Position numbers and translations under genes: made by a program
Source: an uncultured delta proteobacterium
GTDB lineage: Bacteria > Desulfobacterota > Binatia > UBA9968
DNA length: 64,000 nucleotides
Direction of reading: 5' to 3'
Assembly (NCBI GenBank): GCA_963728565.1
Contig: CAVSLC010000013.1
Span: 256,001-320,000, forward strand
Notes under the pieces: model-generated
What the model was told of the DNA's origin: nothing
Database searches by the model: none
What the model saw: only the letters and a program-made list of their open reading frames with translations
Shown here: one piece after another, positions 1-64,000 of the stretch
Position numbering within the stretch: the first letter of the stretch is position 1
Layout of the letters: the number at the start of each line of letters is the position of its first letter

Positions 1-216
1 ATAACCGGGACAATATGCGGGCTGTGAAAATAGGGAGCGGCAAACTTTTCCTCGCCGGCCTCTGAAAGCGTGATACCACCCTGCTTGATAATCGGCAGCA
101 GGGTCGCATCGGACCGGGAAAATAGCCGAACTTCGTAGCCGCGCAAGCGTCAAATCAGCCGCCGCTGCGCACCCGCCATTGCCTGCGCCCAGGACGGCGA
201 TTTTACGAATTGCCAT
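1..216 (-). CDS. NAD/NADP opine (octopine/nopaline) dehydrogenase family, 5' part; runs off the window edge; frameshift near 145
   Basis: Manual translation from ATG at 216: MAIRKIAVLGAGNGGCAAAADLTL, then after a shift RGYEVRLFSRS. GxGxxG Rossmann start typical of opine dehydrogenases. Confidence 0.65.
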   Translation of the reverse strand, partial: MAIRKIAVLGAGNGGCAAAADLTLARLRSSAIFPVRCDPAADYQAGWYHAFRGRRGKVCRSLFSQPAYCPGY

Positions 217-304
217 ACGTCACGAATGTGCTTGAGGCACGAATATTCTAAGAACTTAGACCAGGAAATGTCTAAAATTACTCGAGCTCGTTGGAATCTG
301 CTAA

Positions 305-1462
305 TTAGGACTTGATTCGATAGTGTTCCAGTTTGTCTTCATCCAGTGCGATGCCCAGCCCCGGTTTAGGTGAAACAATGATATCGCCATTGTCGAAAGC
401 GAACGGTTCGCTGATGATGTCGTCCTGGTAATAAATTCCTGCGATCCCTTTTTTCGCTTTCTCCTTGGGCGAAGAAACCGGCACCACACAGCCGTATGTA
501 ACAATCCCGGTCGATGCGGCCAAGTGCAGATTGGCTGCGTTACCGACTCCCGTTTCTACTGATCCGTTTACATTGCAAGGCAATCCCGCGGCTTCAGCAA
601 CGGCGGCAACCTTTTTAGCTTTGAACATTCCGCCCGGCTTGGTTGTGTAAATCGAAATGATATCGGCCGCCTTCTTATGAACAATCTCGAGCACGTCTTG
701 CGCTGTCCAGGCGCTTTCATCGGCCATGATCGGTGTGTTGACGCGGCGCGCAACTTCGGCCATGTGATCGATGCCCTGCACCGGTTGCTCCATGTAGAAG
801 AGATCGTATTCTTCCATCGCTTTGATTATTCTAACCGCCATCTTGACGGTGGGATAACCCTGATTGGCATCGACGCAGATATGCAAATCGGGACCAATGG
901 CTTTTCTGATCTGCTTAACCAGCTCGACGTCCCGCTCATGATCGATGCCGCCTTTGAGCTTGATCGTCTTGACGCCTTCGGCTTTGGCCTGAATCGCTTC
1001 CTCTACGGCCTTGTCGATTTCCATCAGCCCCAGACTGTGCGCGATGCTGACCCGCTCGCGAAAACAACCACCGAGCAGCTGGTACGCAGGAACGTTCAGA
1101 GCTTTGCCGACGACATCGTAAAGCGCGGCATCGATAGCCGCTTTACAATAAGGATATCCTTTGACGGCTTTGTCCATGAGAGCATGGATCGCTTCGAAGC
1201 GGCGCGGATCTTGGTCTTTCAATGCCGGCGCGAGAATATCATTGATGATGTGAATCGTGGTCTGCGGCGTTTCCCCGAAATACCTGCCATAATCACCGCC
1301 CCAATCCTTCAGCACCGGCGCTTCACCGAGCCCGACCAAACCATCGTCGGTGTGCAATTTGATGATCACGTAGACACCAATGGGTGTCGTCAGACTGGCC
1401 CACTGGTGCACCCTGCGCGTCGGCAGGCGAATCGGGATCGTCTCTATAAACGTAATCTTCAT
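305..1462 (-). CDS. Enolase-superfamily enzyme (mandelate racemase/muconate lactonizing subgroup)
   Basis: KLK, VDAN, MEQP and ADES motifs and C-terminal PGLG. Likely start MKITFIET at 1462. Confidence 0.88.
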   Translation of the reverse strand: MKITFIETIPIRLPTRRVHQWASLTTPIGVYVIIKLHTDDGLVGLGEAPVLKDWGGDYGRYFGETPQTTIHIINDILAPALKDQDPRRFEAIHALMDKAVKGYPYCKAAIDAALYDVVGKALNVPAYQLLGGCFRERVSIAHSLGLMEIDKAVEEAIQAKAEGVKTIKLKGGIDHERDVELVKQIRKAIGPDLHICVDANQGYPTVKMAVRIIKAMEEYDLFYMEQPVQGIDHMAEVARRVNTPIMADESAWTAQDVLEIVHKKAADIISIYTTKPGGMFKAKKVAAVAEAAGLPCNVNGSVETGVGNAANLHLAASTGIVTYGCVVPVSSPKEKAKKGIAGIYYQDDIISEPFAFDNGDIIVSPKPGLGIALDEDKLEHYRIKS

Positions 1463-1467
1463 GCTTC

Positions 1468-2580
1468 TCAACCGACTCTTAACAACGTGTCCGCCGGTGT
1501 GTAATCGGATAGCAACTCGCAACCTTTTTCGGAAACGCAAAACATATCCTTGTTTTGCATGCCGAAGCGTCCGGTAATATAAACCAACGGTTCGAAAGCT
1601 CCGACCATTCCGGCTTCGACAATCTCGTCGCCGTAACGGCCCATATAGGGCTCCTCGTGGAGATGCAGGCCGATGCCATGGGCGACGAAGCTGATCGGGT
1701 CGAAACCCAATTCGCTAAACTTCGCCAGGAAGCTTTGGTAAATATCCTTGCAGCGAGCGCCGGGCTTGATCAAATCCATCACCAGATATTTGCATTCAAT
1801 CAAGTTGGCCCAGATTTTCTGCTGCTCGGAAGTTGCCTGCCCGACCACAGCGGTGCGGCACACTCCGGCCAAATAGCCATTCTTCTGGCCGAAGATTTCC
1901 ATGCGAATCAGATCGCCTTTTTGCAGCTTGCGTTCAGTAGGTCCAACGTTGGGGAATTGGCTGCGTTCGCCGGACGCGATGATCATGAGCTTGTAGTTTT
2001 CTGCGCCGCCGGCAAACAGTTCGGTCAGTAGTCGGCCGGCTAGCTCTAGCTCGCTGATACCGGGGTTGGCCCGCACCAAGGTATCGCCAATCGCCTTGTC
2101 CGTCAGCTTACTGAGTGATCTTAGGAGCGAAAGCTCACCGGCTGTTTTTATCTGACGGGCCTTATTAAAGATCGCATCGCCCGCGCTCCAGCGAGCATTA
2201 GGAAGAAGTCTCTGCAGAGTAGCGAAATCTTTAGCCGGTAGATATTCCATTTCGATGGCGAGATTACCTCTAGCGAGATCAAGATCGGTTAACGCCTCCG
2301 CTAGTTTCTCCATCGGATCATCGCTGAACTCGCGATAAATACGCAAATCATCGATGTCCGCGTGCGCTTTGACCGTGCTCGCTTCCATGTCAATGGCGAC
2401 CATGGTTAGCTGCCCATCACAGGTGACTATACAGATCGCGTGACGCCAGCGCATCAACGATTGCGAGGGCACCACAAATCCGGAGACATAGGTTACGTTT
2501 TCGGGAGAGATTGCGATCAGCGCGTCGAGTCCTTGGTTGGCGATGCGCTGCTTAAGGCGAGCGACGATTTCTTGGTCCAT
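1468..2580 (-). CDS. M24 (Xaa-Pro peptidase/creatinase-like) family protein
   Basis: Creatinase-N-like domain, HGIGLHLHEEP and AFEP motifs. Confidence 0.85.
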   Translation of the reverse strand: MDQEIVARLKQRIANQGLDALIAISPENVTYVSGFVVPSQSLMRWRHAICIVTCDGQLTMVAIDMEASTVKAHADIDDLRIYREFSDDPMEKLAEALTDLDLARGNLAIEMEYLPAKDFATLQRLLPNARWSAGDAIFNKARQIKTAGELSLLRSLSKLTDKAIGDTLVRANPGISELELAGRLLTELFAGGAENYKLMIIASGERSQFPNVGPTERKLQKGDLIRMEIFGQKNGYLAGVCRTAVVGQATSEQQKIWANLIECKYLVMDLIKPGARCKDIYQSFLAKFSELGFDPISFVAHGIGLHLHEEPYMGRYGDEIVEAGMVGAFEPLVYITGRFGMQNKDMFCVSEKGCELLSDYTPADTLLRVG

Positions 2581-2797
2581 AAATAGCGCTGTGAATGCTT
2601 CAAGAAACCTGACTAATTAAATGCCATGAATGTCCCGGAGAATAGCTGCTGTGATTTGGACCGTCAAGGAGAGCAGCCGAACGCTCAGCGTTGATTTGAT
2701 ATTCTGGGCTGGCAGAAAAAAGGCTGCACAGCTTTCCACGCGCTATCTTCAAATGCGAGCTATCGACGGTAACTGCGAGCAGCTAGGTTTTAGAGTG

Positions 2798-3916
2798 TTA
2801 GCAAAAGCCGGCAAAATGATCGAAAGAAACTTTTCTGTCCGCCACCGCTGACCCAACGGCCTGGAGATCGGCAATATACTCGATGGAGTCAAGTTGCTGC
2901 ACGTTCTTGGGCTCGACATCCGGAAGTCCGAGACCATCCAGCCCGTGCCGCGTCAACTCGGCATTGTACCGCAGATAGGTAAAAAGCCTTGGTTGGACAG
3001 GGCCTCTCGTGCCGATCATATTGCCGACTTCGCGATCCAGCGGATCTCCGGCCAGGCATTTACCAAATACTCTGCATAGAAAATCCTGCTCGTTCAGCGC
3101 CGCTGCCATTAATGCCGAGGGTATCGAGCTGGCGTTGTAAAGCACGTTCATTTCATCCGGCCGCAGGTCGGCGTTTGCGTCCGGGCTCGTTCCGGTCCCA
3201 ACCGATACAACGAGCAGATTATCTTCGCCCACCGGCCAGTTCAGATTAAACGCTTCCACCGTAGCCATCAGGAAGGCCTGGAACGCCGGGTTGTTGTACA
3301 TCGTGATACCGCCATCGACAAAGATGAATTCCTTCTGTCCGACCCGCACCACTTCGGGCGGAAAATAGGTTGGCGCGGCGGTACTGGCCCGAACCAACTG
3401 CCACAGCGGCAAATTCAGGTTGCAATCCGCGCGCGCGCAATCGTTGTATTTGGCGCGTGGATTATTCGATATCGGCCAAGGTGAATCGGTCGAAGCGTTG
3501 CGCATGACCATCATCAGCAACCCGTCGATCTTTTCACTCCCCAGGGTGGTATCGGCGCCAAACTCCTGGCGCAGCCGGGCAGAGAGTTTTTGATCTTCGA
3601 ATTTATGCCGGTAGTAGCGATTCAGTAATGACGCTTTATCGAACATCTCCCGGCCGTTTTGCAGGTAAAAGTCACGAATACGATCGATGCTCATTCGCCA
3701 GGAGAGACAGGCGGCAATGATCGCGCCGGTGCTGGTGCCGGCAAAAAAATCGAAATAATCCGCCAGCACAAAATCGTTGCCCCGCCCTAAATTGTGTCGC
3801 AGCATATGTTCTATCTTCGCCAGCACTTCCACGGTCAAAATGCCGCGAATGCCGCCGCCGTCCAGCGCTAATATTTTCTTTGGTCCTATGGCTTTGATTT
3901 TATCCGCCAAACTCAT
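2798..3916 (-). CDS. Patatin-like phospholipase
   Basis: DGGGIRG, GTSTG (catalytic Ser) and DGG (catalytic Asp) motifs. Confidence 0.93.
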   Translation of the reverse strand: MSLADKIKAIGPKKILALDGGGIRGILTVEVLAKIEHMLRHNLGRGNDFVLADYFDFFAGTSTGAIIAACLSWRMSIDRIRDFYLQNGREMFDKASLLNRYYRHKFEDQKLSARLRQEFGADTTLGSEKIDGLLMMVMRNASTDSPWPISNNPRAKYNDCARADCNLNLPLWQLVRASTAAPTYFPPEVVRVGQKEFIFVDGGITMYNNPAFQAFLMATVEAFNLNWPVGEDNLLVVSVGTGTSPDANADLRPDEMNVLYNASSIPSALMAAALNEQDFLCRVFGKCLAGDPLDREVGNMIGTRGPVQPRLFTYLRYNAELTRHGLDGLGLPDVEPKNVQQLDSIEYIADLQAVGSAVADRKVSFDHFAGFC

Positions 3917-3929
3917 TGCCGATCTCCCA

Positions 3930-5896
3930 TCACCACAAAGTCGTTGTGTCGATCACATAAACCCTGCCTGAATACTTCTGCACGGTCTCAAACATATGCT
4001 GGGTGCCGCCGGGGCCATCGCCGCCGCTGCGGTTCCAAAGACAAACAAAGCGCACCTTCTCTGGCCCCCATGCCAGCGAAGTGTAAAGCTGCCAAAGGTT
4101 TAGCCGCGCGAACGGGTTTGCTGCCGCGGGTAGCGGTCCTAGCACTTCGGGCATCACCAACGTTGTGGTATTTGGATGAGCTTTAACTTTGAAGTAGCGT
4201 TCCGTCCAGTTGCCCGGAGCGAAGGAGACCGACTTCCGCAAAAACGTCGGCTCGTCCAAGGCTAATCGTAATTCGAGTTTGACTCCGCGCTGAAGGGCAG
4301 CTTCGGCAAACAACAGGTCGCCGCCGCATGCGCCGCCGCAGAGAGCCAGGTCCGCCGCCCCCGCGTCCAACTTTTCCAGGGTAGCCGCTATCGCCGCCGC
4401 GGCGATTTTCTCTTTATCGGCAGGAAATCGCGGCTCGGGCCGGTCCGGAGCATCGATCATATGACCGCTGAATAGCAAAACCTGTCGTGGCGCCCAGGTC
4501 TTATCTGGCGGATTGAGCCGGCTTAACGCGCGATCGAGAACCGCCAGTGCAGCTTCAACTTCCTCCGGACGAAAACCCAAAAGTCCCAGCAGCTCGAGCT
4601 GCTGGCGTGATGAATTGAGTTTGAACCAATCCTTATCAGCTACCGCGACGGCGTTCTTGTATGCCGCATCGACCGCTGGCTTCGTCCCCACCAAAACTTC
4701 CAATTCGGCTAAGCTGATGCGCGCCCAGTAATCTTTGGGATTTCTCTCCAGCGCGCCACGGATCGCCCAGCGCACGCCGCCTTCCATTTCCGTGCGCAGC
4801 ACATCGGCTTTCAGCTCATCGGCCGACAGGTGAGCCAACAAATGCAGCAAGGTCACGGCATTGATTCCTGAGTAGTAGTGCGCCGGATCTTTGCGGAATC
4901 CGGTGGAGTATGCGTTGATCGCTTCGCATAGGGTTGCGCTTTCGCTCTCAGCTTCCCGGCGCATATCGACGACAGAGCTTCCGTCGCTGCTTCCAGCAAT
5001 CCACCCACGCGTCTTTTTCCACGCGCCCGCGCATCGCCCAACTCTCGGCATCTTGAGGGAATTCATCGATCAAATCTTCGATGCACTCTTTGGCATCGTC
5101 ATGCTTTTTTAGCCGGCCGAGTAATAGGCACTTCTGCCGGCGACTCTCTAAATCTCTAGGTCGGATCGCCAGCGCCTCTTCATACTGTGCCAGAGCCAAC
5201 TTGAATTGGCCCACTGAAAGCAGCGCCCGGCCGGCCTTCTGGAGTGCCTCAAGGTGAAAAACGCGAGTAGGCGCCTCGCCGGCTAGAACAAGAATATCGC
5301 CAGGACGATTGCCTCTCCTGGCTATGTCGATCCGGTCCGCCCATCCTTCATATTGTTCCCAAAACTCTTTGGCTTCTTCGACCCGGAGAGACTTCCAATC
5401 AGGCTCGTCCAAATAGCGTAGCAGATGATAGACTGGACTCACCTTGCGTCCATACCAGGCATTGATCGTATGAATAGCGACCTCGGCTAAATTTTTCTTG
5501 TCATCCTCGAGGTACTGCGGATCGGGAATCGCTGCGGCCGGGGTGTTTTTGGCGATTCGGTAACGAACCGAACGTTCAGTAAGAACATCGAAGGGCGTTT
5601 GATCGCGCCGGCAGGTAATCTGAATCACGCCCCGCTTCCTGAGCGCATGGCGCACGCCAAGTTCGTACCAGACGTTGGGATTGTCAATGGACAAGTCGGC
5701 GACCACCAGATCCGCGAGCAGCAGTTCCTGGAACATATCCGTGCGGATATTGCCGGCCCGCATCTCTTCGTCGGCGCGAAATACTTCAAAGCCCGCCGCC
5801 TTCCAAAGCCGGTTTGATCAACTCACGAAATACCGCATTGAAGTCAATATCTTCCTTGATGCCAAAGGGCATCGCGACAAACGCATGGTGCGCCAT
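3930..5896 (-). CDS. Multidomain protein: NDT/deoxyribohydrolase-like N-terminus, TPR/DUF4071 (MAP3K TRAFs-binding-like), SLOG-like C-terminus; frameshifts near 5800 and 4991
   Basis: Joined reading MAHHAFVAMPFG..FRADEE..ADLVVADLSIDNPNVWYELGVRHA, then TPR helices and YSGINA, then LLFSGHMID..GGACGGDLLFAE. About 655 aa. Confidence 0.78.
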
Positions 5897-6332
5897 GTCA
5901 TTTCACCTCATCCGTGTCGGCGATCGTAGTCCAATGTCGGCCGACGCAGTGCTATCATCTTCTCCGCGCCAATCGGTCTCCCCGCCACATTAAAGCAGGC
6001 ATGTTCCGCTGGAAATTCTTCAGTTAAGATAGATACTCTCAACTACGCCGCAAGTATAGCTTTTTTGCCTGAGAAACGCCCGTGAATTCCACCAATATGA
6101 GTCACGTTGAGCTAAGCTCCAATCGCAAGAATGGGAATAAGCGGAAGGAGCCATGATTCTGTGGTCCTTCACACTGAATCGATATGCTTGTGGGCAACGG
6201 GAACATAGATCGGGTTTATCACCTGCCTCGAGAGCTATCCCGTCAAGACTGGCCGCCGAGACAGGATTTTTGCGCTTGGCTTTCTAGCAAAAAATTGCTA
6301 ACTAATTTGGATTCTCAACTTGGAGGGTTAAG

Positions 6333-6506
6333 GTGAATAGGAAAGAGCTGGAAATGCGCATTTGGGGCAAGACGATAGCGTCGGCGAAGAAAAAAGGAAT
6401 TATTTCGGAAGAGGAAGCGCAGTTCCTGCTAGATGAATATCTTAAAGAATTTAAGGTTAAAAATGGATGGGATGGAGTAAGTCATTTCATCCCCAGGGTT
6501 TTCTGA
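6333..6506 (+). CDS. Small hypothetical protein (57 aa)
   Basis: GGAGG RBS at 6322 and GTG start: MNRKELEMRIWGKTIASAKKKGIISEEEAQFLLDEYLKEFKVKNGWDGVSHFIPRVF. Confidence 0.5.
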   Translation: MNRKELEMRIWGKTIASAKKKGIISEEEAQFLLDEYLKEFKVKNGWDGVSHFIPRVF

Positions 6507-6702
6507 GTTCTTTGCCCGCGAAACGGCTAGCTACTATAACGCTTTGGGTTTCTGCCTCTTTTTTCGAATCAAATTAGCTCGTCGTTTTCTGATGGAGCGG
6601 TCGATTCCGGATTAATCTGAGATTCTCTTCGTTTCGGCGATCTCCTTCGGCTGCGCTGTCAGGCCTTCTCGATCGCTGAACCTGTCCGACCACTGGCTTC
6701 TG

Positions 6703-7167
6703 CTATCGATTTTCCCCGGCCCGAGATTGTTGAATCGCCTCGACAATCGCGTCGGCTTCAAGACCCAGTTCCAGGGTCTCGATCAGGTCACTGTAACGAT
6801 CAGGATCTATGATCGCCTTCACTTCCGGCTCGAAGACGTGATACACGCCTAAACCCAATTCGACGCCACCGAGCGGCCCGGCATAGGTCGGATCGCCGCG
6901 GGTCATGGTTTCGAACTGCACGCGCGCCGCATCGACGTTGGGCGCGCCGAGTAGCACGACGAGATCATCCGCACCGTACTCTTCTGCAAGCTGTTTGACT
7001 CGACCTTGAACCTCAAGGTCCACCGCGCCGGCGGCAGTTCAAACAAAGCACTGAGTGGTCGCGTAGACTACCTCGGCACCCAGATTCTCGATAGCCTGTT
7101 CGATGGTATGGGCCGGCACGCCATCGCGTTCGCCGAGAATTGCGATTTTCTTGCCTCGAAGTTCCAT
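6703..7167 (-). CDS. grdA: Glycine/sarcosine/betaine reductase selenoprotein A (154 aa, Sec at codon 43)
   Basis: MELRGKKIAILGERDGVP..TQCFV-TGA(7039-7041)-TAAGAVDLEVQ..GDPTYAGPL. Homology continues across the TGA, in the CxxU motif. Confidence 0.93.
7002..7020 (-). promoter_or_regulatory. Putative SECIS of grdA
   Basis: Perfect 8-bp stem GACCTTGA/TCAAGGTC with GGT loop, starting 18 nt after the UGA. Confidence 0.7.
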
Positions 7168-7208
7168 CAGTTCCCTTTCAATCCGACTTAGCTTGGAAAT
7201 TGATCCTT

Positions 7209-7414
7209 GTTATCCCTGCCGTCCAACATAATCAACATGTCATTTCATTTGTTATCACTGTCGCTCACCTCGCCAACATGCCGATTTCATCTTTATGGCT
7301 GCCGTTCCAATAGCACCGACATGCCGTTTTGGCGGGCTGTCACTGTCGCTCTCATCTCGCCAACATGCCCCATTTCATTTTTTATGGCTGCCGTTCCAAT
7401 AGCACCGACATGCC
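7209..7414. repeat. Degenerate tandem array (~44-bp unit, about 5 copies) duplicating the grdC 3' end
   Basis: 34-bp exact repeat TTTATGGCTGCCGTTCCAATAGCACCGACATGCC at 7292-7325 and 7381-7414, with CAACATG/GACATG recurring about every 44 bp. Confidence 0.85.
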
Positions 7415-8827
7415 ATCGCTGAGCTGGGTCATCTGCCCCAAAAATAAACTGGCTCGGGCAAAAAGAAAACAGCGCTTGAATTGTCCCTGGGTTAGTTCTT
7501 GGACGGCATGCGGCACATAAGCCAGCGCCGAGGCGATATGGCCCTGGGTTGGCGCATAGCCGGGCAATCCCTTTTCTTTCATGAATGCCGCAAGATCGTT
7601 TTTTGCCAGCTTGCCCGCCTTGACCAGGACGGCCCCGAGCATCCGGTAATTTCGCTCCGCAACGTCGCCGCCGTTCGCCGGCAAGGTGATCTCCGGATTG
7701 TGCAATTCGGTGACAAATTTATCGATCGCCGGCACGCCCAGCTCTAGCCGGTTCAGCGGGTCGACAACCAGTGATTTCAGCTGCTGATCCAATGACGCGC
7801 CGGCCGATACCGGATGACGGCCGACGCCGGCCAGATTGATAATCGGGCTTTTGCCGTCATCCCGGCCAACCCAGACCGCAACTGCCGCCTGCATGTCTTC
7901 CAACACCGGAATGTTTTTTTCAAGATGGTAGAGAAACTTCATGCCGAGCTTGGGCAGAGACGATCCACCGACAACAATGATATTTTCCGCGACACCGCTT
8001 TGCACGAGCGCGGCGGCGGTGACCATCGCCGGAATCGGCGCGGCGCAAAAATCTTTAACATCGAAACCGGAAGCCATCTCACAACCGGAAAACTCGGCGA
8101 TCGCTTTGGCTAAATTGCCGCCGCCGCGCTGATAACGGTCGCCGACGGCCTCTTCCGAACAGCCCAATACAAAATCGACCTCTTGCTTCTTCAGGCCCGG
8201 GTTTCCGGCAAAGATTTCCTCAAGCGACAAAGCCGCCGAGACCTTGCCGCAGAGATTCTCCAACAACACCGTCGCAGATAGCGACTCATCTTCGTGATGC
8301 CCGTTGGCGATCCAGCCCACCGGTTCGAGCTCACTGCCAATAAACAGCTGCAGGCCGTCACCTTGAGCGATGATCGACTTCAGCTTGTTTGAGTCCATAA
8401 GATTCGGAGCAGTCGTTGCAAGCGATCTGCAAACGGTCGATTGCTGCAGAGGCGCGGCAATCTCATCCCAGAAACGGTCGAGCAAGGCAACATGTTTGAA
8501 CGGATCCGCCAGCGCGAGCAGAGCGAGAAAGAGTTTTTCGTCGACGATGCTGCCGAAGGTTTTTCGCTCCTCGGTGAGTATCGCATGCTCTCCGAACCAC
8601 GGTCGGCTGACTAACCATAGTTTCTCAGGCGCTTGTTGACCGATGAAAACCTCATTGGGCAAGTAGCCCTGCGCTTGCTGAAAGGACCTAAGACTTCGGT
8701 TCAAGTCCGCGAGACGCGCCGGATTGGCGGCAATTTCCCGTTGCGGTTTTGACCCATACCGTGTCAGACCCGGGGTATGGATCAGGACGCTGCAGGCTGC
8801 TTTTATCACAGGTGAAAAATTCGACAT
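7382..8827 (-). CDS. grdC: Glycine reductase complex component C, FabH-like subunit
   Basis: CSEEAVGDRYQRGGGNLAKAIAE, FCAAP, ELHNPEIT and GYAPTQGHI motifs. Confidence 0.92.
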   Translation of the reverse strand: MSNFSPVIKAACSVLIHTPGLTRYGSKPQREIAANPARLADLNRSLRSFQQAQGYLPNEVFIGQQAPEKLWLVSRPWFGEHAILTEERKTFGSIVDEKLFLALLALADPFKHVALLDRFWDEIAAPLQQSTVCRSLATTAPNLMDSNKLKSIIAQGDGLQLFIGSELEPVGWIANGHHEDESLSATVLLENLCGKVSAALSLEEIFAGNPGLKKQEVDFVLGCSEEAVGDRYQRGGGNLAKAIAEFSGCEMASGFDVKDFCAAPIPAMVTAAALVQSGVAENIIVVGGSSLPKLGMKFLYHLEKNIPVLEDMQAAVAVWVGRDDGKSPIINLAGVGRHPVSAGASLDQQLKSLVVDPLNRLELGVPAIDKFVTELHNPEITLPANGGDVAERNYRMLGAVLVKAGKLAKNDLAAFMKEKGLPGYAPTQGHIASALAYVPHAVQELTQGQFKRCFLFARASLFLGQMTQLSDGMSVLLERQP

Positions 8828-8954
8828 AGCTGCTCTTCAGGATGTATAAAGTATGAGGCTGCCGATCAAGAGGCGAGCCCGCAGAAGAACGTTAAGAGAC
8901 GAAGATCGCTCTCACGATTGTTCCGGGCTAACAGCCTGGTGAAAAATGGGTCTT

Positions 8955-9081
8955 GCAAGCTGCTCAAAAAGACCTCAGAGGTAAGGCGCGCGAAGTCCGA
9001 TGAGCTGAGGCGTACGTTTCAGTACGTCGAAGCGAGTCGCGCGAGCGCAACGACACCTATGAGTCATTTTCAGCAGCTTGC
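8955..9081. repeat. ~127-bp palindromic MITE/REP-like element, copy 1
   Basis: Terminal arms GCAAGCTGCTCAAAAAGAC / GTCATTTTCAGCAGCTTGC. Abuts the grdE TAG stop. Confidence 0.85.
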
Positions 9082-10385
9082 TAGTAGGCATTGCAGATCC
9101 AGCATTCCTTACCCCAATTATCGACACCGCCAATCACCATATCGCGCGCGTCAAAGGTGAGTTTTCCTTCGGCCTGCGCCACCGGCGCGCCAGGGTAGCT
9201 GAGAATCTGCACCCGGTCGTACGGGCCGACCAGACGTTGGGCTTCGGGCAGCTCCAACCAGCGGTCGCGGCTCCCAGTGCTTACCACGGCGTCGGCTTCT
9301 GGAACATAGAACAGCAGCGGCGAATCAACTCCGTCCTTGCCGCCGTACTCATAGGTTACCAGCACCGTGGCGATCCCGCGCAGTTCACACGCGCGCACCG
9401 TCAGCATCACGTCCACGAAGGCGTTACCGGAACCTAGCCAGGCCACGATCGCCCCCTGCGCACCAAGAGTCGCCGCCAGTTGCGCGGCGTTTTGGGCGAT
9501 CACTTCCTTGCCATGAAAAGTCTCGTAACGAATGCGTTGCAAAATCATACCGCTGAAATTCAAGCGCCGGCCGTGATCGCGGTAAAGCGCCAGCACCAGA
9601 GGATGATTCTGCCAATCCCAGGTAATCGGAAAATAACCGATGCCGCGGGTGGCATTGACTGCCATGGCACAGTCGAGCAACTCGTTGGGATGAACCACGG
9701 TCGAGAGCGATTCTCGTATCGGCAGACCGTAATAGCTCACACCTGAATGAACATGATGATCGTCGGTCAAACAGCCTTGAACCAAGACCACGTTCGGCAA
9801 ATCCGCATGCCTTTGGCTGAGATCGAAAACCTCTACGTTCTCGGCCTCAATGCCGATGGTCGTCTCGGCAACACGGCGGGCAACTTGGAACTCAGCGGTT
9901 TGAATTGCCGTGTGCGCATCGAGTTCCGAAAGCCCATCGCGCAGCTTCATGATCAACACCAGATGCGAAAGGCCGCCAAATTTTGACGCCGCCGCGCCCG
10001 CTCCCCATGTATCGAGGAGGGCGCTTCGCTGCACGCCCAGTCCGGCTCTAACGGTTCCCTCGTACGCCGCCGTCGCGATCACAGCCATGCCGGATAAGCG
10101 ATGGGTGCGACCGGCGCCGACCGCTTCCACCGGTCCGAGTATCCCGGGAAACACCTGACCGTTGCCGCTAACTTTCACCCGGGGCTCAACGATGTCGCGA
10201 ATACCGGTGATGCGCACCTTGTCGCCAGGACAAACCACAGCCAAGGATGCTTCGGCGATTCGCCCGTCACGCAGGATTATTTCCTCCAGCGCAGGTTGAT
10301 CGATCGCGAGCGTTCCGGCGCGGTATTCAAATGTCCGGCCCAGACGGATCTCTTTGACCGGGTAATCAGCCAGTTCGAGTCGCAT
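9081..10385 (-). CDS. grdE: Glycine/sarcosine/betaine reductase component B proprotein-like, paralog 1
   Basis: RITGIRDIVEPRVK, FPG, GRTHRLSG, HPNELLD..NHP, GSGN and EYGGKDG motifs. Confidence 0.85.
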   Translation of the reverse strand: MRLELADYPVKEIRLGRTFEYRAGTLAIDQPALEEIILRDGRIAEASLAVVCPGDKVRITGIRDIVEPRVKVSGNGQVFPGILGPVEAVGAGRTHRLSGMAVIATAAYEGTVRAGLGVQRSALLDTWGAGAAASKFGGLSHLVLIMKLRDGLSELDAHTAIQTAEFQVARRVAETTIGIEAENVEVFDLSQRHADLPNVVLVQGCLTDDHHVHSGVSYYGLPIRESLSTVVHPNELLDCAMAVNATRGIGYFPITWDWQNHPLVLALYRDHGRRLNFSGMILQRIRYETFHGKEVIAQNAAQLAATLGAQGAIVAWLGSGNAFVDVMLTVRACELRGIATVLVTYEYGGKDGVDSPLLFYVPEADAVVSTGSRDRWLELPEAQRLVGPYDRVQILSYPGAPVAQAEGKLTFDARDMVIGGVDNWGKECWICNAY

Positions 10386-10391
10386 GCTTGC

Positions 10392-11732
10392 TTACCCGCT
10401 CACCGCCATATTCGGGGTAAATAGCGTCGGTCCCGTGACTTCGGATTCCAGCGCTTTCAACGCGGTCTGAACGATCTCGCGCCGCAGCCGCGCATCGAGA
10501 TCTTGCGGCAGGCTCGGATCGCCGCAAGGATGAGGTATGCTGACGCCTTTAACGATCCGGTTGGCCCGTACCTGCTCCGCCACCGGATACATCGCGCTTA
10601 CCAAGGCTACCGGAAGTCCCGCCTTCTCGAGTTCTTTGCTCATCACAGCGCCGCTGCGACTACAAGTCCCTCACGTGGCGACAAAGAGCACGCCCTCGAC
10701 ATTGTCCTTCTTCAGATCGGCGGCAATTTCCTGGCCGACGCGGCGCATCACCGCGGGGGAGCCCTGATTGCCTGGAATAACGTAATACGCCGGATACAGT
10801 TTGCCGGCGCCGATCACCCCTTCCGATTCTAACGACCGAAGCGCATCCAGCGGCACGCCATAGTGCGGATTCTTGTTCATGTAGGCGACATTATAGCCGC
10901 CGTGAACAGCTTCCCATTTTCCCGGTTCAAGCTCTTTGAGCTCGGCAATGTTGTATTTACGCCAGTGGGTGTTGCGGTAGGTTTTGAACCGATCCGGATT
11001 GCCCCAGGGAACGACGCCGCTGGTGGTGATGACGGCAATGTTGCGGGCTTTTAAATTATCGAGAGGCGGAGCCGGCGCGATATCGTCCCAGGCCTCCATC
11101 GGCACTTCAGTAGTGAAGGGCTCATGATTGATCTTTTTCAGCAACATATCGATGGCGCGATCGGCGCCGCTCCGATCAGTTTTTTCCAAACGCCGGATAC
11201 CGCGGCTCAAGTAACCTTCCTGCAACGCCGGCCCGATGGTCTCGCCTCGAGCCAGGCGAGAGACAAATTTCGCCACCGCCTTGAGCGCATCGGTCATGCC
11301 GGCGGCGGTCTCTGTTGTCGGTAAACAGAAAACCCGAGGATCGGCCAGGTCGCGATAAGTGCCGATGGCTGGATTTTCTTCGTGCATTGCGGTGACGCAG
11401 GGAATTTCCAATGTCGTGGCAACGGCGTGACAAATCTCGATGCAGCTCATGCCGTAACGTCCGGAATTAAACGCCGGACCGGCGACTAGCGCTTGCGCTC
11501 CCTGAGAGCGAACCGCTTCGAGGATTGCCTTGAGGGCTTCCTCACTATGATCGTGAAAGTAGTTGTCCCCATAATAGATCGTGCATGCGACCTTGGTGTC
11601 AGCGCCGAGCTGTGACTGCAGCCCGCGCGCCGCGCCGGCGGCCTCTTCGATCATGCCGACAGACATGCCCGCCTTCTCTTCGCCTCCAAACCCGGCAAAG
11701 AACTGATTAACGACATGGACGATTGTGGTCAT
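10392..11732 (-). CDS. grdB: Reductase selenoprotein B (446 aa, Sec at TGA 10671-10673)
   Basis: VNQFFAGFGGEEKA, GPAFNSGRYG and HGGY motifs. VAT-TGA-GTCSRSGAVMSKELEKAGLP..IPHPCGDP joins two track ORFs in frame. Confidence 0.93.
10644..10658 (-). promoter_or_regulatory. Putative SECIS of grdB
   Basis: CGCAGC-GGC-GCTGTG hairpin with a G-containing loop 18 nt after the UGA. Confidence 0.55.
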
Positions 11733-11857
11733 CAGGAAATCCTCCTTTGCAACGACCCGTTAAATAGAAGCACCCTATCATCTTTCGCGTATTCATCGAT
11801 AGCCGCGGCCGCGGCCGAAAGGCTGGCTCCTTCGCTCCAGTTACGGGATTATCTCTT

Positions 11858-11984
11858 GCAAGATGCTCAAAAAGACCTCAAAGGCAAGGCGCGCGAAGTT
11901 CGATGAGCTGAGGCGTACGCTTCAGTACGTTGAAGCGAGTCGTGCGAGCGCAACGACGCGTATGAGTCTTTTTCAGCATCTTGC
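11858..11984. repeat. ~127-bp palindromic element, copy 2
   Basis: Highly similar to 8955-9081; arms GCAAGATGCTCAAAAAGAC / GTCTTTTTCAGCATCTTGC. Abuts a TAG stop. Confidence 0.85.
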
Positions 11985-13291
11985 TAGTAATCCCTGCATA
12001 CCCATCCCTGCTCGCCCCAAATATCGGCTCCACCGATGATCACATCCCTTCCCTCCAGCGACAGAGCACCGCGGGCTGGACTCGCAGGCACGCCCGGATA
12101 GGATAATACTTTGATCTCGTCGTACGGACCGAGTACTTTGTCCATCGCCGGGAGCTCGACGCCGCGATCCAAGCTGCCGGTCGTGACCACGCCATCGGCT
12201 TCCGGCAAATAGAAAAGCAGCGGGCTATCGCGGCCTTCCTTGCCGCCATGTTCATAGGTCACCAACACCGTTTTGATTCCATTACGCTCGCACGCCTGCA
12301 CCGTCAGCATGACATCGACGAAAGCATTGCCGCCGCCGATCCAGGTCAGCAGCGCTCCGTCGGCGCGAAACATTTTCGCCAGCCGCGCAGCATTCTGCGC
12401 GCCGACTTCTTTCCCGTGCGCAGTCTCGAAACGGATGCGCTGCAAAATCACGCCGGCAAAGTTGAGATCTCTTCCATGGGCTTCGTACAGGCGCAGCACC
12501 AGCGGATGATTCTGCCAGTCCCACGTAGTTGGATAGTATCCGCGGCCTGAACGAGTGGTGTCCACGGTGATCGCGCCGTCAAAGAGCTCATTGGGATGGA
12601 GGAAGGTCGCCATCGATTGGCGCAGCGACAGGCCATAGTAGCCAACTCCCGAGTGAACATGCTGCGGATCGGTAATACAGCCTTGGACCAGCATCACTCT
12701 GGGCAAGCCGGGAGTTTCCGCGCTCAGATCGAAGCGGCGAACCGATTCAGGCGAGAGTCCAACCGTTACTTGCGCCAGCCGTCGGGCGACTTTGTATTCG
12801 GCCAATTGAATCGCGGTATGCGCATCCAATTCTCCCAGGCCAGAGGCGAGGCGAAAGCTCACCACCAGATGCGCGTGCGCGCTGAAGCGCGAGATCTCTG
12901 CTGCGGCTCCCGTCATATCTAAAATGGCGCTGCGCTGCACGGTGGTGCCGGCGCGGATGGTGCCTTCGTACGCTGCCGCCGCAATCACCGTCATTCCTGA
13001 AAGCCGGTGCGTCGTCCCCTCTCCCACATCGGCCACCGGCCCGAGAACGCCAGGAAAGACCTGGCCGTTTCCCGAAACCTTATAGCGCGGCTCGACGATA
13101 TCGCGAATGCCGGTGATGCGGGTTTTCTCCCCGGGCATGGCCGCGGTGAGCGAAACGTTAGTAATGCGCGGATCCTGGAGCACCAGATCCACCAGTTCGG
13201 CTTCGTCCATATCCAATGTGCCGTTCCGGTAGGCGAAACGCCCTCCCAGGCGTAAATGCTTGACCGGAAATTCGGCGACATCGAGTTTCAT
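11984..13291 (-). CDS. grdE: GrdE-like component B protein, paralog 2
   Basis: Same motifs as 9081-10385; clear paralog. Confidence 0.85.
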   Translation of the reverse strand: MKLDVAEFPVKHLRLGGRFAYRNGTLDMDEAELVDLVLQDPRITNVSLTAAMPGEKTRITGIRDIVEPRYKVSGNGQVFPGVLGPVADVGEGTTHRLSGMTVIAAAAYEGTIRAGTTVQRSAILDMTGAAAEISRFSAHAHLVVSFRLASGLGELDAHTAIQLAEYKVARRLAQVTVGLSPESVRRFDLSAETPGLPRVMLVQGCITDPQHVHSGVGYYGLSLRQSMATFLHPNELFDGAITVDTTRSGRGYYPTTWDWQNHPLVLRLYEAHGRDLNFAGVILQRIRFETAHGKEVGAQNAARLAKMFRADGALLTWIGGGNAFVDVMLTVQACERNGIKTVLVTYEHGGKEGRDSPLLFYLPEADGVVTTGSLDRGVELPAMDKVLGPYDEIKVLSYPGVPASPARGALSLEGRDVIIGGADIWGEQGWVCRDY

Positions 13292-13322
13292 AATCTAGCG
13301 TGAATAGTTCACCAACGAAAGA

Positions 13323-13501
13323 CGATCAAGGGGCGAACCCTCCGGAACGAAGGCGATGGGCCTTTGCCTTGAGGCGGCCTGCGAACTGAAGTTCGGGAGC
13401 AAGCGCCTGGGAAATAATTTGACTTCACCGCCAAACACCATAAAATTATTTGAAGCTGTTCAGCTCCGCGCCTTCGCTCCTCCGAATTCTCCCCTTGATC
13501 G
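13323..13501. repeat. ~180-bp long inverted-repeat element
   Basis: CGATCAAGGGG..CCCCTTGATCG ends, with nested CGAAGGCG/CGCCTTCG and AAATAATTT/AAATTATTT pairs. Confidence 0.65.
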
Positions 13502-13529
13502 ACACCCTTGTCGTGAGCGTACCAGCCCC

Positions 13530-14603
13530 CTATCGCGCACCGACTAGCTTGGCAAATTCTTCGACGTAGGCTTTGAGATTAGGCCCGAGCTTGGGAGTTA
13601 CCACGTAGTCAGGCTGGAGTTGAAATTCCTGGAATTTGCTGCGCACTCCCTTCATCGCAACCCCTTTCCCGAGTTTGCCTGCCAACACTGTTTGCCCCTC
13701 TTCCGATAGTACCCAATCGGCGAAAAGCAATGCCGCATGCGGGTGCGGCGAGTTCCTGGCGAGAAACAGGCCCTCGGGCTTTACGATCTTCGGCGCCAAT
13801 ACTTTGAATCCCAACGGCGCTCCCTTGTCGCGGATGGCCGCGGAGGTTTCGCCATTGATAGCGATGCCGATGGGATACTCGCCTGAACTCACCACCTGAG
13901 TGGTCAAAGCGCCGCCGCGCCTGAAGCTGAGATCCTGCTTGCGCAGCTTCGTCAGATAGTCCACCGATTTCTCCCGTCCCCATGCCTGCTCCATCGCTGC
14001 CAGAATGTAGCCGGCTTCAGGGTCGAACAGCAGTTTGCCTTTCCACGACGGATCGAGAAGCGCGTCATAAGTTTGCGGCACCGACTCGGCCTTGACCAAA
14101 GTTGTGTTGTAAACCAACGCGGTGGTCAAATAATACATGCTATGCCACGAGCCGCTCGGATCGTAGGTGCCATCATAGAATCGCTCCCGAGCGGCCATGG
14201 CGTAAGAATGGACTAAATTGTCATTGATAAGCTGGTAGCCGTAGCTCGAATCGACCTGGATCGCGTCCACGGCATGGCTGCCGGCGCGCGCCTCGGTGAG
14301 CGAGCGGTTAAGGATTCCCTCGCGTGGCGCGTAGTAGTGTTTTAGATTCAAGAATGGATAGCGCGCATTGAAAGCCTTGCCGAGTTCGCTAAATTCATTG
14401 ACCAAAATAGTTCCGTAATAAACCAGCTCGCCTTCCTTTTGAGCTCCCTTGACGAGAAAATTTTGTTTGTCCTGAGGATTTAGCATGCTGACTTTCGCCG
14501 TCACCTCTGACATAGTCGCTGCGCCGCTAGTGTCTGCCATAAGAATGAACAGTAATGATTGGCATAGCGTTAAAACTCCGAGGCCCTTTATCATTTTACG
14601 CAC
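13530..14603 (-). CDS. ABC extracellular solute-binding protein (Fe3+/thiamine-like family)
   Basis: Signal peptide; EGELVYY, LLDPSWKGK and PHPHAALLFADWVLSEEGQ motifs. Confidence 0.85.
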   Translation of the reverse strand: MRKMIKGLGVLTLCQSLLFILMADTSGAATMSEVTAKVSMLNPQDKQNFLVKGAQKEGELVYYGTILVNEFSELGKAFNARYPFLNLKHYYAPREGILNRSLTEARAGSHAVDAIQVDSSYGYQLINDNLVHSYAMAARERFYDGTYDPSGSWHSMYYLTTALVYNTTLVKAESVPQTYDALLDPSWKGKLLFDPEAGYILAAMEQAWGREKSVDYLTKLRKQDLSFRRGGALTTQVVSSGEYPIGIAINGETSAAIRDKGAPLGFKVLAPKIVKPEGLFLARNSPHPHAALLFADWVLSEEGQTVLAGKLGKGVAMKGVRSKFQEFQLQPDYVVTPKLGPNLKAYVEEFAKLVGAR

Positions 14604-14745
14604 CGTCGTACCTGCCTTTCACTCGCCTAATATCATCGAACCAGTATCATTCAAATTGATTCTTAGATGCTTCAACCAAATCCGCAGGAATGGATACTGT
14701 TTGCTCCCCGCTTGATGCTTGCGTCGGTTGAACTGCAGTAAGCGA

Positions 14746-16050
14746 TCAGTAAGCATCGCATCGCCAGCTTTGACTTCCCCAATTATCGACGCCGCCGATC
14801 AACATGTCGCGCGCATCCAGGGTTATTTCTCCCATCGCTGGCACAACCGGCGCTCCGGGGTAAGTCAAAATCGAAAATTCCTTATACGGTCCGACCACAC
14901 GCTCGGGCGCGGGAAGTTCGAGCCAACGATCTCTACTGCCACTGCTGACTACCGCATCGGCCTGCGGCAGGTAATAAAGCAACGGTGAATCGACACCGTC
15001 CTTGCCACCGAACTCGTAGGTGATCAGCACGGTTTTGATGCCGCGCTGTTCGCAAGCACCAATGGTCAGCATCAATTCAACGAATGCATTGCCGGAACCA
15101 ATCCACGCAACCAGCGCGCCGGCGGCCCCGAGAGTCGCTGCCAGCTGAGACGCGCTATGCGCCGCCACCTCTTTCCCCAGGAAAGTGTCGAACTGAATGC
15201 GTTCGAGGATCACGCCGAGAAAATTAATCTGCTTGCCGTGCTGGCGGCACAATCCGAGCGCCAGCGGATGATTTTGCCAGTCCCAAGTAATCGGGAAATG
15301 GCCGACCGCTCGAGTGGCGGTCACGGTAATCGCGCCGTCGAGCAGTTCGTTGGGGTGCACAAACGTCGCCAGTGAATCGCGAATCGGCAAGCCGTAGTAG
15401 CTCACGCCGGAGTGAACGTTATGGCTATCCGTGAGACAACCTTGAATCAACACGACCGCGGGCAAGTCCGGCCGCGTAGCGCTTAAATCGAAGGCTTCGG
15501 TGCTTTCGGGGTTGTGGCTGACGGTGAGTTCGGCAAGTCGCCGCGCTACCTTCAGCTCCGCGCCTTGAATCGCCTGATGCGCGTCGAGATCGGACAGCGC
15601 TTCTTTAAGGCGCATCACCAGCACCAGCCCGAGCAGCGAACTAAACCGCGAAGCATCCGCGCCCGGTCCCCACATATCCAGGAGCGCGCTTCGCTGCACC
15701 GCCAGACCGGCGCGGACCGTCCCCTCGTAGGCAGCGCTGGCTATCACCGCCATTCCGGAGAGACGATGGGTTGTGCCCTCACCGACATGGTCTACCGGAC
15801 TTAACGTACCCGGAAACACCTGAGTTTGGCAGCCCACTTTCACCCGTGGCTCGACGATATCGCGGATCCCTGTCACCCGGACTTTCTCGCCCGGATGAAC
15901 CACCGCCAGGGATGCATCTTCGATGCGTCGGTCCTCCAACATTAGATCCGTCAAGGCTCGCTGATCCACTTCCACAATCCCGCGGTCATAATGAAACCTT
16001 TTTCCTAGGTGAATCTGCTTTACCGGAAATTCGGCGAGATCTAGCCGCAT
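14746..16050 (-). CDS. grdE: GrdE-like component B protein, paralog 3
   Basis: Start MRLDLAEFP at 16050; paralog of the two above. Confidence 0.85.
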   Translation of the reverse strand: MRLDLAEFPVKQIHLGKRFHYDRGIVEVDQRALTDLMLEDRRIEDASLAVVHPGEKVRVTGIRDIVEPRVKVGCQTQVFPGTLSPVDHVGEGTTHRLSGMAVIASAAYEGTVRAGLAVQRSALLDMWGPGADASRFSSLLGLVLVMRLKEALSDLDAHQAIQGAELKVARRLAELTVSHNPESTEAFDLSATRPDLPAVVLIQGCLTDSHNVHSGVSYYGLPIRDSLATFVHPNELLDGAITVTATRAVGHFPITWDWQNHPLALGLCRQHGKQINFLGVILERIQFDTFLGKEVAAHSASQLAATLGAAGALVAWIGSGNAFVELMLTIGACEQRGIKTVLITYEFGGKDGVDSPLLYYLPQADAVVSSGSRDRWLELPAPERVVGPYKEFSILTYPGAPVVPAMGEITLDARDMLIGGVDNWGSQSWRCDAY

Positions 16051-16054
16051 CGGT

Positions 16055-17047
16055 TTACCGCGAACGTTCAAAGGCACCTTCTTTCTCTAGCTTGCGGACG
16101 AGCCGATCGTCGACCAAGTCTTCGGCTTTGAGCTGGCGAATTTTCTCGTTGCTGGTTCCGAGCAGGCGGATGGCATTGCGGATGCCGTCGGCGTTTGGAT
16201 AAATGCGCCGCTCATAAAGCGTCCGCATGAGCTCATAGCCTTCTTCCGCATCCTCGAATCGCGCCAAACGCAGTCCTTTATGGAGACTGGTCATGACGCT
16301 GGTCTTGTTTTCCGGCTTCTCGATGTATGCCGTAGCCTGGGTCATGGCTCGAAGCACCTTTTCAACCGTTTCCGGTGACGATTTGAGAAAGCTCCGCCGC
16401 ACGAAGACGCCGGTGCTTTGATAGGGAATCTTCAAGCTGGCAAGATCGGCGAGCACATTGAATCCCTGACGCTTCATGAGCGCTCCGAAGGTATAGCCCA
16501 AGTAAGTACCCTCGATCAGGTTGGTGGCCAGCGCCTGGGCTAGAACCGCTTCATCGCCGACGATTCTGAAGTTGACTCCATCACGTTTGGGCTCGATGCC
16601 CCAGTGATCCAACACCAGCATGGTAATCATCCAGATGCCGCCGCCGATGCTTTGGACGCCGATGTTCCGGCCTTTCAACTGTGCGGGAGTTTTGATCTGC
16701 GGATGAACGACGAACGTACCGGTAAGCCGATTGACCAATCCGGCAACGAATACACCGTCCAAGCCGCCGGCCACCGCGCCAAGCGTAACGCCCGTGCCGG
16801 AACCGAAATAAAATTGCGACTCACCTGCGGCTAACGCCGAAAGCGCAACGTTCCCCGCGCGGACATACACAAGGCGCGCGTCCAGATCCTGTTTGCGGAA
16901 AAACCCCTGGTCCTGAGCAACGAGAAGAGCGCCCGCGGTCCGTTCATTGAAACTGGCGTATGAAATCACCGTCTGCGTAGCCGCTTGGACGTATGAAGCT
17001 ATAAGTAGCAGCGCAAGGGTGAAACTTATTCGAAGACGCATGATCAA
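16055..17047 (-). CDS. ABC substrate-binding protein, SsuA/THI5/NMT1-like
   Basis: Signal peptide; AQDQGFFRKQDL and LKGRNIGV motifs. Confidence 0.82.
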   Translation of the reverse strand: MIMRLRISFTLALLLIASYVQAATQTVISYASFNERTAGALLVAQDQGFFRKQDLDARLVYVRAGNVALSALAAGESQFYFGSGTGVTLGAVAGGLDGVFVAGLVNRLTGTFVVHPQIKTPAQLKGRNIGVQSIGGGIWMITMLVLDHWGIEPKRDGVNFRIVGDEAVLAQALATNLIEGTYLGYTFGALMKRQGFNVLADLASLKIPYQSTGVFVRRSFLKSSPETVEKVLRAMTQATAYIEKPENKTSVMTSLHKGLRLARFEDAEEGYELMRTLYERRIYPNADGIRNAIRLLGTSNEKIRQLKAEDLVDDRLVRKLEKEGAFERSR

Positions 17048-17072
17048 CCTCCAGGTTTCTTATACTACTAGT

Positions 17073-17252
17073 GTTCAAAGGTTCAAACGTTCAACAGTTC
17101 AACGTCGGACACAGTAGCAGGTTCGAACCGTTCCAACGTTAAAACCCAGATTGGGCCGGTGGCTTTCTTCGCTTGAACATCTGGGACAATTGGCGCGTTT
17201 GTAACCTTCAGCAAATCTGTCATTGAACGTTTGAAACTATGAACTGTTGAAC
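17073..17252. repeat. GTTCAA short tandem repeats with inverted TTGAAC repeats at the far end
   Basis: gttcaaag-gttcaaac-gttcaaca-gttcaac ... ttgaac-gtttgaaac-tatgaac-tgttgaac. Confidence 0.75.
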
Positions 17253-17271
17253 GGGACCGCACTGTATGACC

Positions 17272-17396
17272 TCGGGCGAGCAAGAAGGCTCATATGCGAG
17301 TCGCGCGATGGTCGATGAGCGCAGGCGTACATAGTCAGTACGTCGAAGCGAATCGGGCGAGCGCAACGAAGTAGATGAGCCTTATCGCTCGTCCGA
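17272..17396. repeat. ~125-bp palindromic element, copy 3 (same core, different arms)
   Basis: Core cgatgagc..aggcgtac..cagtacgtcgaagcga..gcgagcgcaacga; arms TCGGGCGAGC..GGCTCAT / ATGAGCC..GCTCGTCCGA. Abuts the ubiD stop. Confidence 0.8.
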
Positions 17397-18842
17397 TCAC
17401 GCCCAGTAGGTGGTGCGGTCAACGGGAATATGCTGCAGAATCTCTACCGGCACATATTCTTCAAGGCGGATTCTGGCGAGAGCCTCTTCCGGACATTGGG
17501 ACACCGGCGAGAACGGCCTGTCGAGCGGGCGGGTGGCGTCGATGATCATTGCCGAGGTTAACCGGGGGCTGTCCAGCGATGGATCGATGAGACTGGCGCG
17601 CATGATTTCGCCAATGATCGAGACTTGGCGGTGGGGCTGAACCCGTGTCGCCAGCGCCCAGAGAATTTCCGTTGGATTGTAAACATCGATATCCTCGTCG
17701 AAGACGAAGACGTTCTTACACCAATCCCATGTCAAAACCGCGGCGGCCGCACGACCGGGATCTCCTTCGGACATTTTTTTCATTGAGATAAACACATTCA
17801 ACAGCGCATGACGGCCGCTGGTACACACAGCTTGAACGTTGGGCACCGCTTCGCGGCATCGGCGCAGATACGCGCCTTCGCGCGCCAGGTCCATCCACGG
17901 CTTGTCGCCCTCGGGCGTGAGAATCGACATGTGCATCGCGTCCCGCCGGCGCGTAATCGCCCGCACTTCGTAACAAGCCGATTGCTGAAACCCCTGCATG
18001 CCCAGATAGCCGTTCACCTCGCCGAACGGACCTTCGACCATGCGCTTTCCCGGCAGCAACGCGCCTTCAATGACTACTTCGGCATCAGCAGGAACGAGTA
18101 GACGCTCACCCCATGTTTCCGACGCCGTCAAGCGTAGCGGCTCCTGCAAATAGCCGCCGATAATTTCATACTCGCTGATCTCGAACGGACCGCCATAGCA
18201 GGCGCCCATTTGATAGCCGGGATGATGGCCGATCACCGTGGCTACCGGGCATTCTTCGGCGGCTTCTTCGTAGCCGCGGAAAATGCGCCACATATGCTGC
18301 AAGGTCATCAGGAAGCCGGTATGGTTTCGATCCTTGACTTCCATCCTATGATACGAAGCGTTATAGACGCCGCTGTTGCGATCCCGAGCAACGCTCGACA
18401 TATCGATATAAGGCCCGCCATCCATCTCGTGATGGCGCATCAACGGCAACTGGTAAAGATCTACCTCGTCGCCGTTCTGAATGACTTCTTTAACCGGCGC
18501 CGCATCCCGATCGACGAGAATGGGCGCGATTCTTCCTGCTTCGCGGCGCAGGATCTCGCGCGCCATCTCCGCGCGATCCATCTCCTTGGGCACACCCAAG
18601 GCCACCTGCACTTTCTTCTGAGTGTTTTCCGTGCCGATCACGAGTTTGATGCCGCTTGACTGTCCATGCGCGTTGAGTGGCTGTTGGAACAGCAAAACGG
18701 GAAATCTCTTGAGCGCGCCGAGCTGTTTGACGATCGCAGTCACATCGTAAGCAAGCGGATCGACGGCCTTTGAAATCGTCACGATTTCATTGGGATAAAT
18801 CCGGCGCATATCGTCGAGGAAAGTGCGTAAGGATTTTGCCAT
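17397..18842 (-). CDS. UbiD-family (prFMN-dependent) decarboxylase
   Basis: DGGPYI, YHRM, EGPFGE, DEDIDVY..WALATR and IIDAT motifs. Confidence 0.9.
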   Translation of the reverse strand: MAKSLRTFLDDMRRIYPNEIVTISKAVDPLAYDVTAIVKQLGALKRFPVLLFQQPLNAHGQSSGIKLVIGTENTQKKVQVALGVPKEMDRAEMAREILRREAGRIAPILVDRDAAPVKEVIQNGDEVDLYQLPLMRHHEMDGGPYIDMSSVARDRNSGVYNASYHRMEVKDRNHTGFLMTLQHMWRIFRGYEEAAEECPVATVIGHHPGYQMGACYGGPFEISEYEIIGGYLQEPLRLTASETWGERLLVPADAEVVIEGALLPGKRMVEGPFGEVNGYLGMQGFQQSACYEVRAITRRRDAMHMSILTPEGDKPWMDLAREGAYLRRCREAVPNVQAVCTSGRHALLNVFISMKKMSEGDPGRAAAAVLTWDWCKNVFVFDEDIDVYNPTEILWALATRVQPHRQVSIIGEIMRASLIDPSLDSPRLTSAMIIDATRPLDRPFSPVSQCPEEALARIRLEEYVPVEILQHIPVDRTTYWA

Positions 18843-18861
18843 GGAATTGATTTCCCCTCAT

Positions 18862-18889
18862 GTACGACCGATTCATGAATCGCCCGTAC
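18862..18889. repeat. REP-like palindrome
   Basis: GTACGACCGATTCATGAATCGCCCGTAC with perfect core CGATTCATGAATCG. Confidence 0.7.
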
Positions 18890-18899
18890 GGACGATGCA

Positions 18900-19005
18900 A
18901 TTGCGGTCGAATTTTCCGCTCAAATTCCCATTGAGCTGGATTATCGGTAATGCATGGTCCGGTCCGTTTCACGATTCATCATCACGAACAACCTGGTCAT
19001 GCTAA
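18900..19005 (-). pseudogene. Relic of a REP-associated tyrosine transposase (RAYT) C-terminus
   Basis: Broken frames give HDQVVRDDES and CITDNPAQWEFERK, resembling RAYT HxIR..YIxxNPxxW; sits next to the REP. Confidence 0.55.
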
Positions 19006-19249
19006 ACCCGGATTCCGCAGTCGAACTAAAAATCCCGGAAAACATCCCGCTCGAAGCACCGCTGAGCGATGTCTGCTCAGAGGTAGAAACCCATCGACTT
19101 CGCTGCGGAAGGATTGTGCCTCGCGCTTTCTGTCAATCGCAACTGCGCAATCCGGGATAATGGGCGCGCACGCGACCTTGGGGATCTTCCGACTCCGAGG
19201 CGCGCCAACTCGTGCGCAAAACGTCGCAAATCTTTACAACATTCCGGTG

Positions 19250-20842
19250 TTAGCGGTCCGGGCGGCTGGCATCATATTCAGCTACGAACTCGGCAACTCT
19301 CCTCCGAACCGTGTCCCGGCTGACATTGTCCTTCGCGCCGCGAATAGCCAGGAGCCAGCCTCGTTCCCAGTAAAGAAGTCCAAAGTCGAGACCATTTACC
19401 ACATGCTCCATTGCACGGAGTACCTGTCTCATGCTCTCGGTGGGATAGGGGTTAGCGTACGGTGCATAATCAAAATCAGCATATGGATATTCGATGTGAA
19501 GAACCACCGCATCGGCCTCGTCGAGTCGCGCGGGAAACGGATAGATGAAGCGCCGCTGGGAAAAAAAACTTCCTATGTTCGCCTGTGCAGAAACTATCAT
19601 TTCAGGCTCAATGAAGCGTTGAATGTCCCCGATTGCGCCGTCTCGTTTGAGATGAATGGATTCGATTTGCCACACGTTGTGGGCTAGTGGTAAAGGCGCC
19701 GGCATAAATAAATACCCAAGGAGTACGGTAGTCACGGTCGAAATTCTAAGCAACGCCGCACCCGGGAGAGAACTCACGGCCGATGCCCGAGCCCCAGCAA
19801 TAACCAGTACCGGTACGAGCACCATCGAGTGGTATGCGAATATGGTTCGCGGCATCGGGTTAAGCGAAAGTAAGTTTGCACAAAAATCGGCCATGCCGGG
19901 CACGAGAAACATTGGCGCCATTATGGCCGCACGCCCGATGGGTAGAAGGAGTAACAGGACGTAGAGCAGCCATTCCGGCAGCAGGCCAAGCACGGTGGCG
20001 AGCACCTGGGAAGGCGGCTCACGCAACCACGCATAGCGGACCAGGGCCGGATTCGCATCTTCGATCATCGGATGAGTCCCGGCCGGGTTTAGTGCAGGCA
20101 TTGCTACGAATACGACGATTATTGCGATGGCGATTCCCGCACCCGCCACAAGGAATCCCACTTTTCTCTCGGCATGCAGGTGGGCCCAGAGAATGCCAAA
20201 TCCTAGAACCGCCGCACCGTAATGCTCCTGGCACAAGAGCAGCCAACCCATCATAAGGACGAAGACTCGCCGTCGTCGGTCGATCAGTGCATAGTAAGCG
20301 ATGGCAAAGGCTGGGAGCGCCAAGCTCTTCTCGTGAAAATCCCAGGCAGCTGCGTTCAAAAGGAACGGATTGAGGAGATACAACATGCTCCAGCAGAAGG
20401 CGTGGCTGGGAAGTCCTGAGAGTCTATGACAAATCCAAAAAATCGGAACCGCCGTCACAGCAATCAAAATGGATTGAAGCAGGATCAGAAGTTCCGGCAG
20501 CGCGGCGAGTGCGTACACGGGAACCATGAGGAGCACGATCGGCGAAAAGTGAAAACCGAGCCAGTTGTGCAGTTCATGGGGAAAATTGATTGTCGTCGTC
20601 GGCGTACCGTAAGTCAGAGTGGTCCAGAGAGCCTGGTCGAAAACACCCAAATCTAGAAGAGATGCCTTGTTGGTATATAGGCGGCTTAAGGACAGCACGG
20701 CGGTCATCACGCAATGGATTGTAGCGGCAATCCAGATTAGACGGTGCCATAATACGGTCTGATCAATCGAGACTATGGCCGCATTTGTGGCGCTCGGCCG
20801 AACATCCGTGTTGCTGGTTTCAGCAAGCATCACAGGCGCCAA
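19250..20842 (-). CDS. DUF2079-like polytopic membrane protein (GT-C-like)
   Basis: DLGVFDQALW, HFSPI and DFHE motifs; many TM segments. Confidence 0.8.
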   Translation of the reverse strand: MAPVMLAETSNTDVRPSATNAAIVSIDQTVLWHRLIWIAATIHCVMTAVLSLSRLYTNKASLLDLGVFDQALWTTLTYGTPTTTINFPHELHNWLGFHFSPIVLLMVPVYALAALPELLILLQSILIAVTAVPIFWICHRLSGLPSHAFCWSMLYLLNPFLLNAAAWDFHEKSLALPAFAIAYYALIDRRRRVFVLMMGWLLLCQEHYGAAVLGFGILWAHLHAERKVGFLVAGAGIAIAIIVVFVAMPALNPAGTHPMIEDANPALVRYAWLREPPSQVLATVLGLLPEWLLYVLLLLLPIGRAAIMAPMFLVPGMADFCANLLSLNPMPRTIFAYHSMVLVPVLVIAGARASAVSSLPGAALLRISTVTTVLLGYLFMPAPLPLAHNVWQIESIHLKRDGAIGDIQRFIEPEMIVSAQANIGSFFSQRRFIYPFPARLDEADAVVLHIEYPYADFDYAPYANPYPTESMRQVLRAMEHVVNGLDFGLLYWERGWLLAIRGAKDNVSRDTVRRRVAEFVAEYDASRPDR

Positions 20843-20997
20843 CGCGTACCACTGAGTTTCGTCGCGCCAAAGGCATCGAAGATATCTACATTTGGCACGC
20901 TCAGGCGGACTGACACCATGCTAATCGTGGACGCGACGAAGCTGTCTAGATTATAAGCACCACAGGCGTTGTATCTATCGTGCCCAGCGTCACGTTC

Positions 20998-21747
20998 TCA
21001 ATGAAAAATACTTCCACCATCCACTACAATTGTCTGCCCGGTCATGAAATCACTGTCGGCCGAGCACAGAAATACCAACGTGCCCATCAGATCATCTGGC
21101 GTTTGTAGCCGTTTGAGCGAGCGCTCTTTGAGCTGCAGCTCGGTCAACGCTTTGGGCGCGTTCTGTCCTTCATGCTCGACCAGACCCGGTGCGATGGCGT
21201 TGACGCATATGCCGAACTCGCCCACTTCGCGCGCCAGCGATCGGGTCATGCCGATCAGCGCAGCTTTGGATGCGACGTAGTGCAAAAAGTTGGGCGTACC
21301 CCAGTACGCCGTTGAGGATGAGATGTTGATGATCTTGCCGCTTTTCTGCTCTTTCATCTGTGGAAAGACGGCTTTTGCGCACAGGAACGGGCCCTTTATG
21401 TTAACCGCCGAAACCCGGTCCCATTCTTCGGCGGTGATCTCATAGAACGGGTGACGCTGGATGTTGATGAAGATCGCCGCATTATTAACCAGAATATCGA
21501 TTCGTCCGAAAGCCTTCACCGTCTCCACGGCCATTCGGTGGGTGTCCGCGTCGTCGGAAACATCGATCTTGAGCGCTAGCGCTTTGCCACCCGCCGCACA
21601 AATCTCGTTTGCTACCGGCTCGCCGTCGAGGATGTCCGCTATGACAACCGCTGCGCCTTCGTCGGCCAACTTTCGAGCGTAAGCCGCCCCGATATGGCGC
21701 GCCCCGCCGGTCACAATCGCCACACGACCGCTTAGCCGCACAACCAC
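20998..21747 (-). CDS. SDR oxidoreductase
   Basis: TGGARHIG, NNAA and YVASK motifs. Confidence 0.92.
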   Translation of the reverse strand: MVVRLSGRVAIVTGGARHIGAAYARKLADEGAAVVIADILDGEPVANEICAAGGKALALKIDVSDDADTHRMAVETVKAFGRIDILVNNAAIFINIQRHPFYEITAEEWDRVSAVNIKGPFLCAKAVFPQMKEQKSGKIINISSSTAYWGTPNFLHYVASKAALIGMTRSLAREVGEFGICVNAIAPGLVEHEGQNAPKALTELQLKERSLKRLQTPDDLMGTLVFLCSADSDFMTGQTIVVDGGSIFH

Positions 21748-21829
21748 TCTCGAAATGCTTCGCTTTGACGCAGCATGACACTCCCCTGAACCTTTTTATC
21801 GCAATTCGTCGCGACCGTTTCCGAAGCGA

Positions 21830-23452
21830 TCACGCCAGGCCTCTAAGATGTTCGCGCAGGTCGACCGGCTTCCACCAAGTTTCTAAACCGAGCGACTCGG
21901 CAATCACGCGCGCGGCGTTGTATCCAGGCGCGCCGGTAATGTTTCCGCCGGGATGGCACGACGAGCCGCATAGATATAAGCCGTCAATGGGAGTGCGATA
22001 ATTTCCCCACCCTGGGAACGGCCGATTTTCCAGTGCTTGATCGCCGGCGTACTCGCCGACCATCCAATCGCCGCAATACATGTTCCTATCGTGGCGTTCG
22101 ATGTCCAATGGCGTGGTTGAATCAGTTGAAAGGATATTGTTTTCATCCAGGTTGGGAGCGAAGCGCCGCCAAACCGCCAGCTGCTTGTCGAACCATTCGC
22201 CGCGCACCTTGTCCCAGTTTTGCGGATTGCCCCAGAGATTATAAGTCGCCAGCTGCCACATAAACGCAGTGGCCTTGCCGGGAGGCGCCTGCGTCGGGTC
22301 GTGAAACGACGGCGTCGCGCCGTTCATGAATGGCTTGCGCGGCAACTGCCCCGTGCGACAGTCTTCGAACAAATTGCGCAGATCGTCGTATTCCTCCAAG
22401 CCGACAATGTGCATGAACGAACCGGCGACCTCGGGGTATTTTTTTTCGGTAATGTATTTCGGCCGTTCGTTCAGAGCCAGATTGGTCGCAAAGATCGGTG
22501 TCGTTTTGGAAAATCTGAAATTGTTTGCCATATCTGCAAACTTCGGCTCCAAATTTTCCCGACCAACCAGCCTTATGAATGTTTCCACCGGATTGACGTT
22601 GGAGGCGATGAACTTACGCGCCTTGATGACCGTCCCGTCTTCGAGCACCACCGCAGTCGCCTGTCCCCTGTGGACGAGAATCCGTTCGACTCCGTTGGAC
22701 TCGACATAATCGATGCCGTTGTGCGACATCATGTGCGCCAGGTTGTCGCCCAGCGCGTGGGATGTGCCGCGGCAGAGTTGCGGATTGACTCCCCAGGCGA
22801 TCATCGCCGGGATTAAATAGCCGGTCTTGGGCGCGTCCAGTTCGTAACCACGCATCACCCCCAAAAAGCCGATGAACGCCTGCACTCGGGGATGCTCAAA
22901 GTGGCGCAGCACGAACTCTTCCGGCGTGGTATCGAAGTATTTCAGATACTCGCGGCCTTCGCTCGTTTTTTGGAGCAAGGGCCGTTTCTCCTCGAATACC
23001 ACGGGAACCGCATAGGTTTCCGGGAACACAATGTTTTTCACCACTGGTTGCCAACGGCTCCAGATGTCGAGAAACGTTGCCGCGTCTTTTTTCGAGAATC
23101 TCGCAATCGTTTCAGCAGTTCGACTCACATCGGCAAACCAGCCCAAGTAGGTTTCATCGGGAAAGTGGTGCACCACGCCGGGATCGGGTTTGTAATAATG
23201 AATGCCGAAATTCTCCAGCTCCAAATCTTTGTACCACGGAAGCATCATCAGGCCCCGGTGAAACACCGAATGAATGTTGTGCCAGAAGCCCGGATAGTCG
23301 CGGTCCTCATGCGAATCGAGGCCGCCGCCCACTTCCATGTTCTTTTCCACCACCATAATTTTCTGGCCGCACTTGGCTAGATAGCCGGCGCAGATCATGC
23401 CGTTATGGCCGGCGCCGATGACAACGCCGTCGTATTCTAAAATTTTAGGCAT
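21830..23452 (-). CDS. Phytoene-dehydrogenase-like FAD oxidoreductase
   Basis: GAGHNG, YRTPIDGLYLCG and HPGG..GAPGYNAA motifs. Start MPKILEYD. Confidence 0.88.
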   Translation of the reverse strand: MPKILEYDGVVIGAGHNGMICAGYLAKCGQKIMVVEKNMEVGGGLDSHEDRDYPGFWHNIHSVFHRGLMMLPWYKDLELENFGIHYYKPDPGVVHHFPDETYLGWFADVSRTAETIARFSKKDAATFLDIWSRWQPVVKNIVFPETYAVPVVFEEKRPLLQKTSEGREYLKYFDTTPEEFVLRHFEHPRVQAFIGFLGVMRGYELDAPKTGYLIPAMIAWGVNPQLCRGTSHALGDNLAHMMSHNGIDYVESNGVERILVHRGQATAVVLEDGTVIKARKFIASNVNPVETFIRLVGRENLEPKFADMANNFRFSKTTPIFATNLALNERPKYITEKKYPEVAGSFMHIVGLEEYDDLRNLFEDCRTGQLPRKPFMNGATPSFHDPTQAPPGKATAFMWQLATYNLWGNPQNWDKVRGEWFDKQLAVWRRFAPNLDENNILSTDSTTPLDIERHDRNMYCGDWMVGEYAGDQALENRPFPGWGNYRTPIDGLYLCGSSCHPGGNITGAPGYNAARVIAESLGLETWWKPVDLREHLRGLA

Positions 23453-23495
23453 AGCTTTCGTTTCGGGTAAGACACAAACATCTCGTGTGAATGGA

Positions 23496-23632
23496 TTCAA
23501 CACGTTCAAGCGTTTAACCGTTCAAGGAAATCAGGCCGTATCAACGTCGAGGATTTGGAATAACCGAGTTTATGAACAGTTATCATCCAGTCTGTTAATG
23601 CTTGAACTACTTGAACGGTTGAACTGTTGAAC
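23496..23632. repeat. Second GTTCAA/TTGAAC inverted tandem-repeat element
   Basis: ttcaacac-gttcaagc-gtttaacc-gttcaag ... ttgaac-tacttgaac-ggttgaac-tgttgaac. Confidence 0.72.
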
Positions 23633-25212
23633 AGTCGCACAGTTTCAAATCTTCTTTCATAATCCGCCAGCAGTTATACCCGGAGCCGGCGATCACCGCA
23701 TCGGCCGGATGGGTGGCGACGCCGACTTGGTAGAGACCGGCGATCGGCGTGCGGTAACCGGACAACTGTTGATTGGGCCGGTTTGCCCCCATTTGCCCCG
23801 CGGATTTGCGCGCTACCCAAACCGAACCGCGGCGCATATTGGGCCAACGGCCGGCGAGGTAAAATGGATCCATGGCGACTTTCATTTCGATGTTGTCACC
23901 GGTTAAATTGGTCGCGTAGCGGCGCCAGATAGCCAGAATCGTTTCCATAAAACCGCGCTTGAGCTTGACCCAATCCTCCGGTCGTTTGCCTTTCAACTGA
24001 TAAGGCACGGGCATGAACAATGATGCCGCATGCTTGCCCCTGGGCGCCTGGAGCGGATCGAAAACCGTCGGGCAAATCGCGTGAAGACAGACATGCTGTG
24101 GAAATTCACCGGCGCGAATCTCTTTCCACATCTCATTTAGGTCATCCGGTTTCTCCGGTCCAATGTTGACGTTCATGGCCCGGGCCACGGCTGGATCTTC
24201 CGCTTCATGAAACGCATAGCGGACCGGAGCCTTTAGCGCCAGGTGAATTTGGAAATAGGAAAACTCATCGGGTTCGATGTCTTCGATCGGTTTGGTGAAG
24301 TCACGGGGGAGATGCTCCTGATCAATCAACTCCCTGAACGTCGAGTACGGATCGGTGTTGGAAACGACGGCAAGCTTTGCCTTCCATTCGCGCCCGTCAC
24401 GCAGGCGAACTCCCACGGCTTGGTTTTCTTCAACGAGAATTTTATCGACGTGATGTACGGCGCGGATTTGACCGCCGGCATGAACATAGGCGCGCTGCAG
24501 GACTTGGGCGATGGAATGGGACCCGCCACGGGCGAGCTCGGGCTTTTCATCGCCGGCAATCAGTTTCAGAACTTCGATGGCGCCGCCCGGATAATCCATG
24601 GCAACGCCCCGAGGAATCGCCATCTGCGACAGCACGAGAGTCTTCACCGCGTCATTGTCGAATAATTCGCCAACCGCGCGATCGGGAGTCATACGCCAAA
24701 GCCGCCTGAATTCCTGGCCATGAGGCTGTAACTCTAATCTTTGATCGAGCGCGCTGTCCGTTATCGGCGCCTGGTAATAGTAGGGAATCAAACAATCGCG
24801 AATCAGCAGGATGGAATTTGTCATGGGTCTGCCGCCATGCGTCGGCGTCTTTCGATGATAACCGCGCAATCGAGCTAAGCGTGTCTTGTAATGTTTGATG
24901 GTGCGACAGCGAGCGGCCATTGGCAAGCAGCAAGGAGCTTATTACCGGCGGCGAAACGAACTCGGCGTGATAGCCGTTGTCCCACTTGAGTTCTTTCCAA
25001 ATTGGCGAGATTTCGCGGTTATCCTGAAAATAAGCCAGGGTATTGTGCCAGTAACCCGGAATTGTGATTTCTTCACTGGCCAAGCGTCCACCGTTCTCCA
25101 GGCGGCTCTCGCAGATCACCGTCCGCAGGCCGGCATGGCCGAGATAGGTTCCGAGAGCGAAGTTGTTTTGCCCCGCTCCGATTAGAATAACGTCCCACTC
25201 ACTGTCGATCAA
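23607..25212 (-). CDS. Second phytoene-dehydrogenase-like oxidoreductase; frameshift near 24810
   Basis: GAGQNN N-terminal ORF plus C-terminal ORF with YRTPIAGLY. TTG start with GGAGG RBS. Confidence 0.8.
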
Positions 25213-25438
25213 AGCGCCTCCAGCTAACCCCAATCCGACATCGTTCGAATCCCGCGAGGCCGCCGAGCCCTACAGCCGTGGGCAATGGGATAGTGCCTTT
25301 AAGGCCACCCCACATTCCCCTAAGCGTGATGTTTCGTACGTGCGGGCCATAGAGCCAATGCGCGCTCGGGTGCCCCCGGCTTCCGGTCTCGCCGTCCTCG
25401 CTTACTGTTGACGGTGCTCAACTATTGTCGGATCAGGG

Positions 25439-26458
25439 CTAATTCTGCAAAAAGATCTTTCGATACTCCGCCATTTTTTCCGCGTAGGCTTTTTTATCCA
25501 TGTCGATCATCTCGACCAGCTCGATCTTGTCGGCGTCGGGCAGCGGCGGATAGATTCCCTTGCGGGTGACAAACTCGCCGATTTCCGCCATCAATTTCAA
25601 CCCCTCTTCGCCGATGAAGAAATCGACGAATGCTTTGCCGGCATTGGGATGGGGCGGCTTGGCGCCGATCGCCACCGCCTGCCCGTCGCCCATGAATTTG
25701 CCAAGCCGCACGTAATCCAGCGGGACTCCCTTTTTGCCGTAGAAGACCACGTTTTTGAGAAAGGCGATGCCGATCGGTCTTTCGCCGGTGGTAATCCGTT
25801 CTCCCGCCGGAGTCAGCGATTCCACCAGTAAGGGCTTTGTCGCCGCCAGGTCGCGGATGAACTTGTCGGCCTTTTCTTTGCCTCCCATTACTTTGTGCAG
25901 GCTCGCCATCCATTGCGCCGTGGTCGTATGCTGGCTGGCATCGGGGATCACCAGCTTTCCCGCATACTGCGGCTTGAGCAAATCTTCCAACGACTTTGGC
26001 GCCTCCGCCGGTTTGATGATGCCCGCGTGGTAAACGATACCGATGACGCTGTTGCGATATTGCGGGCCCAAATTTGGGTGCATCACTTCTTTGGGAAAGG
26101 ATTTTCCCGACGGCGAGTCGTATTTCGCCAGCGCCCCTTCATTGAACATGAACTCCATCGGCGCGCTGTTGGTCAGCACCACATCGTAGAGCGGCTTGCC
26201 GGTGCGCATCTCGTTAAGCACCCGGTCCATGACCTTGGTGCTGGAGGAGCGCCAGAATTCAACTTGCAGTCCGGTGTTCTTCTTAAGCGCGGCGCCGATG
26301 AGATCCATGGTGTCGTTCTCGATCGAGCCATAGACGACCACCTTGCCGCCTTCCTTCTTGGCCCCTTCGATAAGCTTAGCATCCTGACCGTAGATCGCGC
26401 CCGGCAGAACGATCATCACCGCGAGCCATACCATAGAGAAGATTCTTACGATCGGCAT
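25439..26458 (-). CDS. ABC extracellular solute-binding protein
   Basis: Signal peptide; AKKEGGKVVVY and PPHPNAGKAFVDF motifs. Confidence 0.85.
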   Translation of the reverse strand: MPIVRIFSMVWLAVMIVLPGAIYGQDAKLIEGAKKEGGKVVVYGSIENDTMDLIGAALKKNTGLQVEFWRSSSTKVMDRVLNEMRTGKPLYDVVLTNSAPMEFMFNEGALAKYDSPSGKSFPKEVMHPNLGPQYRNSVIGIVYHAGIIKPAEAPKSLEDLLKPQYAGKLVIPDASQHTTTAQWMASLHKVMGGKEKADKFIRDLAATKPLLVESLTPAGERITTGERPIGIAFLKNVVFYGKKGVPLDYVRLGKFMGDGQAVAIGAKPPHPNAGKAFVDFFIGEEGLKLMAEIGEFVTRKGIYPPLPDADKIELVEMIDMDKKAYAEKMAEYRKIFLQN

Positions 26459-26560
26459 AGGCGAACCCTCCTCCGTTACTGCAATGCTCCCTCAATATCT
26501 AAATGATCGGCAGATGTCTATTTGTTTCTACCAGGGCCATTTGGTAACTTTATCCAAACG

Positions 26561-27679
26561 ATGACTGGACAGGAAAAGCTCAAGAAGATTCGCGATGAGC
26601 TGCGGCAAACCTTTCTCGAGCGCGCCGATTTGATCGACGGCGCCCTCGCCGCGCTGCTCTCCTCGCATCATATACTGATCATCGGACCGCCGGGCACCGC
26701 CAAGTCCATGCTTGCCGATGAATTATGCCGCCGCATCGAAGGTGGCAAGTATTTTCAATGGCTGCTTACCCGTTTTACCACCCCGGAGGAGATCTTCGGC
26801 GCGGTCAGTTTGAAGGCGCTGGAACAGGATGATTACCGGCGAGTGACCAGTGATAAACTCCCCGAAGCCCAGATCGCCTTTCTCGATGAAATTTTTAAAG
26901 CCAACTCATCGATTCTGAATTCGATTCTCACCCTGCTCAACGAGCGGCTGTTTCACAACGGCAAAAGCGTCGCCCGGGTGCCATTGCTGACGCTGTTCGG
27001 CGCCAGCAATGAGCTGCCCGAAGAAGAAGAGCTTACCGCGCTCTACGATCGTTTTCTGCTGCGCTTCGTGGTCGGTTATATCGCCGAAGATTTTCGCTTC
27101 TTGCGCATGTTGGAGTCCCAGAAACACCCCGAACGGACAACTCTCAGCTTGGCCGAGCTGGAGGACCTTCAGAATCAGGTGAAGGCGGTATCGATTCCAT
27201 CCCACGTTTATCGCGGTATTGCCGATATCCGGCGCGAGTTGAACAAGAAAAATATTGTCGCCTCCGACCGCCGTTATCGTCAATCTCTGACATTGCTTCA
27301 GGCGCATGCGTTTTTGGAGGGCGAAAAGGAAGTCGCGGAAAAAGATCTGTTTTTCCTCGAGCATGTTTTATGGCGCGATCCGGCCGAGCACGAGCAGGTA
27401 CGCACCACGATTCGCGACTTGATTCTGGGATACGAGGAAGAGATTTCCGAACTGCTCTACGAGTCGCGCGAGATCCGCGACTCCGCGACTCGCCCATGGG
27501 CCACCAGCGACGAGAAAGCGCGCGCGCTCATCGAATTTCACACCAAGCTACGCAACATCCTCGCTAAGGTCGATCAGATCGTCGACAAGGCCAAGCGCTT
27601 GGGGCGTCCCGTGGAACGAGTCAATACCGTGCGGAGTGAAATCGAGCAGTTACAGAAACAGATGCTGGAGCAGTTCTGA
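26561..27679 (+). CDS. ravA: MoxR/RavA-like AAA+ ATPase
   Basis: GPPGTAKS, FLDEIFKANSSILN, ASNELP and ALYDRF motifs. Confidence 0.88.
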   Translation: MTGQEKLKKIRDELRQTFLERADLIDGALAALLSSHHILIIGPPGTAKSMLADELCRRIEGGKYFQWLLTRFTTPEEIFGAVSLKALEQDDYRRVTSDKLPEAQIAFLDEIFKANSSILNSILTLLNERLFHNGKSVARVPLLTLFGASNELPEEEELTALYDRFLLRFVVGYIAEDFRFLRMLESQKHPERTTLSLAELEDLQNQVKAVSIPSHVYRGIADIRRELNKKNIVASDRRYRQSLTLLQAHAFLEGEKEVAEKDLFFLEHVLWRDPAEHEQVRTTIRDLILGYEEEISELLYESREIRDSATRPWATSDEKARALIEFHTKLRNILAKVDQIVDKAKRLGRPVERVNTVRSEIEQLQKQMLEQF

Positions 27680-29253
27680 TGCCCCCGCGAACGGCAAAAA
27701 AGACACCGATCAAACGAGTCTTCCAACCTCTGCCGCAAAATACCTTCTGGATTGACAGCGATGCCTACGACCGGCGCGCCTACGGCCAACTCCGCTCCGA
27801 TTCGCCATCACTGCGAACGCTAGAAGAACAGGGCGGCACTCTCCTACCCCATTTCGGTTCCTTGCTCCAGGATATTTTTTCGCTGTTATTCAAGGCCAAC
27901 ATCATCTATCACAACGAGGCCGAAGTTCTTCCCAGCGCTCTACTTAACGAGAGATTTCTCAAAGCCATTGGACATGGAAGCCAATACGACTTCCTGCGCG
28001 AGCAAACTCTGCTGAACGAGGCTCGCGCCGGGCTCTCGACCTTGTTGCTGGGCGAGCGTCTGGTAGCGCAGATACGCGAGGAGAAATTTCTCAACCGCCG
28101 CGATTTGCGCGATCTCTGGGACATCCAGAAACAGGAAGAGATCCTCAATCAAAAGCGCGACGAGTACGAAAACGCCGACACCATCCCGGAAGAGAACCTA
28201 TCTCAAGACGGGAAGAAGGCCCTGGACAAAGCCAAAGAGCGCATGGGCGGAGAAGTTCAAGGCGCCGAAGCATCGCTGCGGCACAAAACCGCCCAACTCA
28301 AAGAAGACCTGAAGCAAATCGATGCGCAGGCAACCAATCGGATGCAGGCCGAAGCGATCAAAGTCGCTCAACAGTTGGAGGACGCCACCGAGGAAGCCGA
28401 AACTTGGGGAACGACGCTCGGCACCGGGCAGAAGTCGCCGCCCGGCCAAAAGCTCGAGCTGGGAAGGCGTCTCGCGGGAAATGAGAAGCTCAAAAAGCTC
28501 GCGCGGCTGGTGGGCCGGATGAAGTTTCATGCCATGGCGCTGCGCAAGAAGGCTTTCGAACGTTCCAACGAAGAAGTGCTCGAAGTCGAACGCGGCGATT
28601 CCATTCACCGTCTGCTGCCGCATGAGATGTTGACCTTGCGTCATCCCGTCCTGCGCAAGGATTTCTTGCGCCGTTATCTCGACCAGGAACTGATTCAATA
28701 CTCGCTGCGCGGCGTCGAAGAAAAAGGCAAAGGCCCTGTGATCGTCTGTCTAGACGGTAGCTCGTCTATGGCGGGCGATAAGGAAATCTGGTCCAAAGCC
28801 GTTACTCTCACCTTGCTTGAGATAGCAAGACGCCAGCGCAGACTCTTCCGATCGATTTGCTTCTCTTCTGAAGAGACGCCCTTGCAAATTCTCGATATGA
28901 ATTCCAGGAATCGTTACGAGATCGAGGCTAAGACCGTAATGGATCTTGCGGAATATTTCCCGGGCGGCGGGACCGACTTCCAACGACCATTGGACGCGGC
29001 GCTGGAGTGCTTGAAGCACGCTCGCTTCAAAAAAGGCGATGTTGTCTTTATCACTGACGGCGAATGTCAAGTGGCGCCGGAATGGGCGGAGCAATTCCGC
29101 AAAGAAAAGGAGCGCTTGGGCTTTTCGCTTTTCTCGATCTTGATCGATGTCGGCTCGGCATCTCTCGGCACCCTTACCGAATTTAGCGATCGCATCACCA
29201 CGATCAAACAATTGACGGGGGACGAAGCCAAAGATATCTTTGTGAAGTTTTAA
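27679..29253 (+). CDS. viaA: ViaA-like VWA-domain protein
   Basis: MIDAS motif DGSSSM, GGGTDF and ITDG; TGATG translational coupling with ravA. Confidence 0.85.
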   Translation: MPPRTAKKTPIKRVFQPLPQNTFWIDSDAYDRRAYGQLRSDSPSLRTLEEQGGTLLPHFGSLLQDIFSLLFKANIIYHNEAEVLPSALLNERFLKAIGHGSQYDFLREQTLLNEARAGLSTLLLGERLVAQIREEKFLNRRDLRDLWDIQKQEEILNQKRDEYENADTIPEENLSQDGKKALDKAKERMGGEVQGAEASLRHKTAQLKEDLKQIDAQATNRMQAEAIKVAQQLEDATEEAETWGTTLGTGQKSPPGQKLELGRRLAGNEKLKKLARLVGRMKFHAMALRKKAFERSNEEVLEVERGDSIHRLLPHEMLTLRHPVLRKDFLRRYLDQELIQYSLRGVEEKGKGPVIVCLDGSSSMAGDKEIWSKAVTLTLLEIARRQRRLFRSICFSSEETPLQILDMNSRNRYEIEAKTVMDLAEYFPGGGTDFQRPLDAALECLKHARFKKGDVVFITDGECQVAPEWAEQFRKEKERLGFSLFSILIDVGSASLGTLTEFSDRITTIKQLTGDEAKDIFVKF

Positions 29254-29264
29254 GGTCTCGTGCC

Positions 29265-29819
29265 ATGGCCAGTCAAAATTTGCTCAGCATGGAAGCTTTC
29301 CTGGACGGCATCAACGATGTTCTCGGGCGCGGATTTACCACCGAGGATATTCATGCTCATCTACAGAAAACGTTGATCGAGCCGGATTCCCTGCAGCGCT
29401 ACATCTTTTTTCGTCCGGAGCGCTACACCCGTAATCTGGTCTTCAAAAACGAGTTCTTTGAGTTGCTGGTTATTTGCTGGAACATCGGCCAGCGGGCGCC
29501 GGTCCACGGCCATGAAGGCGAGCGTTGCTGGAGTCGGGTCGAGCAAGGCAGCCTGTTACTGTGCAACTACCGCGAATTTTCCGAGAACCCATTAGTGGTG
29601 CGGCAAATTGGCGAACCTTATCGGGGCGAGCGCGGTCATCTCGACGGCCCGGCCGATATTCACAGCGTGGCGAATCCGTCAATGGTGCCCGCGGTTAGCC
29701 TGCACCTCTATTCTCATCCCTACGATCAATGCGATATTTACGATCTTGAGAACAATCTAAAGCAGCGCGTCCGCCTACGTTACGACAGCATCGACGGCAA
29801 GATTGTAGAACCGTTCTAG
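29265..29819 (+). CDS. Cysteine/thiol dioxygenase family
   Basis: YTRN, HGH, IHSVAN and SLHLYS motifs. Confidence 0.85.
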   Translation: MASQNLLSMEAFLDGINDVLGRGFTTEDIHAHLQKTLIEPDSLQRYIFFRPERYTRNLVFKNEFFELLVICWNIGQRAPVHGHEGERCWSRVEQGSLLLCNYREFSENPLVVRQIGEPYRGERGHLDGPADIHSVANPSMVPAVSLHLYSHPYDQCDIYDLENNLKQRVRLRYDSIDGKIVEPF

Positions 29820-30092
29820 ATCGCGCCTATCCCAACGCTGTTTGGATGCGGCATCTTCCGGCGGAGCGCCATTGCTCCTGCGGTGAAATCAATCAGACCT
29901 ACTGCCCCGACCGCCGTTAACTACAACCCAAAACGCGGTAGGAACCCACATCTGCAAGTGCACATGTTGCGTCAGTGATCATGCCATTGCGCAAGTCTTG
30001 TAAATGGGACGAGGGCAATCCTCTCATAAAGCATGATTCGGACGCGTGGCGAGCATACCCTACACAGGGAATACCATTTCGCGCCTACTCTC

Positions 30093-30107
30093 TGGCACCT
30101 GCTTTGC
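30093..30107 (+). promoter_or_regulatory. Sigma54 -24/-12 promoter
   Basis: TGGCAC-CTGCT-TTGC upstream of the hemerythrin gene. Confidence 0.7.
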
Positions 30108-30143
30108 TCGGAGCAGCGATATTCCAGTCATATGGAGGTGGAG

Positions 30144-30596
30144 ATGAACGCTTTAGATCTACTTACCCAGGATCATCAAAAGGTAAGGCAGCTCTTCGAG
30201 CAGGCGCAACAGATTCGTGATAATGACGAAAAGAAAGAACTGTTTGATCAGATCGACACTGAATTAGCTGTCCACGCCGAGATTGAAGAGACGATTTTCT
30301 ATCCAGCCTTAGAGGAACACGACGACCTGAAAGACATGGTGCGGGAGTCGCGCGAGGAACACGAGCAGGTTGAGCAGCTACTTTTAGAAATAGAGGATTT
30401 AGCGACAGAGGACACTGATTTCACTTCCCAGCTCGCGCAATTAGAGAAGACCGTTGAGCATCACGTAGCCGAGGAAGAAGGGGAGATGTTTCCCAAGGTA
30501 CGTGAGATCTTCGATAAGGCCGCGCTTGAGCGCCTTGGCAAAGAGCTCGAATCGGCTAAGGGAAATCAGATGAATCCGGGGAAACAGATTGCCTGA
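30144..30596 (+). CDS. Hemerythrin (HHE) domain protein
   Basis: DH..HAEIEE..EH..HHVAEEE; GGAGG RBS. Confidence 0.88.
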   Translation: MNALDLLTQDHQKVRQLFEQAQQIRDNDEKKELFDQIDTELAVHAEIEETIFYPALEEHDDLKDMVRESREEHEQVEQLLLEIEDLATEDTDFTSQLAQLEKTVEHHVAEEEGEMFPKVREIFDKAALERLGKELESAKGNQMNPGKQIA

Positions 30597-30724
30597 GATA
30601 CTTGCTTCTAGGTTTCCACCGGTTCGGTTCATTGTCCGCATCATCGTGCACAACATTTATCTCAGGTCGGGTGCAGATCGACTATCGGTGGGTCCTTCGA
30701 GTGAAGTTTACGTGGAATATAGAT

Positions 30725-31090
30725 ATGGCTCGAAGCGTTTTGCTAGTTGAAGATAGCTCACCTGCGCGGCGAAATATTGCGACATTTCTCGAGCGCGCCG
30801 GTTATCAAGTGGCTCAGGCAGATACAGGAGAAGATGCCGTTCGTATGCTTGAAGCCAGCGGCAATTTCGACGTGGTCGTAAGCGATTTGCGCATGCCGGG
30901 GATGATTAATGGTCTAGACGTTCTGTCCTTTCAAAATCGTATCGCTCCCCACGCCGGGTCGATTCTGATGACCGCCTTCGGCTCGGATCAGATAAGAGAT
31001 CAGACGAGACGGCTCGGCGCGGCTTATATCGAAAAGCCCGTCAAGTTGAATTCACTTCTGCTGGAGATTGAAAAACACACTAGCCGGTAG
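30725..31090 (+). CDS. Single-domain response regulator
   Basis: LLVED, SDLRMPG, MTA and EKP motifs. Confidence 0.88.
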   Translation: MARSVLLVEDSSPARRNIATFLERAGYQVAQADTGEDAVRMLEASGNFDVVVSDLRMPGMINGLDVLSFQNRIAPHAGSILMTAFGSDQIRDQTRRLGAAYIEKPVKLNSLLLEIEKHTSR

Positions 31091-31145
31091 CCCATAAATT
31101 TACCGAGACAACGCGGAAGTCAAGAATCGCCTTGGAGTCGCATCA

Positions 31146-32249
31146 TTGACACTTGATGAAGTCAAACTGATCACCGAGCTCTTACCGGACGCTTTCATTT
31201 TGCTCTCCGAGTCGGGGTCGATTCTAACTGCCAACCCGGCCGCTCTTGAGTTGTTTCGTGCGGATCATCTTATCGGTCTAGCGTTGGCTGATCTAGTAAT
31301 GGATCCGCCGTCAAAGGTCAGCGATTGGCTAAACCATTGGAGCTCCAGCCGGAGAATAAGCGCGCATTCCTTCAACTTGCAGTCAGACGGCACGGGTGTT
31401 CCCGTTCGCTGCGAGGGCCGCCTTCTTCAAGCTGGAACCACAAACAACCCTGCTCTGATTCTGGCTCGCTGCAGCCGGGAAAACGACGCCCCGGCCGCCG
31501 AGATAGTCGATCAGTTAAAAATAGAGATAGATTTGTTGCAAAAGCAGCTGATCCAGCAAAAGGCCCAAGATAGCCAACAGATAGCTGTTCTGCGCACTGC
31601 CGCTGCCGTTTTTGCGCACGAAATCGCCAACCCTTTAAATGTGGTGTCCACCTGCATGCAAATTCTCCAGACGGAGAATGAGCGACACAAAGATCGGGAT
31701 TTAGTTGGTCAGGAGATGATCGAAAGCGCATCTAGCGAGATCGAACGGTTGACGAGACTACTGAACGACTTCCGCTCCTTCGCCCGGCCTCAGGCCATTG
31801 ATTTTAGACCGACCCAGATAAGGAATGTCATCGAAGAAGCCCTCGCCTTGTATACAGCCGCCCTCAGCGCCAGAGGTATCGTCGTTGATCTTGATCTACA
31901 AACGTTGCCGGCGCTGATGCTTGATAGCGAAAAAATGAGAGAAGCTATCCTAAACGTATTGAAGAATGCTGAAGAAGCTATGCCCGGCGGCGGGCGCCTG
32001 ACGATAAGGGGCCATGTGCGGGATGAGGAAAACGTCGCGGCTGTGGAAGTCAGTGACACCGGGACTGGCGTACCGGCGGGAGTTGACGTTTTTCAACTGT
32101 TTGTGACGACCAAGCCCGGGGCATCCGGCTTAGGCTTACCGATTGCCGCTCAGATCATTGCGGCACATGGCGGGCGGATACAAAGAATCCCCGAACCAGG
32201 ACCGGGAACAACCTTCGAGATCTTACTACCGCTTTCACGAGCTTCATAA
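31146..32249 (+). CDS. PAS sensor histidine kinase
   Basis: AHEIANPL, N box, DTGTG and GLGL motifs. Confidence 0.9.
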   Translation: MTLDEVKLITELLPDAFILLSESGSILTANPAALELFRADHLIGLALADLVMDPPSKVSDWLNHWSSSRRISAHSFNLQSDGTGVPVRCEGRLLQAGTTNNPALILARCSRENDAPAAEIVDQLKIEIDLLQKQLIQQKAQDSQQIAVLRTAAAVFAHEIANPLNVVSTCMQILQTENERHKDRDLVGQEMIESASSEIERLTRLLNDFRSFARPQAIDFRPTQIRNVIEEALALYTAALSARGIVVDLDLQTLPALMLDSEKMREAILNVLKNAEEAMPGGGRLTIRGHVRDEENVAAVEVSDTGTGVPAGVDVFQLFVTTKPGASGLGLPIAAQIIAAHGGRIQRIPEPGPGTTFEILLPLSRAS

Positions 32250-32409
32250 ATTGCCTGCATTCCATCGTTGGGTGGAATCCGAATAGTCTGGCGTACTAAC
32301 CGACTCTAAGATGACCGCCTTGTGAAACTAAGTCTTAGGCGTGCGACAGCTGCTTCGAGCCATCTGTCTAAGGTTTGGAACGAAGGCGGACGTCGAACCG
32401 CATCCAGTG

Positions 32410-32424
32410 TGGCACCGGCATTGC
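32410..32424 (+). promoter_or_regulatory. Sigma54 -24/-12 promoter
   Basis: TGGCAC-CGGCA-TTGC. Confidence 0.68.
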
Positions 32425-32443
32425 TCCTTGTGGTTCGTGGCAA

Positions 32444-32890
32444 ATGAAGACCATACTGAAAGCCATCGAAGTCGATTCTCCGGTCCATCAGGTCTACAGC
32501 CGGTGGGCGCGCTTTGAAGATTTCCCGCACTTCATGCAGGGCGTCAAGAAGGTGATCCGGCTCGATGATCAGCGGCTTCACTGGAAGACGGAGTTCACTG
32601 GCGCTACAAAGGAATGGTTCGCCACCATCACGGACCTGACCCCGAATCAGCGAATTGCGTGGGAAAGCGAGGACGGCGAATACGTTGCAGGGATCGTCAC
32701 CTTCGAGCCTATTGGAACAAGCCGCACAAGACTGAATCTCAAGCTGTTCTACGATAGCAAAGGTTCCCGGCGAGCGGAGGAAAGTTTTCTTTCGTCTGCC
32801 GGCGATCGCGTCGAGAAGGACCTGGAGAGATTTAGAAAGTTCATCGAGAAGCAGGATACTTTGAACAATGCCGGAGGCAGTCAGGGATGA
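32444..32890 (+). CDS. SRPBCC/polyketide cyclase family protein
   Basis: VYSRWARFEDFPHFM..PNQRIAW..DLERFRKFIE. Confidence 0.85.
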   Translation: MKTILKAIEVDSPVHQVYSRWARFEDFPHFMQGVKKVIRLDDQRLHWKTEFTGATKEWFATITDLTPNQRIAWESEDGEYVAGIVTFEPIGTSRTRLNLKLFYDSKGSRRAEESFLSSAGDRVEKDLERFRKFIEKQDTLNNAGGSQG

Positions 32891-33085
32891 AGTTTAAAGG
32901 CGGCATCGCTAAATCAACAGGCTGTAACTTTCTCCACCGACCGAGTCCTGGACCAGGTCCAATTCCCGATCCTGACCCACCACAGCCACCACCCCACCCG
33001 TTCCCTACTCCACCGATTCCGCCTGAGCCGCCAGTTTCAGGCGCTTAGTTCGCATACCTGCCGCAAAGAATTCTAAGTCACTCGA

Positions 33086-33100
33086 TGGCATACGCGTTGC
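33086..33100 (+). promoter_or_regulatory. Sigma54 -24/-12 promoter
   Basis: TGGCAT-ACGCG-TTGC. Confidence 0.68.
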
Positions 33101-33149
33101 TTTTAGTAGAGCAAGCGTAACGGTGAGACCCGAGCGAGAGGAGGAAACC

Positions 33150-33419
33150 ATGAGAAAAGGACTTTCATTGGGCACAGCGATCATTCTGGCGGGATTTCTT
33201 GGGATTACATTGCCGGGTTGCTCGGATGATAAAAATACATCAGGAACCGGAGGCGACGCGGCAAAGAGCAGCGGCGGCGCCGTAGGTTCCAAGTCGAGTC
33301 CAGGGAGTGGTTCCAGCGCTAGTGGAACAGGGTCAGGAACTACTGGACCTGGAAGCAGTGGATCAGCAGGAAGCAGCTCTGGAGGCAGCGGAACAGGGTC
33401 TGGGGGAAGTGGATCATAG
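33150..33419 (+). CDS. Gly/Ser-rich small lipoprotein
   Basis: GAGGAGG RBS, lipobox-like LPGC and a low-complexity G/S tail. Confidence 0.7.
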   Translation: MRKGLSLGTAIILAGFLGITLPGCSDDKNTSGTGGDAAKSSGGAVGSKSSPGSGSSASGTGSGTTGPGSSGSAGSSSGGSGTGSGGSGS

Positions 33420-34191
33420 ACTAGCTCTGCAAGATAGTTAGGTCGAGCCGTTGCGCTACTATCTAGGATCGCAGCCGCGCATTGCATACATGGGACTAAC
33501 GGAGTTGGCGCGGACTTGGCGAGTGTCGCACATTCAACACGGTGCTCAATCCACACGACCGAAGCCGAATCAGATTTTCAAGTCGAGCTTGGGAACTATC
33601 AACAACCACTCGACCAGACGATCTCCCCCAAAAATGCTTGCGTAGGCCCCGGTAATTCCCAATGGGAAGAATAGCCACGTAAGAAGCCAGGCCTGCCAAG
33701 TGGCTTCGTAGCCAATCCAACCAAGCAGATAAGGAACCGCGGCGACCTCCAGGCAGATGCCACTGCTAAAAGTTAAAAGATTTCTTTTCCACTTACTGGA
33801 CTGGAGACGTATTGCTTCTGAGTCGCGAAGGCACAGAAAAAAACCGTGTAGCAACCCTGGTTCGGAACGCTTCATCTTGTGGTACCTTTCAAACGATATT
33901 TGCGATTGGATGCCGTTATACGGCCGGCTGGATCGCACGAGGCGCAATGTTAAGGCGCTATCGACGATAATGCAAATTCCTCGGCTAAAAAATCGCCAGA
34001 TTTCTTCTGGAGAGGCTGAAATCGTTTGTCGCTGGATTACCGAAGGCCGGTCCACTGTTATATCAAGCTGGTCTCGCGCCGCGCTCAAGAAGGAGCTGTC
34101 CTAAAGCGGAGCGATGACACCGCGCCTCGTTGACAGTAGCAGCCCAGGGAGAAATTCAGGAGTTCATTCATGATGGTATGGGCACAACGGC

Positions 34192-34725
34192 TCAGCTCAG
34201 GTCAGGCAACCGTTTAAACAGATGCCCGAGGCCAAAAAACAATGCCGCCGGCAGCCACACCCATTTTAATTCGCTCAGGATCACTGTGACTCCTCTGCGC
34301 GAAAAGAAAGCGCCGACTCCAATCGGTGAAACCTCTATGGGCCGGTAACGAAAAAAGTATCGTTGGTTGCTGAATGGGGCGAATAAACCGACTCCCAGGC
34401 CGCCATTCGTAAACGCATCCAGCACCGAGTGCGATAATGTCGATAAAAAGAGAAACAGAAAAATAGTCGACGGGCTGCCATGGTTCTGGAAAGACAGGAA
34501 GGTGATCATTCCGGCAAGTAGCACAGCAAAAAATATCGAATGTGTAAAGCCACGATGCCCGAGCATATCGCCGTACTTGATCCCGAACTCAAATCCGACA
34601 ACGTCCAGATCCGGGATCACCGAGCAAAGGGCGGCAGCGATCAGCAAAGAAGACGAAACGGTTTCTTGTGGAAGCAGAACCGATAAGGCGATGGGTACAG
34701 CCGGATGAGTTATGACCGTACACAT
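34192..34725 (-). CDS. Membrane metal-dependent hydrolase (YdjM/YbcI-like)
   Basis: PDLD, HRGFTHS and SHSVLDAFTNGG motifs. Confidence 0.88.
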   Translation of the reverse strand: MCTVITHPAVPIALSVLLPQETVSSSLLIAAALCSVIPDLDVVGFEFGIKYGDMLGHRGFTHSIFFAVLLAGMITFLSFQNHGSPSTIFLFLFLSTLSHSVLDAFTNGGLGVGLFAPFSNQRYFFRYRPIEVSPIGVGAFFSRRGVTVILSELKWVWLPAALFFGLGHLFKRLPDLS

Positions 34726-34774
34726 GAGCTGATATTCGCACCAATGGCGAGCAAAGCTCAACCCTTCATCTATG

Positions 34775-35488
34775 CTAGGTGATTACGCCGGCAACTCCTG
34801 ATTTGAGAAATTCACTGGCGAACTTGGGTCCGGTGGCTTCGTCTTCGTGTTTGAAGAAAACATAGGCATGATCCCAACCTTGCGAGCAAATCCGCTCTTT
34901 CCAGTGCAACAGGTCGGCGCGACTATATTCTCGACGCCGCAGTCGCAAATAACCCCAATTCGCAGTGCCGATCAGCTGACAAACTTCGCCCTCATCAGCG
35001 TCGGTCACACAGAGCGCGCTGTTGCGCGTTCGCAGCGAGTTAAAGACCTCCTCGTCCACCCAGGATCGATGCCGGAACTCAAATGCTACATGCCGATCAG
35101 CGGGCAGAAGTGATAGGAATGATCCCAGTCGCTCGAGGTCCTTTTTAAAATTGGGCGGAAGCTGGAAGAGAATGGCGCCCTGGCTTGATCCCAGCGCCGT
35201 GGCCACGCTAAACAGATCGTCGACTTCCACCGCCGCATCTTTGAGCCTCCGCGAATGGGTGATTCTTCGCGGTGCCTTGAGCACAAACCGGAAGTCCGGC
35301 GGCACCTGCTCTGCCCACGACCGAAGAACAGTTTCCGTGGGGAGGCGGTAAAAACTATTGTTGATCTCGACAGCCGCGAATCGTGAGGCATAAAAGCGCA
35401 GCATCTTCTTGGCAGGGAAGCGCTCCGGATAAAACTTGCCACGCCATTCTTTGTAGCCGAAGCCGCTGGTGCCGACCCAGAGCCTCAC
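34775..35488 (-). CDS. DUF72 family protein
   Basis: GTSGFGY..FYP, VEINNSFY, QLPP and EFRH motifs. Confidence 0.9.
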   Translation of the reverse strand: MRLWVGTSGFGYKEWRGKFYPERFPAKKMLRFYASRFAAVEINNSFYRLPTETVLRSWAEQVPPDFRFVLKAPRRITHSRRLKDAAVEVDDLFSVATALGSSQGAILFQLPPNFKKDLERLGSFLSLLPADRHVAFEFRHRSWVDEEVFNSLRTRNSALCVTDADEGEVCQLIGTANWGYLRLRRREYSRADLLHWKERICSQGWDHAYVFFKHEDEATGPKFASEFLKSGVAGVIT

Positions 35489-35980
35489 GTGTACTCGAGC
35501 CTTTTACGATAGACGTTCAATGCGGCGAGATTGCGCATAGAGTTTATTGTTATCATAGATCGGCCGCGGAGCGGTTAGTTGTGATCTGCAAGTGGTATCG
35601 TTCTTACTTTCAGTTCCCTCTCGTAGGGAAAATGTTTGCCACTGTTTAAAGCCGGCGATCGCTTACCCGAACCACATCCAGGTTCATGGGTGCGCGGCGG
35701 CGCGCTACCTACCGTTGCCGGTCGGAGCTGCACCCTTACTTTTGTCGCTAGTTAAAAAAACGCCTCAATCCAGGCCCCGATAATATCTTTCAGCGATTTT
35801 TTAAATATAATCTTAACGATGACGCTTACCCAACCGAGAAGTATGAGTGCGACCGTAGCTGTAAAGATCAGCTCTTCCATTGAAAATCTGCGACGCTTGC
35901 ACTCGATAAGCAGCCGAGATTATCCAGGACGTATTTTTGCGACGCCAACTCAAGCTGCTTGTGATACGATAAGCATGACT

Positions 35981-36250
35981 ATGGCTGTCCTGCACATCAC
36001 CTACAATCACAATCCACAGACTTCCAAATCAGGCTATGATGGTTTCTATAAAGTAATAACAAGCTACCAATACCGAAGGTTGTCGCAATCGCATTGGACG
36101 ATCAACACAGAGGAGTCGCCGCAAGCTGTCTGGCAAAAACTCAAAGAATACCTCGAGCCGAGTGACTACTTTCTCATGATGCCTCTTGATCCGACTGGGT
36201 TCTCCGCAAAAGACCGGACGGTTCTTAGTTGGTTAGCGGCGGGGCCATAA
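35981..36250 (+). CDS. Small hypothetical protein, possible Cas2/VapD-like fold
   Basis: MAVLHITYN..RLSQSHWTI..SWL pattern. Confidence 0.5.
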   Translation: MAVLHITYNHNPQTSKSGYDGFYKVITSYQYRRLSQSHWTINTEESPQAVWQKLKEYLEPSDYFLMMPLDPTGFSAKDRTVLSWLAAGP

Positions 36251-36424
36251 GCGAGCGCCGAGCCGTCTGATCCAACAAACCTATAGATTGTCGGCCATAC
36301 TTGGTGATGGATCAATGCGAATGGCGGTCGCTGCTATAAGTCTGCCCGCTCGAGTTCATTTTGAGATTGCGTGTCAGCGAACACTGTTTAGATCCAAGAA
36401 GATTGCAGCCGTTTTCAACGACGA

Positions 36425-37099
36425 CTAGTTGAGGCGACTGCTGAAATACTCCCACACGCGCTTCGACACCTCTTCTCCGGAAACTTGTGGATAGATGGTT
36501 TCGAGCTCCTCGGCGGTCAAATAACGAGGTTTTCCGGCGGACATCGCTCGCAATTGGTAATTGGCCGCTTCCTCCATCCACAAGGTCATGACACATACAC
36601 GCCGGACGTCCTTATCGGCTACATTGACCCCGTGGCCGCGCAGTAACATGGCGCCGTGATCACCCAAGGTGCTCGCCACTGCATCGCCCAGCTCACGGGT
36701 CCTGATCAGAGTAATCCGGTCGTATATCCGGACATCGTTTCGAAAAATCGCTCCCGAAGCGTGCAGAGGCCGAATCGTTTCACCCAGCGAGCTCAAAACC
36801 ACGCAGCTCGGCGGGTGGACATGGCAAATCGCCTGAACATCCGGTCTGGCTTTGTAAATCCGGGCGTGTATCCAAAATTCAGTATTAGGACGGCCATCAC
36901 CGGAGAGTTGATTTCCTTCAACATCGAGCTCGAGCAAATTGTCGGCGCGCACCAAAGCCGGGCTCATTCGTGGAGGAAAGATAAAAGTATCCGTCCCCGG
37001 TATCCGCGCGCTCACATGACCGAATGCCGCGGCGATACCCTGTTGGTGTAGTATGTGGCTGGCCTTGACAACGTCACTTTTGATCAGCTCAAGATCCAT
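36425..37099 (-). CDS. Class II aldolase/adducin family
   Basis: GHVSAR, EFWIHARIY, HVH and LLRGHG motifs. Confidence 0.9.
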   Translation of the reverse strand: MDLELIKSDVVKASHILHQQGIAAAFGHVSARIPGTDTFIFPPRMSPALVRADNLLELDVEGNQLSGDGRPNTEFWIHARIYKARPDVQAICHVHPPSCVVLSSLGETIRPLHASGAIFRNDVRIYDRITLIRTRELGDAVASTLGDHGAMLLRGHGVNVADKDVRRVCVMTLWMEEAANYQLRAMSAGKPRYLTAEELETIYPQVSGEEVSKRVWEYFSSRLN

Positions 37100-37153
37100 A
37101 AGTTACCTTCCGATGTTGGATAACGAACACTGGCGATGCGGTGATCGGTTTGA

Positions 37154-37447
37154 CTACCGCTTGATCTCATTGCCGATTAGCCGCAATACCTCATTGAACT
37201 GGCGCTGCATGGCGATCATCTGCTCGCGCATATTGAGAACCACTTCGGCGCCTTCGAAATTCACCCCCATCTCTTGAATGAGAAGGTTGGCAATGCGAAT
37301 GCGGTCAACCTGATCGGGCGGGTAGAGCTTGCGCCTTCGTTGGACGACCGGCCGAATCACGCTCTCTCGTTCGAGCTGTTGGATGAAATTCCTGTCAACC
37401 TTACAAGTTTTGATTACCTCTGTAATTTGAAAATATTTTCGTCCCAT
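37154..37447 (-). CDS. CbpM/HspR-like MerR-type chaperone modulator
   Basis: DRIRIANLLIQEMGVN motif; directly downstream of dnaJ. Confidence 0.75.
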   Translation of the reverse strand: MGRKYFQITEVIKTCKVDRNFIQQLERESVIRPVVQRRRKLYPPDQVDRIRIANLLIQEMGVNFEGAEVVLNMREQMIAMQRQFNEVLRLIGNEIKR

Positions 37448-37459
37448 CGCTTGCTCTCG

Positions 37460-38590
37460 CTATAGTCGGACGTCTTTGCGCACGTCCTCGGCGTAGGCTT
37501 GATCGATTTTGTCGATCACGTCTGCAGAGACATTATTGTCGCCGGGCACGCGAATCATAAGCCGTAAATACAGATCTCCAGCCGGGCTTTGCCCGTGCGC
37601 GGAAACGCCCTTGCCCCTGAGGCGTAGTCGTTGCCCGCTTTGCGCGCCCGCGGGAATCTTAACTTTGAGCTTGCCCATCGGTGTCGGCACTTCCACCGTC
37701 GCTCCCCGAAGCGCTTCACCGATAGTGATCGGCAAGTCCATGGATAGATCCTTGCCCGACCGCGTGAGCAGCGGGTGAGGCCGGATTCGCGGTACGATAT
37801 AGAGATCGCCTGGCGGCCCACCTCTCACTCCGGCCTCGCCCTTGCCGCGCAAGCGAATTCGTTTCGAGGGCTCGGCTCCGGGAGGGATATTGACCCGAAT
37901 CGTATCGGGCCGCAGCACTCGGCCAGAGCCTCGGCACACCGCGCAAGGATCGCCCGGCAGTTTTCCGCTGCCCATGCAACGCGGGCAGTTCTGGCGAAAC
38001 TGGAGCGGCCCCTGCGCCACCGATATACTGCCGCTGCCGCCGCACTCGGGGCACTGGGTGGGAGCGCTGCCCGGCTTAGTTCCGGAACCATTGCAGGTAT
38101 CGCAGGTGACCGGCCGCTGCAGAGTGATCGAGGTTTGAAAGCCGCGGACAGCGTCGAGAAAATCGATGTCCATAGATGACTCGATATCTTCGCCACGCAT
38201 TGAACGTTGCCGGGTTCTTCTACCGCGGCCTCCCATGCCTCCCAATCCGCCGAAGAGCTCGCTCAGATCGTCCATATTGAATTCGTAACCGCCACCTGCC
38301 CCAGCGGAAGCGGACTGTTGCTGCCATTGTTGATAGCTACGCGCCTTGTCAGCATCGAAACCGGCCGACAATCCCGCCTCACCGAATTCGTCGTACAGCT
38401 TGCGCTTCTTCTCATCGCCTAACACGTCATAGGCGGTCGAGATTTCTTTGAATTTACTTTCGGCCTCTTTGTTACCTGGGTTGATATCGGGATGGTATTT
38501 CCGGGCAAGCTTGCGATAAGCTTTGCGGATATCATCATGAGAGGCGCCGCGTTGGACACCGAGAATTTGATAGTAGTTAGCTTCAGCCAT
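37460..38590 (-). CDS. dnaJ: DnaJ chaperone
   Basis: J-domain HPD, four CxxCxGxG repeats and C-terminal domain. Confidence 0.92.
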
Positions 38591-38676
38591 TGTACATTAG
38601 AATATCTTTGGCGCAGCCGGTTGCAAGGGGATGTACCATTTTGAAATCACCACAATGCTCAGATCTCTCGAATAAG

Positions 38677-38991
38677 CTATGGGAGCCGTAGAAGTACAAT
38701 TCCAATCACCACTAAGGCGATCCCGGCGGCAGCACGTCCGGATAATTGCTCACCAAACAAGAGCACTCCCAGAATAATAGCCAGCAGCGCCTCCAGCCCT
38801 AATACCAGGATGTAGCTCGAGGCGAGCTGTTCGTAGCGCATGGCGCGCGCTTGTATCAATGCTCCCGTGCTGAACAGCGCAGTGAGGCCCAAGGTCGGTA
38901 AAGCCTGCGTCAATCCCTGCGAATATTTCATCAGTGCTCCGCCGGTGACATACATGGTCGCGGCAATGGAATAGAGTACAAGCGTCTTCAT
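38677..38991 (-). CDS. SMR/DMT-family small transporter
   Basis: 104 aa with four TM segments. Confidence 0.7.
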   Translation of the reverse strand: MKTLVLYSIAATMYVTGGALMKYSQGLTQALPTLGLTALFSTGALIQARAMRYEQLASSYILVLGLEALLAIILGVLLFGEQLSGRAAAGIALVVIGIVLLRLP

Positions 38992-39100
38992 TGGTGGCTC
39001 CGGATAAAACTTAAATTGGCGCTGAACTTATGAGACCCAGTCGGGGATCTTCCGTCGGCAAACAACAGGCACACCTGCAGGAGGGTAGCCGATGTCGTGC

Positions 39101-39508
39101 TCAATCAGAGATTGCTCGAACTCGAAAGGATTTCGATCCGCGCGCGTTCCTATCCGTACGCGCCGATGATCTTTTCGAAGCGGCGCGGCCTGGCGCGCCT
39201 TTAAAGATGCCCGGGCGCGCTTTTTCGAGACTGCTTTCTTTTTGGCGCTTCGGCCGCGTTTGACGTCCGTCGGCGGCTTTCTTCCTGGTAGATTTCGACG
39301 TCTTCCCTCTGGCGGGCGGCGGGAGCTTCACCCTTCTCCCCTGCTTTGGATAGCCAATCGCAATCGCCTGCTTTGTCGAACCCGCGCCGGGTTTGCCGCC
39401 GCTAACGTGCTCAATCTCCTCCCGGACGAACTCCCCTGCTTGCCTGGAGGGAGCTTTTCATTCCCGCTTGGCTTTGCGCACTCTTCTGAGAGTTTGTTTC
39501 TCGGGCAT
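39101..39508 (-). pseudogene. Basic DUF6496-like protein with a premature stop
   Basis: MPEKQTLRRVRKAKRE-TGA-KAPSRQAGEFVREEIEH..STKQAIAIG..KLPPP. Confidence 0.6.
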
Positions 39509-39643
39509 GATGCCCCTTCCATTTATCTCAACTCTCTCGAGTTGTACTTCCATGCCGTCTCATTACGGAGAGCCGGGACCAAGAGACTAAGGTTGGCGTC
39601 AATGAACCTGCCTCGATCGTTAGAAGCAACGACCACCCTAGGT

Positions 39644-40084
39644 TCATTCCTGTCGCACCCAGATTTGGGTTCTGCCCAGTAAAGAAATGCCGATGAAGCC
39701 GCGGACGTGCAAGGCATTGCCGCCGTCCTCAAGCTTCATCTTAGCGCGGTAGATCTTGCCGTTCTCTGGATCCAAAACTTCCCCGCTCTGATACTCCTCG
39801 CCTTGCTTCGTTATTCCCCATAAGATGGTCATGCCGATCACCGGCTGATCCCGGCGCGAACCGCTGCACTTATCGCACTTCGGATTGGGATCTTCACCCG
39901 GCTGCGGAAACGTCTTCTCTAACCTTCCCTGATATTGGCCGTTCACCTCGGTGATTCGGACCAGTCCCCGCGGCTTGCCGGTGCTGTCGTCAATAGTTCT
40001 CCACAGGCCTATCGGCGAAGGCTCGGCGGCCAATGCGCAGGACCACCAAAGCGCGAGAAGCAGCAGCTGAACGAGCAGACTCAT
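39644..40084 (-). CDS. DUF2147 family secreted protein
   Basis: GLWRTIDD, LDPENGKIY and RGFIGISLLGRTQIW motifs. Confidence 0.88.
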   Translation of the reverse strand: MSLLVQLLLLALWWSCALAAEPSPIGLWRTIDDSTGKPRGLVRITEVNGQYQGRLEKTFPQPGEDPNPKCDKCSGSRRDQPVIGMTILWGITKQGEEYQSGEVLDPENGKIYRAKMKLEDGGNALHVRGFIGISLLGRTQIWVRQE

Positions 40085-40234
40085 AGATAACGTAAGTTGA
40101 TCCTGTAGGGGTTCTGTTGCGGTAGGCGATGCCGGTGATCCGATATCCCACGAACGTGACTGGTGGCGGGCCCGATTGATCTTTTGACTAGCGGCACGAC
40201 CCGGTCTGGACCGATGCGATCACGCGGTGTCGAT

Positions 40235-41299
40235 CTAATTGTTTACGCCATCGATCTTAAGGTTGTATAAATTGATGACGTTCTCGCGAACGACCTTCCT
40301 TAACACGTCTTTGGGCAGATGACCGAGCTCTTCAGCGATGACTTTACGGGAATCGGGCCATGTCGATGCCGCGTGAGGATAGTCATTGGACCACATGAAC
40401 GTATCCTGGCCAAAATGATCCATCAGCCATCCGCCGGTGGGATCGCTGAAGAAGGTTGCGTAGACTTGCTCCGTGACATACTCACCAGGAAGCTTTTCCA
40501 TGAAAGGAAGCGGCATCTTGGTGCAAAACCGTTTGTAATATTTATCCCATTCATGCACGAAGAACGGCAGCCACGCGACTTCATTCTCAACGTAAACCAA
40601 TTTGAGTTTGGGAAAGCGCGCCAGGACGCCACCAAAGACTAAATCGAACAGACTATTAGCGGCATCCGTAAGCTTGGTATTGACAGCGGTTCGATAGGTG
40701 TCGAGTCCTGTGCGTTCGAAACGGCTATAGTTAAATCCCGTCAGAATGTGCAGATTGACCGGCATACTCATATCCTGCGCCGCTTCCCAGAATGGGTCGT
40801 AATAGTCGCTGGTAAAGGGCAGATGCTCGGGCGGAACTTGCCAGATCAAGCAGCCGACCAGTCCTTCCTTCTTGCAACGTTCCAACTCTCTGATGCCATT
40901 TTTGATGTTGTAAAGAGAGATCATCGGAATGCCCACGAGACGCCCCGGAACGGCCTGACAATATTCAATCAACCAATCGTTCGCGATACGGAAACACGCC
41001 TGCTGAAGCTCCGCATCCTCGAGCGCGAACAAGCGCAGTCCCAAAGTCGGATAAAGCACCTCAGCGGAGACACCGTCAATTTCCATCTCATCGATGCGCG
41101 CCCGGGGGTTCCATCCTCCGGGTTTTTCACCGGGAGAATTTCGCGCGGGAAACCTTGGGTATTTCTCTTTGAGACCCGGCGGCAAATTCCTGTCCCACAA
41201 ATCCGCCGGCTCGATCACGTGTGAATCTGCCGAAATGATGCGCTCGTCCCCGAGAACCGACTCCGGCGTCCGCAAAGCAGCAGCTGTGCTCATAGCCAT
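40235..41299 (-). CDS. Amidohydrolase_2 family
   Basis: ISADSHVIEP, EVLYPT and WSNDYPH motifs. Confidence 0.9.
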   Translation of the reverse strand: MAMSTAAALRTPESVLGDERIISADSHVIEPADLWDRNLPPGLKEKYPRFPARNSPGEKPGGWNPRARIDEMEIDGVSAEVLYPTLGLRLFALEDAELQQACFRIANDWLIEYCQAVPGRLVGIPMISLYNIKNGIRELERCKKEGLVGCLIWQVPPEHLPFTSDYYDPFWEAAQDMSMPVNLHILTGFNYSRFERTGLDTYRTAVNTKLTDAANSLFDLVFGGVLARFPKLKLVYVENEVAWLPFFVHEWDKYYKRFCTKMPLPFMEKLPGEYVTEQVYATFFSDPTGGWLMDHFGQDTFMWSNDYPHAASTWPDSRKVIAEELGHLPKDVLRKVVRENVINLYNLKIDGVNN

Positions 41300-41513
41300 A
41301 CCTCTCCTTCCCGTGATTGTCTCTTGTTTAGTCCATTCAAATCCGTTTGTCTACGAAAGGAGGCGGCGGATAGTTGAAGAGGGCAGCTTTCGACCGGTTC
41401 TTCGAAAACTGAAGGAGAGAGGGTTTACATGCTTCTGTTAAAGATGCCAGCATGACAATTGCCATCGTTTCAACGATCGTTGGCTCGGCAAGCATTCCTG
41501 CAACAACGAGACA

Positions 41514-42212
41514 GTGACAACCGAATACGATCAACATCACGTAACCGGCTCACGCCGTAGAATCTGGATCGCCATAGGAGTTCTCGTGGCGCTGCTGGGG
41601 ATGGCAGCGGCATGGCGTTGGACGCCGTTGGCCGATCGAGTCGCCATCGGCAAAGTTACCGCATGGGCTATCGCGCTGCGCAGCAATCCATCCCGTGTAT
41701 GGATCATTCTCGGCGCCTATCTTTTCGGTAGTATCGTTTCGCTCCCGATTACGATTTTAATCCTTGCTACCGCCCTGGTGTTCGGCCCGATGGAGGGAAT
41801 TATTTACTCATTCATCGGATCTATGATTGGGGCCGGAGCAACCTACGCGATGGGCTATTTTTTTGGCAGCGACTTCATCCGAAAACTCACGGGAGCTAGA
41901 TGGAAAATGTTGGAACGCAAGATCAACCAGACGGGAATCTTGGCGGTGGCAGCTCTACGCGCAATCCCGATCGCGCCGTTCACCGTGGTCAATATAATCT
42001 CCGGCGCCTTTCAGGTGCCCGTTCGAGATTACCTAGTCGGATCGCTGCTCGGCCTGGCGCCCGGAATAATTCTCACCAATCTCTTCGCGCACCAATTGCA
42101 GAGCGCCATCCGCAATCCCGGATTGGGCAGCTTTGTCTTATTGGCAGTGTTGGTGATCGTCAGCATTTTGGGAACCATCTGGTTGAGACGCAAGTTCAAG
42201 AGCAAAGACTGA
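41514..42212 (+). CDS. TVP38/VTT (DedA-like) membrane protein
   Basis: LRAIPIAPFTVVN motif. Confidence 0.85.
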   Translation: MTTEYDQHHVTGSRRRIWIAIGVLVALLGMAAAWRWTPLADRVAIGKVTAWAIALRSNPSRVWIILGAYLFGSIVSLPITILILATALVFGPMEGIIYSFIGSMIGAGATYAMGYFFGSDFIRKLTGARWKMLERKINQTGILAVAALRAIPIAPFTVVNIISGAFQVPVRDYLVGSLLGLAPGIILTNLFAHQLQSAIRNPGLGSFVLLAVLVIVSILGTIWLRRKFKSKD

Positions 42213-42250
42213 ACATGGCGCGATGATGTAGCAGCGAATCCCTTCTTTGA

Positions 42251-43000
42251 TCAGGGCCCTGTCAAACGCATGCCTGCGTCCACCGGCAAAATTGCCGCAG
42301 TTACATAGGAAGCTTCATCCGATGCCAAATATAGCGCCGCATAGGCCACGTCGTCAGGTTCGCCGATGCGACCAAGCGGAACTCGCGTCGTGTAACGCGC
42401 CAATTTCTCCGGCGTCGATGTATCCACCATCGGCGTTCGGACGGGTCCCGGGCAGATGCAGTTCACTCTAATCTTGTCTTTGGCATGATCCATTGCCATC
42501 GCCTCAGTCAACCTGATCAAGCCGCCCTTGGAAGCACAATAAGCAGCTCGCCCTGCCTGCCCGAGCATGCCGGAGCGCGCGCCGATATGAAGAATGACAC
42601 CGCCGCCGCGCTTTTTCATTTCCGGTATTGCTAGACGCGAAACGACAAATGATCCTTTCAGATTAACGTCCAACGTGCGGTCCCAAGCTTCCTCAGAAAT
42701 TTCTGTGATACTCCCGTTGGTTCTGACTCCAGCGCTGTTTACGACGATATCGAGTCCCCCATACTGCTGGACGGCCGCCGCAATCAACGACTGCATCTGG
42801 TCTGAATCCCCAACATCTCCGGGACGGAAGAGCGCTTTTCCTCCCTGCTTCTCGATCATGGCAACGGTTTCTTTACCCTTAGATTCGGTCCTCGAGGTTC
42901 CGGCTACAGCTGCTCCCTCCTTGGCAAACATCACGGCGATAGCCTGTCCGAGCCCTGATCCAAAACCGGTGATGAAGGCGACTTTGCCGTTCAATTTCAT
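42251..43000 (-). CDS. SDR oxidoreductase
   Basis: TGFGSGLG, NSAG and YCASK motifs. Confidence 0.92.
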   Translation of the reverse strand: MKLNGKVAFITGFGSGLGQAIAVMFAKEGAAVAGTSRTESKGKETVAMIEKQGGKALFRPGDVGDSDQMQSLIAAAVQQYGGLDIVVNSAGVRTNGSITEISEEAWDRTLDVNLKGSFVVSRLAIPEMKKRGGGVILHIGARSGMLGQAGRAAYCASKGGLIRLTEAMAMDHAKDKIRVNCICPGPVRTPMVDTSTPEKLARYTTRVPLGRIGEPDDVAYAALYLASDEASYVTAAILPVDAGMRLTGP

Positions 43001-43294
43001 AATGTACGTTCCTCCTCAGTTGATGAGCATACAATCGACTGTTTCTCACGGTCAACCTCGTTTGTATCCGAGAGTGATCCGTTGGGAAAATTTCAACAAA
43101 CCATATCATGCCCCAGCGCCTCAGATACACGCAAACCTGACTTCCACACGCCTTCAGCGGATTGATCTTTATATCGGTGTGCCGCCCAGGATAAAACTTG
43201 CCTTGAACACCGGCGGCCACCGGCGGCGCCTTTCATTGACTGCATGCAACCGCCGTGTTACGAAGCACGGATTAATTTGTGCAACAGAAGTATA

Positions 43295-44756
43295 TTGAAA
43301 ACCCCTGAATTCGAAGAACTCAAGTCATTGGACCTGCGTCAGTGCGCGACCGTCGGCGATATCGTCACCGGCATGAGATACTGCGCCTTCGGTGCAAGGA
43401 TGCTGGGAGAAGTGGCCAATACGATCCGCCAGATGATCGTATCGAACGAGAACCAGATTATCATCTATGATGGCGTGCAAGACTCTCAACTCGGCCTGCT
43501 TTTGCGCGAGTTCGTGAAAAACAAGTGGGCTCGGAAGATTCTTCTCCCGTCTCAATATGCCAAGCAAAGAACCAGCGGTGAAAACATCCTTGTCATCGGG
43601 GGATTTTCAGAAAGATACGCACCGGCCATTTACACAAAGCCGGCGCGGTCGATTTTCATAAATCCATTCGACATGGCTCGCCCGGGACAGATCAAGGACG
43701 GTTACTTTCCCGATGCCGTTTTTGCCGATCCGCGCTACGTGATGCCGGTGATTTACCGGGCGCTGGACGAATGGATCAACGGCCGAACGGACCTCTGTTG
43801 ACACTCTCCTTACCGATCTCGCACGGTATGGCGGTGTCGCGACGCAAGTCTGGCGGGCAGCAAAAGCGTTGCAAGCGATGGTGCGCGACAGCGGGTGCGT
43901 GCGATTTCTGACTGTCAGCGGAGCCATGACGGTCGGCAAAATGGATTTAGTAATATGCGATATGATCGAAATGGGTTTCGTTCAAGCCGTTTCCTCAACC
44001 GGCGCGCTCATGGCTCATGGGCTTGTTTCATCCATCGGACTTAAGCATTACAAATACAATCCCGCTTATGATGATACCGCTCTGGCGCGCCACAAGTTGA
44101 ACCGGGTGACGGACACGCTCGAGCCAGAAACCAATCTAGACACTGTCGAGAAGGTGGTCGGCGAAGTCATCAAGCACATTGATGGCGTTCGTTCGATTAG
44201 CCCGACCCAGCTAAATAAGGCGATCGGCAAATACCTCGCCGAGCATTATCCAAGAGATCGCGGTATTCTTAAGTCGGCTTACCTCCATGGCGTGCCGGTA
44301 TTCGTGCCTGCTTTCGTCGACTCAGAACTCGGCAACGATCTTTATATTCACAACGTCCGACGCAAGCGGCGTCGGAAGCAACCGATCGTGATGGATTTAG
44401 AGCTCGACAGCAAATTATTAATCGAGCTGGTCACAAACAATAAGCGATTCGGTATTTTGTCGATCGGCGGCGGCGTGCCGCGAAATAATGTGCAAAATGT
44501 TGCGCCACTAATCGAGATCATCAACGAGCGGTTGGGCAAGACTTATCCTGAGCGCCGCTTTACCTATGGGATCAGGGTGTGCCCTGACCGGCCCCATTTC
44601 GGTCACCTGTCCGGCTGCACCTATTCAGAAAACGAATCATGGCGGAAAGCAGTCAAGAACGGTATCTATGCCGAAGTTTTAGCGGACGCGACTCAAGTTT
44701 GGCCGTTTTTGGTCAAGTATCTTATGGGGAAACAAGAGGCCGGCCGCGCGAAATAA
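43295..44756 (+). CDS. Deoxyhypusine-synthase-like protein; frameshift near 43790
   Basis: SGAMT, STGA, PAFVDSELG, GGGVPRN and LSGCTYSENESWRK motifs. Confidence 0.82.
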
Positions 44757-44947
44757 AAGAATCCGCCCCCATAAACAAATCTGATACATTAGAATTTACA
44801 GACACCAGGAGCGAGCCCGAGCCGGACCTTACAGGGACTGAACGGCAGATACTGAGCGGGTGAGCGGAAGCTTGGAAAAGCCGCGCCGGATGGGGTTGAC
44901 GCCAATAAAGCGGGCCAGAATCGGCAGGCAATACGAGTTGTCAATCT

Positions 44948-45547
44948 TTACTTTTGTATTCCTAAAAGCTTTCGGCCGTACTCTTTAACCAATTGCTCGC
45001 GCGCTTCCGAAGGCGGCAAAGTTTTCAGACGGTCTTCGATGCGACCGCGCTCTTCTTGTTTGAGGTCGCCCCAGCGTTCCAATCCCTTCTCAAGAGTGTC
45101 ACGCTCTTCCGAGTCGAGAGGTTGAACAACTGGTTCGGCCGTCTGATTGGAATCCGCCGCAACAACCTCCGCTCGGTCAACTTGAGATCCCAGCACGACC
45201 GCCCGGTTAGGACGCCCGCGCTCATCATAGATGAGGGCGAAGTTCCTAAACCCAATGTTGGAAAGAAGGGAATACACGGCCGGCGCCAAAGGCGAACGCT
45301 CTAGGCGGAGGTTCAACAATTTACTGTCAGCTGACGATGGCAGAGTAAATTGAAAGCCCGTCTGCTCCCGGAAAGCCTGGAGCGCGACAACGACAGGAAT
45401 CTGATCGAAAGCAAAGGAAATATGGTCGTCGCGATATTCAATCCACTGCGGATAGAAAGCTTCGTCCGAGGTTTGCGCGGCGGCTGCTTGGATACCGACA
45501 GTAGCTAGAACCCCGGCGATGGAGGCAATTATGGAATGTTTTTTCAT
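44948..45547 (-). CDS. Secreted hypothetical protein
   Basis: Signal peptide; GAGGTG RBS. Confidence 0.6.
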   Translation of the reverse strand: MKKHSIIASIAGVLATVGIQAAAAQTSDEAFYPQWIEYRDDHISFAFDQIPVVVALQAFREQTGFQFTLPSSADSKLLNLRLERSPLAPAVYSLLSNIGFRNFALIYDERGRPNRAVVLGSQVDRAEVVAADSNQTAEPVVQPLDSEERDTLEKGLERWGDLKQEERGRIEDRLKTLPPSEAREQLVKEYGRKLLGIQK

Positions 45548-45572
45548 CGATCACCTCTTTTCAGGCCGAGCA

Positions 45573-45587
45573 GCAAGTCTTGTGCCC
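45573..45587 (-). promoter_or_regulatory. Sigma54-like promoter
   Basis: GGGCAC-AAGAC-TTGC on the minus strand, upstream of 45547. Confidence 0.55.
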
Positions 45588-46132
45588 CGTCGCGCGCAAT
45601 CGAAAATCGCTATGGAATCACTCGCTTGGAAGATTTTAGCGAGCCGAGCCTGTATAGCCCCGAAGGGAGAAAAAGAACACTTTTGTAGTACAAAGGAGTG
45701 AAGCACCCAAAGCCACCAGCTGGAAGAAACATCTCGCTGTGGCTGGATGCTGGTACCGTAAAGCAAGGAATTGCTGCGGTGGTTACTCCTAGCTCCAAGG
45801 AGCAAACGTGCTTTCCTTTGTAAACGCTCGTCACCGTCGACATGGGGCAGCGATGTCGTGCTGCTGACAGCAATGATGCGAGGAGCCCTGCAACATCAAC
45901 CGACAAAGAAGTCACCTGTTCGTTGATGGCAGGAGTCCTCGCTTCGTCCTAAGAATAGTTTGACACTCTGATACGCGGCTATCTTCGATGAATGTCGCCA
46001 ACGTTTCAGAGCCGTTCACGATTGCCGAATTTTTCCGCCGCCTGTGTTGCTTAGCTTCGCTGCCGCAGAGATCTTTGCTGGCTGTCCATAGAGAAGTTTG
46101 CTAATAATGAAGTCGCCCGCGCACATCCTCGA

Positions 46133-47419
46133 TTGCAGGAAACATTTTTGGAAGAACAGCTCACAGAGTCCGTAGCAACTTCAACTCAGGCACTCCCTAA
46201 GCGTTTCCAATTTCGAACTTTTTCGTCTCTTGGCTACCTGGATTACCGCTATCTTTGGACCGGGACTCTCATGATGAGCGCCGGGCAATGGGTTCAGCAG
46301 GTAGCGCTGGGCTGGCTCGTCTATGAACTAACCGGCTCTTCGGTATTGCTGGGATTATTGAACGGGCTGCGCGCCCTTCCCTTTCTAGTGACCGGACCAA
46401 TAGCCGGTGTGGCCGCGGATCGCATGGACCGGCGACAGTTGATGCTGCGCACGCAGTACGTGCTGATTGGTACCGCATTCCTCATGGGCGCGCTCGTGGC
46501 ATCCGGGTGGTTACAGGTATGGCACATTTTTGTGTTTACCTTGATTACCGGAATAGGTTGGTCGTTTAGCGAACCCGTCCGCCAGAGCCTGATTCCCAGC
46601 GTTGTTCCTAAAGCTGAGCTCGCCAACGCCATCGCGCTCAACTCCGCGGGGTTCAATCTTATGAAAGTTCTCGGGCCGGCGCTCGGCGGGGTAATGATCG
46701 CCGTGTTCGGCGCCGCAGGGAATTTTTGGGTGCAGGGCGCGGCATATGTCATGGTTCTGTGGATGATTCAATTGATGCACGTCCCCGCGACCCACGCCAA
46801 CGCGCTCCGCGCTTCGGCGATGGCCAATCTCAAAGAAGGTTTCGCATATGTGCGGTCTACGCCTACCGTACTGGCGCTGATGATCCTGGCCTACGTGCCA
46901 CGCATTTTCGCCGTGCCCTACCAAACCTTGATGCCGGTTTTCCAAAAGGACGTGTTGCAAGTGGGCCCTGAAGGTCTGGGTCTGTTAATGGCTGCGCCGG
47001 GTCTCGGAGCGGTGTTAGCGGTGCTGACGCTCGCATCGATATCGAGCACGGTCAAACGACAAGGATTGATGCTAATCGCCAGCACCATCATGCTTGGCTT
47101 ATCACTCATATTATTTTCCCAAATAACCTCTTTTCATTTGGCGCTCATTGTTCTAGTCGTCGCCGGCGCATTTCAAATGGTGTTTCTTGCGAGTACCAGC
47201 ACAATGCTGCAGCTCATAGTTCCGGACGAGCTACGGGGCCGGGTGATGAGCCTGTACATGCTTGATCGCGGTCTGATGCCCGCAGGCGCATTGTTTGCCG
47301 GAGTTGTCGCGCACGTCATCGGCGCACCGCTGGCCGTGAGTTCTATGGGAGCGATTGTTGTTGTACTTACGCTGCTGGTAGCGTGGCGCGTCCCTCACAT
47401 CAGGACTCTTGAGAGCTAA
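46133..47419 (+). CDS. MFS transporter
   Basis: About 12 TM segments; GVAADRMDRR and RGRVMSLY motifs. Confidence 0.9.
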   Translation: MQETFLEEQLTESVATSTQALPKRFQFRTFSSLGYLDYRYLWTGTLMMSAGQWVQQVALGWLVYELTGSSVLLGLLNGLRALPFLVTGPIAGVAADRMDRRQLMLRTQYVLIGTAFLMGALVASGWLQVWHIFVFTLITGIGWSFSEPVRQSLIPSVVPKAELANAIALNSAGFNLMKVLGPALGGVMIAVFGAAGNFWVQGAAYVMVLWMIQLMHVPATHANALRASAMANLKEGFAYVRSTPTVLALMILAYVPRIFAVPYQTLMPVFQKDVLQVGPEGLGLLMAAPGLGAVLAVLTLASISSTVKRQGLMLIASTIMLGLSLILFSQITSFHLALIVLVVAGAFQMVFLASTSTMLQLIVPDELRGRVMSLYMLDRGLMPAGALFAGVVAHVIGAPLAVSSMGAIVVVLTLLVAWRVPHIRTLES

Positions 47420-47536
47420 ACGGAGTCAAGATCTTTTTTGTTTTCAAGGAAGCGAGCAGCTGAAGCTGGGATGAAATCTTCACCTACCGACGCGCTCTAC
47501 GGCCCGGCACCGGTCATCGTGGATTAAGACGCCGGT

Positions 47537-48187
47537 TCAACCTGCCGCTGACTTTGGTGGCGCTTGGCCGTGCTGCAATGCCGATATCACTTCTTCGTCC
47601 TCAATCTGAGAAAAGTCGGCGAAGAACTGCCCCACAGCGTGAAATTTGCTTGGCACTTTTAGACAGAACGCAGCGTCACATTCTCGGGCTATCGCCCGAG
47701 CCGCTTCGTGCGAAGCTACCGCCACTGCCGCGATGAGCTCCTTCGGTGTCTGGGCACGGATTGCTCGCAGCGCCGCAACCATTGTCGAGCCCGTAGCCAC
47801 GCCATCATCGACCACGATGACAATGCGACCCTGAGGATCGATGGGCGGACGCAAGGGTGTGTACCGGGCGCGACGCTGCCGCAAAGCTGCAAGCTGCCGC
47901 TGCTTTTCCGACTCGAGATACTCCGGATCCACCCGAGCGGCGTAGTCGGTTACGATCGCGTTCCCGCTGTCGTCGATTGCGCCGATCGCCAGCTCGAGTT
48001 CCTCTGGGTGACTAAGCTTATGAACTAGGACGACATCCAAATCGCCTCCGAGCGCGTCAGCAATGACCTTTGCCATCGGCACAGCTCCCCTCGGGATTCC
48101 AAGAACCAACGGATGCTTGTTCTTATAGACTCTCAGCTTGCGAGCCAGCAAGCGCCCGGCGTGGCGTCGGTTTCGAAATAGCCCCAT
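47537..48187 (-). CDS. Phosphoribosyltransferase family
   Basis: FRNRRHAG, GIPRGAVP and VVDDGVATGST motifs. Confidence 0.9.
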   Translation of the reverse strand: MGLFRNRRHAGRLLARKLRVYKNKHPLVLGIPRGAVPMAKVIADALGGDLDVVLVHKLSHPEELELAIGAIDDSGNAIVTDYAARVDPEYLESEKQRQLAALRQRRARYTPLRPPIDPQGRIVIVVDDGVATGSTMVAALRAIRAQTPKELIAAVAVASHEAARAIARECDAAFCLKVPSKFHAVGQFFADFSQIEDEEVISALQHGQAPPKSAAG

Positions 48188-48529
48188 TGTCCGATGTTAC
48201 ATCCGTTTGCCCATGACAAGTTCAACTTAGTTAACCGCGATTTCGCAAAATCGATCACAGGACCGTCCCCGCCGGGACGTCATACCGTCTTCCTCTCTAA
48301 ACTGAATACGAATTGCAACATCAGGATCGCCAACGACCAAGGCTTGATCAAACGCCATTCGACGTGCGGCAGCAATCGCTTATGACAATCGCCCAGCCAT
48401 CGGTGCTTCGAAAGAGTGGAGCTGTGCGGTGATCTAGCACAGGCCTACTTCTGAAAGCGCTCAGCCTCCAGACGAAGATTATGATGGAAGACCCACTCAC
48501 CCGGTTGGGATGTAAGATGTGGCAGAAAA

Positions 48530-48620
48530 TGGCGGAGAGAGAGGGATTTGAACCCTCGGTACCCTTTTGAGGTACACACGCTTAGCAGGCGTGCGCCTTA
48601 GACCACTCGGCCATCTCTCC
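48530..48620 (-). tRNA. tRNA-Ser(GCT)
   Basis: GGAGAGATGG..CACGC-CTGCTAA-GCGTG anticodon arm, long variable arm, TTCAAATC and CCA end. Confidence 0.95.
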
Positions 48621-48865
48621 TTGAAGGCAACTAATGATATCGGCAATATCAACCAGAAACGAATTGAACCCTTGGCATTCCGATACCACTCGGGGGCCAC
48701 GTTTCAAGCTAGCATAGGACCTCGCCCGATTCCACAATCCCCCAGCTCCTGTTCCCCGCTGTCGGATTACGTTTCTGCTTACACCAACTCTGCCGCGGTG
48801 AATTACGCATCATCCAAGTACTGCCGGTCGAGGTTCCCATCAGGATGCGCGCCGCAGCACAGCAG

Positions 48866-48907
48866 AAAAACGATGAAAGCTGGTTCCGCAGGTGAACCAG
48901 CCTTCAT
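48866..48907 (-). terminator. Rho-independent terminator of the ABC operon
   Basis: ATGAAAGCTGGTTC/GAACCAGCCTTCAT stem followed by a T-run on the minus strand. Confidence 0.65.
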
Positions 48908-48934
48908 TGCAGCCATCAGCCAACTTGGCGGAAT

Positions 48935-50060
48935 TCAGCCTTCCCAGATCGGCTTCACATTGGTATCGAGCCACTTCTTGGGATCTTCGAGGTACAGTTT
49001 GTCAGTGACGGGGATCGCCTTCGTCCCTTTCGGGAACGCCACCTCGATCGAGGTCTTGGATTCGAAATCATTCCGGGAAGACTCTCGGCCCACAGCGTCG
49101 ATGATCTTTTGCCCCTCATCGGAAATCAGCCACTCGGCAAAAAGTTTCGCCGCATTCGGGTGGGGCGCCTTGGCGTAGATACCTGCCTGCCGCGGGAAGA
49201 CGACCGGCGGAACGCTCTTTACGTAATCGATCGGCGTTCCTTTCTCCTTGTCATGTATCACATCGTGCAATAGCGCCGGCATGCAGATCGCATACTCGCC
49301 CGCGACAACAAGCCTAAACATGGCGCTCGTGCTTTTGTGAACCGGCACATTCAGCGCCTTGAGCCCCTTGATAAACCTATTGAATCTCGCTTGATCGTTC
49401 CACTGCGTCCACAGCCCGGCCAGCATCGAACTCAGTGGTCCGGCTCTCATGGGATCGTCGAGCGCTACCTGGCCTTTGTACTTCGGATTGGCGACGTCTT
49501 CCCAGCTTTTCGGGAGATCGGCGGCCTTAAGCTTCTTGGTATTGTAAGTCAGCGCCTGTACCTGCAGGCTTACCGTCGGCAGAGTTGGGTCATGGAGAAC
49601 CAAGCACGTCTTTCTGAACCGTTTCATAAGAGGCCATGGCGCCGGCGGCGCGCAGCACTGACGGCGCATTGTCGGAGAGAATGGTATCGACACTAGGTTG
49701 ACCGCCCTGAAATTCCGTCAAAACACGTGTGACGATCTCGGGATTGCGACCCTGCCAGTATGTCGTTTTGATACCAGGGTAGCGCTTTGCAAAGGCATCC
49801 GTAACCGCGCGGATATGCTCCACATCCCATACCGAGTAGACGATCAAATTCCCTTCCTGTTTCGCTTTTGGATAGAGTTCCTTGCTGACTCTCTCGAACG
49901 CCTTGGCGGCGTTGGCTGTGGCGTTGGACGCCGCTTTCTGACCGCTGCTCTTAACCTCCTTCCCCCCCTTGGAAGGCGCATCTGCCGCTCGCCCCGGGGC
50001 GGTGAAGTAAATGGCCCCCGAGAGTGCGATAGCTGTTACTATCAGATGGTTCTTTTTCAT
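48935..50060 (-). CDS. ABC solute-binding protein; frameshift near 49603
   Basis: Two overlapping ORFs form one SBP (AKQEGNLIVY..PHPNAAKLF). Confidence 0.82.
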
Positions 50061-50097
50061 TTTCGCTCCCCCTTGTTGATGCTGTTTATAAGTCATC

Positions 50098-51750
50098 TCA
50101 CAAACTGAACTTCATTTTGAACGCAAACTTCGCGATGGATACTGCGATAATCAGGATGATCAGATAGATCACGCCGCCGGCCGCTGCTTCCGCCCACTGT
50201 CCTACTCGGAAATATTCAAAGAGAGTAACGGGTCCATATTCTTTGCCGGGCGACGTCAGCAATATGGCAACATCAACGTTGCGGATGGACTCGATAAAAA
50301 TATAGAACAGCGCGCCGCCCACCGACGGTTTCAAAATCGGTAACGTGATCTTGAAGAACACATGGCGCCAACGCGCGCCGTGCACCCAGGCGGCCTCGTC
50401 GAGTTCTTTATGGATATTCACAATGGCACCGGATGCATTGCGAAAAGCGTATGGAAAATACGCTACAAACAGTCCGAGCCCTAGCGCCAATAAACTGTTG
50501 TAAAGCGGGGTACCCAAGAAAATGATCACCAGCCCAACCGAAAGCACCAAGGGCGGAAACGCCAGCGGCAAGGTGCCGATAAATTCAAATATTTTGGTGC
50601 CGTGGGCGCGGGTTCGATAAATCGTGAACGCCATGATGATCCCCGACAACACCGTGACGACAGCAATGGTCACCGAAAGGGTCAGTGAATTGTAAAGGCC
50701 ATTAACGAAACTTGGATGCTTCATCACCGTAAAGTAGTTGGTCAAGACGGCATTGGAAGGAAACTGCATGAAAGTCGAATAATCGAAATAAGGTATCATC
50801 GAGACCACAATGAGCACGATGAACGGGATGGCGATGCCCACCAGAAAATAAAATAGCACGGCGAGAAATGTGATGTACTTCCACGGGCCGATATCGATCA
50901 CTTTGACACGATAGCCCTTGCCGGTAATCGTCGCGTAGCGCTCTGAAAAACGCGTGGCTCGGATATAGAACATCAGAGTGATAACCGAAAGAGCCACCAG
51001 AACCATGCTGTAAGAGGTCGCTAGCCCGGTGTTGAATTCCAAAGCCATGGAATCGTAAACGCGCGCGACAAAAACATTGATACCGCCCGGCGTGCCTTGT
51101 AACACCGGTGTTTCGAACCCGCGCAGGCCGCGCAAAAAGTTGAGGACAAAGGCCGAAAGGAACGCGGGGATCGCCAGCGGAAAGGTTATGTGCAGCATCG
51201 TATGAACCGGCTTGCTGCCTGCGATATACGCGCTTTCCTCGAGTGACGGATCGAACGATAAAAAAACTGGCAGCAAGAAAAGATAGCCTAATGGCACGCA
51301 GGCCAGGCCGAACACCCAAATCATTCCGGCCAAACTGAAGGCGTTAAACCACAGCGGATTGGTCCCGGTAAGTTGCTCGATCATATTGTTGAGGATGCCG
51401 GATTTAGGTGCCAGCAACAGAATCCACGCGATGTTTTTCATGATTGGAGGCATCAAGATAGGATAAAGCGGCATCAGCTCGACCAGGCGTTTCCCAGGGG
51501 TATTCGTGCGCGCGACGATCCAGGCCAGCATTGCCCCGATGCCAGTCCCCAGGGCCGCCGATCCGGCCGCGTACAAAATGGAATTGTTGAGCAGTGACCA
51601 GATCTGTCGGTCGGCAAAAACGCGCAGATAGTTCTCCGCAGAGAATCCGATGGCAGCGCCGAGCTTGCCCGTGGTGACGCTGCGCAACAACACAACGATG
51701 ACCGGAGTAATGATTGCACCCCCGGCAATCAGGCTTGCCAAGATCGGCAC
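50098..51750 (-). CDS. ABC permease (FbpB-like, two TM modules)
   Basis: LEESAYIAG and LDEAAWVHG EAA loops. Confidence 0.9.
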   Translation of the reverse strand: MPILASLIAGGAIITPVIVVLLRSVTTGKLGAAIGFSAENYLRVFADRQIWSLLNNSILYAAGSAALGTGIGAMLAWIVARTNTPGKRLVELMPLYPILMPPIMKNIAWILLLAPKSGILNNMIEQLTGTNPLWFNAFSLAGMIWVFGLACVPLGYLFLLPVFLSFDPSLEESAYIAGSKPVHTMLHITFPLAIPAFLSAFVLNFLRGLRGFETPVLQGTPGGINVFVARVYDSMALEFNTGLATSYSMVLVALSVITLMFYIRATRFSERYATITGKGYRVKVIDIGPWKYITFLAVLFYFLVGIAIPFIVLIVVSMIPYFDYSTFMQFPSNAVLTNYFTVMKHPSFVNGLYNSLTLSVTIAVVTVLSGIIMAFTIYRTRAHGTKIFEFIGTLPLAFPPLVLSVGLVIIFLGTPLYNSLLALGLGLFVAYFPYAFRNASGAIVNIHKELDEAAWVHGARWRHVFFKITLPILKPSVGGALFYIFIESIRNVDVAILLTSPGKEYGPVTLFEYFRVGQWAEAAAGGVIYLIILIIAVSIAKFAFKMKFSL

Positions 51751-51855
51751 AAAGGTTCCTTGGCGGTACGCAAGCTTGAAGGAATTCCAGCTAATTGTCG
51801 TTTCTCCCTGATATGCAGTTTCGCGCGTAATCGATGGAAGGCGTCCGGAATAATC

Positions 51856-52953
51856 TCAAACGATAATGCTGATAGCGGATCGGTCGATCAAGAGAAAGGT
51901 CTTGCCGCGCTCTCCATCCACGTTGATCATGGGACACAACTTATGCGAGGTAACCACCAGCTCCCGTGAGCCGAGTTGAATATGATGATCGGTAAGACCG
52001 CCGCGAGATTCTCGACTGGTCATTTGTCCTTGGAGCATATTATCGCTCCCGGCTGCAAAAGCTTCATGACTCAAGCGGATCTCGCTGGTGCGGATAACCA
52101 CCTGACAAGCTTGCCCCGGTACCACCCGCGGGACCGCCGGAGACCGCAGCGTGGCTCCGTCGAACTCGGCGATCGTTACCAAGCAATTTGCCCCATCGAC
52201 CTCGACGATTTTACCTTCAACCAAGGTCGAGTGGCCAATAAAGGACGCGACAAACTTATGAGCCGGACGGTTATAGATTTCGTCGGGAGATCCATATTGG
52301 AGAATCTTGCCACTTTCCATGACGATAACTGAATCCGAGATGGTGAAAGCCTCCTCCTGATCATGGGTGACATAGAGCGCGCTGATACCGACCTTCTTGA
52401 TTAGCTTTTTAAGCTCGCTACGCATCTCTTCGCGCAGTTTGGCGTCGAGATTGCTCAGCGGCTCGTCGAGCAAGATGAGTCGCGGCTCCAGCGCTAAACT
52501 TCGCGCCAATGCTACGCGTTGCTGTTGGCCGCCGCTCAGCTGGGAAGGATAGCGTTCCTCCTTACCCTGTAAACCGACCAGCTCAAGGGCATTGAAAACC
52601 TTGCGTCGAACCTCGTCTGCCGGCAGCTTTCGTAGCTTCAGACCAAACGCAACGTTCTTGAACACGGTCATGTGCGGCCAAAGCGCGTAATTCTGAAAAA
52701 CGAAACCAATCTCCCTGGCATAAGGCGGGACAAGGATACCCTGCTCAATCGACGTCTGAACCTGATCGGCGATGGAGATGGAACCTCCATCGGGAACCTC
52801 GAGTCCGGCAATAGATCTCAGTAAGGTGGTTTTCCCGCACCCAGAAGGTCCGAGAAAGGAAAGAATGCCGTGGTCAAATTCAAAGCTCACGTCGTCGAGA
52901 GCCTGAACCTCACTGAACCGCTTACGCAATCGTTCGATCTTTAAGATAGCCAT
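51856..52953 (-). CDS. ABC ATP-binding protein
   Basis: [16 protein letters not shown] and DEPLSNLD motifs. Confidence 0.93.
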
Positions 52954-53446
52954 GGCTTGCGGGCAAAAAGCTCGAGCACAAACAATGTCAACACCGACCC
53001 CTTATCTGCTTCAGTGTAAGTTCTGGTTGAAGGTAGTACAGGCAAATTCACACTCTCTGCTCATCGCGTCCCGACCGATCTTGGTTGTTTAACTGCCTGG
53101 GGGTGCGTCACCGAATTCGACACCAGGATGATGATACACCGTTCTTGCCCCCGGCCGATAAGCCGCCAGCGACGAACTGAAATTCTTCTACTCTAAAGGC
53201 GATGGAAATGGAAACCAAATCGTGGGAGCGAATCCAACATCCGGACCAACAACAACCATGCGAAACCGTAGCAGACGAGTTGCTGGGGAATTCTTTTCTG
53301 ACTTGAAGCTATCAGCGCCAATTTGAAGTCGCTGCGAGCGCCAGATTCTGCTGCTTTCCTATCCCTTGCCAAAAATAAATCCTGTGATACATAACCGTCC
53401 GTTTTTGGTTCGGAGATGCTTAAATGGAGATACTCACCTAATCAAG

Positions 53447-53671
53447 ATGCGGAATTTTTTATCGAAATTCAGGGAAGACCTATTGCCTGTTTCTCTTTTA
53501 ATGCTTTTTTTTCTGGGCCTTTACCTGTTCCTGGCTGCATTCTTAATCACCACGTTCCAAGGAGACTACGTCACCAGTTCGGCAACCCCGCCCGCGTGCG
53601 ATCCTCCCGACGCTCTCTTGAGGAGGACGCCGCGCTCTAAGGTGACAGCTCCGCGAGCGCTCTGCACATAG
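53447..53671 (+). CDS. Small single-TM protein
   Basis: Hydrophobic stretch LLMLFFLGLYLFLAAFLI. Confidence 0.4.
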   Translation: MRNFLSKFREDLLPVSLLMLFFLGLYLFLAAFLITTFQGDYVTSSATPPACDPPDALLRRTPRSKVTAPRALCT

Positions 53672-53755
53672 TTGCAGGGCGCTTAGCCGCTGACTCATGT
53701 CAAGGGAGCGACCTGTTATTTAATCCCTAGAAATTTTCAATGTCGGAGGTGCGAC

Positions 53756-53833
53756 ATGGTAATAGACTCGGTACTAAGAATATCGATGTTTCTTGGAATA
53801 CTTGCGTCGCTGATGCTATGGCTTTTTCTGTAG
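53756..53833 (+). CDS. 25-aa hydrophobic peptide
   Basis: GGAGGT RBS; MVIDSVLRISMFLGILASLMLWLFL. Confidence 0.4.
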   Translation: MVIDSVLRISMFLGILASLMLWLFL

Positions 53834-53912
53834 TTGCGCGGGACTAGGAACGTCTATTGTAAACTTCTATGGGGGCTATTGAATAATCCTTGGAGGCCGG
53901 TACATTGGGAGC

Positions 53913-54056
53913 ATGGATTCTATCGACCTGATGTTGGCAGTTTTAGGAGCTGTGTCGGCCGGATTTGGTGTTGTTCTCATGATTCATGAGTGGCGAAAAC
54001 TCGACTCTTTCAGGCGTCGTCTCACTCCATCCAATAAAATCATTCTTCGTGAGTAA
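53913..54056 (+). CDS. 47-aa single-TM protein
   Basis: GGGAG RBS; MDSIDLMLAVLGAVSAGFGVVLMIHEWRK.. Confidence 0.45.
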   Translation: MDSIDLMLAVLGAVSAGFGVVLMIHEWRKLDSFRRRLTPSNKIILRE

Positions 54057-54341
54057 CATCCACGGCGAAACACCTCAGCTTCACCGAATCAGCAGCTCCG
54101 CACTCGCTTACTAAACTTGGATCCCTTGTTCGATGGTGCCGCTTAATAGTGAATGCACTCGGGTTATCTAGCATTCAATAGCGGTGAGCCTCGAGATTAG
54201 AGTAGAACAGTTAGAGCGACGGCTCATAAGGGGCTAGTGCAGCCGCTTTGCATTCTAGGCTGGCATTTCATAGCTTTGCTGCCATCGGCATAGCTGCGGT
54301 TGAACAGCTTGGACTCGGGTCAAAGATTTAGTGGGCCCGAG

Positions 54342-55163
54342 TTAGTCAGCGACCTTGATAACTTTTGACTTCTTCAAGGCCTTCCAGTCCTGATCTTTTT
54401 CGAGCAGCTCCACCGGGAACTGTCGCTGGATCCTCTCAAAGACAATTCCTTTCTTGGCATCGTAAGTAGCATGGACCAGCAGCGCTGATGTCCAACCACC
54501 TTCCTTTAGCCTTCTTAGTCGCAATAATTCGGTAAATGAGCCGTTGCGCGCGAATATGGAGATATTGTATCGAATGTACTCTTCCTTGGGATCGATGGGG
54601 TACACGCCTAAGGGTTGCCACAAGTCTCGAGATAGAAAGTCGATTGTTCCGAAGGTTCGTGTACCAACGAGAAGGCTGGGAGAGCCGGATTTTATCGCGG
54701 AGTCTACGGCATTCAAATCAGTGATGTTCAACCGAATATCAAATACCGGATATTTTCCTTTTTGCACGAGGTGCGCCATAAGGCCCTCGGGTATCGGACC
54801 CATATCTACAAAGCAGAAACTGTCCCCTCCGGTAGCCTCGTTGACGGTGTCCTTGGTTACAGCCGCCAAACCCTTGATGCTTTCCACAGTCGCTTCGAAA
54901 GCCTTTTGATTTTCACTGATAGAATTCGTGATGCTGTCGGCTATCGATTTGAAAGCTTCTCTTTCCGCTTGACGAGCATGTGCCTGCTCCTTGTCAAGCT
55001 CGACTCTGGAGGTATGCAAACTGTGTATTTCCGCAGCAATTAACAGAAGGCAAATGCTCGACAGGAGGGCTTGAATCCAGCGTTTCCCTGGCGGCCAAAG
55101 AGCCACCAAAATTGCGACGATTGCAAGTGCGACGATGTATGTTCCAGGCGGAGGCGAATACAC
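54342..55163 (-). CDS. Hypothetical membrane protein (2 TM plus coiled coil)
   Basis: 273-aa ORF; no family recognised. Confidence 0.6.
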   Translation of the reverse strand: MYSPPPGTYIVALAIVAILVALWPPGKRWIQALLSSICLLLIAAEIHSLHTSRVELDKEQAHARQAEREAFKSIADSITNSISENQKAFEATVESIKGLAAVTKDTVNEATGGDSFCFVDMGPIPEGLMAHLVQKGKYPVFDIRLNITDLNAVDSAIKSGSPSLLVGTRTFGTIDFLSRDLWQPLGVYPIDPKEEYIRYNISIFARNGSFTELLRLRRLKEGGWTSALLVHATYDAKKGIVFERIQRQFPVELLEKDQDWKALKKSKVIKVAD

Positions 55164-55287
55164 GGTGCTTTTTAAACCACTCGCGCCATCGATCGCGACT
55201 CATAGGGGTATAAAAACTTGTCGGACCATAGTTGGTCAGAATAGATTATCGATCTAAGGGTGAGATGCTTAATGCTAATCGAGGATT

Positions 55288-55331
55288 TGGCGCGCCCGGA
55301 GGGATTTGAATCCCAACCCCCAAATTCATAA
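55288..55331 (-). mobile_element. Degenerate duplicate of the tRNA-Arg 3' half (att site)
   Basis: TGGCGCGCCCGGAGGGATTTGAA is identical to 56368-56390, followed by a mismatched continuation. Confidence 0.8.
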
Positions 55332-55612
55332 TTCATTCCAAGGCAGAATCACAAAGAACGAGCTGAAAAACAAGGGGCAGATTCCGGTTCTCGGGCTGGC
55401 CGTTCTCTCTGTCTTCCAGCTCACTTACGTAATTGTAGACGCCTCATGAGGCCTATACTCAGGCTTCCAGCAAGGCCGGCAGATGGCCCGTGATCGTGCC
55501 GAAGATGGAATCGTAAGACACGGCATGGGAGGTTCGGACGCTCCTATTATCCATCAGACCGAATGCGCCGGCGCTGCATTCAATTCAGCACTCCCGGTCA
55601 GTGCCTTGGGCT

Positions 55613-55800
55613 TCACGTTCCGGTTAAACTTCGAAACCTTTTTATCAGAGAGGAGTGTGACTTTGCAGATAATTTTCCTCTGGATCGAAAAATAAACCGA
55701 TCTCCCTGTGACTCGCGAACATGTTCCTCGTACATGATTTTAACGCCGGATTTCTTCAGGTCGGCTACGACCGTTGTGACATCCTTGGGCAACTCCAATG
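55613..55800 (-). pseudogene. VOC/glyoxalase fragment
   Basis: VADLKKSGVKI.., then a shifted FDPEENYLQ motif. Confidence 0.45.
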
Positions 55801-56367
55801 ATAGATGGGAAACTCCCGACGCTAGCAGTTGTCGGACAAAAACGACGCATCAACAATGGGTGATCGAGTTCAGTAGAGAACAGATTGGCTCTCAATATCC
55901 AACCAACGTTGACTGGACGGAAAGGCTCACGAGGATATGAGCTTTCGGACGATGCCAACAAATCTGGAATGATTGCGCTTGGCGCGAATTCATTCCGGGG
56001 GATCCGGACACTGGCTTACGATTTCGCTCTTCCCTGACAGTATTTTCTTTCCTTAAGCGACGAGACTAAATTACCCAACGATCAGAATCCAGGGCAATCT
56101 AAATTCCTTGATTGAAGAGAAGGGAGTTCCGGCGCTCATAGAATACGGAATTTCGCACTGGCGTTCGGAGGGCTACTCGCCGGGTTGTCGCGCTTAGGTC
56201 ATTCTTCGATCAAGGTGACGGGTTGATACTAACGTTCACTTAGTTCCGGGTGGAAATCGTCAAGCAGTGGACAAGCTCGCTCAGCGGCTAACCATTATGG
56301 AGAAGACGGAAGCAACGGCCTGATTCACGGCACAGTGGCAACAATTGGAGAAAAGGCTAGATCGTAA

Positions 56368-56444
56368 TGGCGCGCCCGGAGGGATTTGAACCCCCAACCC
56401 CCAGATTCGTAGTCTGGTGCTCTGTCCAATTGAGCTACGGGCGC
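56368..56444 (-). tRNA. tRNA-Arg(ACG)
   Basis: GCGCCCGTAGCTCA..CCAGA-CTACGAA-TCTGG..TTCAAATC..CCA. Confidence 0.95.
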
Positions 56445-56780
56445 TTGGCAAACCACACTGACTTCACGAGCACATCGGGAATCCTGGAACAGTATACGAA
56501 TCGATCCTCTCAGGCTGAGATCCGACGCTTATTGCCGGAAGAGAGAAATTAGCATAGCGAATATCGCTTTTCTAGGCATGATCACGTCTCACGTGTGCCT
56601 GAGAGACAGCTTGGAAGTGTTGTCGAGCCGGATCCCCTATCTGCGTTGAGATGCATTCGATCAGCCCCTGCTTGAGAGCTTTTAATGCATTACGTTTAGG
56701 CTGCGGATTGGGTAAAGCAAAGGACTTGACGCCCATTTATCTAATGGATAAACAGAGCTGACAGGATTGGAGGATTAATC

Positions 56781-57281
56781 ATGCCAGCTACCCTCGAGTC
56801 ATTTGCTTTTGAGTGCCGTCAAATTCTTAAAGCGGATCCCGGGCCGGCGGGCCGGGAACAGGTACGCCAACTCGTTCAACAGATTCTTAAAGATGAAACG
56901 TTCGTCACGACCTACATCAACGACAACACACCCGATCGTCAGGTGATTTACGAGGATCCGGAACTCGGTTTCTGCATCTGCGCCCACATGAACCGGGGCG
57001 CTAAAGAAGCAAATCCTCACGATCACGGCAGTTCCTGGGCGATATACGGCCAGGCATTTGGGGAAACGGAGATGAGCGAGTGGGAAATCGTTGAGCCTGC
57101 TAGCGAAGCCAAGCCCGGCAAAGTGCGCCGTACGAAAGTTTACTCTCTCAAACCCGGGATGGCGCACCTTTATAACGAGAGCGAAGTGCATTCACCCAAG
57201 CGAGTTACCGCAACCGGGCTCATTCGCATCGAGGGAACCGATACCCAGAAGTTGAAGCGATTGCCCTATAAGGCGATTTGA
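56781..57281 (+). CDS. Cupin (thiol-dioxygenase-like) protein
   Basis: PHDHGSSWAIYG and VHSP motifs; GGAGG RBS. Confidence 0.78.
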   Translation: MPATLESFAFECRQILKADPGPAGREQVRQLVQQILKDETFVTTYINDNTPDRQVIYEDPELGFCICAHMNRGAKEANPHDHGSSWAIYGQAFGETEMSEWEIVEPASEAKPGKVRRTKVYSLKPGMAHLYNESEVHSPKRVTATGLIRIEGTDTQKLKRLPYKAI

Positions 57282-59853
57282 TTAAGAGATTCGATCAGTC
57301 TGGGACTTAGTACACTCGCAGACAATCTCACGCGCATCTTTATCGTCACGCAAGCCAACAAACTTGGCTGCTCGAAGATGCTTATCCGGAGTCCATTCAA
57401 CAAATTCAACTTGGGCGATCAACTGCGGCTTCAGCCAAACGCAATTTTTCATCTCCTCACGTGTTAACGCCCACTGAGTGCGTCTTTTCTCAGGCAGGTT
57501 GGCAAATGGGCAAGAGTTCTCCTCTAAGCCGGCAAACTTTTGAGCGATCTCGCGTCTCACACGGGGCACAAACCCATTTCTTACCTTGGCAGCGTACAAC
57601 AAGCTGTCACCTTCATAGTAGCCGACAATGAGCGCGTCGAACGGATTACCTGGTGTGTATCCTCCGATGACGAAAGGTTGAACCTTGTTTATCTTGTACT
57701 TGAGCCAAGACCGACTCCGCTTTCCGGCTTGATAGAGCGAGTCTTTCCTTTTGGCAATAATGCCCTCCAGCGATAAGTCCTTTGCCGCGGCAACGATCTC
57801 GTGCGGTGAGCCGTCGATGCTTTCCGACATCCTTATAGGATCGGCAATGTTTTCCAACAAGATGCCCAGCAACTCACGCCTTTTCTCGAGGGCAACGCCC
57901 ATAAGATTTTTATTCCCCTGGGCTAGAAGGTCGAACACATAGAAATGGATCTGTTTGGCGGTGAAGCGAAAATTCTGCAGAAGATTGAATGACGGTCTAC
58001 CGTTATTATCGAGCGCCACTATTTCGCCATCGAGGATCATTCCCGGTTCTACGCTTTCGAGGGCTTTTACGATGGTCGGAAAACGCGAATTCAGCAAATT
58101 CTTCTTTCGCGAGTACAGCTTTACGCCGCTTTCATCGCGCAGGGCCAGGCAACGATAGCCGTCAAGCTTTATTTCATAACTCCATACGGTCAGAATCCTC
58201 CGGCAACTCGTCGACGGTCTCGGACAGCATCGGCTCGATGAACCTGATGCGTATCTCGGGCAACTCGATAGCCGAAATCCCGTCGCCGTTAGTTCGTCGC
58301 GATCTTCTTTGCCGCAGTTCTGTTGCTGTGCCAGACGGCGTCCTCCGCTTTGGCAATCTGAGCCAAGACTTCGGCCGGTCAATGCCGAAGAATTGTCTCT
58401 CTTTTCAGAGATGCGCTTCATTGCAGAGGCGGCTTTTATAAGATACCACACATTGCCTTTACCATTGCGGTCATTCCCTTTCACAAGCACCCATTCGCCT
58501 CTGAGCTTCTTGCCGTTTAGAAGAACATGAATTTTTCCTTTCCAAAAATTTCCATCAATGAGCTCGTAAGTTCCAATGTCCCAGACCATCACGGTCCCGC
58601 CGCCGTATTCTCCTGCGGGAATAATCCCTTCAAAGTTGGCGTACTCCATCGGGTGATCTTCCGTCGCCATTGCCAACCTTCGTTCGTGTAGATCATAGGG
58701 CGGCCCCTTGGGGACCGCCCACGATTTCAAAGTGCCGCCCATTTCCGAGTCGGAAATCATAATGAAGGTGACTGGCGGCATGCTTTTGTATGACAAACAG
58801 ACGGCGTCCTCCTTGATCGCTAGTCGTAGGAACAGAAGGCGCCGGTTCCCGGGTCTTAGTGAAGTCTCGTTTGCGACGATAGGGTTCAAGGGCCGCCAGG
58901 CCGGAGTCACCCGGATCACTCAAAACCTGGGGATTGAGCTGCAAGAATGGTTTTGGCAAGGTTTGCTTCAAGCGCAACGACGGCGCAAACAAATCGCCGA
59001 TCTTTTCCAATCTCTTCAATGCCGCCTCTGGTTCAAAAAATAATTTAGAAGCGTCATTTTTATTCAGCGCCGTTTCCAATTCGCGCCAACTTACCGGCAT
59101 AGCGACGAACGGCCTCTCCGCCTTGGCTCTCAAGGAATACACCGCGACTGTCGACTTATGCTCTGAGTTTTGGCTCCAATCGATGAAAACTTTTCCCATG
59201 CGCTTGTGCTTAGCCATCTCCGACACGATCGATTTAGGGTGCTCACTGGCAAGATACTGGGCGACGCTTTGGGCAAACGCCTGCGTCATCTCGTAAGTAA
59301 CATCTGTATTCAGAGGAACGTGGACGTGAATACCTTTGGACCCGGAAACCTTGAGCAAGGATTCGAGTGCCAACCGTTCGAGCAGGTCTCTCAATACAAA
59401 TGCCACCTCGCAGGATTGGACGAGGCTTGCTCCCTCTCCAGGATCAAGATCGAAAACTACCATCGTCGGAACATTGATCTGAGGTGCTTTAGCCAGAAAG
59501 GGGTGGATCTCGAGGTTGGCCAAATTTGCCGACCATACCAGCGTCGGCAGGTCGTTGATCAGGATGTAATTGATCATCGACTCGCTGGAGCTGCGCTGTA
59601 CGCGGTAAGTCTTTATCCAAGCGGGCGTATAAGATGGGGCGTTTTTTTCGTAGAAATGCTTGCCTCTAATGCCATTCGGATAGCGCTTAAGCGTAATCGG
59701 TCGATTTTCGATGTGAGGCAGTATGTAGGGTGCGACCCGGCTATAGAAATCGATTACCTGACCCTTAGTAAAGCCGGTTTCGGGATAAAGTACTTTGTCA
59801 ATGTTCGAAAGAGCGAGTTTTTTGTTGCCGATTTTGACGGACAGCGAAGCCAC
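57282..59853 (-). CDS. ligD: NHEJ DNA ligase D (Pol-PE-Lig); several frameshifts
   Basis: Polymerase (KRYPNG, FDLDPG, SGSKGIH), PE domain (QKHAASHLHYDFRL, SWAVPKGP) and ligase (YEIKLDG, EGIIAK, GLRDDK). Confidence 0.88.
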
Positions 59854-59969
59854 CAGGAAATTCTACCGCGCCATTGGGCAGATGCAATTGCAATCTCTTG
59901 CAAAACTCTGTTGGCGCGCACTGAAGGGCCCGCCCTCACTGAGGGCAAGCCTTTTACCGATCGCGCGCC

Positions 59970-60604
59970 TTATGAATGATTTCGAATCGCCAGTATCAGC
60001 TGCTCCCGATTCAACGCGGAAGCTTGGATATTTAACTCACGGGCTTTGTCATTGAGCTGTTGGTCGGTAAGTTTATCGAGGTCATCAGCGTTGTCTCATC
60101 GCCAGGCTCTTTCTTAGTTTCGCGCCCCGTAGTCCAGGAAGGTGGATCGCTGGCCGGAAAAGAGTCGGCCAATGCATCGTCGATCTCCGGCTCCAAGCTT
60201 GTCTCCCGGTTCGCGCTACCGCCGCGAGTTTCTTCTACAGCCGATTCCTGTGCCGCCCTGGCGGGCGTAAACGGTTTGTTCTCCTCGTCTCGTTTAGACG
60301 CTTCTCCCATCTTCGCCGGCCCCAAAGCTGCGACCAGCCTATTCCACAGCTGATACGGTATCTCCGCCTTCGGCGCATAGTAATTCATCTCTGTAGCCTT
60401 GATGTCGGCGGTTGCGGCAAATGGCACCGGGGCCGGAATCCGCATGTCTAGGTAAACTGCGCCTTGCTTTAATTTGGTCCCAGCCGGAGCGATCGGAATT
60501 TGCGACAACTCGTCGCGCGTAAACTCACCCAAGCGTCCGGCAAGAGCGTCGATATCGGCGGCAGTGCGCGCGCCGGAATCGTTGCGTTTTGAAGAAGCGT
60601 CCAA
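59970..60604 (-). CDS. Hypothetical protein with SFPASDPP motif and Rho_N-like tail; frameshift near 60090
   Basis: SFPASDPPSWT motif; shifted tail DDLDKLTDQQLNDKARELNI..NREQLILAI. Confidence 0.6.
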
Positions 60605-61221
60605 TATTCTGTCCCTCCATCCGCTCAGGATTCAAATCGTCTCTCCACTCAGCTGGATGCTTTTCCTAGTTCTTGCGGTTTAGGTGATCCGGCTTTCTGT
60701 TTCGTTTTTTTCTCGCTCTTGTTTGTTGCCATGCACTGCTCCTGCGAAGTTAATTTGTTTGTGCTAAGCACGCTCTGGCGCGCAGATTTAGTCGCCAAAG
60801 ACGCATTGCTAAAATGACATTCAACCTGTGAGACCATGCGCGCTAGCGCCTAGAGGTAGAGTTCCGCTAATCACGAACCCACGAATTTTTTGTCCAATTC
60901 TGCTCATCCGCCTCTGCATCTTTGCGCAAGTTGTTTTTGAAATAAATAACTACATGAGAATTGTTCTTGTCGTTCTTGCATGATGGACACACCTCCATAG
61001 TCGCTCTAAATCGCAACGGATGTGCCACCCCGCGACCGTACCCAACGGCGCATGCACGAGATCCGTGTTCCATTTCTGCGAAACAGATCCGATCCTGTGA
61101 TCCATTTTCAAAACTGCCTATATTACCTGGCCGAGCCAGGATTCGAACGATAGACTCGACGCTTATTTACTGATAGTTAGCAGTCAGCGGACCTTTTTTG
61201 CTGCGGAACGGAGGGACTGAG

Positions 61222-61581
61222 ATGATTTTATCAAGAAACGCGGACGTGAAATCGCTCGTCGTCAAATCGATCGAGGGCAAGCAGATGAACGGTGATTTGC
61301 TAGTTAAGCCGCTTATCAAAGGCGATGAAATGACACTCCTGGAAATTCACTATACACCTGGTGTCGGAGCGCCTCTACATGTTCACGAACACGAATCCTT
61401 GGCCTACGTTGTAAAAGGCAAGGTCAAGATGACGGTTGGCAAAGAAACCTACATTCTCGGGCCAGGCGATGTTTGCCGGCATCCTCAGGGCGTACCGCAC
61501 GGCGTCGAAGGGATCGACGAATCCATTGTCGTTGAAATCAAATCCCCGGCTCCTGAAATTTCTACCTTCTTGGGGATGTAA
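61222..61581 (+). CDS. Cupin_2 protein
   Basis: HVHEHE..PHG motif. Confidence 0.85.
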   Translation: MILSRNADVKSLVVKSIEGKQMNGDLLVKPLIKGDEMTLLEIHYTPGVGAPLHVHEHESLAYVVKGKVKMTVGKETYILGPGDVCRHPQGVPHGVEGIDESIVVEIKSPAPEISTFLGM

Positions 61582-61620
61582 CCGCTCGAACACAACAGCA
61601 CGTTGCGCAGGAGAACAGAT

Positions 61621-61983
61621 ATGCCCGGAAAAGCAAAATATTTAATGATCGCGAGCATGGACGTCGATCCGGAACACGATGCCATATTCAATGAGGTTTA
61701 CGATAAAGAACATGTTCCGAACTTAGGCAAGGTGCCGGGTGTTCTGGGCATCACTCGATACCGCCGAGGTGAGCTCACGATGAATATCGGGGGCGAGCGC
61801 AAGACCATCGAAATTCCCAATGAACCCAGCTATACCGCCATTTACGAATTGGAAAGCCCCGACGTTCTAACCAGCGCAGCCTGGGATAAAGCGATTGAAG
61901 ACGGCCGCTGGCCGAGCCAGGTGAGACCTTACACAAAGAATCGACGCCACGTGCTCCTGAAGCTTATGGAGCCGGAGAAGTAA
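61621..61983 (+). CDS. Dimeric alpha/beta barrel (EthD-like) protein
   Basis: FNEVYDKEHVP..VPGV..YTAIYELES. Confidence 0.7.
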   Translation: MPGKAKYLMIASMDVDPEHDAIFNEVYDKEHVPNLGKVPGVLGITRYRRGELTMNIGGERKTIEIPNEPSYTAIYELESPDVLTSAAWDKAIEDGRWPSQVRPYTKNRRHVLLKLMEPEK

Positions 61984-62074
61984 TCTTTACTGCCATTAAA
62001 TCTATTCCGTCGCGGGCCGTGCTGTGCGAGTTTCTGACGAGCTAAGTCAACTACGAAGGATGTGACCTTTACGC

Positions 62075-62551
62075 CTAATCGCGTCTTCGCGCAAGCTCCA
62101 AGAAATTGGTTAATTTTTCGGCAATTTCTTCGGCGCCGATCACTGCAGCGTGTTGCTCGAAGAGTGGAAACAGCTCGCGTTCTTCTCTGCGAATGTGCCG
62201 CTCTAAAAGGTCTCCAAGATCGAAAATCACTTTTCCTAAACCTACAGTCGTCTGCAACTTTGGAATAGCCAGACGCACGCTTTCGTGATCGCGCATAAGA
62301 TCAGCGATCAGCTCTTCGCTCTCAGGCACGTGCAAGCTCATTTTCGGAAAAAGAATCTCCTCTTCAGCCTCAAAGTGCGACCTAAGCTCAGCCGCATATA
62401 GAGTAAGAAACTCACCCGCGCGCAGTCGCAAGCCTTCCGCGCCGGTTGGTTTGATTTGTCCCAAGGCTTGCTTGCGGCAGCGTAATGCGAGCGCCAAACA
62501 ATGGTGGTGGTCATGGGAAAGAGGAATCAAGCCGGGGTGTCGTTTAGGCAT
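62075..62551 (-). CDS. Hemerythrin-domain protein
   Basis: SHDHH, HFEAEE and HIRREERELF motifs. Confidence 0.82.
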   Translation of the reverse strand: MPKRHPGLIPLSHDHHHCLALALRCRKQALGQIKPTGAEGLRLRAGEFLTLYAAELRSHFEAEEEILFPKMSLHVPESEELIADLMRDHESVRLAIPKLQTTVGLGKVIFDLGDLLERHIRREERELFPLFEQHAAVIGAEEIAEKLTNFLELARRRD

Positions 62552-62617
62552 ACTGGAATGATTAGCGGAACTGTTCTGACCAGACCCACCGCTAGCATGA
62601 TGAGGCAGTACAATCGT

Positions 62618-63791
62618 TCAGATTGTCCCCTTTGCTCTCAAAGCCTCAATCGCCGCCGCGTCATAACCCAGCGAGCTTAAAATATCATCGGCATGCTCGC
62701 CTAAAATGGGCGGCGGTTTATCTATGGTCGGGGGCGTGCGGCTCATATCAACCGCATTACCGACCATCTTAACATCGCCCATTTTCGGGTGAGTGATGAT
62801 TTGCGGAAAGCCGTATTCACGAACTTGCGGATCGTCAAACACCTCGTCCAAAGTATTCAGCGGCGCCGCGGGGACATCGTTTTCAATCAGTTGCTGCAAC
62901 CATTCTTCCCTTCGACCGCGTTTAAAGATTTCTTGCATGACCTTCATAGAGGCTGTCGTAATTAGCGATTCGGCCCTGCCGATTATTAAAGCGCGCGTCA
63001 TTGCTCCACTCCGTCCTTCCGACCACCTTGAAGAGTGCATTCCAGAACTTGTCAGGGGAGGACATGTGCAGGATGAACGGCAGATTTTGTTGATCAACGA
63101 AGGCGAAGACGCCGGCGGTCGTGGTTCTATGCTTACGCCGGGGCACGTGTCCAGTTTCGAAATAGCGCGCGGCGTTTTCACCAATAAAAGAGATTGAAGC
63201 TCTGAGCAATGACGTTTCAACCAGTTGACCCTGTCCAGTCAGCATTCGATTCATGAGAGCTGCCAAAACACCGTAGCATGCGTACATACCCGTCAAGTGA
63301 TCCGAAAAGGAAATCCCCATGCCTTGAGGTTTGTCCGGATCAGTAAGTAAACTGAGCAGGCCGCTTCGCGCCTGGCCAATGGTGTCATAACCGGGCATGT
63401 CCCGGTAAGGTCCCTTCGGGCCGAAGCCGGAGATTGAGCAGTAAACGAGCTTTGAATTGACCTTGCGGACGTCCTCGTAGCCGAGCCTGCGTTTTTCCAT
63501 CACGCCCGGGCGAAAGTTTTGGATCAAAACATCGCTTTGTGCGGCCAGCTTCAGAACGATCTCCCGGGCTTGGTCATGGCGCAGATCCAAGGTTAAGCTT
63601 CTTTTGTTTCTGTTGAGACTACAAAAGGTGGCGGAGTAGTTCTTTTCACCCCACCCGCGGAATGGATCACCACGCTTCGGCTCCTCAATCTTAACGACAT
63701 CGGCCCCCATGTCGGCTAGGAGTTGCGAAGCGAACGGGCCCGTCACATAACTCGCAAGTTCAATGACCTTGATTCCAGCTAAAGCGCTCAT
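62618..63791 (-). CDS. CoA-transferase family III (CaiB/BaiF); frameshift near 62945
   Basis: GPF..GADVVKIE, NRNKRS, NFRPG, GYD and PPILGEH motifs. Confidence 0.88.
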
Positions 63792-63887
63792 TGATAACTT
63801 TCCGCCGCTGACGCAAATCGGCTTATGGGTTGAGTATCATCTTCCTAACTGTGGGTGACGTACGAAGTCAAGGGCGAGCAACGTCGC

Positions 63888-64000
63888 TCAGGCGGCATGA
63901 CGCCGTAGAGATCGGGGAATAGTGAACGTAAAGATGGAACCGTGGCCGGGTTCACTCTCAACGCGAATCTCACCATCCAGTAAATCGAGATATTTTTTGA
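63888..64000 (-). CDS. Histidine kinase C-terminal end (partial)
   Basis: KKYLDLLDGEIRVESEPGHGSIFTFTIP. Confidence 0.75.
   Translation of the reverse strand, partial: KKYLDLLDGEIRVESEPGHGSIFTFTIPRSLRRHAA

Follow-up and report, generated by a model that had tools for sequence, protein, structure and literature searches.

The described systems closest to the locus analyzed here are the glycine and sarcosine reductases (GrdB/GrdE and GrdF/GrdG; Peptoclostridium acidaminophilum and Acetoanaerobium), betaine reductase, which is known with GrdH and GrdI as well as GrdA, GrdC, GrdD and TrxAB, and the fluoroacetate system FarEB of Cloacibacillus porcorum. In FarEB, a substrate-specific E/B pair has a dedicated transporter and feeds a shared GrdA and protein C, in an organism described with grdABCDEX; betaine GrdI and fluoroacetate FarE both lack the processing cysteines (PMC10838667). 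Here, we describe a Grd locus in which three GrdE paralogues accompany one GrdB and no GrdD could be found. A literature search found no description of such a GrdD-less modular Grd system.

Organization and occurrence of the locus

The window, a stretch of 64,000 nucleotides (positions 256,001-320,000 of contig CAVSLC010000013.1), belongs to an uncultured Binatia bacterium (UBA9968, GCA_963728565.1) with an assembly completeness of 80.55%. Nine ORFs at positions 6703-18842, all on the minus strand, were found in the order ubiD-SBP1-grdE3-SBP2-grdE2-grdB-grdE1-grdC-grdA, in agreement with an earlier note on this DNA; the 3:1 ratio of GrdE to GrdB that it reported also held across the whole assembly (80.55% complete). 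A single gene run with the same 3:1 arrangement was also present in four congeners and one further genus. The cluster is no one-off and belongs to a family occurring in 49 of 61 relatives from the same order, a single genome having up to 23 GrdE matches. Scores above the family cut-offs were obtained for GrdA in 48, GrdB in 49, GrdC in 45 and GrdE in 49 of these 61 genomes, and nine of the GrdC-positive genomes were single contigs with a completeness of 97-99%. It should be noted that related genomes are non-independent samples.

A 129-bp palindromic intergenic repeat was also observed in the cluster, in two copies without strand assignment (8952..9080 and 11855..11983). It has 72 matches genome-wide, 67 of which are at least 90 bp long, and is not specific to the grd system.

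Selenocysteine in GrdA and GrdB

The grdA gene (6703..7167, minus strand) encodes a selenoprotein A of 154 residues, in which the TGA at 7039-7041 is codon 43 and provides the Sec of a CxxU motif (CFVU). The protein was recognized by PF04723 (197 bits) and NF040748 (198.6 against a cut-off of 130), and one in-frame TGA was present in all 50 GrdA sequences among the matches listed for relatives. The grdB gene (10392..11732, minus strand) encodes a selenoprotein B of 446 residues with a TGA at 10671-10673 (codon 354; ATUGTCSRSG) and scored 439 with TIGR01918, for which the cut-off is 65. Its Sec stands at the UxxC position, and GrdE-family partners are present (PF09338 three times). Both TGA codons coincide with the conserved selenocysteine motifs of GrdA and GrdB, and the genome contains the Sec machinery, with selA, selB and selD above cut-off on contig C28 and tRNA-Sec (selC) on contig C25. 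In a SECIS test, the hairpins after the two UGA codons were no more stable than shuffled sequences (z of -1.17 and -1.24).

Further comparison placed this GrdB outside the characterized types. It scored below the GrdB, GrdF and GrdH family cut-offs (401 against 602 and 425 against 800 with the glycine and sarcosine protein B equivalogs), and the cut-offs of TIGR01917, NF040794, NF040793 and NF040795 were not reached by the cluster. Among 67 proteins, the GrdB and GrdF signature motifs (PMC9751293) matched four references only and none of the Binatia GrdB proteins tested. D-proline reductase PrdAB was not supported either, since neither TIGR04480 (22-23 against 700) nor TIGR04483 (79 against 300) reached its cut-off. 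In the GrdB tree, the Binatia proteins formed a clade separate from the reference proteins of glycine, sarcosine and betaine reductase; in the GrdE tree, with PrdA-type proteins as the outgroup, the three paralogues fell in a Binatia branch likewise outside these references. The two trees agree with the suggestion of the earlier note that the system is divergent. Grouping of GrdE with GrdI was rejected (p-AU 4e-57), although this group was named after the larger tree had been seen.

The same note had described the active-site motifs as altered. This was true of GrdE (Cys to Thr), of GrdC (loss of a tail, see below) and of GrdB, in which UxxCxxS (UGTCSRS) replaces UxxCxxC, but not of GrdA, whose motif is canonical. 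Of 60 Binatia GrdB proteins, 5 retain the last Cys of UxxCxxC.

GrdE paralogues and their partners

The three paralogues, all on the minus strand, are grdE1 (9081..10385; 434 residues; PF09338 301 bits), which adjoins grdB, grdE2 (11984..13291; 435 residues; 308 bits) and grdE3 (14746..16077; likely start ATG at 16050, giving 434 residues; 305 bits). Their products are mutually 61-68% identical and form separate orthologue groups across genera in the tree. In the alignment, Thr246 of each of them corresponds to Cys242 of GrdG, the cofactor-forming cleavage Cys of the glycine/sarcosine type, and the SGNC cleavage motif is absent from all three. Threonine is chemically capable of an N-to-O acyl shift, and the three paralogues share it at this column with most of their orthologues. 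Self-cleavage at Thr246 could thus yield a 2-ketobutyryl cofactor with which GrdE would bind amines as Schiff bases. However, close paralogues carry Ala, Val, Ile, Leu, Arg or Tyr at the same column, one of those with Ala, Val or Ile being sister to the E2 group, and neither the Asn before this column nor the second Cys of the GrdE motif is retained, which makes Thr-dependent cleavage very improbable. We consider it likely that the GrdE subunits remain uncleaved.

Two of the paralogues are each preceded by a gene for a binding protein with a signal-peptide-like N-terminus on the same strand: SBP1 (16055..17047; NMT1/SsuA type, PF09084) before grdE3 and SBP2 (13530..14603; SBP_bac type, PF13416/PF13343) before grdE2. 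Adjacency to grd genes proves little by itself, because this genome is rich in SBP and UbiD genes, with 118 and 40 loci resembling the two SBPs and 23 UbiD loci; among random 12-kb windows of the genome, 8% had two such SBPs and 1% had two plus UbiD. Conservation therefore had to decide. All eight SBP1 orthologues with at least 76% identity were directly upstream of a grdE3, and 11 of 12 SBP2 orthologues with at least 65% identity were directly upstream of a grdE2; in two genomes (G002 and G021), SBP-grdE pairs were present without grdB in the fetched stretch. Thus, SBP1-grdE3 and SBP2-grdE2 are two-gene cassettes inherited as units, also apart from any grdB, which is a new observation. Each SBP is tied to a particular GrdE paralogue, and such inheritance supports the swappable specificity modules proposed in the earlier note. 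SBP1 and SBP2 themselves offered no clue to their ligands, and the cluster contains no permease gene.

The UbiD-family decarboxylase (17397..18842, minus strand; TIGR00148 247 against a cut-off of 245) was not obligately linked, in contrast with its assignment to the reductase system in the same note. If UbiD made or removed the reductase substrate, both would form one pathway, and the complete order from ubiD to grdA is indeed kept in congeners and one other genus (G034). Nevertheless, UbiD orthologues of at least 75% identity are unlinked to grd in G007, G021 and G023, close orthologues also occur in two genomes in which no grd gene was detected (G013 and G032), and G014 has SBP1-grdE3-grdB-grdE1-grdC-grdA without ubiD. 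A wider unit of this kind is thus very hard to sustain. UbiD belongs to a neighbouring island that also occurs in genomes without grd genes (two FAD-oxidoreductases, SDR, UbiD, M24 peptidase and an enolase-family gene, in this order), within which the grd cassette lies.

Whether three GrdE proteins use one GrdB was considered next to the alternative that GrdE2 and GrdE3 use another selenoprotein or function by themselves in the cytoplasm, in binding or regulation. The assembly is 80.55% complete and might therefore lack a second grdB, contig C3 carries a short PrdB-like ORF whose motif is PYUPFCH, and the SBP-grdE pairs of G002 and G021 stand apart from grdB. On the other hand, the 3:1 gene run recurs in four congeners and another genus, the further strong GrdB proteins of congener G005 fall in a different clade and have GrdE partners of their own, and GrdE2 and GrdE3 are full length. 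All three genes are under purifying selection (dN/dS of 0.10-0.15 for grdE1, 0.09-0.15 for grdE2 and 0.13-0.17 for grdE3). In addition, for the single-contig genomes G049 and G060, the fetched loci comprised one GrdB and two GrdE from this clade. Separate partners or functions for GrdE2 and GrdE3 therefore appear improbable, and a GrdB shared in turn by the three GrdE proteins is the reasonably probable arrangement.

GrdC in the absence of GrdD

The earlier note had also reported that grdD and a thioredoxin gene were missing. No thioredoxin gene is present in the cluster, but homologues of thioredoxin and thioredoxin reductase were found on other contigs. The absence of grdD extended much further: it was not found in the host assembly, where the match to the GrdD profile (NF040747) is PlsX, a distant GrdD homologue, and none of the 61 order genomes had a match above cut-off (best 28.8 bits), whereas the same profile recovered GrdD at 549-581 bits in three of four control records. 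In a sample of the phylum, GrdD was found in 1 of 151 genomes.

GrdC itself (7382..8827, minus strand) is a protein C beta of the thiolase/FabH fold, with 481 residues and a score of 510 with NF040746 (cut-off 450). The Binatia GrdC proteins shown stop at the thiolase fold, whereas three GrdD-partnered references extend about 30 residues further. In the phylum sample, the single genome with GrdD had this tail and all four without GrdD lacked it. Of 80 metagenome loci, 74 were classifiable. In 71 of these, GrdC was short and the locus had no grdD (downstream sequence of at least 1.5 kb was available for 44), and all three tailed GrdC genes were followed by grdD, although short GrdC is over-represented in this set because it comprises the best 80 of 560 loci by likeness to the present GrdC. 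GrdC-GrdD fusion proteins also exist. On the basis of these results, the reductase is very probably GrdD-independent.

The predicted GrdC structure (pLDDT 94.8) superposed on SpoVAD, OleA and FabH at Z 21-24, with an rmsd of 3-5 Å over about 250-290 residues. In comparison with FabH/OleA, identity is 9-18% and about 150 residues are extra, but the active-site Cys is kept. Residues placed at the FabH catalytic positions are Cys261, Glu374 and His430, of which only Cys261, aligned with the FabH active-site Cys motif, comes from the tool alignment; the C-terminal catalytic residues were not resolved by hhalign, the fold searches yielded aligned ranges only, and Glu374, instead of His at the first C-terminal position in FabH, was placed by spacing. 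Residue 376 was His in 68 and Gln in two of the short metagenome GrdC proteins, Gln in two of four GrdD-less phylum genomes, and Gln in six against His in 16 proteins of another set; His376 versus Gln thus tracks GrdD loss loosely.

With regard to the product, neither AckA nor Pta was found in the host assembly, in which homologues of ADP-forming acyl-CoA ligase are present. Only in two congeners is grdC-grdA followed by an acyl-CoA ligase gene; the remaining complete loci with this type of grdC have none there, so this linkage is weak support. The same modular front end might have another exit, with short GrdC hydrolysing the thioester to acetate or PlsX making acetyl phosphate. PlsX is present in the host with a weak GrdD-model match, acetyl phosphate could be used in many relatives because 34 of 61 have AckA, and the putative catalytic residues of GrdC are the same as in GrdD-partnered GrdC. 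However, plsX is unlinked, the GrdD-model score is below 29 bits in all 61 genomes, the GrdD-associated tail of GrdC is lost, and AckA was not found in several GrdC-positive genomes that are single contigs (for example G037, G038, G040, G050, G053 and G060). We regard these exits as unlikely, and acetyl-CoA rather than acetyl phosphate as a plausible product, with about equal chances for and against it.

Proposed pathway and significance

Judged from the sequences, the locus may encode an intact Sec-type Grd reductase that has no GrdD. One GrdB would likely partner in turn with three GrdE proteins, themselves likely uncleaved, to cut different X-CH2-COO- compounds, and the short FabH-fold GrdC would pass the acetyl group to CoA; we give this reading as a whole an even chance. 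SBP1 and SBP2 would capture the substrate of the GrdE encoded behind each of them, with import via permeases presumably encoded elsewhere because none is in the cluster. By analogy with the family mechanism, the GrdB selenolate would displace X from the CH2 beside the carboxylate. Since the pyruvoyl-forming Cys is missing, formation of a Schiff base is not expected, and X itself would have to leave readily, like an onium, N-heteroaromatic or halide, as with betaine and fluoroacetate; that the substrates belong to this class is perhaps a balanced bet. A variable loop at GrdE residues 243-256 would set specificity. The carboxymethyl group would be transferred to the GrdA Sec, as in the known system, and GrdC would take it on Cys261 as an acetyl thioester and hand it to CoA, in a reverse of the first FabH half-reaction. 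If acetyl is passed to CoA, the phosphate-activating GrdD is not needed. GrdA would be re-reduced by a thioredoxin encoded elsewhere.

The host has oxygen-respiration genes, including a match to cytochrome c oxidase subunit I (660 bits, just under cut-off), and the likely role would be carbon and nitrogen scavenging from substituted acetates rather than Stickland-type ATP synthesis. The oxidase match, together with a paper on GrdB peroxidase activity that appears by title in the reference list of PMC3091704, might suggest that the system is mainly a peroxidase or detoxifier, or that it runs in reverse to build X-CH2-COO- from acetyl-CoA. Co-inheritance with import proteins and the many divergent E/B paralogues per genome instead suggest that varied substrates are taken up and degraded, and we consider detoxification or synthesis highly improbable. 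In a more far-reaching reading, which we hold to be somewhat doubtful, one GrdA and one stand-alone GrdC might form a hub converting carboxymethyl groups directly to acetyl-CoA without GrdD, a plug-in platform in which mobile SBP-GrdE cassettes reprogramme the shared GrdB for further substituted acetates, with more than 20 modules in one genome. If true, soil bacteria with genes for oxygen respiration would harbour a widespread and so far undescribed branch of selenium reductases.

Comparison with known systems

The A, B, E and C families and the Sec machinery are shared with glycine and sarcosine reductases, from which the cluster differs by having no SGNC motif, GrdD or GrdX. Betaine reductase (Enterococcus gilvus, L029; Acetoanaerobium noterae, L027) shares the GrdA CxxU, the GrdB Sec position, a GrdE-type partner without the cleavage Cys and a GrdC above the family cut-off. 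In contrast, the cluster has three GrdE per GrdB, SBPs inside the cluster and UxxCxxS, without grdD, the GrdC tail or a BCCT transporter; GrdI is 35% identical to the cluster GrdE, and the cluster GrdB scored 397 with the GrdH model (NF040795; cut-off 775). FarEB was compared by profile and description: the FarE model (NF053623) gave 104-120 bits for the cluster GrdE proteins (cut-off 675), FarEB has one E per B, and no radical-SAM gene is present in our cluster. Nevertheless, FarEB resembles the cluster in that FarE has none of the GrdE processing cysteines and FarB retains only part of the CxxC of GrdB (PMC10838667). Finally, FinHI of the flavin-induced neighbourhood of Clostridium scindens (bioRxiv 10.64898/2026.02.13.705874) is a glycine-reductase-family pair of putative activity in a catabolic cluster tied to side-chain loss from an N-heterocycle (riboflavin to lumichrome). 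Our cluster has no flavin genes and is likened to FinHI by description; FinHI may provide a precedent for non-amino-acid substrates in this reductase family.

Organization of the cluster and Sec utilization

The gene order proposed in the earlier note, ubiD-SBP-grdE3-SBP-grdE2-grdB-grdE1-grdC-grdA, was recovered as nine minus-strand ORFs from ubiD (17397-18842) to grdA (6703-7167). Pfam and NCBIfam named their products UbiD, NMT1-type substrate-binding protein (SBP1), GrdE, SBP_bac-type binding protein (SBP2), GrdE, GrdB, GrdE, GrdC and GrdA. With TGA read as Sec, GrdA reached its full 154 aa (motif CFVU) and GrdB its full 446 aa (motif ATUGTCSRSG). One in-frame TGA was present in all 50 of the GrdA matches listed for relatives, and selA, selB and selD (all over cut-offs) as well as tRNA-Sec could be identified in the assembly. 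Since the hairpins found 3' of the UGAs were no more stable than shuffled sequences, the Sec assignment was based on this conservation and on the presence of the machinery. The selD gene (contig C28, 38569-39495), which sits in a selA-selB-selD run, carries an in-frame TGA itself. Another ORF of this genome, short and PrdB-like (L047; contig C3, 59913-60260), has a PYUPFCH motif containing an in-frame TGA and is likely to encode a further selenoprotein.

Promoter and terminator scans gave hits at chance level (8 vs 6.9 and 15 vs 14.3, respectively). A 129-bp palindromic intergenic repeat that folds into a long hairpin was found at window positions 8952-9080, 11855-11983 and 17289-17383; it resembles a miniature mobile element or a REP-like one, and a role as regulator of the cluster was rejected because of its 72 matches across the genome. 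Four soil RNA runs contained contigs 88-99% alike that covered 17-29 of 30 cluster bins, and coverage of the adjacent stretch by the same runs was 14-25 of 30 bins. Because the runs had been selected for containing the cluster and transcription cannot be read from contigs, they were rejected as expression evidence; one contig spanning SBP2-grdE2 and two spanning grdB-grdE1 show adjacency in other strains only.

Distribution in related genomes

Among the 61 genomes of the order (this one included), GrdE and GrdB were each over cut-off in 49, GrdA in 48 and GrdC in 45, with GrdA and GrdC mostly present as a single copy per genome. One genome (G022; loci L012 and L050-L064) had 23 GrdE and 20 GrdB matches, many of them next to SBPs, vs one GrdC. 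The synteny held among relatives: the whole order from ubiD to grdA is shared by the congeners G004 and G005, by G001 and G006 (divided there between contigs) and by a genome of another genus (G034), where a third SBP precedes grdB. Four close relatives by GrdC (81-95% identity) include two labelled Candidatus Binatia. Judged from sequence comparisons, the cluster is a real, conserved and selected system that would work like a Grd reductase.

Several other arrangements were observed. About 1.5 kb of additional DNA lies between grdE2 and grdB in G005 (L002:8401-10163), with a single scanned ORF without Pfam match. In many of the family's genomes, a second type of grdC-grdA follows a macrodomain gene (L008, L009, L108-L114 and L116), and G034 contains both types; an ADP-forming acyl-CoA ligase gene comes next in G002 and G007, and in the genome studied here the macrodomain and acyl-CoA ligase genes adjoin with no grdC-grdA in between. 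Beside grdC, or beside grdE of another clade, several genomes encode a 500-aa protein that has a thioredoxin-like DUF255 domain and is possibly a dedicated reductant (L017, L020, L021, L071, L083 and L147). Hydantoinase/oxoprolinase genes also adjoin grd genes in several genomes (L010, L014, L050, L060, L067 and L099) and might provide a source of Grd substrate.

Phylogenetic position and sequence features of GrdE and GrdB

The reference set comprised sarcosine GrdG/GrdF of P. acidaminophilum, betaine GrdI/GrdH and GrdC/GrdD of E. gilvus, and loci of A. noterae and Photobacterium, whose unannotated records were classed by motif and similarity. A quick tree was built from 93 of the 94 GrdE-family proteins extracted, which represent the fetched loci rather than the full set of matches. 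The three paralogues grouped with other Binatia proteins in a clade of 62 rows (SH-aLRT 100) that excluded the six references. A 21-row quick tree agreed, and a clade with GrdI was rejected (p-AU 4e-57, for a group named after the larger tree had been seen). Similarly, a FastTree analysis of GrdB (67 of the 76 extracted sequences, which were long enough and distinct) separated a 37-row Binatia clade from a 6-row reference clade. All GrdE and GrdB proteins of the window were below all substrate-specific cut-offs, and the GrdB and GrdF motifs given in PMC9751293 matched none of the Binatia GrdB tested; the full GrdBE tree in its supplement could include Binatia sequences. By the tests run, the system falls outside the glycine, sarcosine, betaine, proline and fluoroacetate reductase groups, which agrees with the divergence suggested in the earlier note.

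The three GrdE paralogues are 61-68% identical to one another and 31-35% identical to GrdG and GrdI, and a dN/dS of 0.09-0.17 for each of them (Nei-Gojobori, vs two congeners) indicated purifying selection. In the alignment, the column of GrdG Cys242 (SGNC) is occupied by Thr246 in all three, and by Ala, Val, Ile, Leu, Arg and Tyr as well elsewhere in the clade. According to PMC10838667, the processing cysteines are absent in FarE and betaine GrdI, and fluoroacetate cannot form a Schiff base. With Thr at the cleavage Cys column, this precedent suggests that GrdE1-3 are probably uncleaved and that their substrates would carry their own leaving group. The loop around residue 246 differs among the three paralogues and is constant inside each orthologue group, thus behaving as a specificity loop would. 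A structural model of GrdE2 (pLDDT 79.8) gave no fold match at E 0.001 or better.

SBP-GrdE cassettes and sharing of GrdB

This genome is rich in SBPs; because of this abundance, the linkage was tested through orthologues, with 33 and 35 candidates scored per genome in the SBP searches. For SBP2, 12 loci with at least 65% identity were detected in the 61 genomes, 11 of which are directly upstream of a grdE2 orthologue, the twelfth being a broken copy at a contig end. There were also eight weaker matches (46-59%); of the five whose neighbourhoods were covered, two are directly behind a grdE and three have no grd gene nearby. For SBP1, the neighbourhoods covered were those of the eight matches with at least 76% identity, all of which precede a grdE3 orthologue; five further matches (59-64%) are on other contigs. 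Thus, the association between binding proteins and GrdE has been kept among relatives. In addition, SBP-grdE pairs without grdB in the stretch fetched were found in G002 and G021, and a third SBP type (53-59% identical to SBP1) is found ahead of grdB at four loci and ahead of a grdE at one. Both SBP1 and SBP2 have N-terminal stretches that resemble signal peptides by eye; no permease genes could be found in the cluster. Each extra GrdE thus travels with its own probable importer, which provides the strongest support for distinct substrates. Among solved structures, the relatives of SBP2 were limited to remote iron-type binding proteins (E about 1e-12), and SBP1 had no match.

Only one strong GrdB was found in this assembly, and two single-contig genomes (G049 and G060) contain two clade GrdE per one clade GrdB among the loci fetched. 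These counts favour, with some caution, a single GrdB shared by the three GrdE proteins.

Absence of GrdD and loss of the GrdC tail

The GrdD model was over cut-off in none of the 61 genomes (best score 28.8 bits), compared with 549-581 bits in three of the four reference records used as controls, and its best match in this genome is PlsX. Nine of the GrdC-positive relatives are single contigs with 97-99% completeness. Hence, the lack of grdD pointed out earlier for the cluster holds for this assembly and all 61 genomes, and the system is very probably independent of GrdD. GrdC here stops at the last strand of the fold and is about 30 residues shorter than the three GrdD-partnered references, whose additional residues look, on visual inspection, similar to the N-terminal GrdD helix. 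This tail is likely a docking site for GrdD.

From a metagenome set we used the best 80 of 560 loci, of which 74 could be classed; of the others, four had no parsable GrdC, one lacked the end motif and one was a fusion cut by a contig end. GrdC without the tail was found in 71 of the 74 loci, none with grdD in the locus (44 of them with at least 1.5 kb downstream); the three loci with tailed GrdC were all followed by grdD. Across this set (n=76), the gene next to grdC was grdA in 48, trxA in 16 and grdD in 3 cases. Compact E-B-C-trxA-A operons on contigs of ~70% GC show that the GrdD-less form also occurs outside Binatia, and one GrdC cluster from these operons includes a sequence labelled Actinomycetota. 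Of 150 other genomes sampled evenly across the phylum, five had GrdC, one with both GrdD and the tail and four with neither. Natural GrdC-GrdD fusions of 842-861 aa (P0130, P0134, P0141 and P0144) have a linker in place of the tail. One fusion cluster includes a member labelled Candidatus Atribacteria.

Possible role of GrdC without GrdD

The GrdC model (pLDDT 94.8) matched the thiolase-fold proteins SpoVAD, OleA and FabH at Z 21-24, and Cys261 aligned with the active-site Cys motif of FabH; sequence searches of solved structures yielded nothing beyond weak FabH matches. In GrdD, the thiol responsible for making acetyl phosphate was reportedly found to be Cys359 (Kohlstock et al. 2001). FabH, in its first half-reaction, moves an acetyl group reversibly between CoA and the active-site Cys. 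Based on these two points, the simplest route would be that GrdC without GrdD passes the acetyl group to CoA. In line with this route, neither AckA nor Pta could be detected in the assembly, and acyl-CoA ligase homologues are present. However, AckA occurs in 34 of the 61 relatives, which counts against over-reading the proposal. The product is its least secure step, and the chances that it is acetyl-CoA appear evenly balanced.

The ADP-forming acyl-CoA ligase AcdAB was rejected as a fixed partner because it adjoins grdC-grdA only in two congeners (G002 and G007). A Cys-His-His triad peculiar to GrdD-less GrdC was also rejected, since FabH spacing places Glu374 rather than His376 at the catalytic position, and some GrdD-less GrdC have Gln at 376. 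No alignment between GrdC and an ORF at L001:2200-3135 was obtained.

ubiD and the flanking island

The earlier note had also considered UbiD as part of the reductase system. This subfamily of UbiD is present in 57 of the 61 genomes, and of 11 orthologues with at least 75% identity, six adjoin a grd cassette and five do not; in two of the five unlinked cases (G013 and G032), no grd gene was found in the genome. We therefore rejected this part of the proposal, in contrast with the binding proteins and trees. The conserved context of ubiD consists of two FAD oxidoreductases, SDR, UbiD, M24 peptidase and an enolase-family enzyme. In the window, the genes of this island lie on either side (20998-25233 and 305-2580) and enclose the grd cassette together with a TPR-S/patatin pair; in G007 the corresponding site lacks the grd genes, and the island occurs partly or wholly in G013, G023, G032, G037, G060 and others. 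With regard to the UbiD substrate, solved structures included only remote relatives (best E 2e-58).

The second CrtO-like FAD oxidoreductase gene (23607-25233) is split into two overlapping ORFs, likely by a frameshift or assembly error, and is a single ORF of ~524-540 aa in relatives. The TPR-S-domain gene (3930-5763) is also split in two here, and congeners have it as a single ORF of 653-654 aa. The patatin gene that comes after it (2798-3916) weakly matches models of anti-phage phospholipases, and the two might form a defence pair. Genes for a MoxR-type AAA ATPase, a vWA protein and a cysteine dioxygenase-like protein are located on the plus strand at 26522-29819.

Comparison with known Grd systems

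In the literature titles and abstract openings covered, which mostly exclude subscription papers, we found no description of a GrdD-less Grd system, nor any paper on 'glycine reductase' in Binatota or 'selenoprotein' in Binatia. The paired binding proteins offer a direct route to the substrates via their ligands, and a naturally GrdD-free GrdC makes its stand-alone role testable. Glycine-type reductases have been described for strict anaerobes, in which acetyl phosphate is made from three amino-acid-like substrates. If our proposal is true, the same selenium chemistry would be used widely by soil bacteria with a different end product, and would cover a far wider range of substrates, which might include halogenated or N-heterocyclic compounds. 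Its architecture should be surprising to specialists, with no GrdD, a lost GrdC tail, SBP-GrdE cassettes and large paralogue sets.

What the first reader, a model, noticed from the sequence alone, without database searches (positions are those of the whole stretch)
9081..16050. All three GrdE paralogs have Thr at the pyruvoyl-precursor Cys position
Established: GrdE self-cleaves at the first Cys of DGAIxSGNCVSAC to form a pyruvoyl group. Seen, by eye alignment: DCAMAVNA-T-RG (codon 9648-9650), DGAITVDT-T-RS (12554-12556) and DGAITVTA-T-RA (15313-15315), each followed by a shared PxTWDWQNHP. The T-R pair is conserved while neighbouring residues vary. Inference: either an uncleaved subunit for a substrate that cannot form a Schiff base (as for betaine reductase), or Thr-based N-to-O processing giving a 2-oxobutyryl cofactor.
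Basis: partly seen in the sequence, partly recalled or inferred. Interest (0 to 1): 0.8.

Follow-up and report, generated by a model that had tools for sequence, protein, structure and literature searches.

The report
Cofactor-less selenium reductase subunits, threonine variant
Three related genes in a Binatia-group bacterium encode subunits of a glycine-reductase-like selenium enzyme that carry threonine where the textbook enzyme has its self-cleaving cysteine; relatives swap that threonine for water-repelling residues, so these are most likely ordinary uncut subunits for unknown substrates, not a new cofactor.

Summary
Observation confirmed: Thr246 of all three paralogs (codons as given) aligns with Cys242 of GrdE/GrdG and the processing Cys of PrdA. 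The Thr is under selection in its clade (81 of 83), but the cofactor idea is poorly supported. A wider clade sample has Val 8, Ala 2, Leu 2, Ile 1, Met 1, no Ser or Cys (of 132), and the sister clade has only Ile/Leu/Met. Arg247 and His213 are better kept. Across the family Cys is the exception (4 of 116 representatives); uncleaved GrdI and FarE are published, and PrdA C421S is not processed. Best reading: three uncleaved, interchangeable substrate-binding subunits, two coupled to their own solute-binding protein, serve one Sec-GrdB, with Sec-GrdA and GrdC. GrdD was not found in 41 of 41 genomes of the order, against GrdC in 30; I infer acetyl-CoA formation on GrdC's FabH-type Cys. A kept His213 leaves about 4% for a Thr-derived 2-oxobutyryl group. 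The scan found this Cys-less, GrdD-less cluster type before on other DNA (e1-6760161, e1-899850).

The parts
16055..17047 (-). NMT1/THI5-like solute-binding protein, directly upstream of paralog 3
   Evidence: PF09084 63.7 bits; lies within 500 bp upstream of the paralog-3 ortholog in 7 of 7 loci
14746..16050 (-). GrdE-like paralog 3 (434 aa), Thr246 at 15313-15315
   Evidence: PF09338 305.4 bits
13530..14603 (-). Solute-binding protein (SBP_bac_8/6), directly upstream of paralog 2
   Evidence: Pfam; within 500 bp upstream of the paralog-2 ortholog in 18 of 19 loci
11984..13291 (-). GrdE-like paralog 2 (435 aa), Thr246 at 12554-12556
   Evidence: PF09338 307.8 bits
10392..11732 (-). GrdB-family selenoprotein, 446 aa read through TGA at 10671-10673 (Sec354, A-T-U-G-T-C: UxxC kept, Ala instead of the Ser of STUG)
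   Evidence: TIGR01918 327.9 bits over cut-off 65.45; TGA at the same place in the 62 GrdB-like hits kept; the only PF07355 match in the genome
9081..10385 (-). GrdE-like paralog 1 (434 aa), His213 at 9747-9749, Thr246 at 9648-9650, Arg247
   Evidence: PF09338 300.7 bits; AlphaFold2 model pLDDT 94.3; predicted to bind GrdB 1-353, 0.94 vs best control 0.00
7382..8827 (-). GrdC (protein C beta, FabH-like fold) with Cys261 in the FCAAP motif; lacks the ~33-residue C-terminal tail of the E. gilvus GrdC
   Evidence: NF040746 510.4 bits over cut-off 450
6703..7167 (-). GrdA selenoprotein A, 154 aa read through TGA at 7039-7041 (C40xxU43)
   Evidence: PF04723 119.1 bits on the part after the TGA

Best explanation
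The three proteins are uncleaved (about 47 kDa), cofactor-free substrate-binding subunits of a selenocysteine-dependent reductase of the glycine/betaine/fluoroacetate protein-B family; functionally they resemble GrdI and FarE. Shown: homology, register, intact Sec partners, modular gene order, missing GrdD. Inferred: Thr246 is a beta-branched pocket residue (packing, perhaps a hydrogen bond to substrate) next to the better-kept Arg247 and His213, with Arg247 a candidate carboxylate binder. Each paralog pairs in turn with the single GrdB. Sec354 attacks the CH2 of an X-CH2-COO- compound whose leaving group needs no Schiff base (an onium, N-heteroaryl or tertiary N, halide, aryloxide or thiolate). 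The carboxymethyl group passes to GrdA Sec43, and GrdC cleaves it. Because GrdD and acetate kinase were not found, I infer the acetyl group ends on GrdC Cys261 and goes to CoA (weakest step, about 35%). The dedicated solute-binding proteins of paralogs 2 and 3 suggest different substrates, all unidentified.
For: Family-wide, the column is Tyr 46, Phe 14, Cys 4, Thr 4 of 116 cluster representatives. The clade of the three paralogs has T81/V1/A1 of 83, its sister (support 1.0) I3/L5/M1 of 9; the widened clade has T118/V8/A2/L2/I1/M1, no Ser or Cys, with Arg247 in 130 and His213 in 131 of 132. A Val sub-lineage of 8 clusters below 90% identity keeps His213. The Leu/Met types sit beside Sec-intact GrdB 58-62% identical to the window's. 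86 of 434 columns are better conserved than Thr246 in the clade. Of six polar residues shared by six Cys-type GrdE/GrdG and four PrdA sequences, only the His is kept. PrdA C421S and C421A are not processed (PMC11229817); FarE and GrdI are not proproteins (PMC10838667). GrdE-like 1 with GrdB 1-353: ipSAE 0.94 vs best control 0.00, runs agree in at least 86% of contacts, partner pLDDT at least 89; that mark was reached by 116 of 157 solved and 2 of 215 mismatched pairs. Modular linkage: 7 of 7, 18 of 19, 7 of 8. GrdD over cut-off in 0 of 41 genomes vs GrdC 30 of 41, positive control 3 of 3.
Against: Thr246 is strongly kept in its own clade (81 of 83; all four codons), and is one of only three such columns (Q203, H213, T246) wholly absent from the sister clade, so it has some function. 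His213 aligns with the His of the GrdE LHDTY and PrdA MHDN motifs, which the GrdI-type reference lacks. The sample is biased towards Val because the query was a Val variant. Non-Thr paralogs could act on other substrates. No substrate, cleavage or activity data exist; the acetyl-CoA step is pure inference.
Confidence: 0.8

Rival explanations
1. Thr246 is a processing nucleophile: His213-assisted N-to-O acyl shift and beta-elimination cleave the chain and leave an N-terminal 2-oxobutyryl group that forms a Schiff base with an amine substrate; non-Thr relatives are uncleaved forms with other substrates.
For: Exact register with Cys242; 81 of 83 conservation with synonymous codon variety; His213 aligns with the His of cleaved GrdE/GrdG/PrdA and is lost together with Thr in the sister clade.
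Against: Repeated change to Val, Ala, Leu, Ile, Met with His213 retained, and none to Ser or Cys in 132. Outside the clade His also occurs with Arg 6, Tyr 8, Leu 2, Ala, Ile, Phe. E150, Q206, D211, K248, E312 (GrdE numbering) are not kept. Ser fails in PrdA (PMC11229817). A 2025 review of protein-derived cofactors lists pyruvoyl only from Cys and Ser; searching its text for 'oxobut' and 'ketobut' gave 0 hits (PMC11951088).
Confidence: 0.04
2. Uncleaved subunit, but the Thr246 hydroxyl is a required substrate contact that, with Q203 and H213, defines the specificity of this clade; Val/Leu/Ile/Met/Ala lineages bind other compounds.
For: Q203, H213 and T246 are the only columns at 97% or more in the clade and absent from all 9 sister sequences; paralog expansions up to 27 matches per genome fit substrate diversification.
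Against: Compatible with the best explanation and not separable from it by sequence; the Val lineage keeps the rest of the paralog-2 loop. No atomic coordinates were available to test proximity.
Confidence: 0.35
3. The cluster is a decayed or redundant Grd system and the Thr has no meaning.
For: GrdD, PrdH-like and acetate kinase genes not found; the genome is 80.55% complete.
Against: All frames open, both Sec codons in place, selA/selB/selD/tRNA-Sec present, gene order kept across genera, GrdD missing across the order rather than in this genome alone.
Confidence: 0.04

Closest known systems
Betaine reductase protein B (GrdI/GrdH); reference here: the E. gilvus gene beside annotated grdH and a BCCT transporter (L041), taken as GrdI-type
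   Same: PF09338 subunit without Cys at the processing column; partner is a UxxC selenoprotein; GrdA and GrdC present. 32-34% identity.
   Different: GrdI-type has Phe, not Thr; lacks His213; no BCCT transporter here; GrdB far below the GrdH cut-off; GrdD not found.
Fluoroacetate reductase FarE/FarB of Cloacibacillus porcorum (PMC10838667; NF053623)
   Same: Cys-less GrdE homolog, described as not a proprotein; substrate cannot form a Schiff base.
   Different: Scores 104-120 bits vs cut-off 675; FarB lacks the CxxC-type Cys while this GrdB keeps UxxC; no radical SAM or MFS antiporter in this cluster. I did not see the FarE sequence.
Glycine and sarcosine reductase proproteins GrdE/GrdG and D-proline reductase PrdA
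   Same: Same family and register; His of the LHDTY/MHDN motif probably kept; 28-33% identity to GrdE/GrdG.
   Different: Cys242 replaced by Thr; second Cys absent; five other shared polar residues absent; NF040793 207-227 bits vs cut-off 780.
FinHI of Clostridium scindens (bioRxiv 10.64898/2026.02.13.705874)
   Same: Glycine-reductase-family pair induced on a non-amino-acid substrate (riboflavin), showing the family reaches beyond amino acids.
   Different: The passages I saw say nothing on the Cys or on mechanism; no flavin-pathway neighbours seen here; sequences not compared.

Membership tests
PF09338 protein-B subunit family | Profile score over the gathering cut-off | tested here: met
   300.7, 307.8, 305.4 bits vs 22.2
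Pyruvoyl proproteins GrdE/GrdG/PrdA | Cys at the processing position (Cys242 in GrdE) | tested here: not met
   Thr246 in all three
Pyruvoyl proproteins GrdE/GrdG/PrdA | Curated model cut-offs (NF040793 GrdG, TIGR04480 PrdA) | tested here: not met
   207-227 vs 780; 22-23 vs 700
Pyruvoyl proproteins GrdE/GrdG/PrdA | Polar residues shared by Cys-type GrdE/GrdG and PrdA (my own derived set, not a published signature) | tested here: inconclusive
   1 of 6 kept (His); set rests on 6 + 4 related sequences
Pyruvoyl proproteins GrdE/GrdG/PrdA | Cleavage into two chains with an N-terminal carbonyl | not testable with these tools
   needs protein MS
Pyruvoyl proproteins GrdE/GrdG/PrdA | PrdH maturation factor (shown for PrdA only) | tested here: inconclusive
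   0 of 41 genomes, control 2 of 2, but also not found on two replicons that carry Cys-type GrdE/GrdG
Betaine reductase GrdI/GrdH | No Cys at the processing position | tested here: met
   Thr here, Phe in the GrdI-type references
Betaine reductase GrdI/GrdH | Partner over the GrdH cut-off (NF040795) and BCCT/OpuD transporter beside it | tested here: not met
   293.8 + 64.3 bits for the two parts vs 775; neighbours are solute-binding proteins
Fluoroacetate reductase FarE/FarB | NF053623 cut-off; partner lacking the CxxC-type Cys | tested here: not met
   104-120 vs 675; UxxC kept
Selenoprotein B family (TIGR01918) | Score over cut-off and in-frame Sec codon with Sec machinery | tested here: met
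   327.9 vs 65.45
Complete Grd reductase system | GrdA and GrdC | tested here: met
Complete Grd reductase system | GrdD (protein C alpha) | tested here: not met
   0 of 41 genomes over cut-off, 26 of them at least 90% complete; own weak hit is plsX in a fatty-acid cluster; control 3 of 3
Complete Grd reductase system | Reductive cleavage of an X-CH2-COO- substrate | not testable with these tools
   needs enzyme assay

The most novel reading that the evidence does not exclude
The Thr clade is processed at Thr246 with His213 as base and carries the first natural threonine-derived 2-oxobutyryl catalytic cofactor, while its Val/Leu/Ile/Met/Ala relatives are secondarily uncleaved. A second, less radical but likelier novelty (about 0.35; interest about 0.6): a GrdD-free Grd system in which GrdC alone hands the acetyl group to CoA, fed by swappable substrate modules.
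Probability: 0.04. Interest if true: 0.85.

Novelty: new variant of a known kind. Interest (0 to 1): 0.33.

Why it matters
The Thr itself matters little: Cys-less, uncleaved GrdE homologs are known and are the majority of the family. What remains of interest is the lineage. Binatia-group genomes carry up to 27 such subunits, with Sec partners and GrdC but no GrdD. That points to an uncharacterised set of selenium-dependent C-X cleavage reactions on carboxymethyl compounds and to a different last step than acetyl phosphate. If the cofactor reading were true it would add a new protein-derived cofactor and a third processing residue. One intact-mass experiment settles it.

Tried and rejected
No solved structure found by sequence (0 hits at E<=1), Foldseek (0 at E<=0.001) or VIA-align (best Z 8.4, rmsd 4.1, 118 aligned, generic alpha/beta), so the requested structural alignment with GrdE/PrdA could not be made; the register rests on sequence. 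Residue 246 is not among the named interface residues, but GrdB was cut before Sec354, so this says nothing. PrdH absence was considered as evidence against processing and dropped. RNA: contigs 90-99% alike from four soil metatranscriptome runs cover 27, 29, 26 and 15 of 30 bins; these are relatives, contigs only, and no silent control was laid, so not used as evidence of expression. Rfam: 0 matches in 5500-19000. Literature: 'Binatia' + 'glycine reductase' gave 0 papers; the Binatota/grdB search (15 of 196 listed), the ketobutyryl search, the Thr-mutant search and the grdC/grdD search showed nothing on this lineage or on a natural Thr-derived cofactor in their listings. The library lacks most subscription papers (Bednarski 2001, Andreesen 2004, Meyer 1995 were not read). 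Substrate could not be inferred: the solute-binding proteins hit only generic families (best specific model TIGR03261, 55 vs 393). Rows dropped before counts: one search used 116 of 150 representatives (380-460 aa); one search reduced 393 sequences to 235 at 90% identity, which removed the Ile variant P0086; one search kept 148 of 198; one search counted only hits of at least 70% identity and over 400 residues; one search matched 119 of 120.
Full report
Locus. The minus strand carries, in order, an NMT1-like solute-binding protein (16055-17047), GrdE-like 3 (14746-16050), a second solute-binding protein (13530-14603), GrdE-like 2 (11984-13291), a GrdB-family gene (10392-11732), GrdE-like 1 (9081-10385), grdC (7382-8827) and grdA (6703-7167). 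GrdB and GrdA each read through one TGA to give UxxC and CxxU motifs. selA, selB, selD and tRNA-Sec are in the genome. These are the only three PF09338 and the only PF07355 matches in the 80.55%-complete assembly. Close relatives are labelled Candidatus Binatia or Deltaproteobacteria.

Observation. The three codons are Thr246, each followed by Arg247. I fetched references: P. acidaminophilum GrdG, GrdE-type proteins of A. noterae and Photobacterium (unannotated records; typed by similarity), a GrdI-type protein beside annotated grdH in E. gilvus, and L. salivarius PrdA. Thr246 falls on Cys242, Cys242, Cys244 and Cys429; the GrdI-type proteins have Phe247. Position 242 matches the pyruvoyl peptide mapped for C. 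difficile GrdE (aa 242-266; PMC9908766, passages seen).

Is the Thr a nucleophile? In 119 of 120 close homologs that could be read, 118 have Thr and one Ile. In a tree of 235 sequences (393 reduced at 90% identity), the clade holding all three paralogs has Thr 81, Val 1, Ala 1 of 83 (support 0.94). Its sister (1.0) has Ile 3, Leu 5, Met 1, and the next branch Arg 6. All four Thr codons are used, so the residue is under selection, but 86 of 434 columns are better kept and 113 at least as well. A second search seeded with the Val variant, and so biased towards it, widened the clade to 132: Thr 118, Val 8, Ala 2, Leu 2, Ile 1, Met 1, with no Ser or Cys; Arg247 stands in 130 and His213 in 131. The changes fall on several separate branches and include a lasting Val lineage. 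Exchange with isosteric Val and other hydrophobics, and never with another nucleophile, is what a beta-branched pocket residue does. The Leu/Met forms lie beside Sec-intact GrdB 58-62% identical to the window's.

Family context. Among 116 full-length representatives at 50% identity (of 150 listed), the column is Tyr 46, Phe 14, Cys 4, Thr 4 and many others. The cleavable Cys form is the minority. PMC10838667 (Results and Discussion read) states that FarE lacks the two Cys and is not a proprotein, like GrdI. PMC11229817 (parts 1-4 of 6 read; supplements not read) shows PrdA needs PrdH and PrdB and that C421S and C421A are not processed. If Ser fails in this scaffold, Thr is unlikely (inference). 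The other proposed carbonyl source, the Ser of GrdB's STUG motif, is Ala here.

Evidence that keeps the cofactor idea alive. Q203, H213 and T246 are the only columns at 97% or more in the clade and absent from all nine sister sequences. His213 aligns, with a one-residue shift against the YG anchor, with the His found in 6 of 7 Cys-bearing GrdE-like sequences and in 4 of 4 PrdAs and missing in the GrdI-type reference. But His also occurs outside the clade with Arg 6, Tyr 8, Leu 2, Ala, Ile and Phe and stays in every non-Thr clade member. Of six polar residues shared by Cys-type GrdE/GrdG and PrdA and rare elsewhere, the clade keeps only this His. I put the cofactor at about 4%. PrdH was not found in 41 genomes (control), but it is also missing from two replicons with Cys-type genes, so I do not count it.

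Structure. The AlphaFold2 model is confident (pLDDT 94.3) and places 246 in a loop after strand 241-243. No solved homolog was found. Paralog 1 with GrdB 1-353 scored 0.94 against a best control of 0.00; the runs agree in at least 86% of contacts, partner pLDDT is at least 89, and the mark was reached by 116 of 157 solved and 2 of 215 mismatched pairs. The interface uses the C-terminal half, in line with the C-terminal segment of PrdA needed for PrdB binding. Paralogs 2 and 3 were not modelled.

Organisation. Orthologs at 70% identity or more keep fixed upstream partners: NMT1-like protein for paralog 3 (7 of 7), the second binding protein for paralog 2 (18 of 19), GrdB for paralog 1 (7 of 8, one at a contig edge); kin are not independent. 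Each type is also found beside a GrdB in some loci. This fits swappable substrate modules on one selenoprotein (inference). 33 of 41 genomes of the order have the family, up to 27 matches in one. GrdC passes its cut-off in 30 of 41, GrdD in 0 of 41 (control 3 of 3); the weak own hit is plsX beside fabD, and acetate kinase was not found in the own genome. The GrdC keeps the Cys of the FCxxP motif in 14 of 14 related copies and ends without the tail of the E. gilvus protein. That this Cys matches the FabH catalytic Cys, and that GrdD carries the acetyl-thioester Cys in clostridia, is recalled, not tested; Pfam gives a FabH-type domain at 255-329.

Mechanism. Most likely: uncleaved subunit plus GrdB; Sec354 displaces X from X-CH2-COO- without a Schiff base; carboxymethyl passes to GrdA; GrdC releases an acetyl unit, possibly to CoA. 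Steps from GrdB to GrdC follow from the known Grd pathway; the substrate class and the CoA step are inference. FinHI (bioRxiv 10.64898/2026.02.13.705874, three passages seen) shows the family is induced on non-amino-acid substrates.

Novelty. Cys-less uncleaved subunits are known. This Thr/Arg clade and its GrdD-free setting did not appear in my searches (listings only; the library lacks most subscription papers). Earlier notes of this scan describe the same cluster type in other genomes; I saw them after reaching my reading, and they are not independent support. A review of protein-derived cofactors (PMC11951088, three passages seen) lists pyruvoyl from Cys and Ser only. Verdict: real observation, mostly ordinary explanation; new variant of a known kind; interest 0.33.

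Noticed in passing
window 7382-8827 and 41 genomes of the order: GrdC present (30 of 41 over cut-off) without GrdD (0 of 41); GrdC keeps a FabH-type Cys and lacks the C-terminal tail. Suggests a different end step; arguably more interesting than the Thr.
   Followed up: partly
G022, G021, G016: Large expansions of GrdE-like genes (27, 11 and 10 matches) with varied residues at the processing column and several Sec-GrdB partners.
   Followed up: partly
window 8953-9086, 11856-11990, 17289-17383: A ~135-base intergenic repeat that abuts or overlaps the stop codons of paralogs 1 and 2; 74 BLAST hits in the genome, 69 of at least 80 bases; REP-like, no Rfam match.
   Followed up: partly
L050, L051, L053, L054, L057, L059: Ile-type GrdE-like genes sit directly behind a short-chain dehydrogenase gene with no GrdB hit in 20 kb.
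   Followed up: no
L062, L068, L069, L111: Other GrdB-like genes have UxxS/UxxG-type motifs (TGA kept, Cys lost) beside His/Asn/Ser/Tyr-type GrdE-like genes.
   Followed up: no
G000:C3:59799-60440: A stand-alone PrdB-like gene (29% to L. salivarius PrdB, E 6e-27) elsewhere in the genome, with no PrdA match.
   Followed up: no
window 9084-10385, residue 158: His158 is invariant in the clade and its sister where cleaved GrdE/PrdA have Glu150: a remodelled active-site candidate.
   Followed up: no
window 2798-5929: Patatin-like gene with two ORFs resembling a split tetratricopeptide/MAP3K-TRAF-like protein (label recalled), downstream of grdA; possibly a defence-type module with a frameshift near 4948-5066.
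   Followed up: no
window 23607-25233: A phytoene-dehydrogenase-like FAD oxidoreductase appears split over two overlapping frames (24652-25233 and 23607-24926), next to an intact paralog at 21830-23509.
   Followed up: no
G000:C28:38569-39495: selD itself has an in-frame TGA, so is probably a selenoprotein, beside selA and selB.
   Followed up: no
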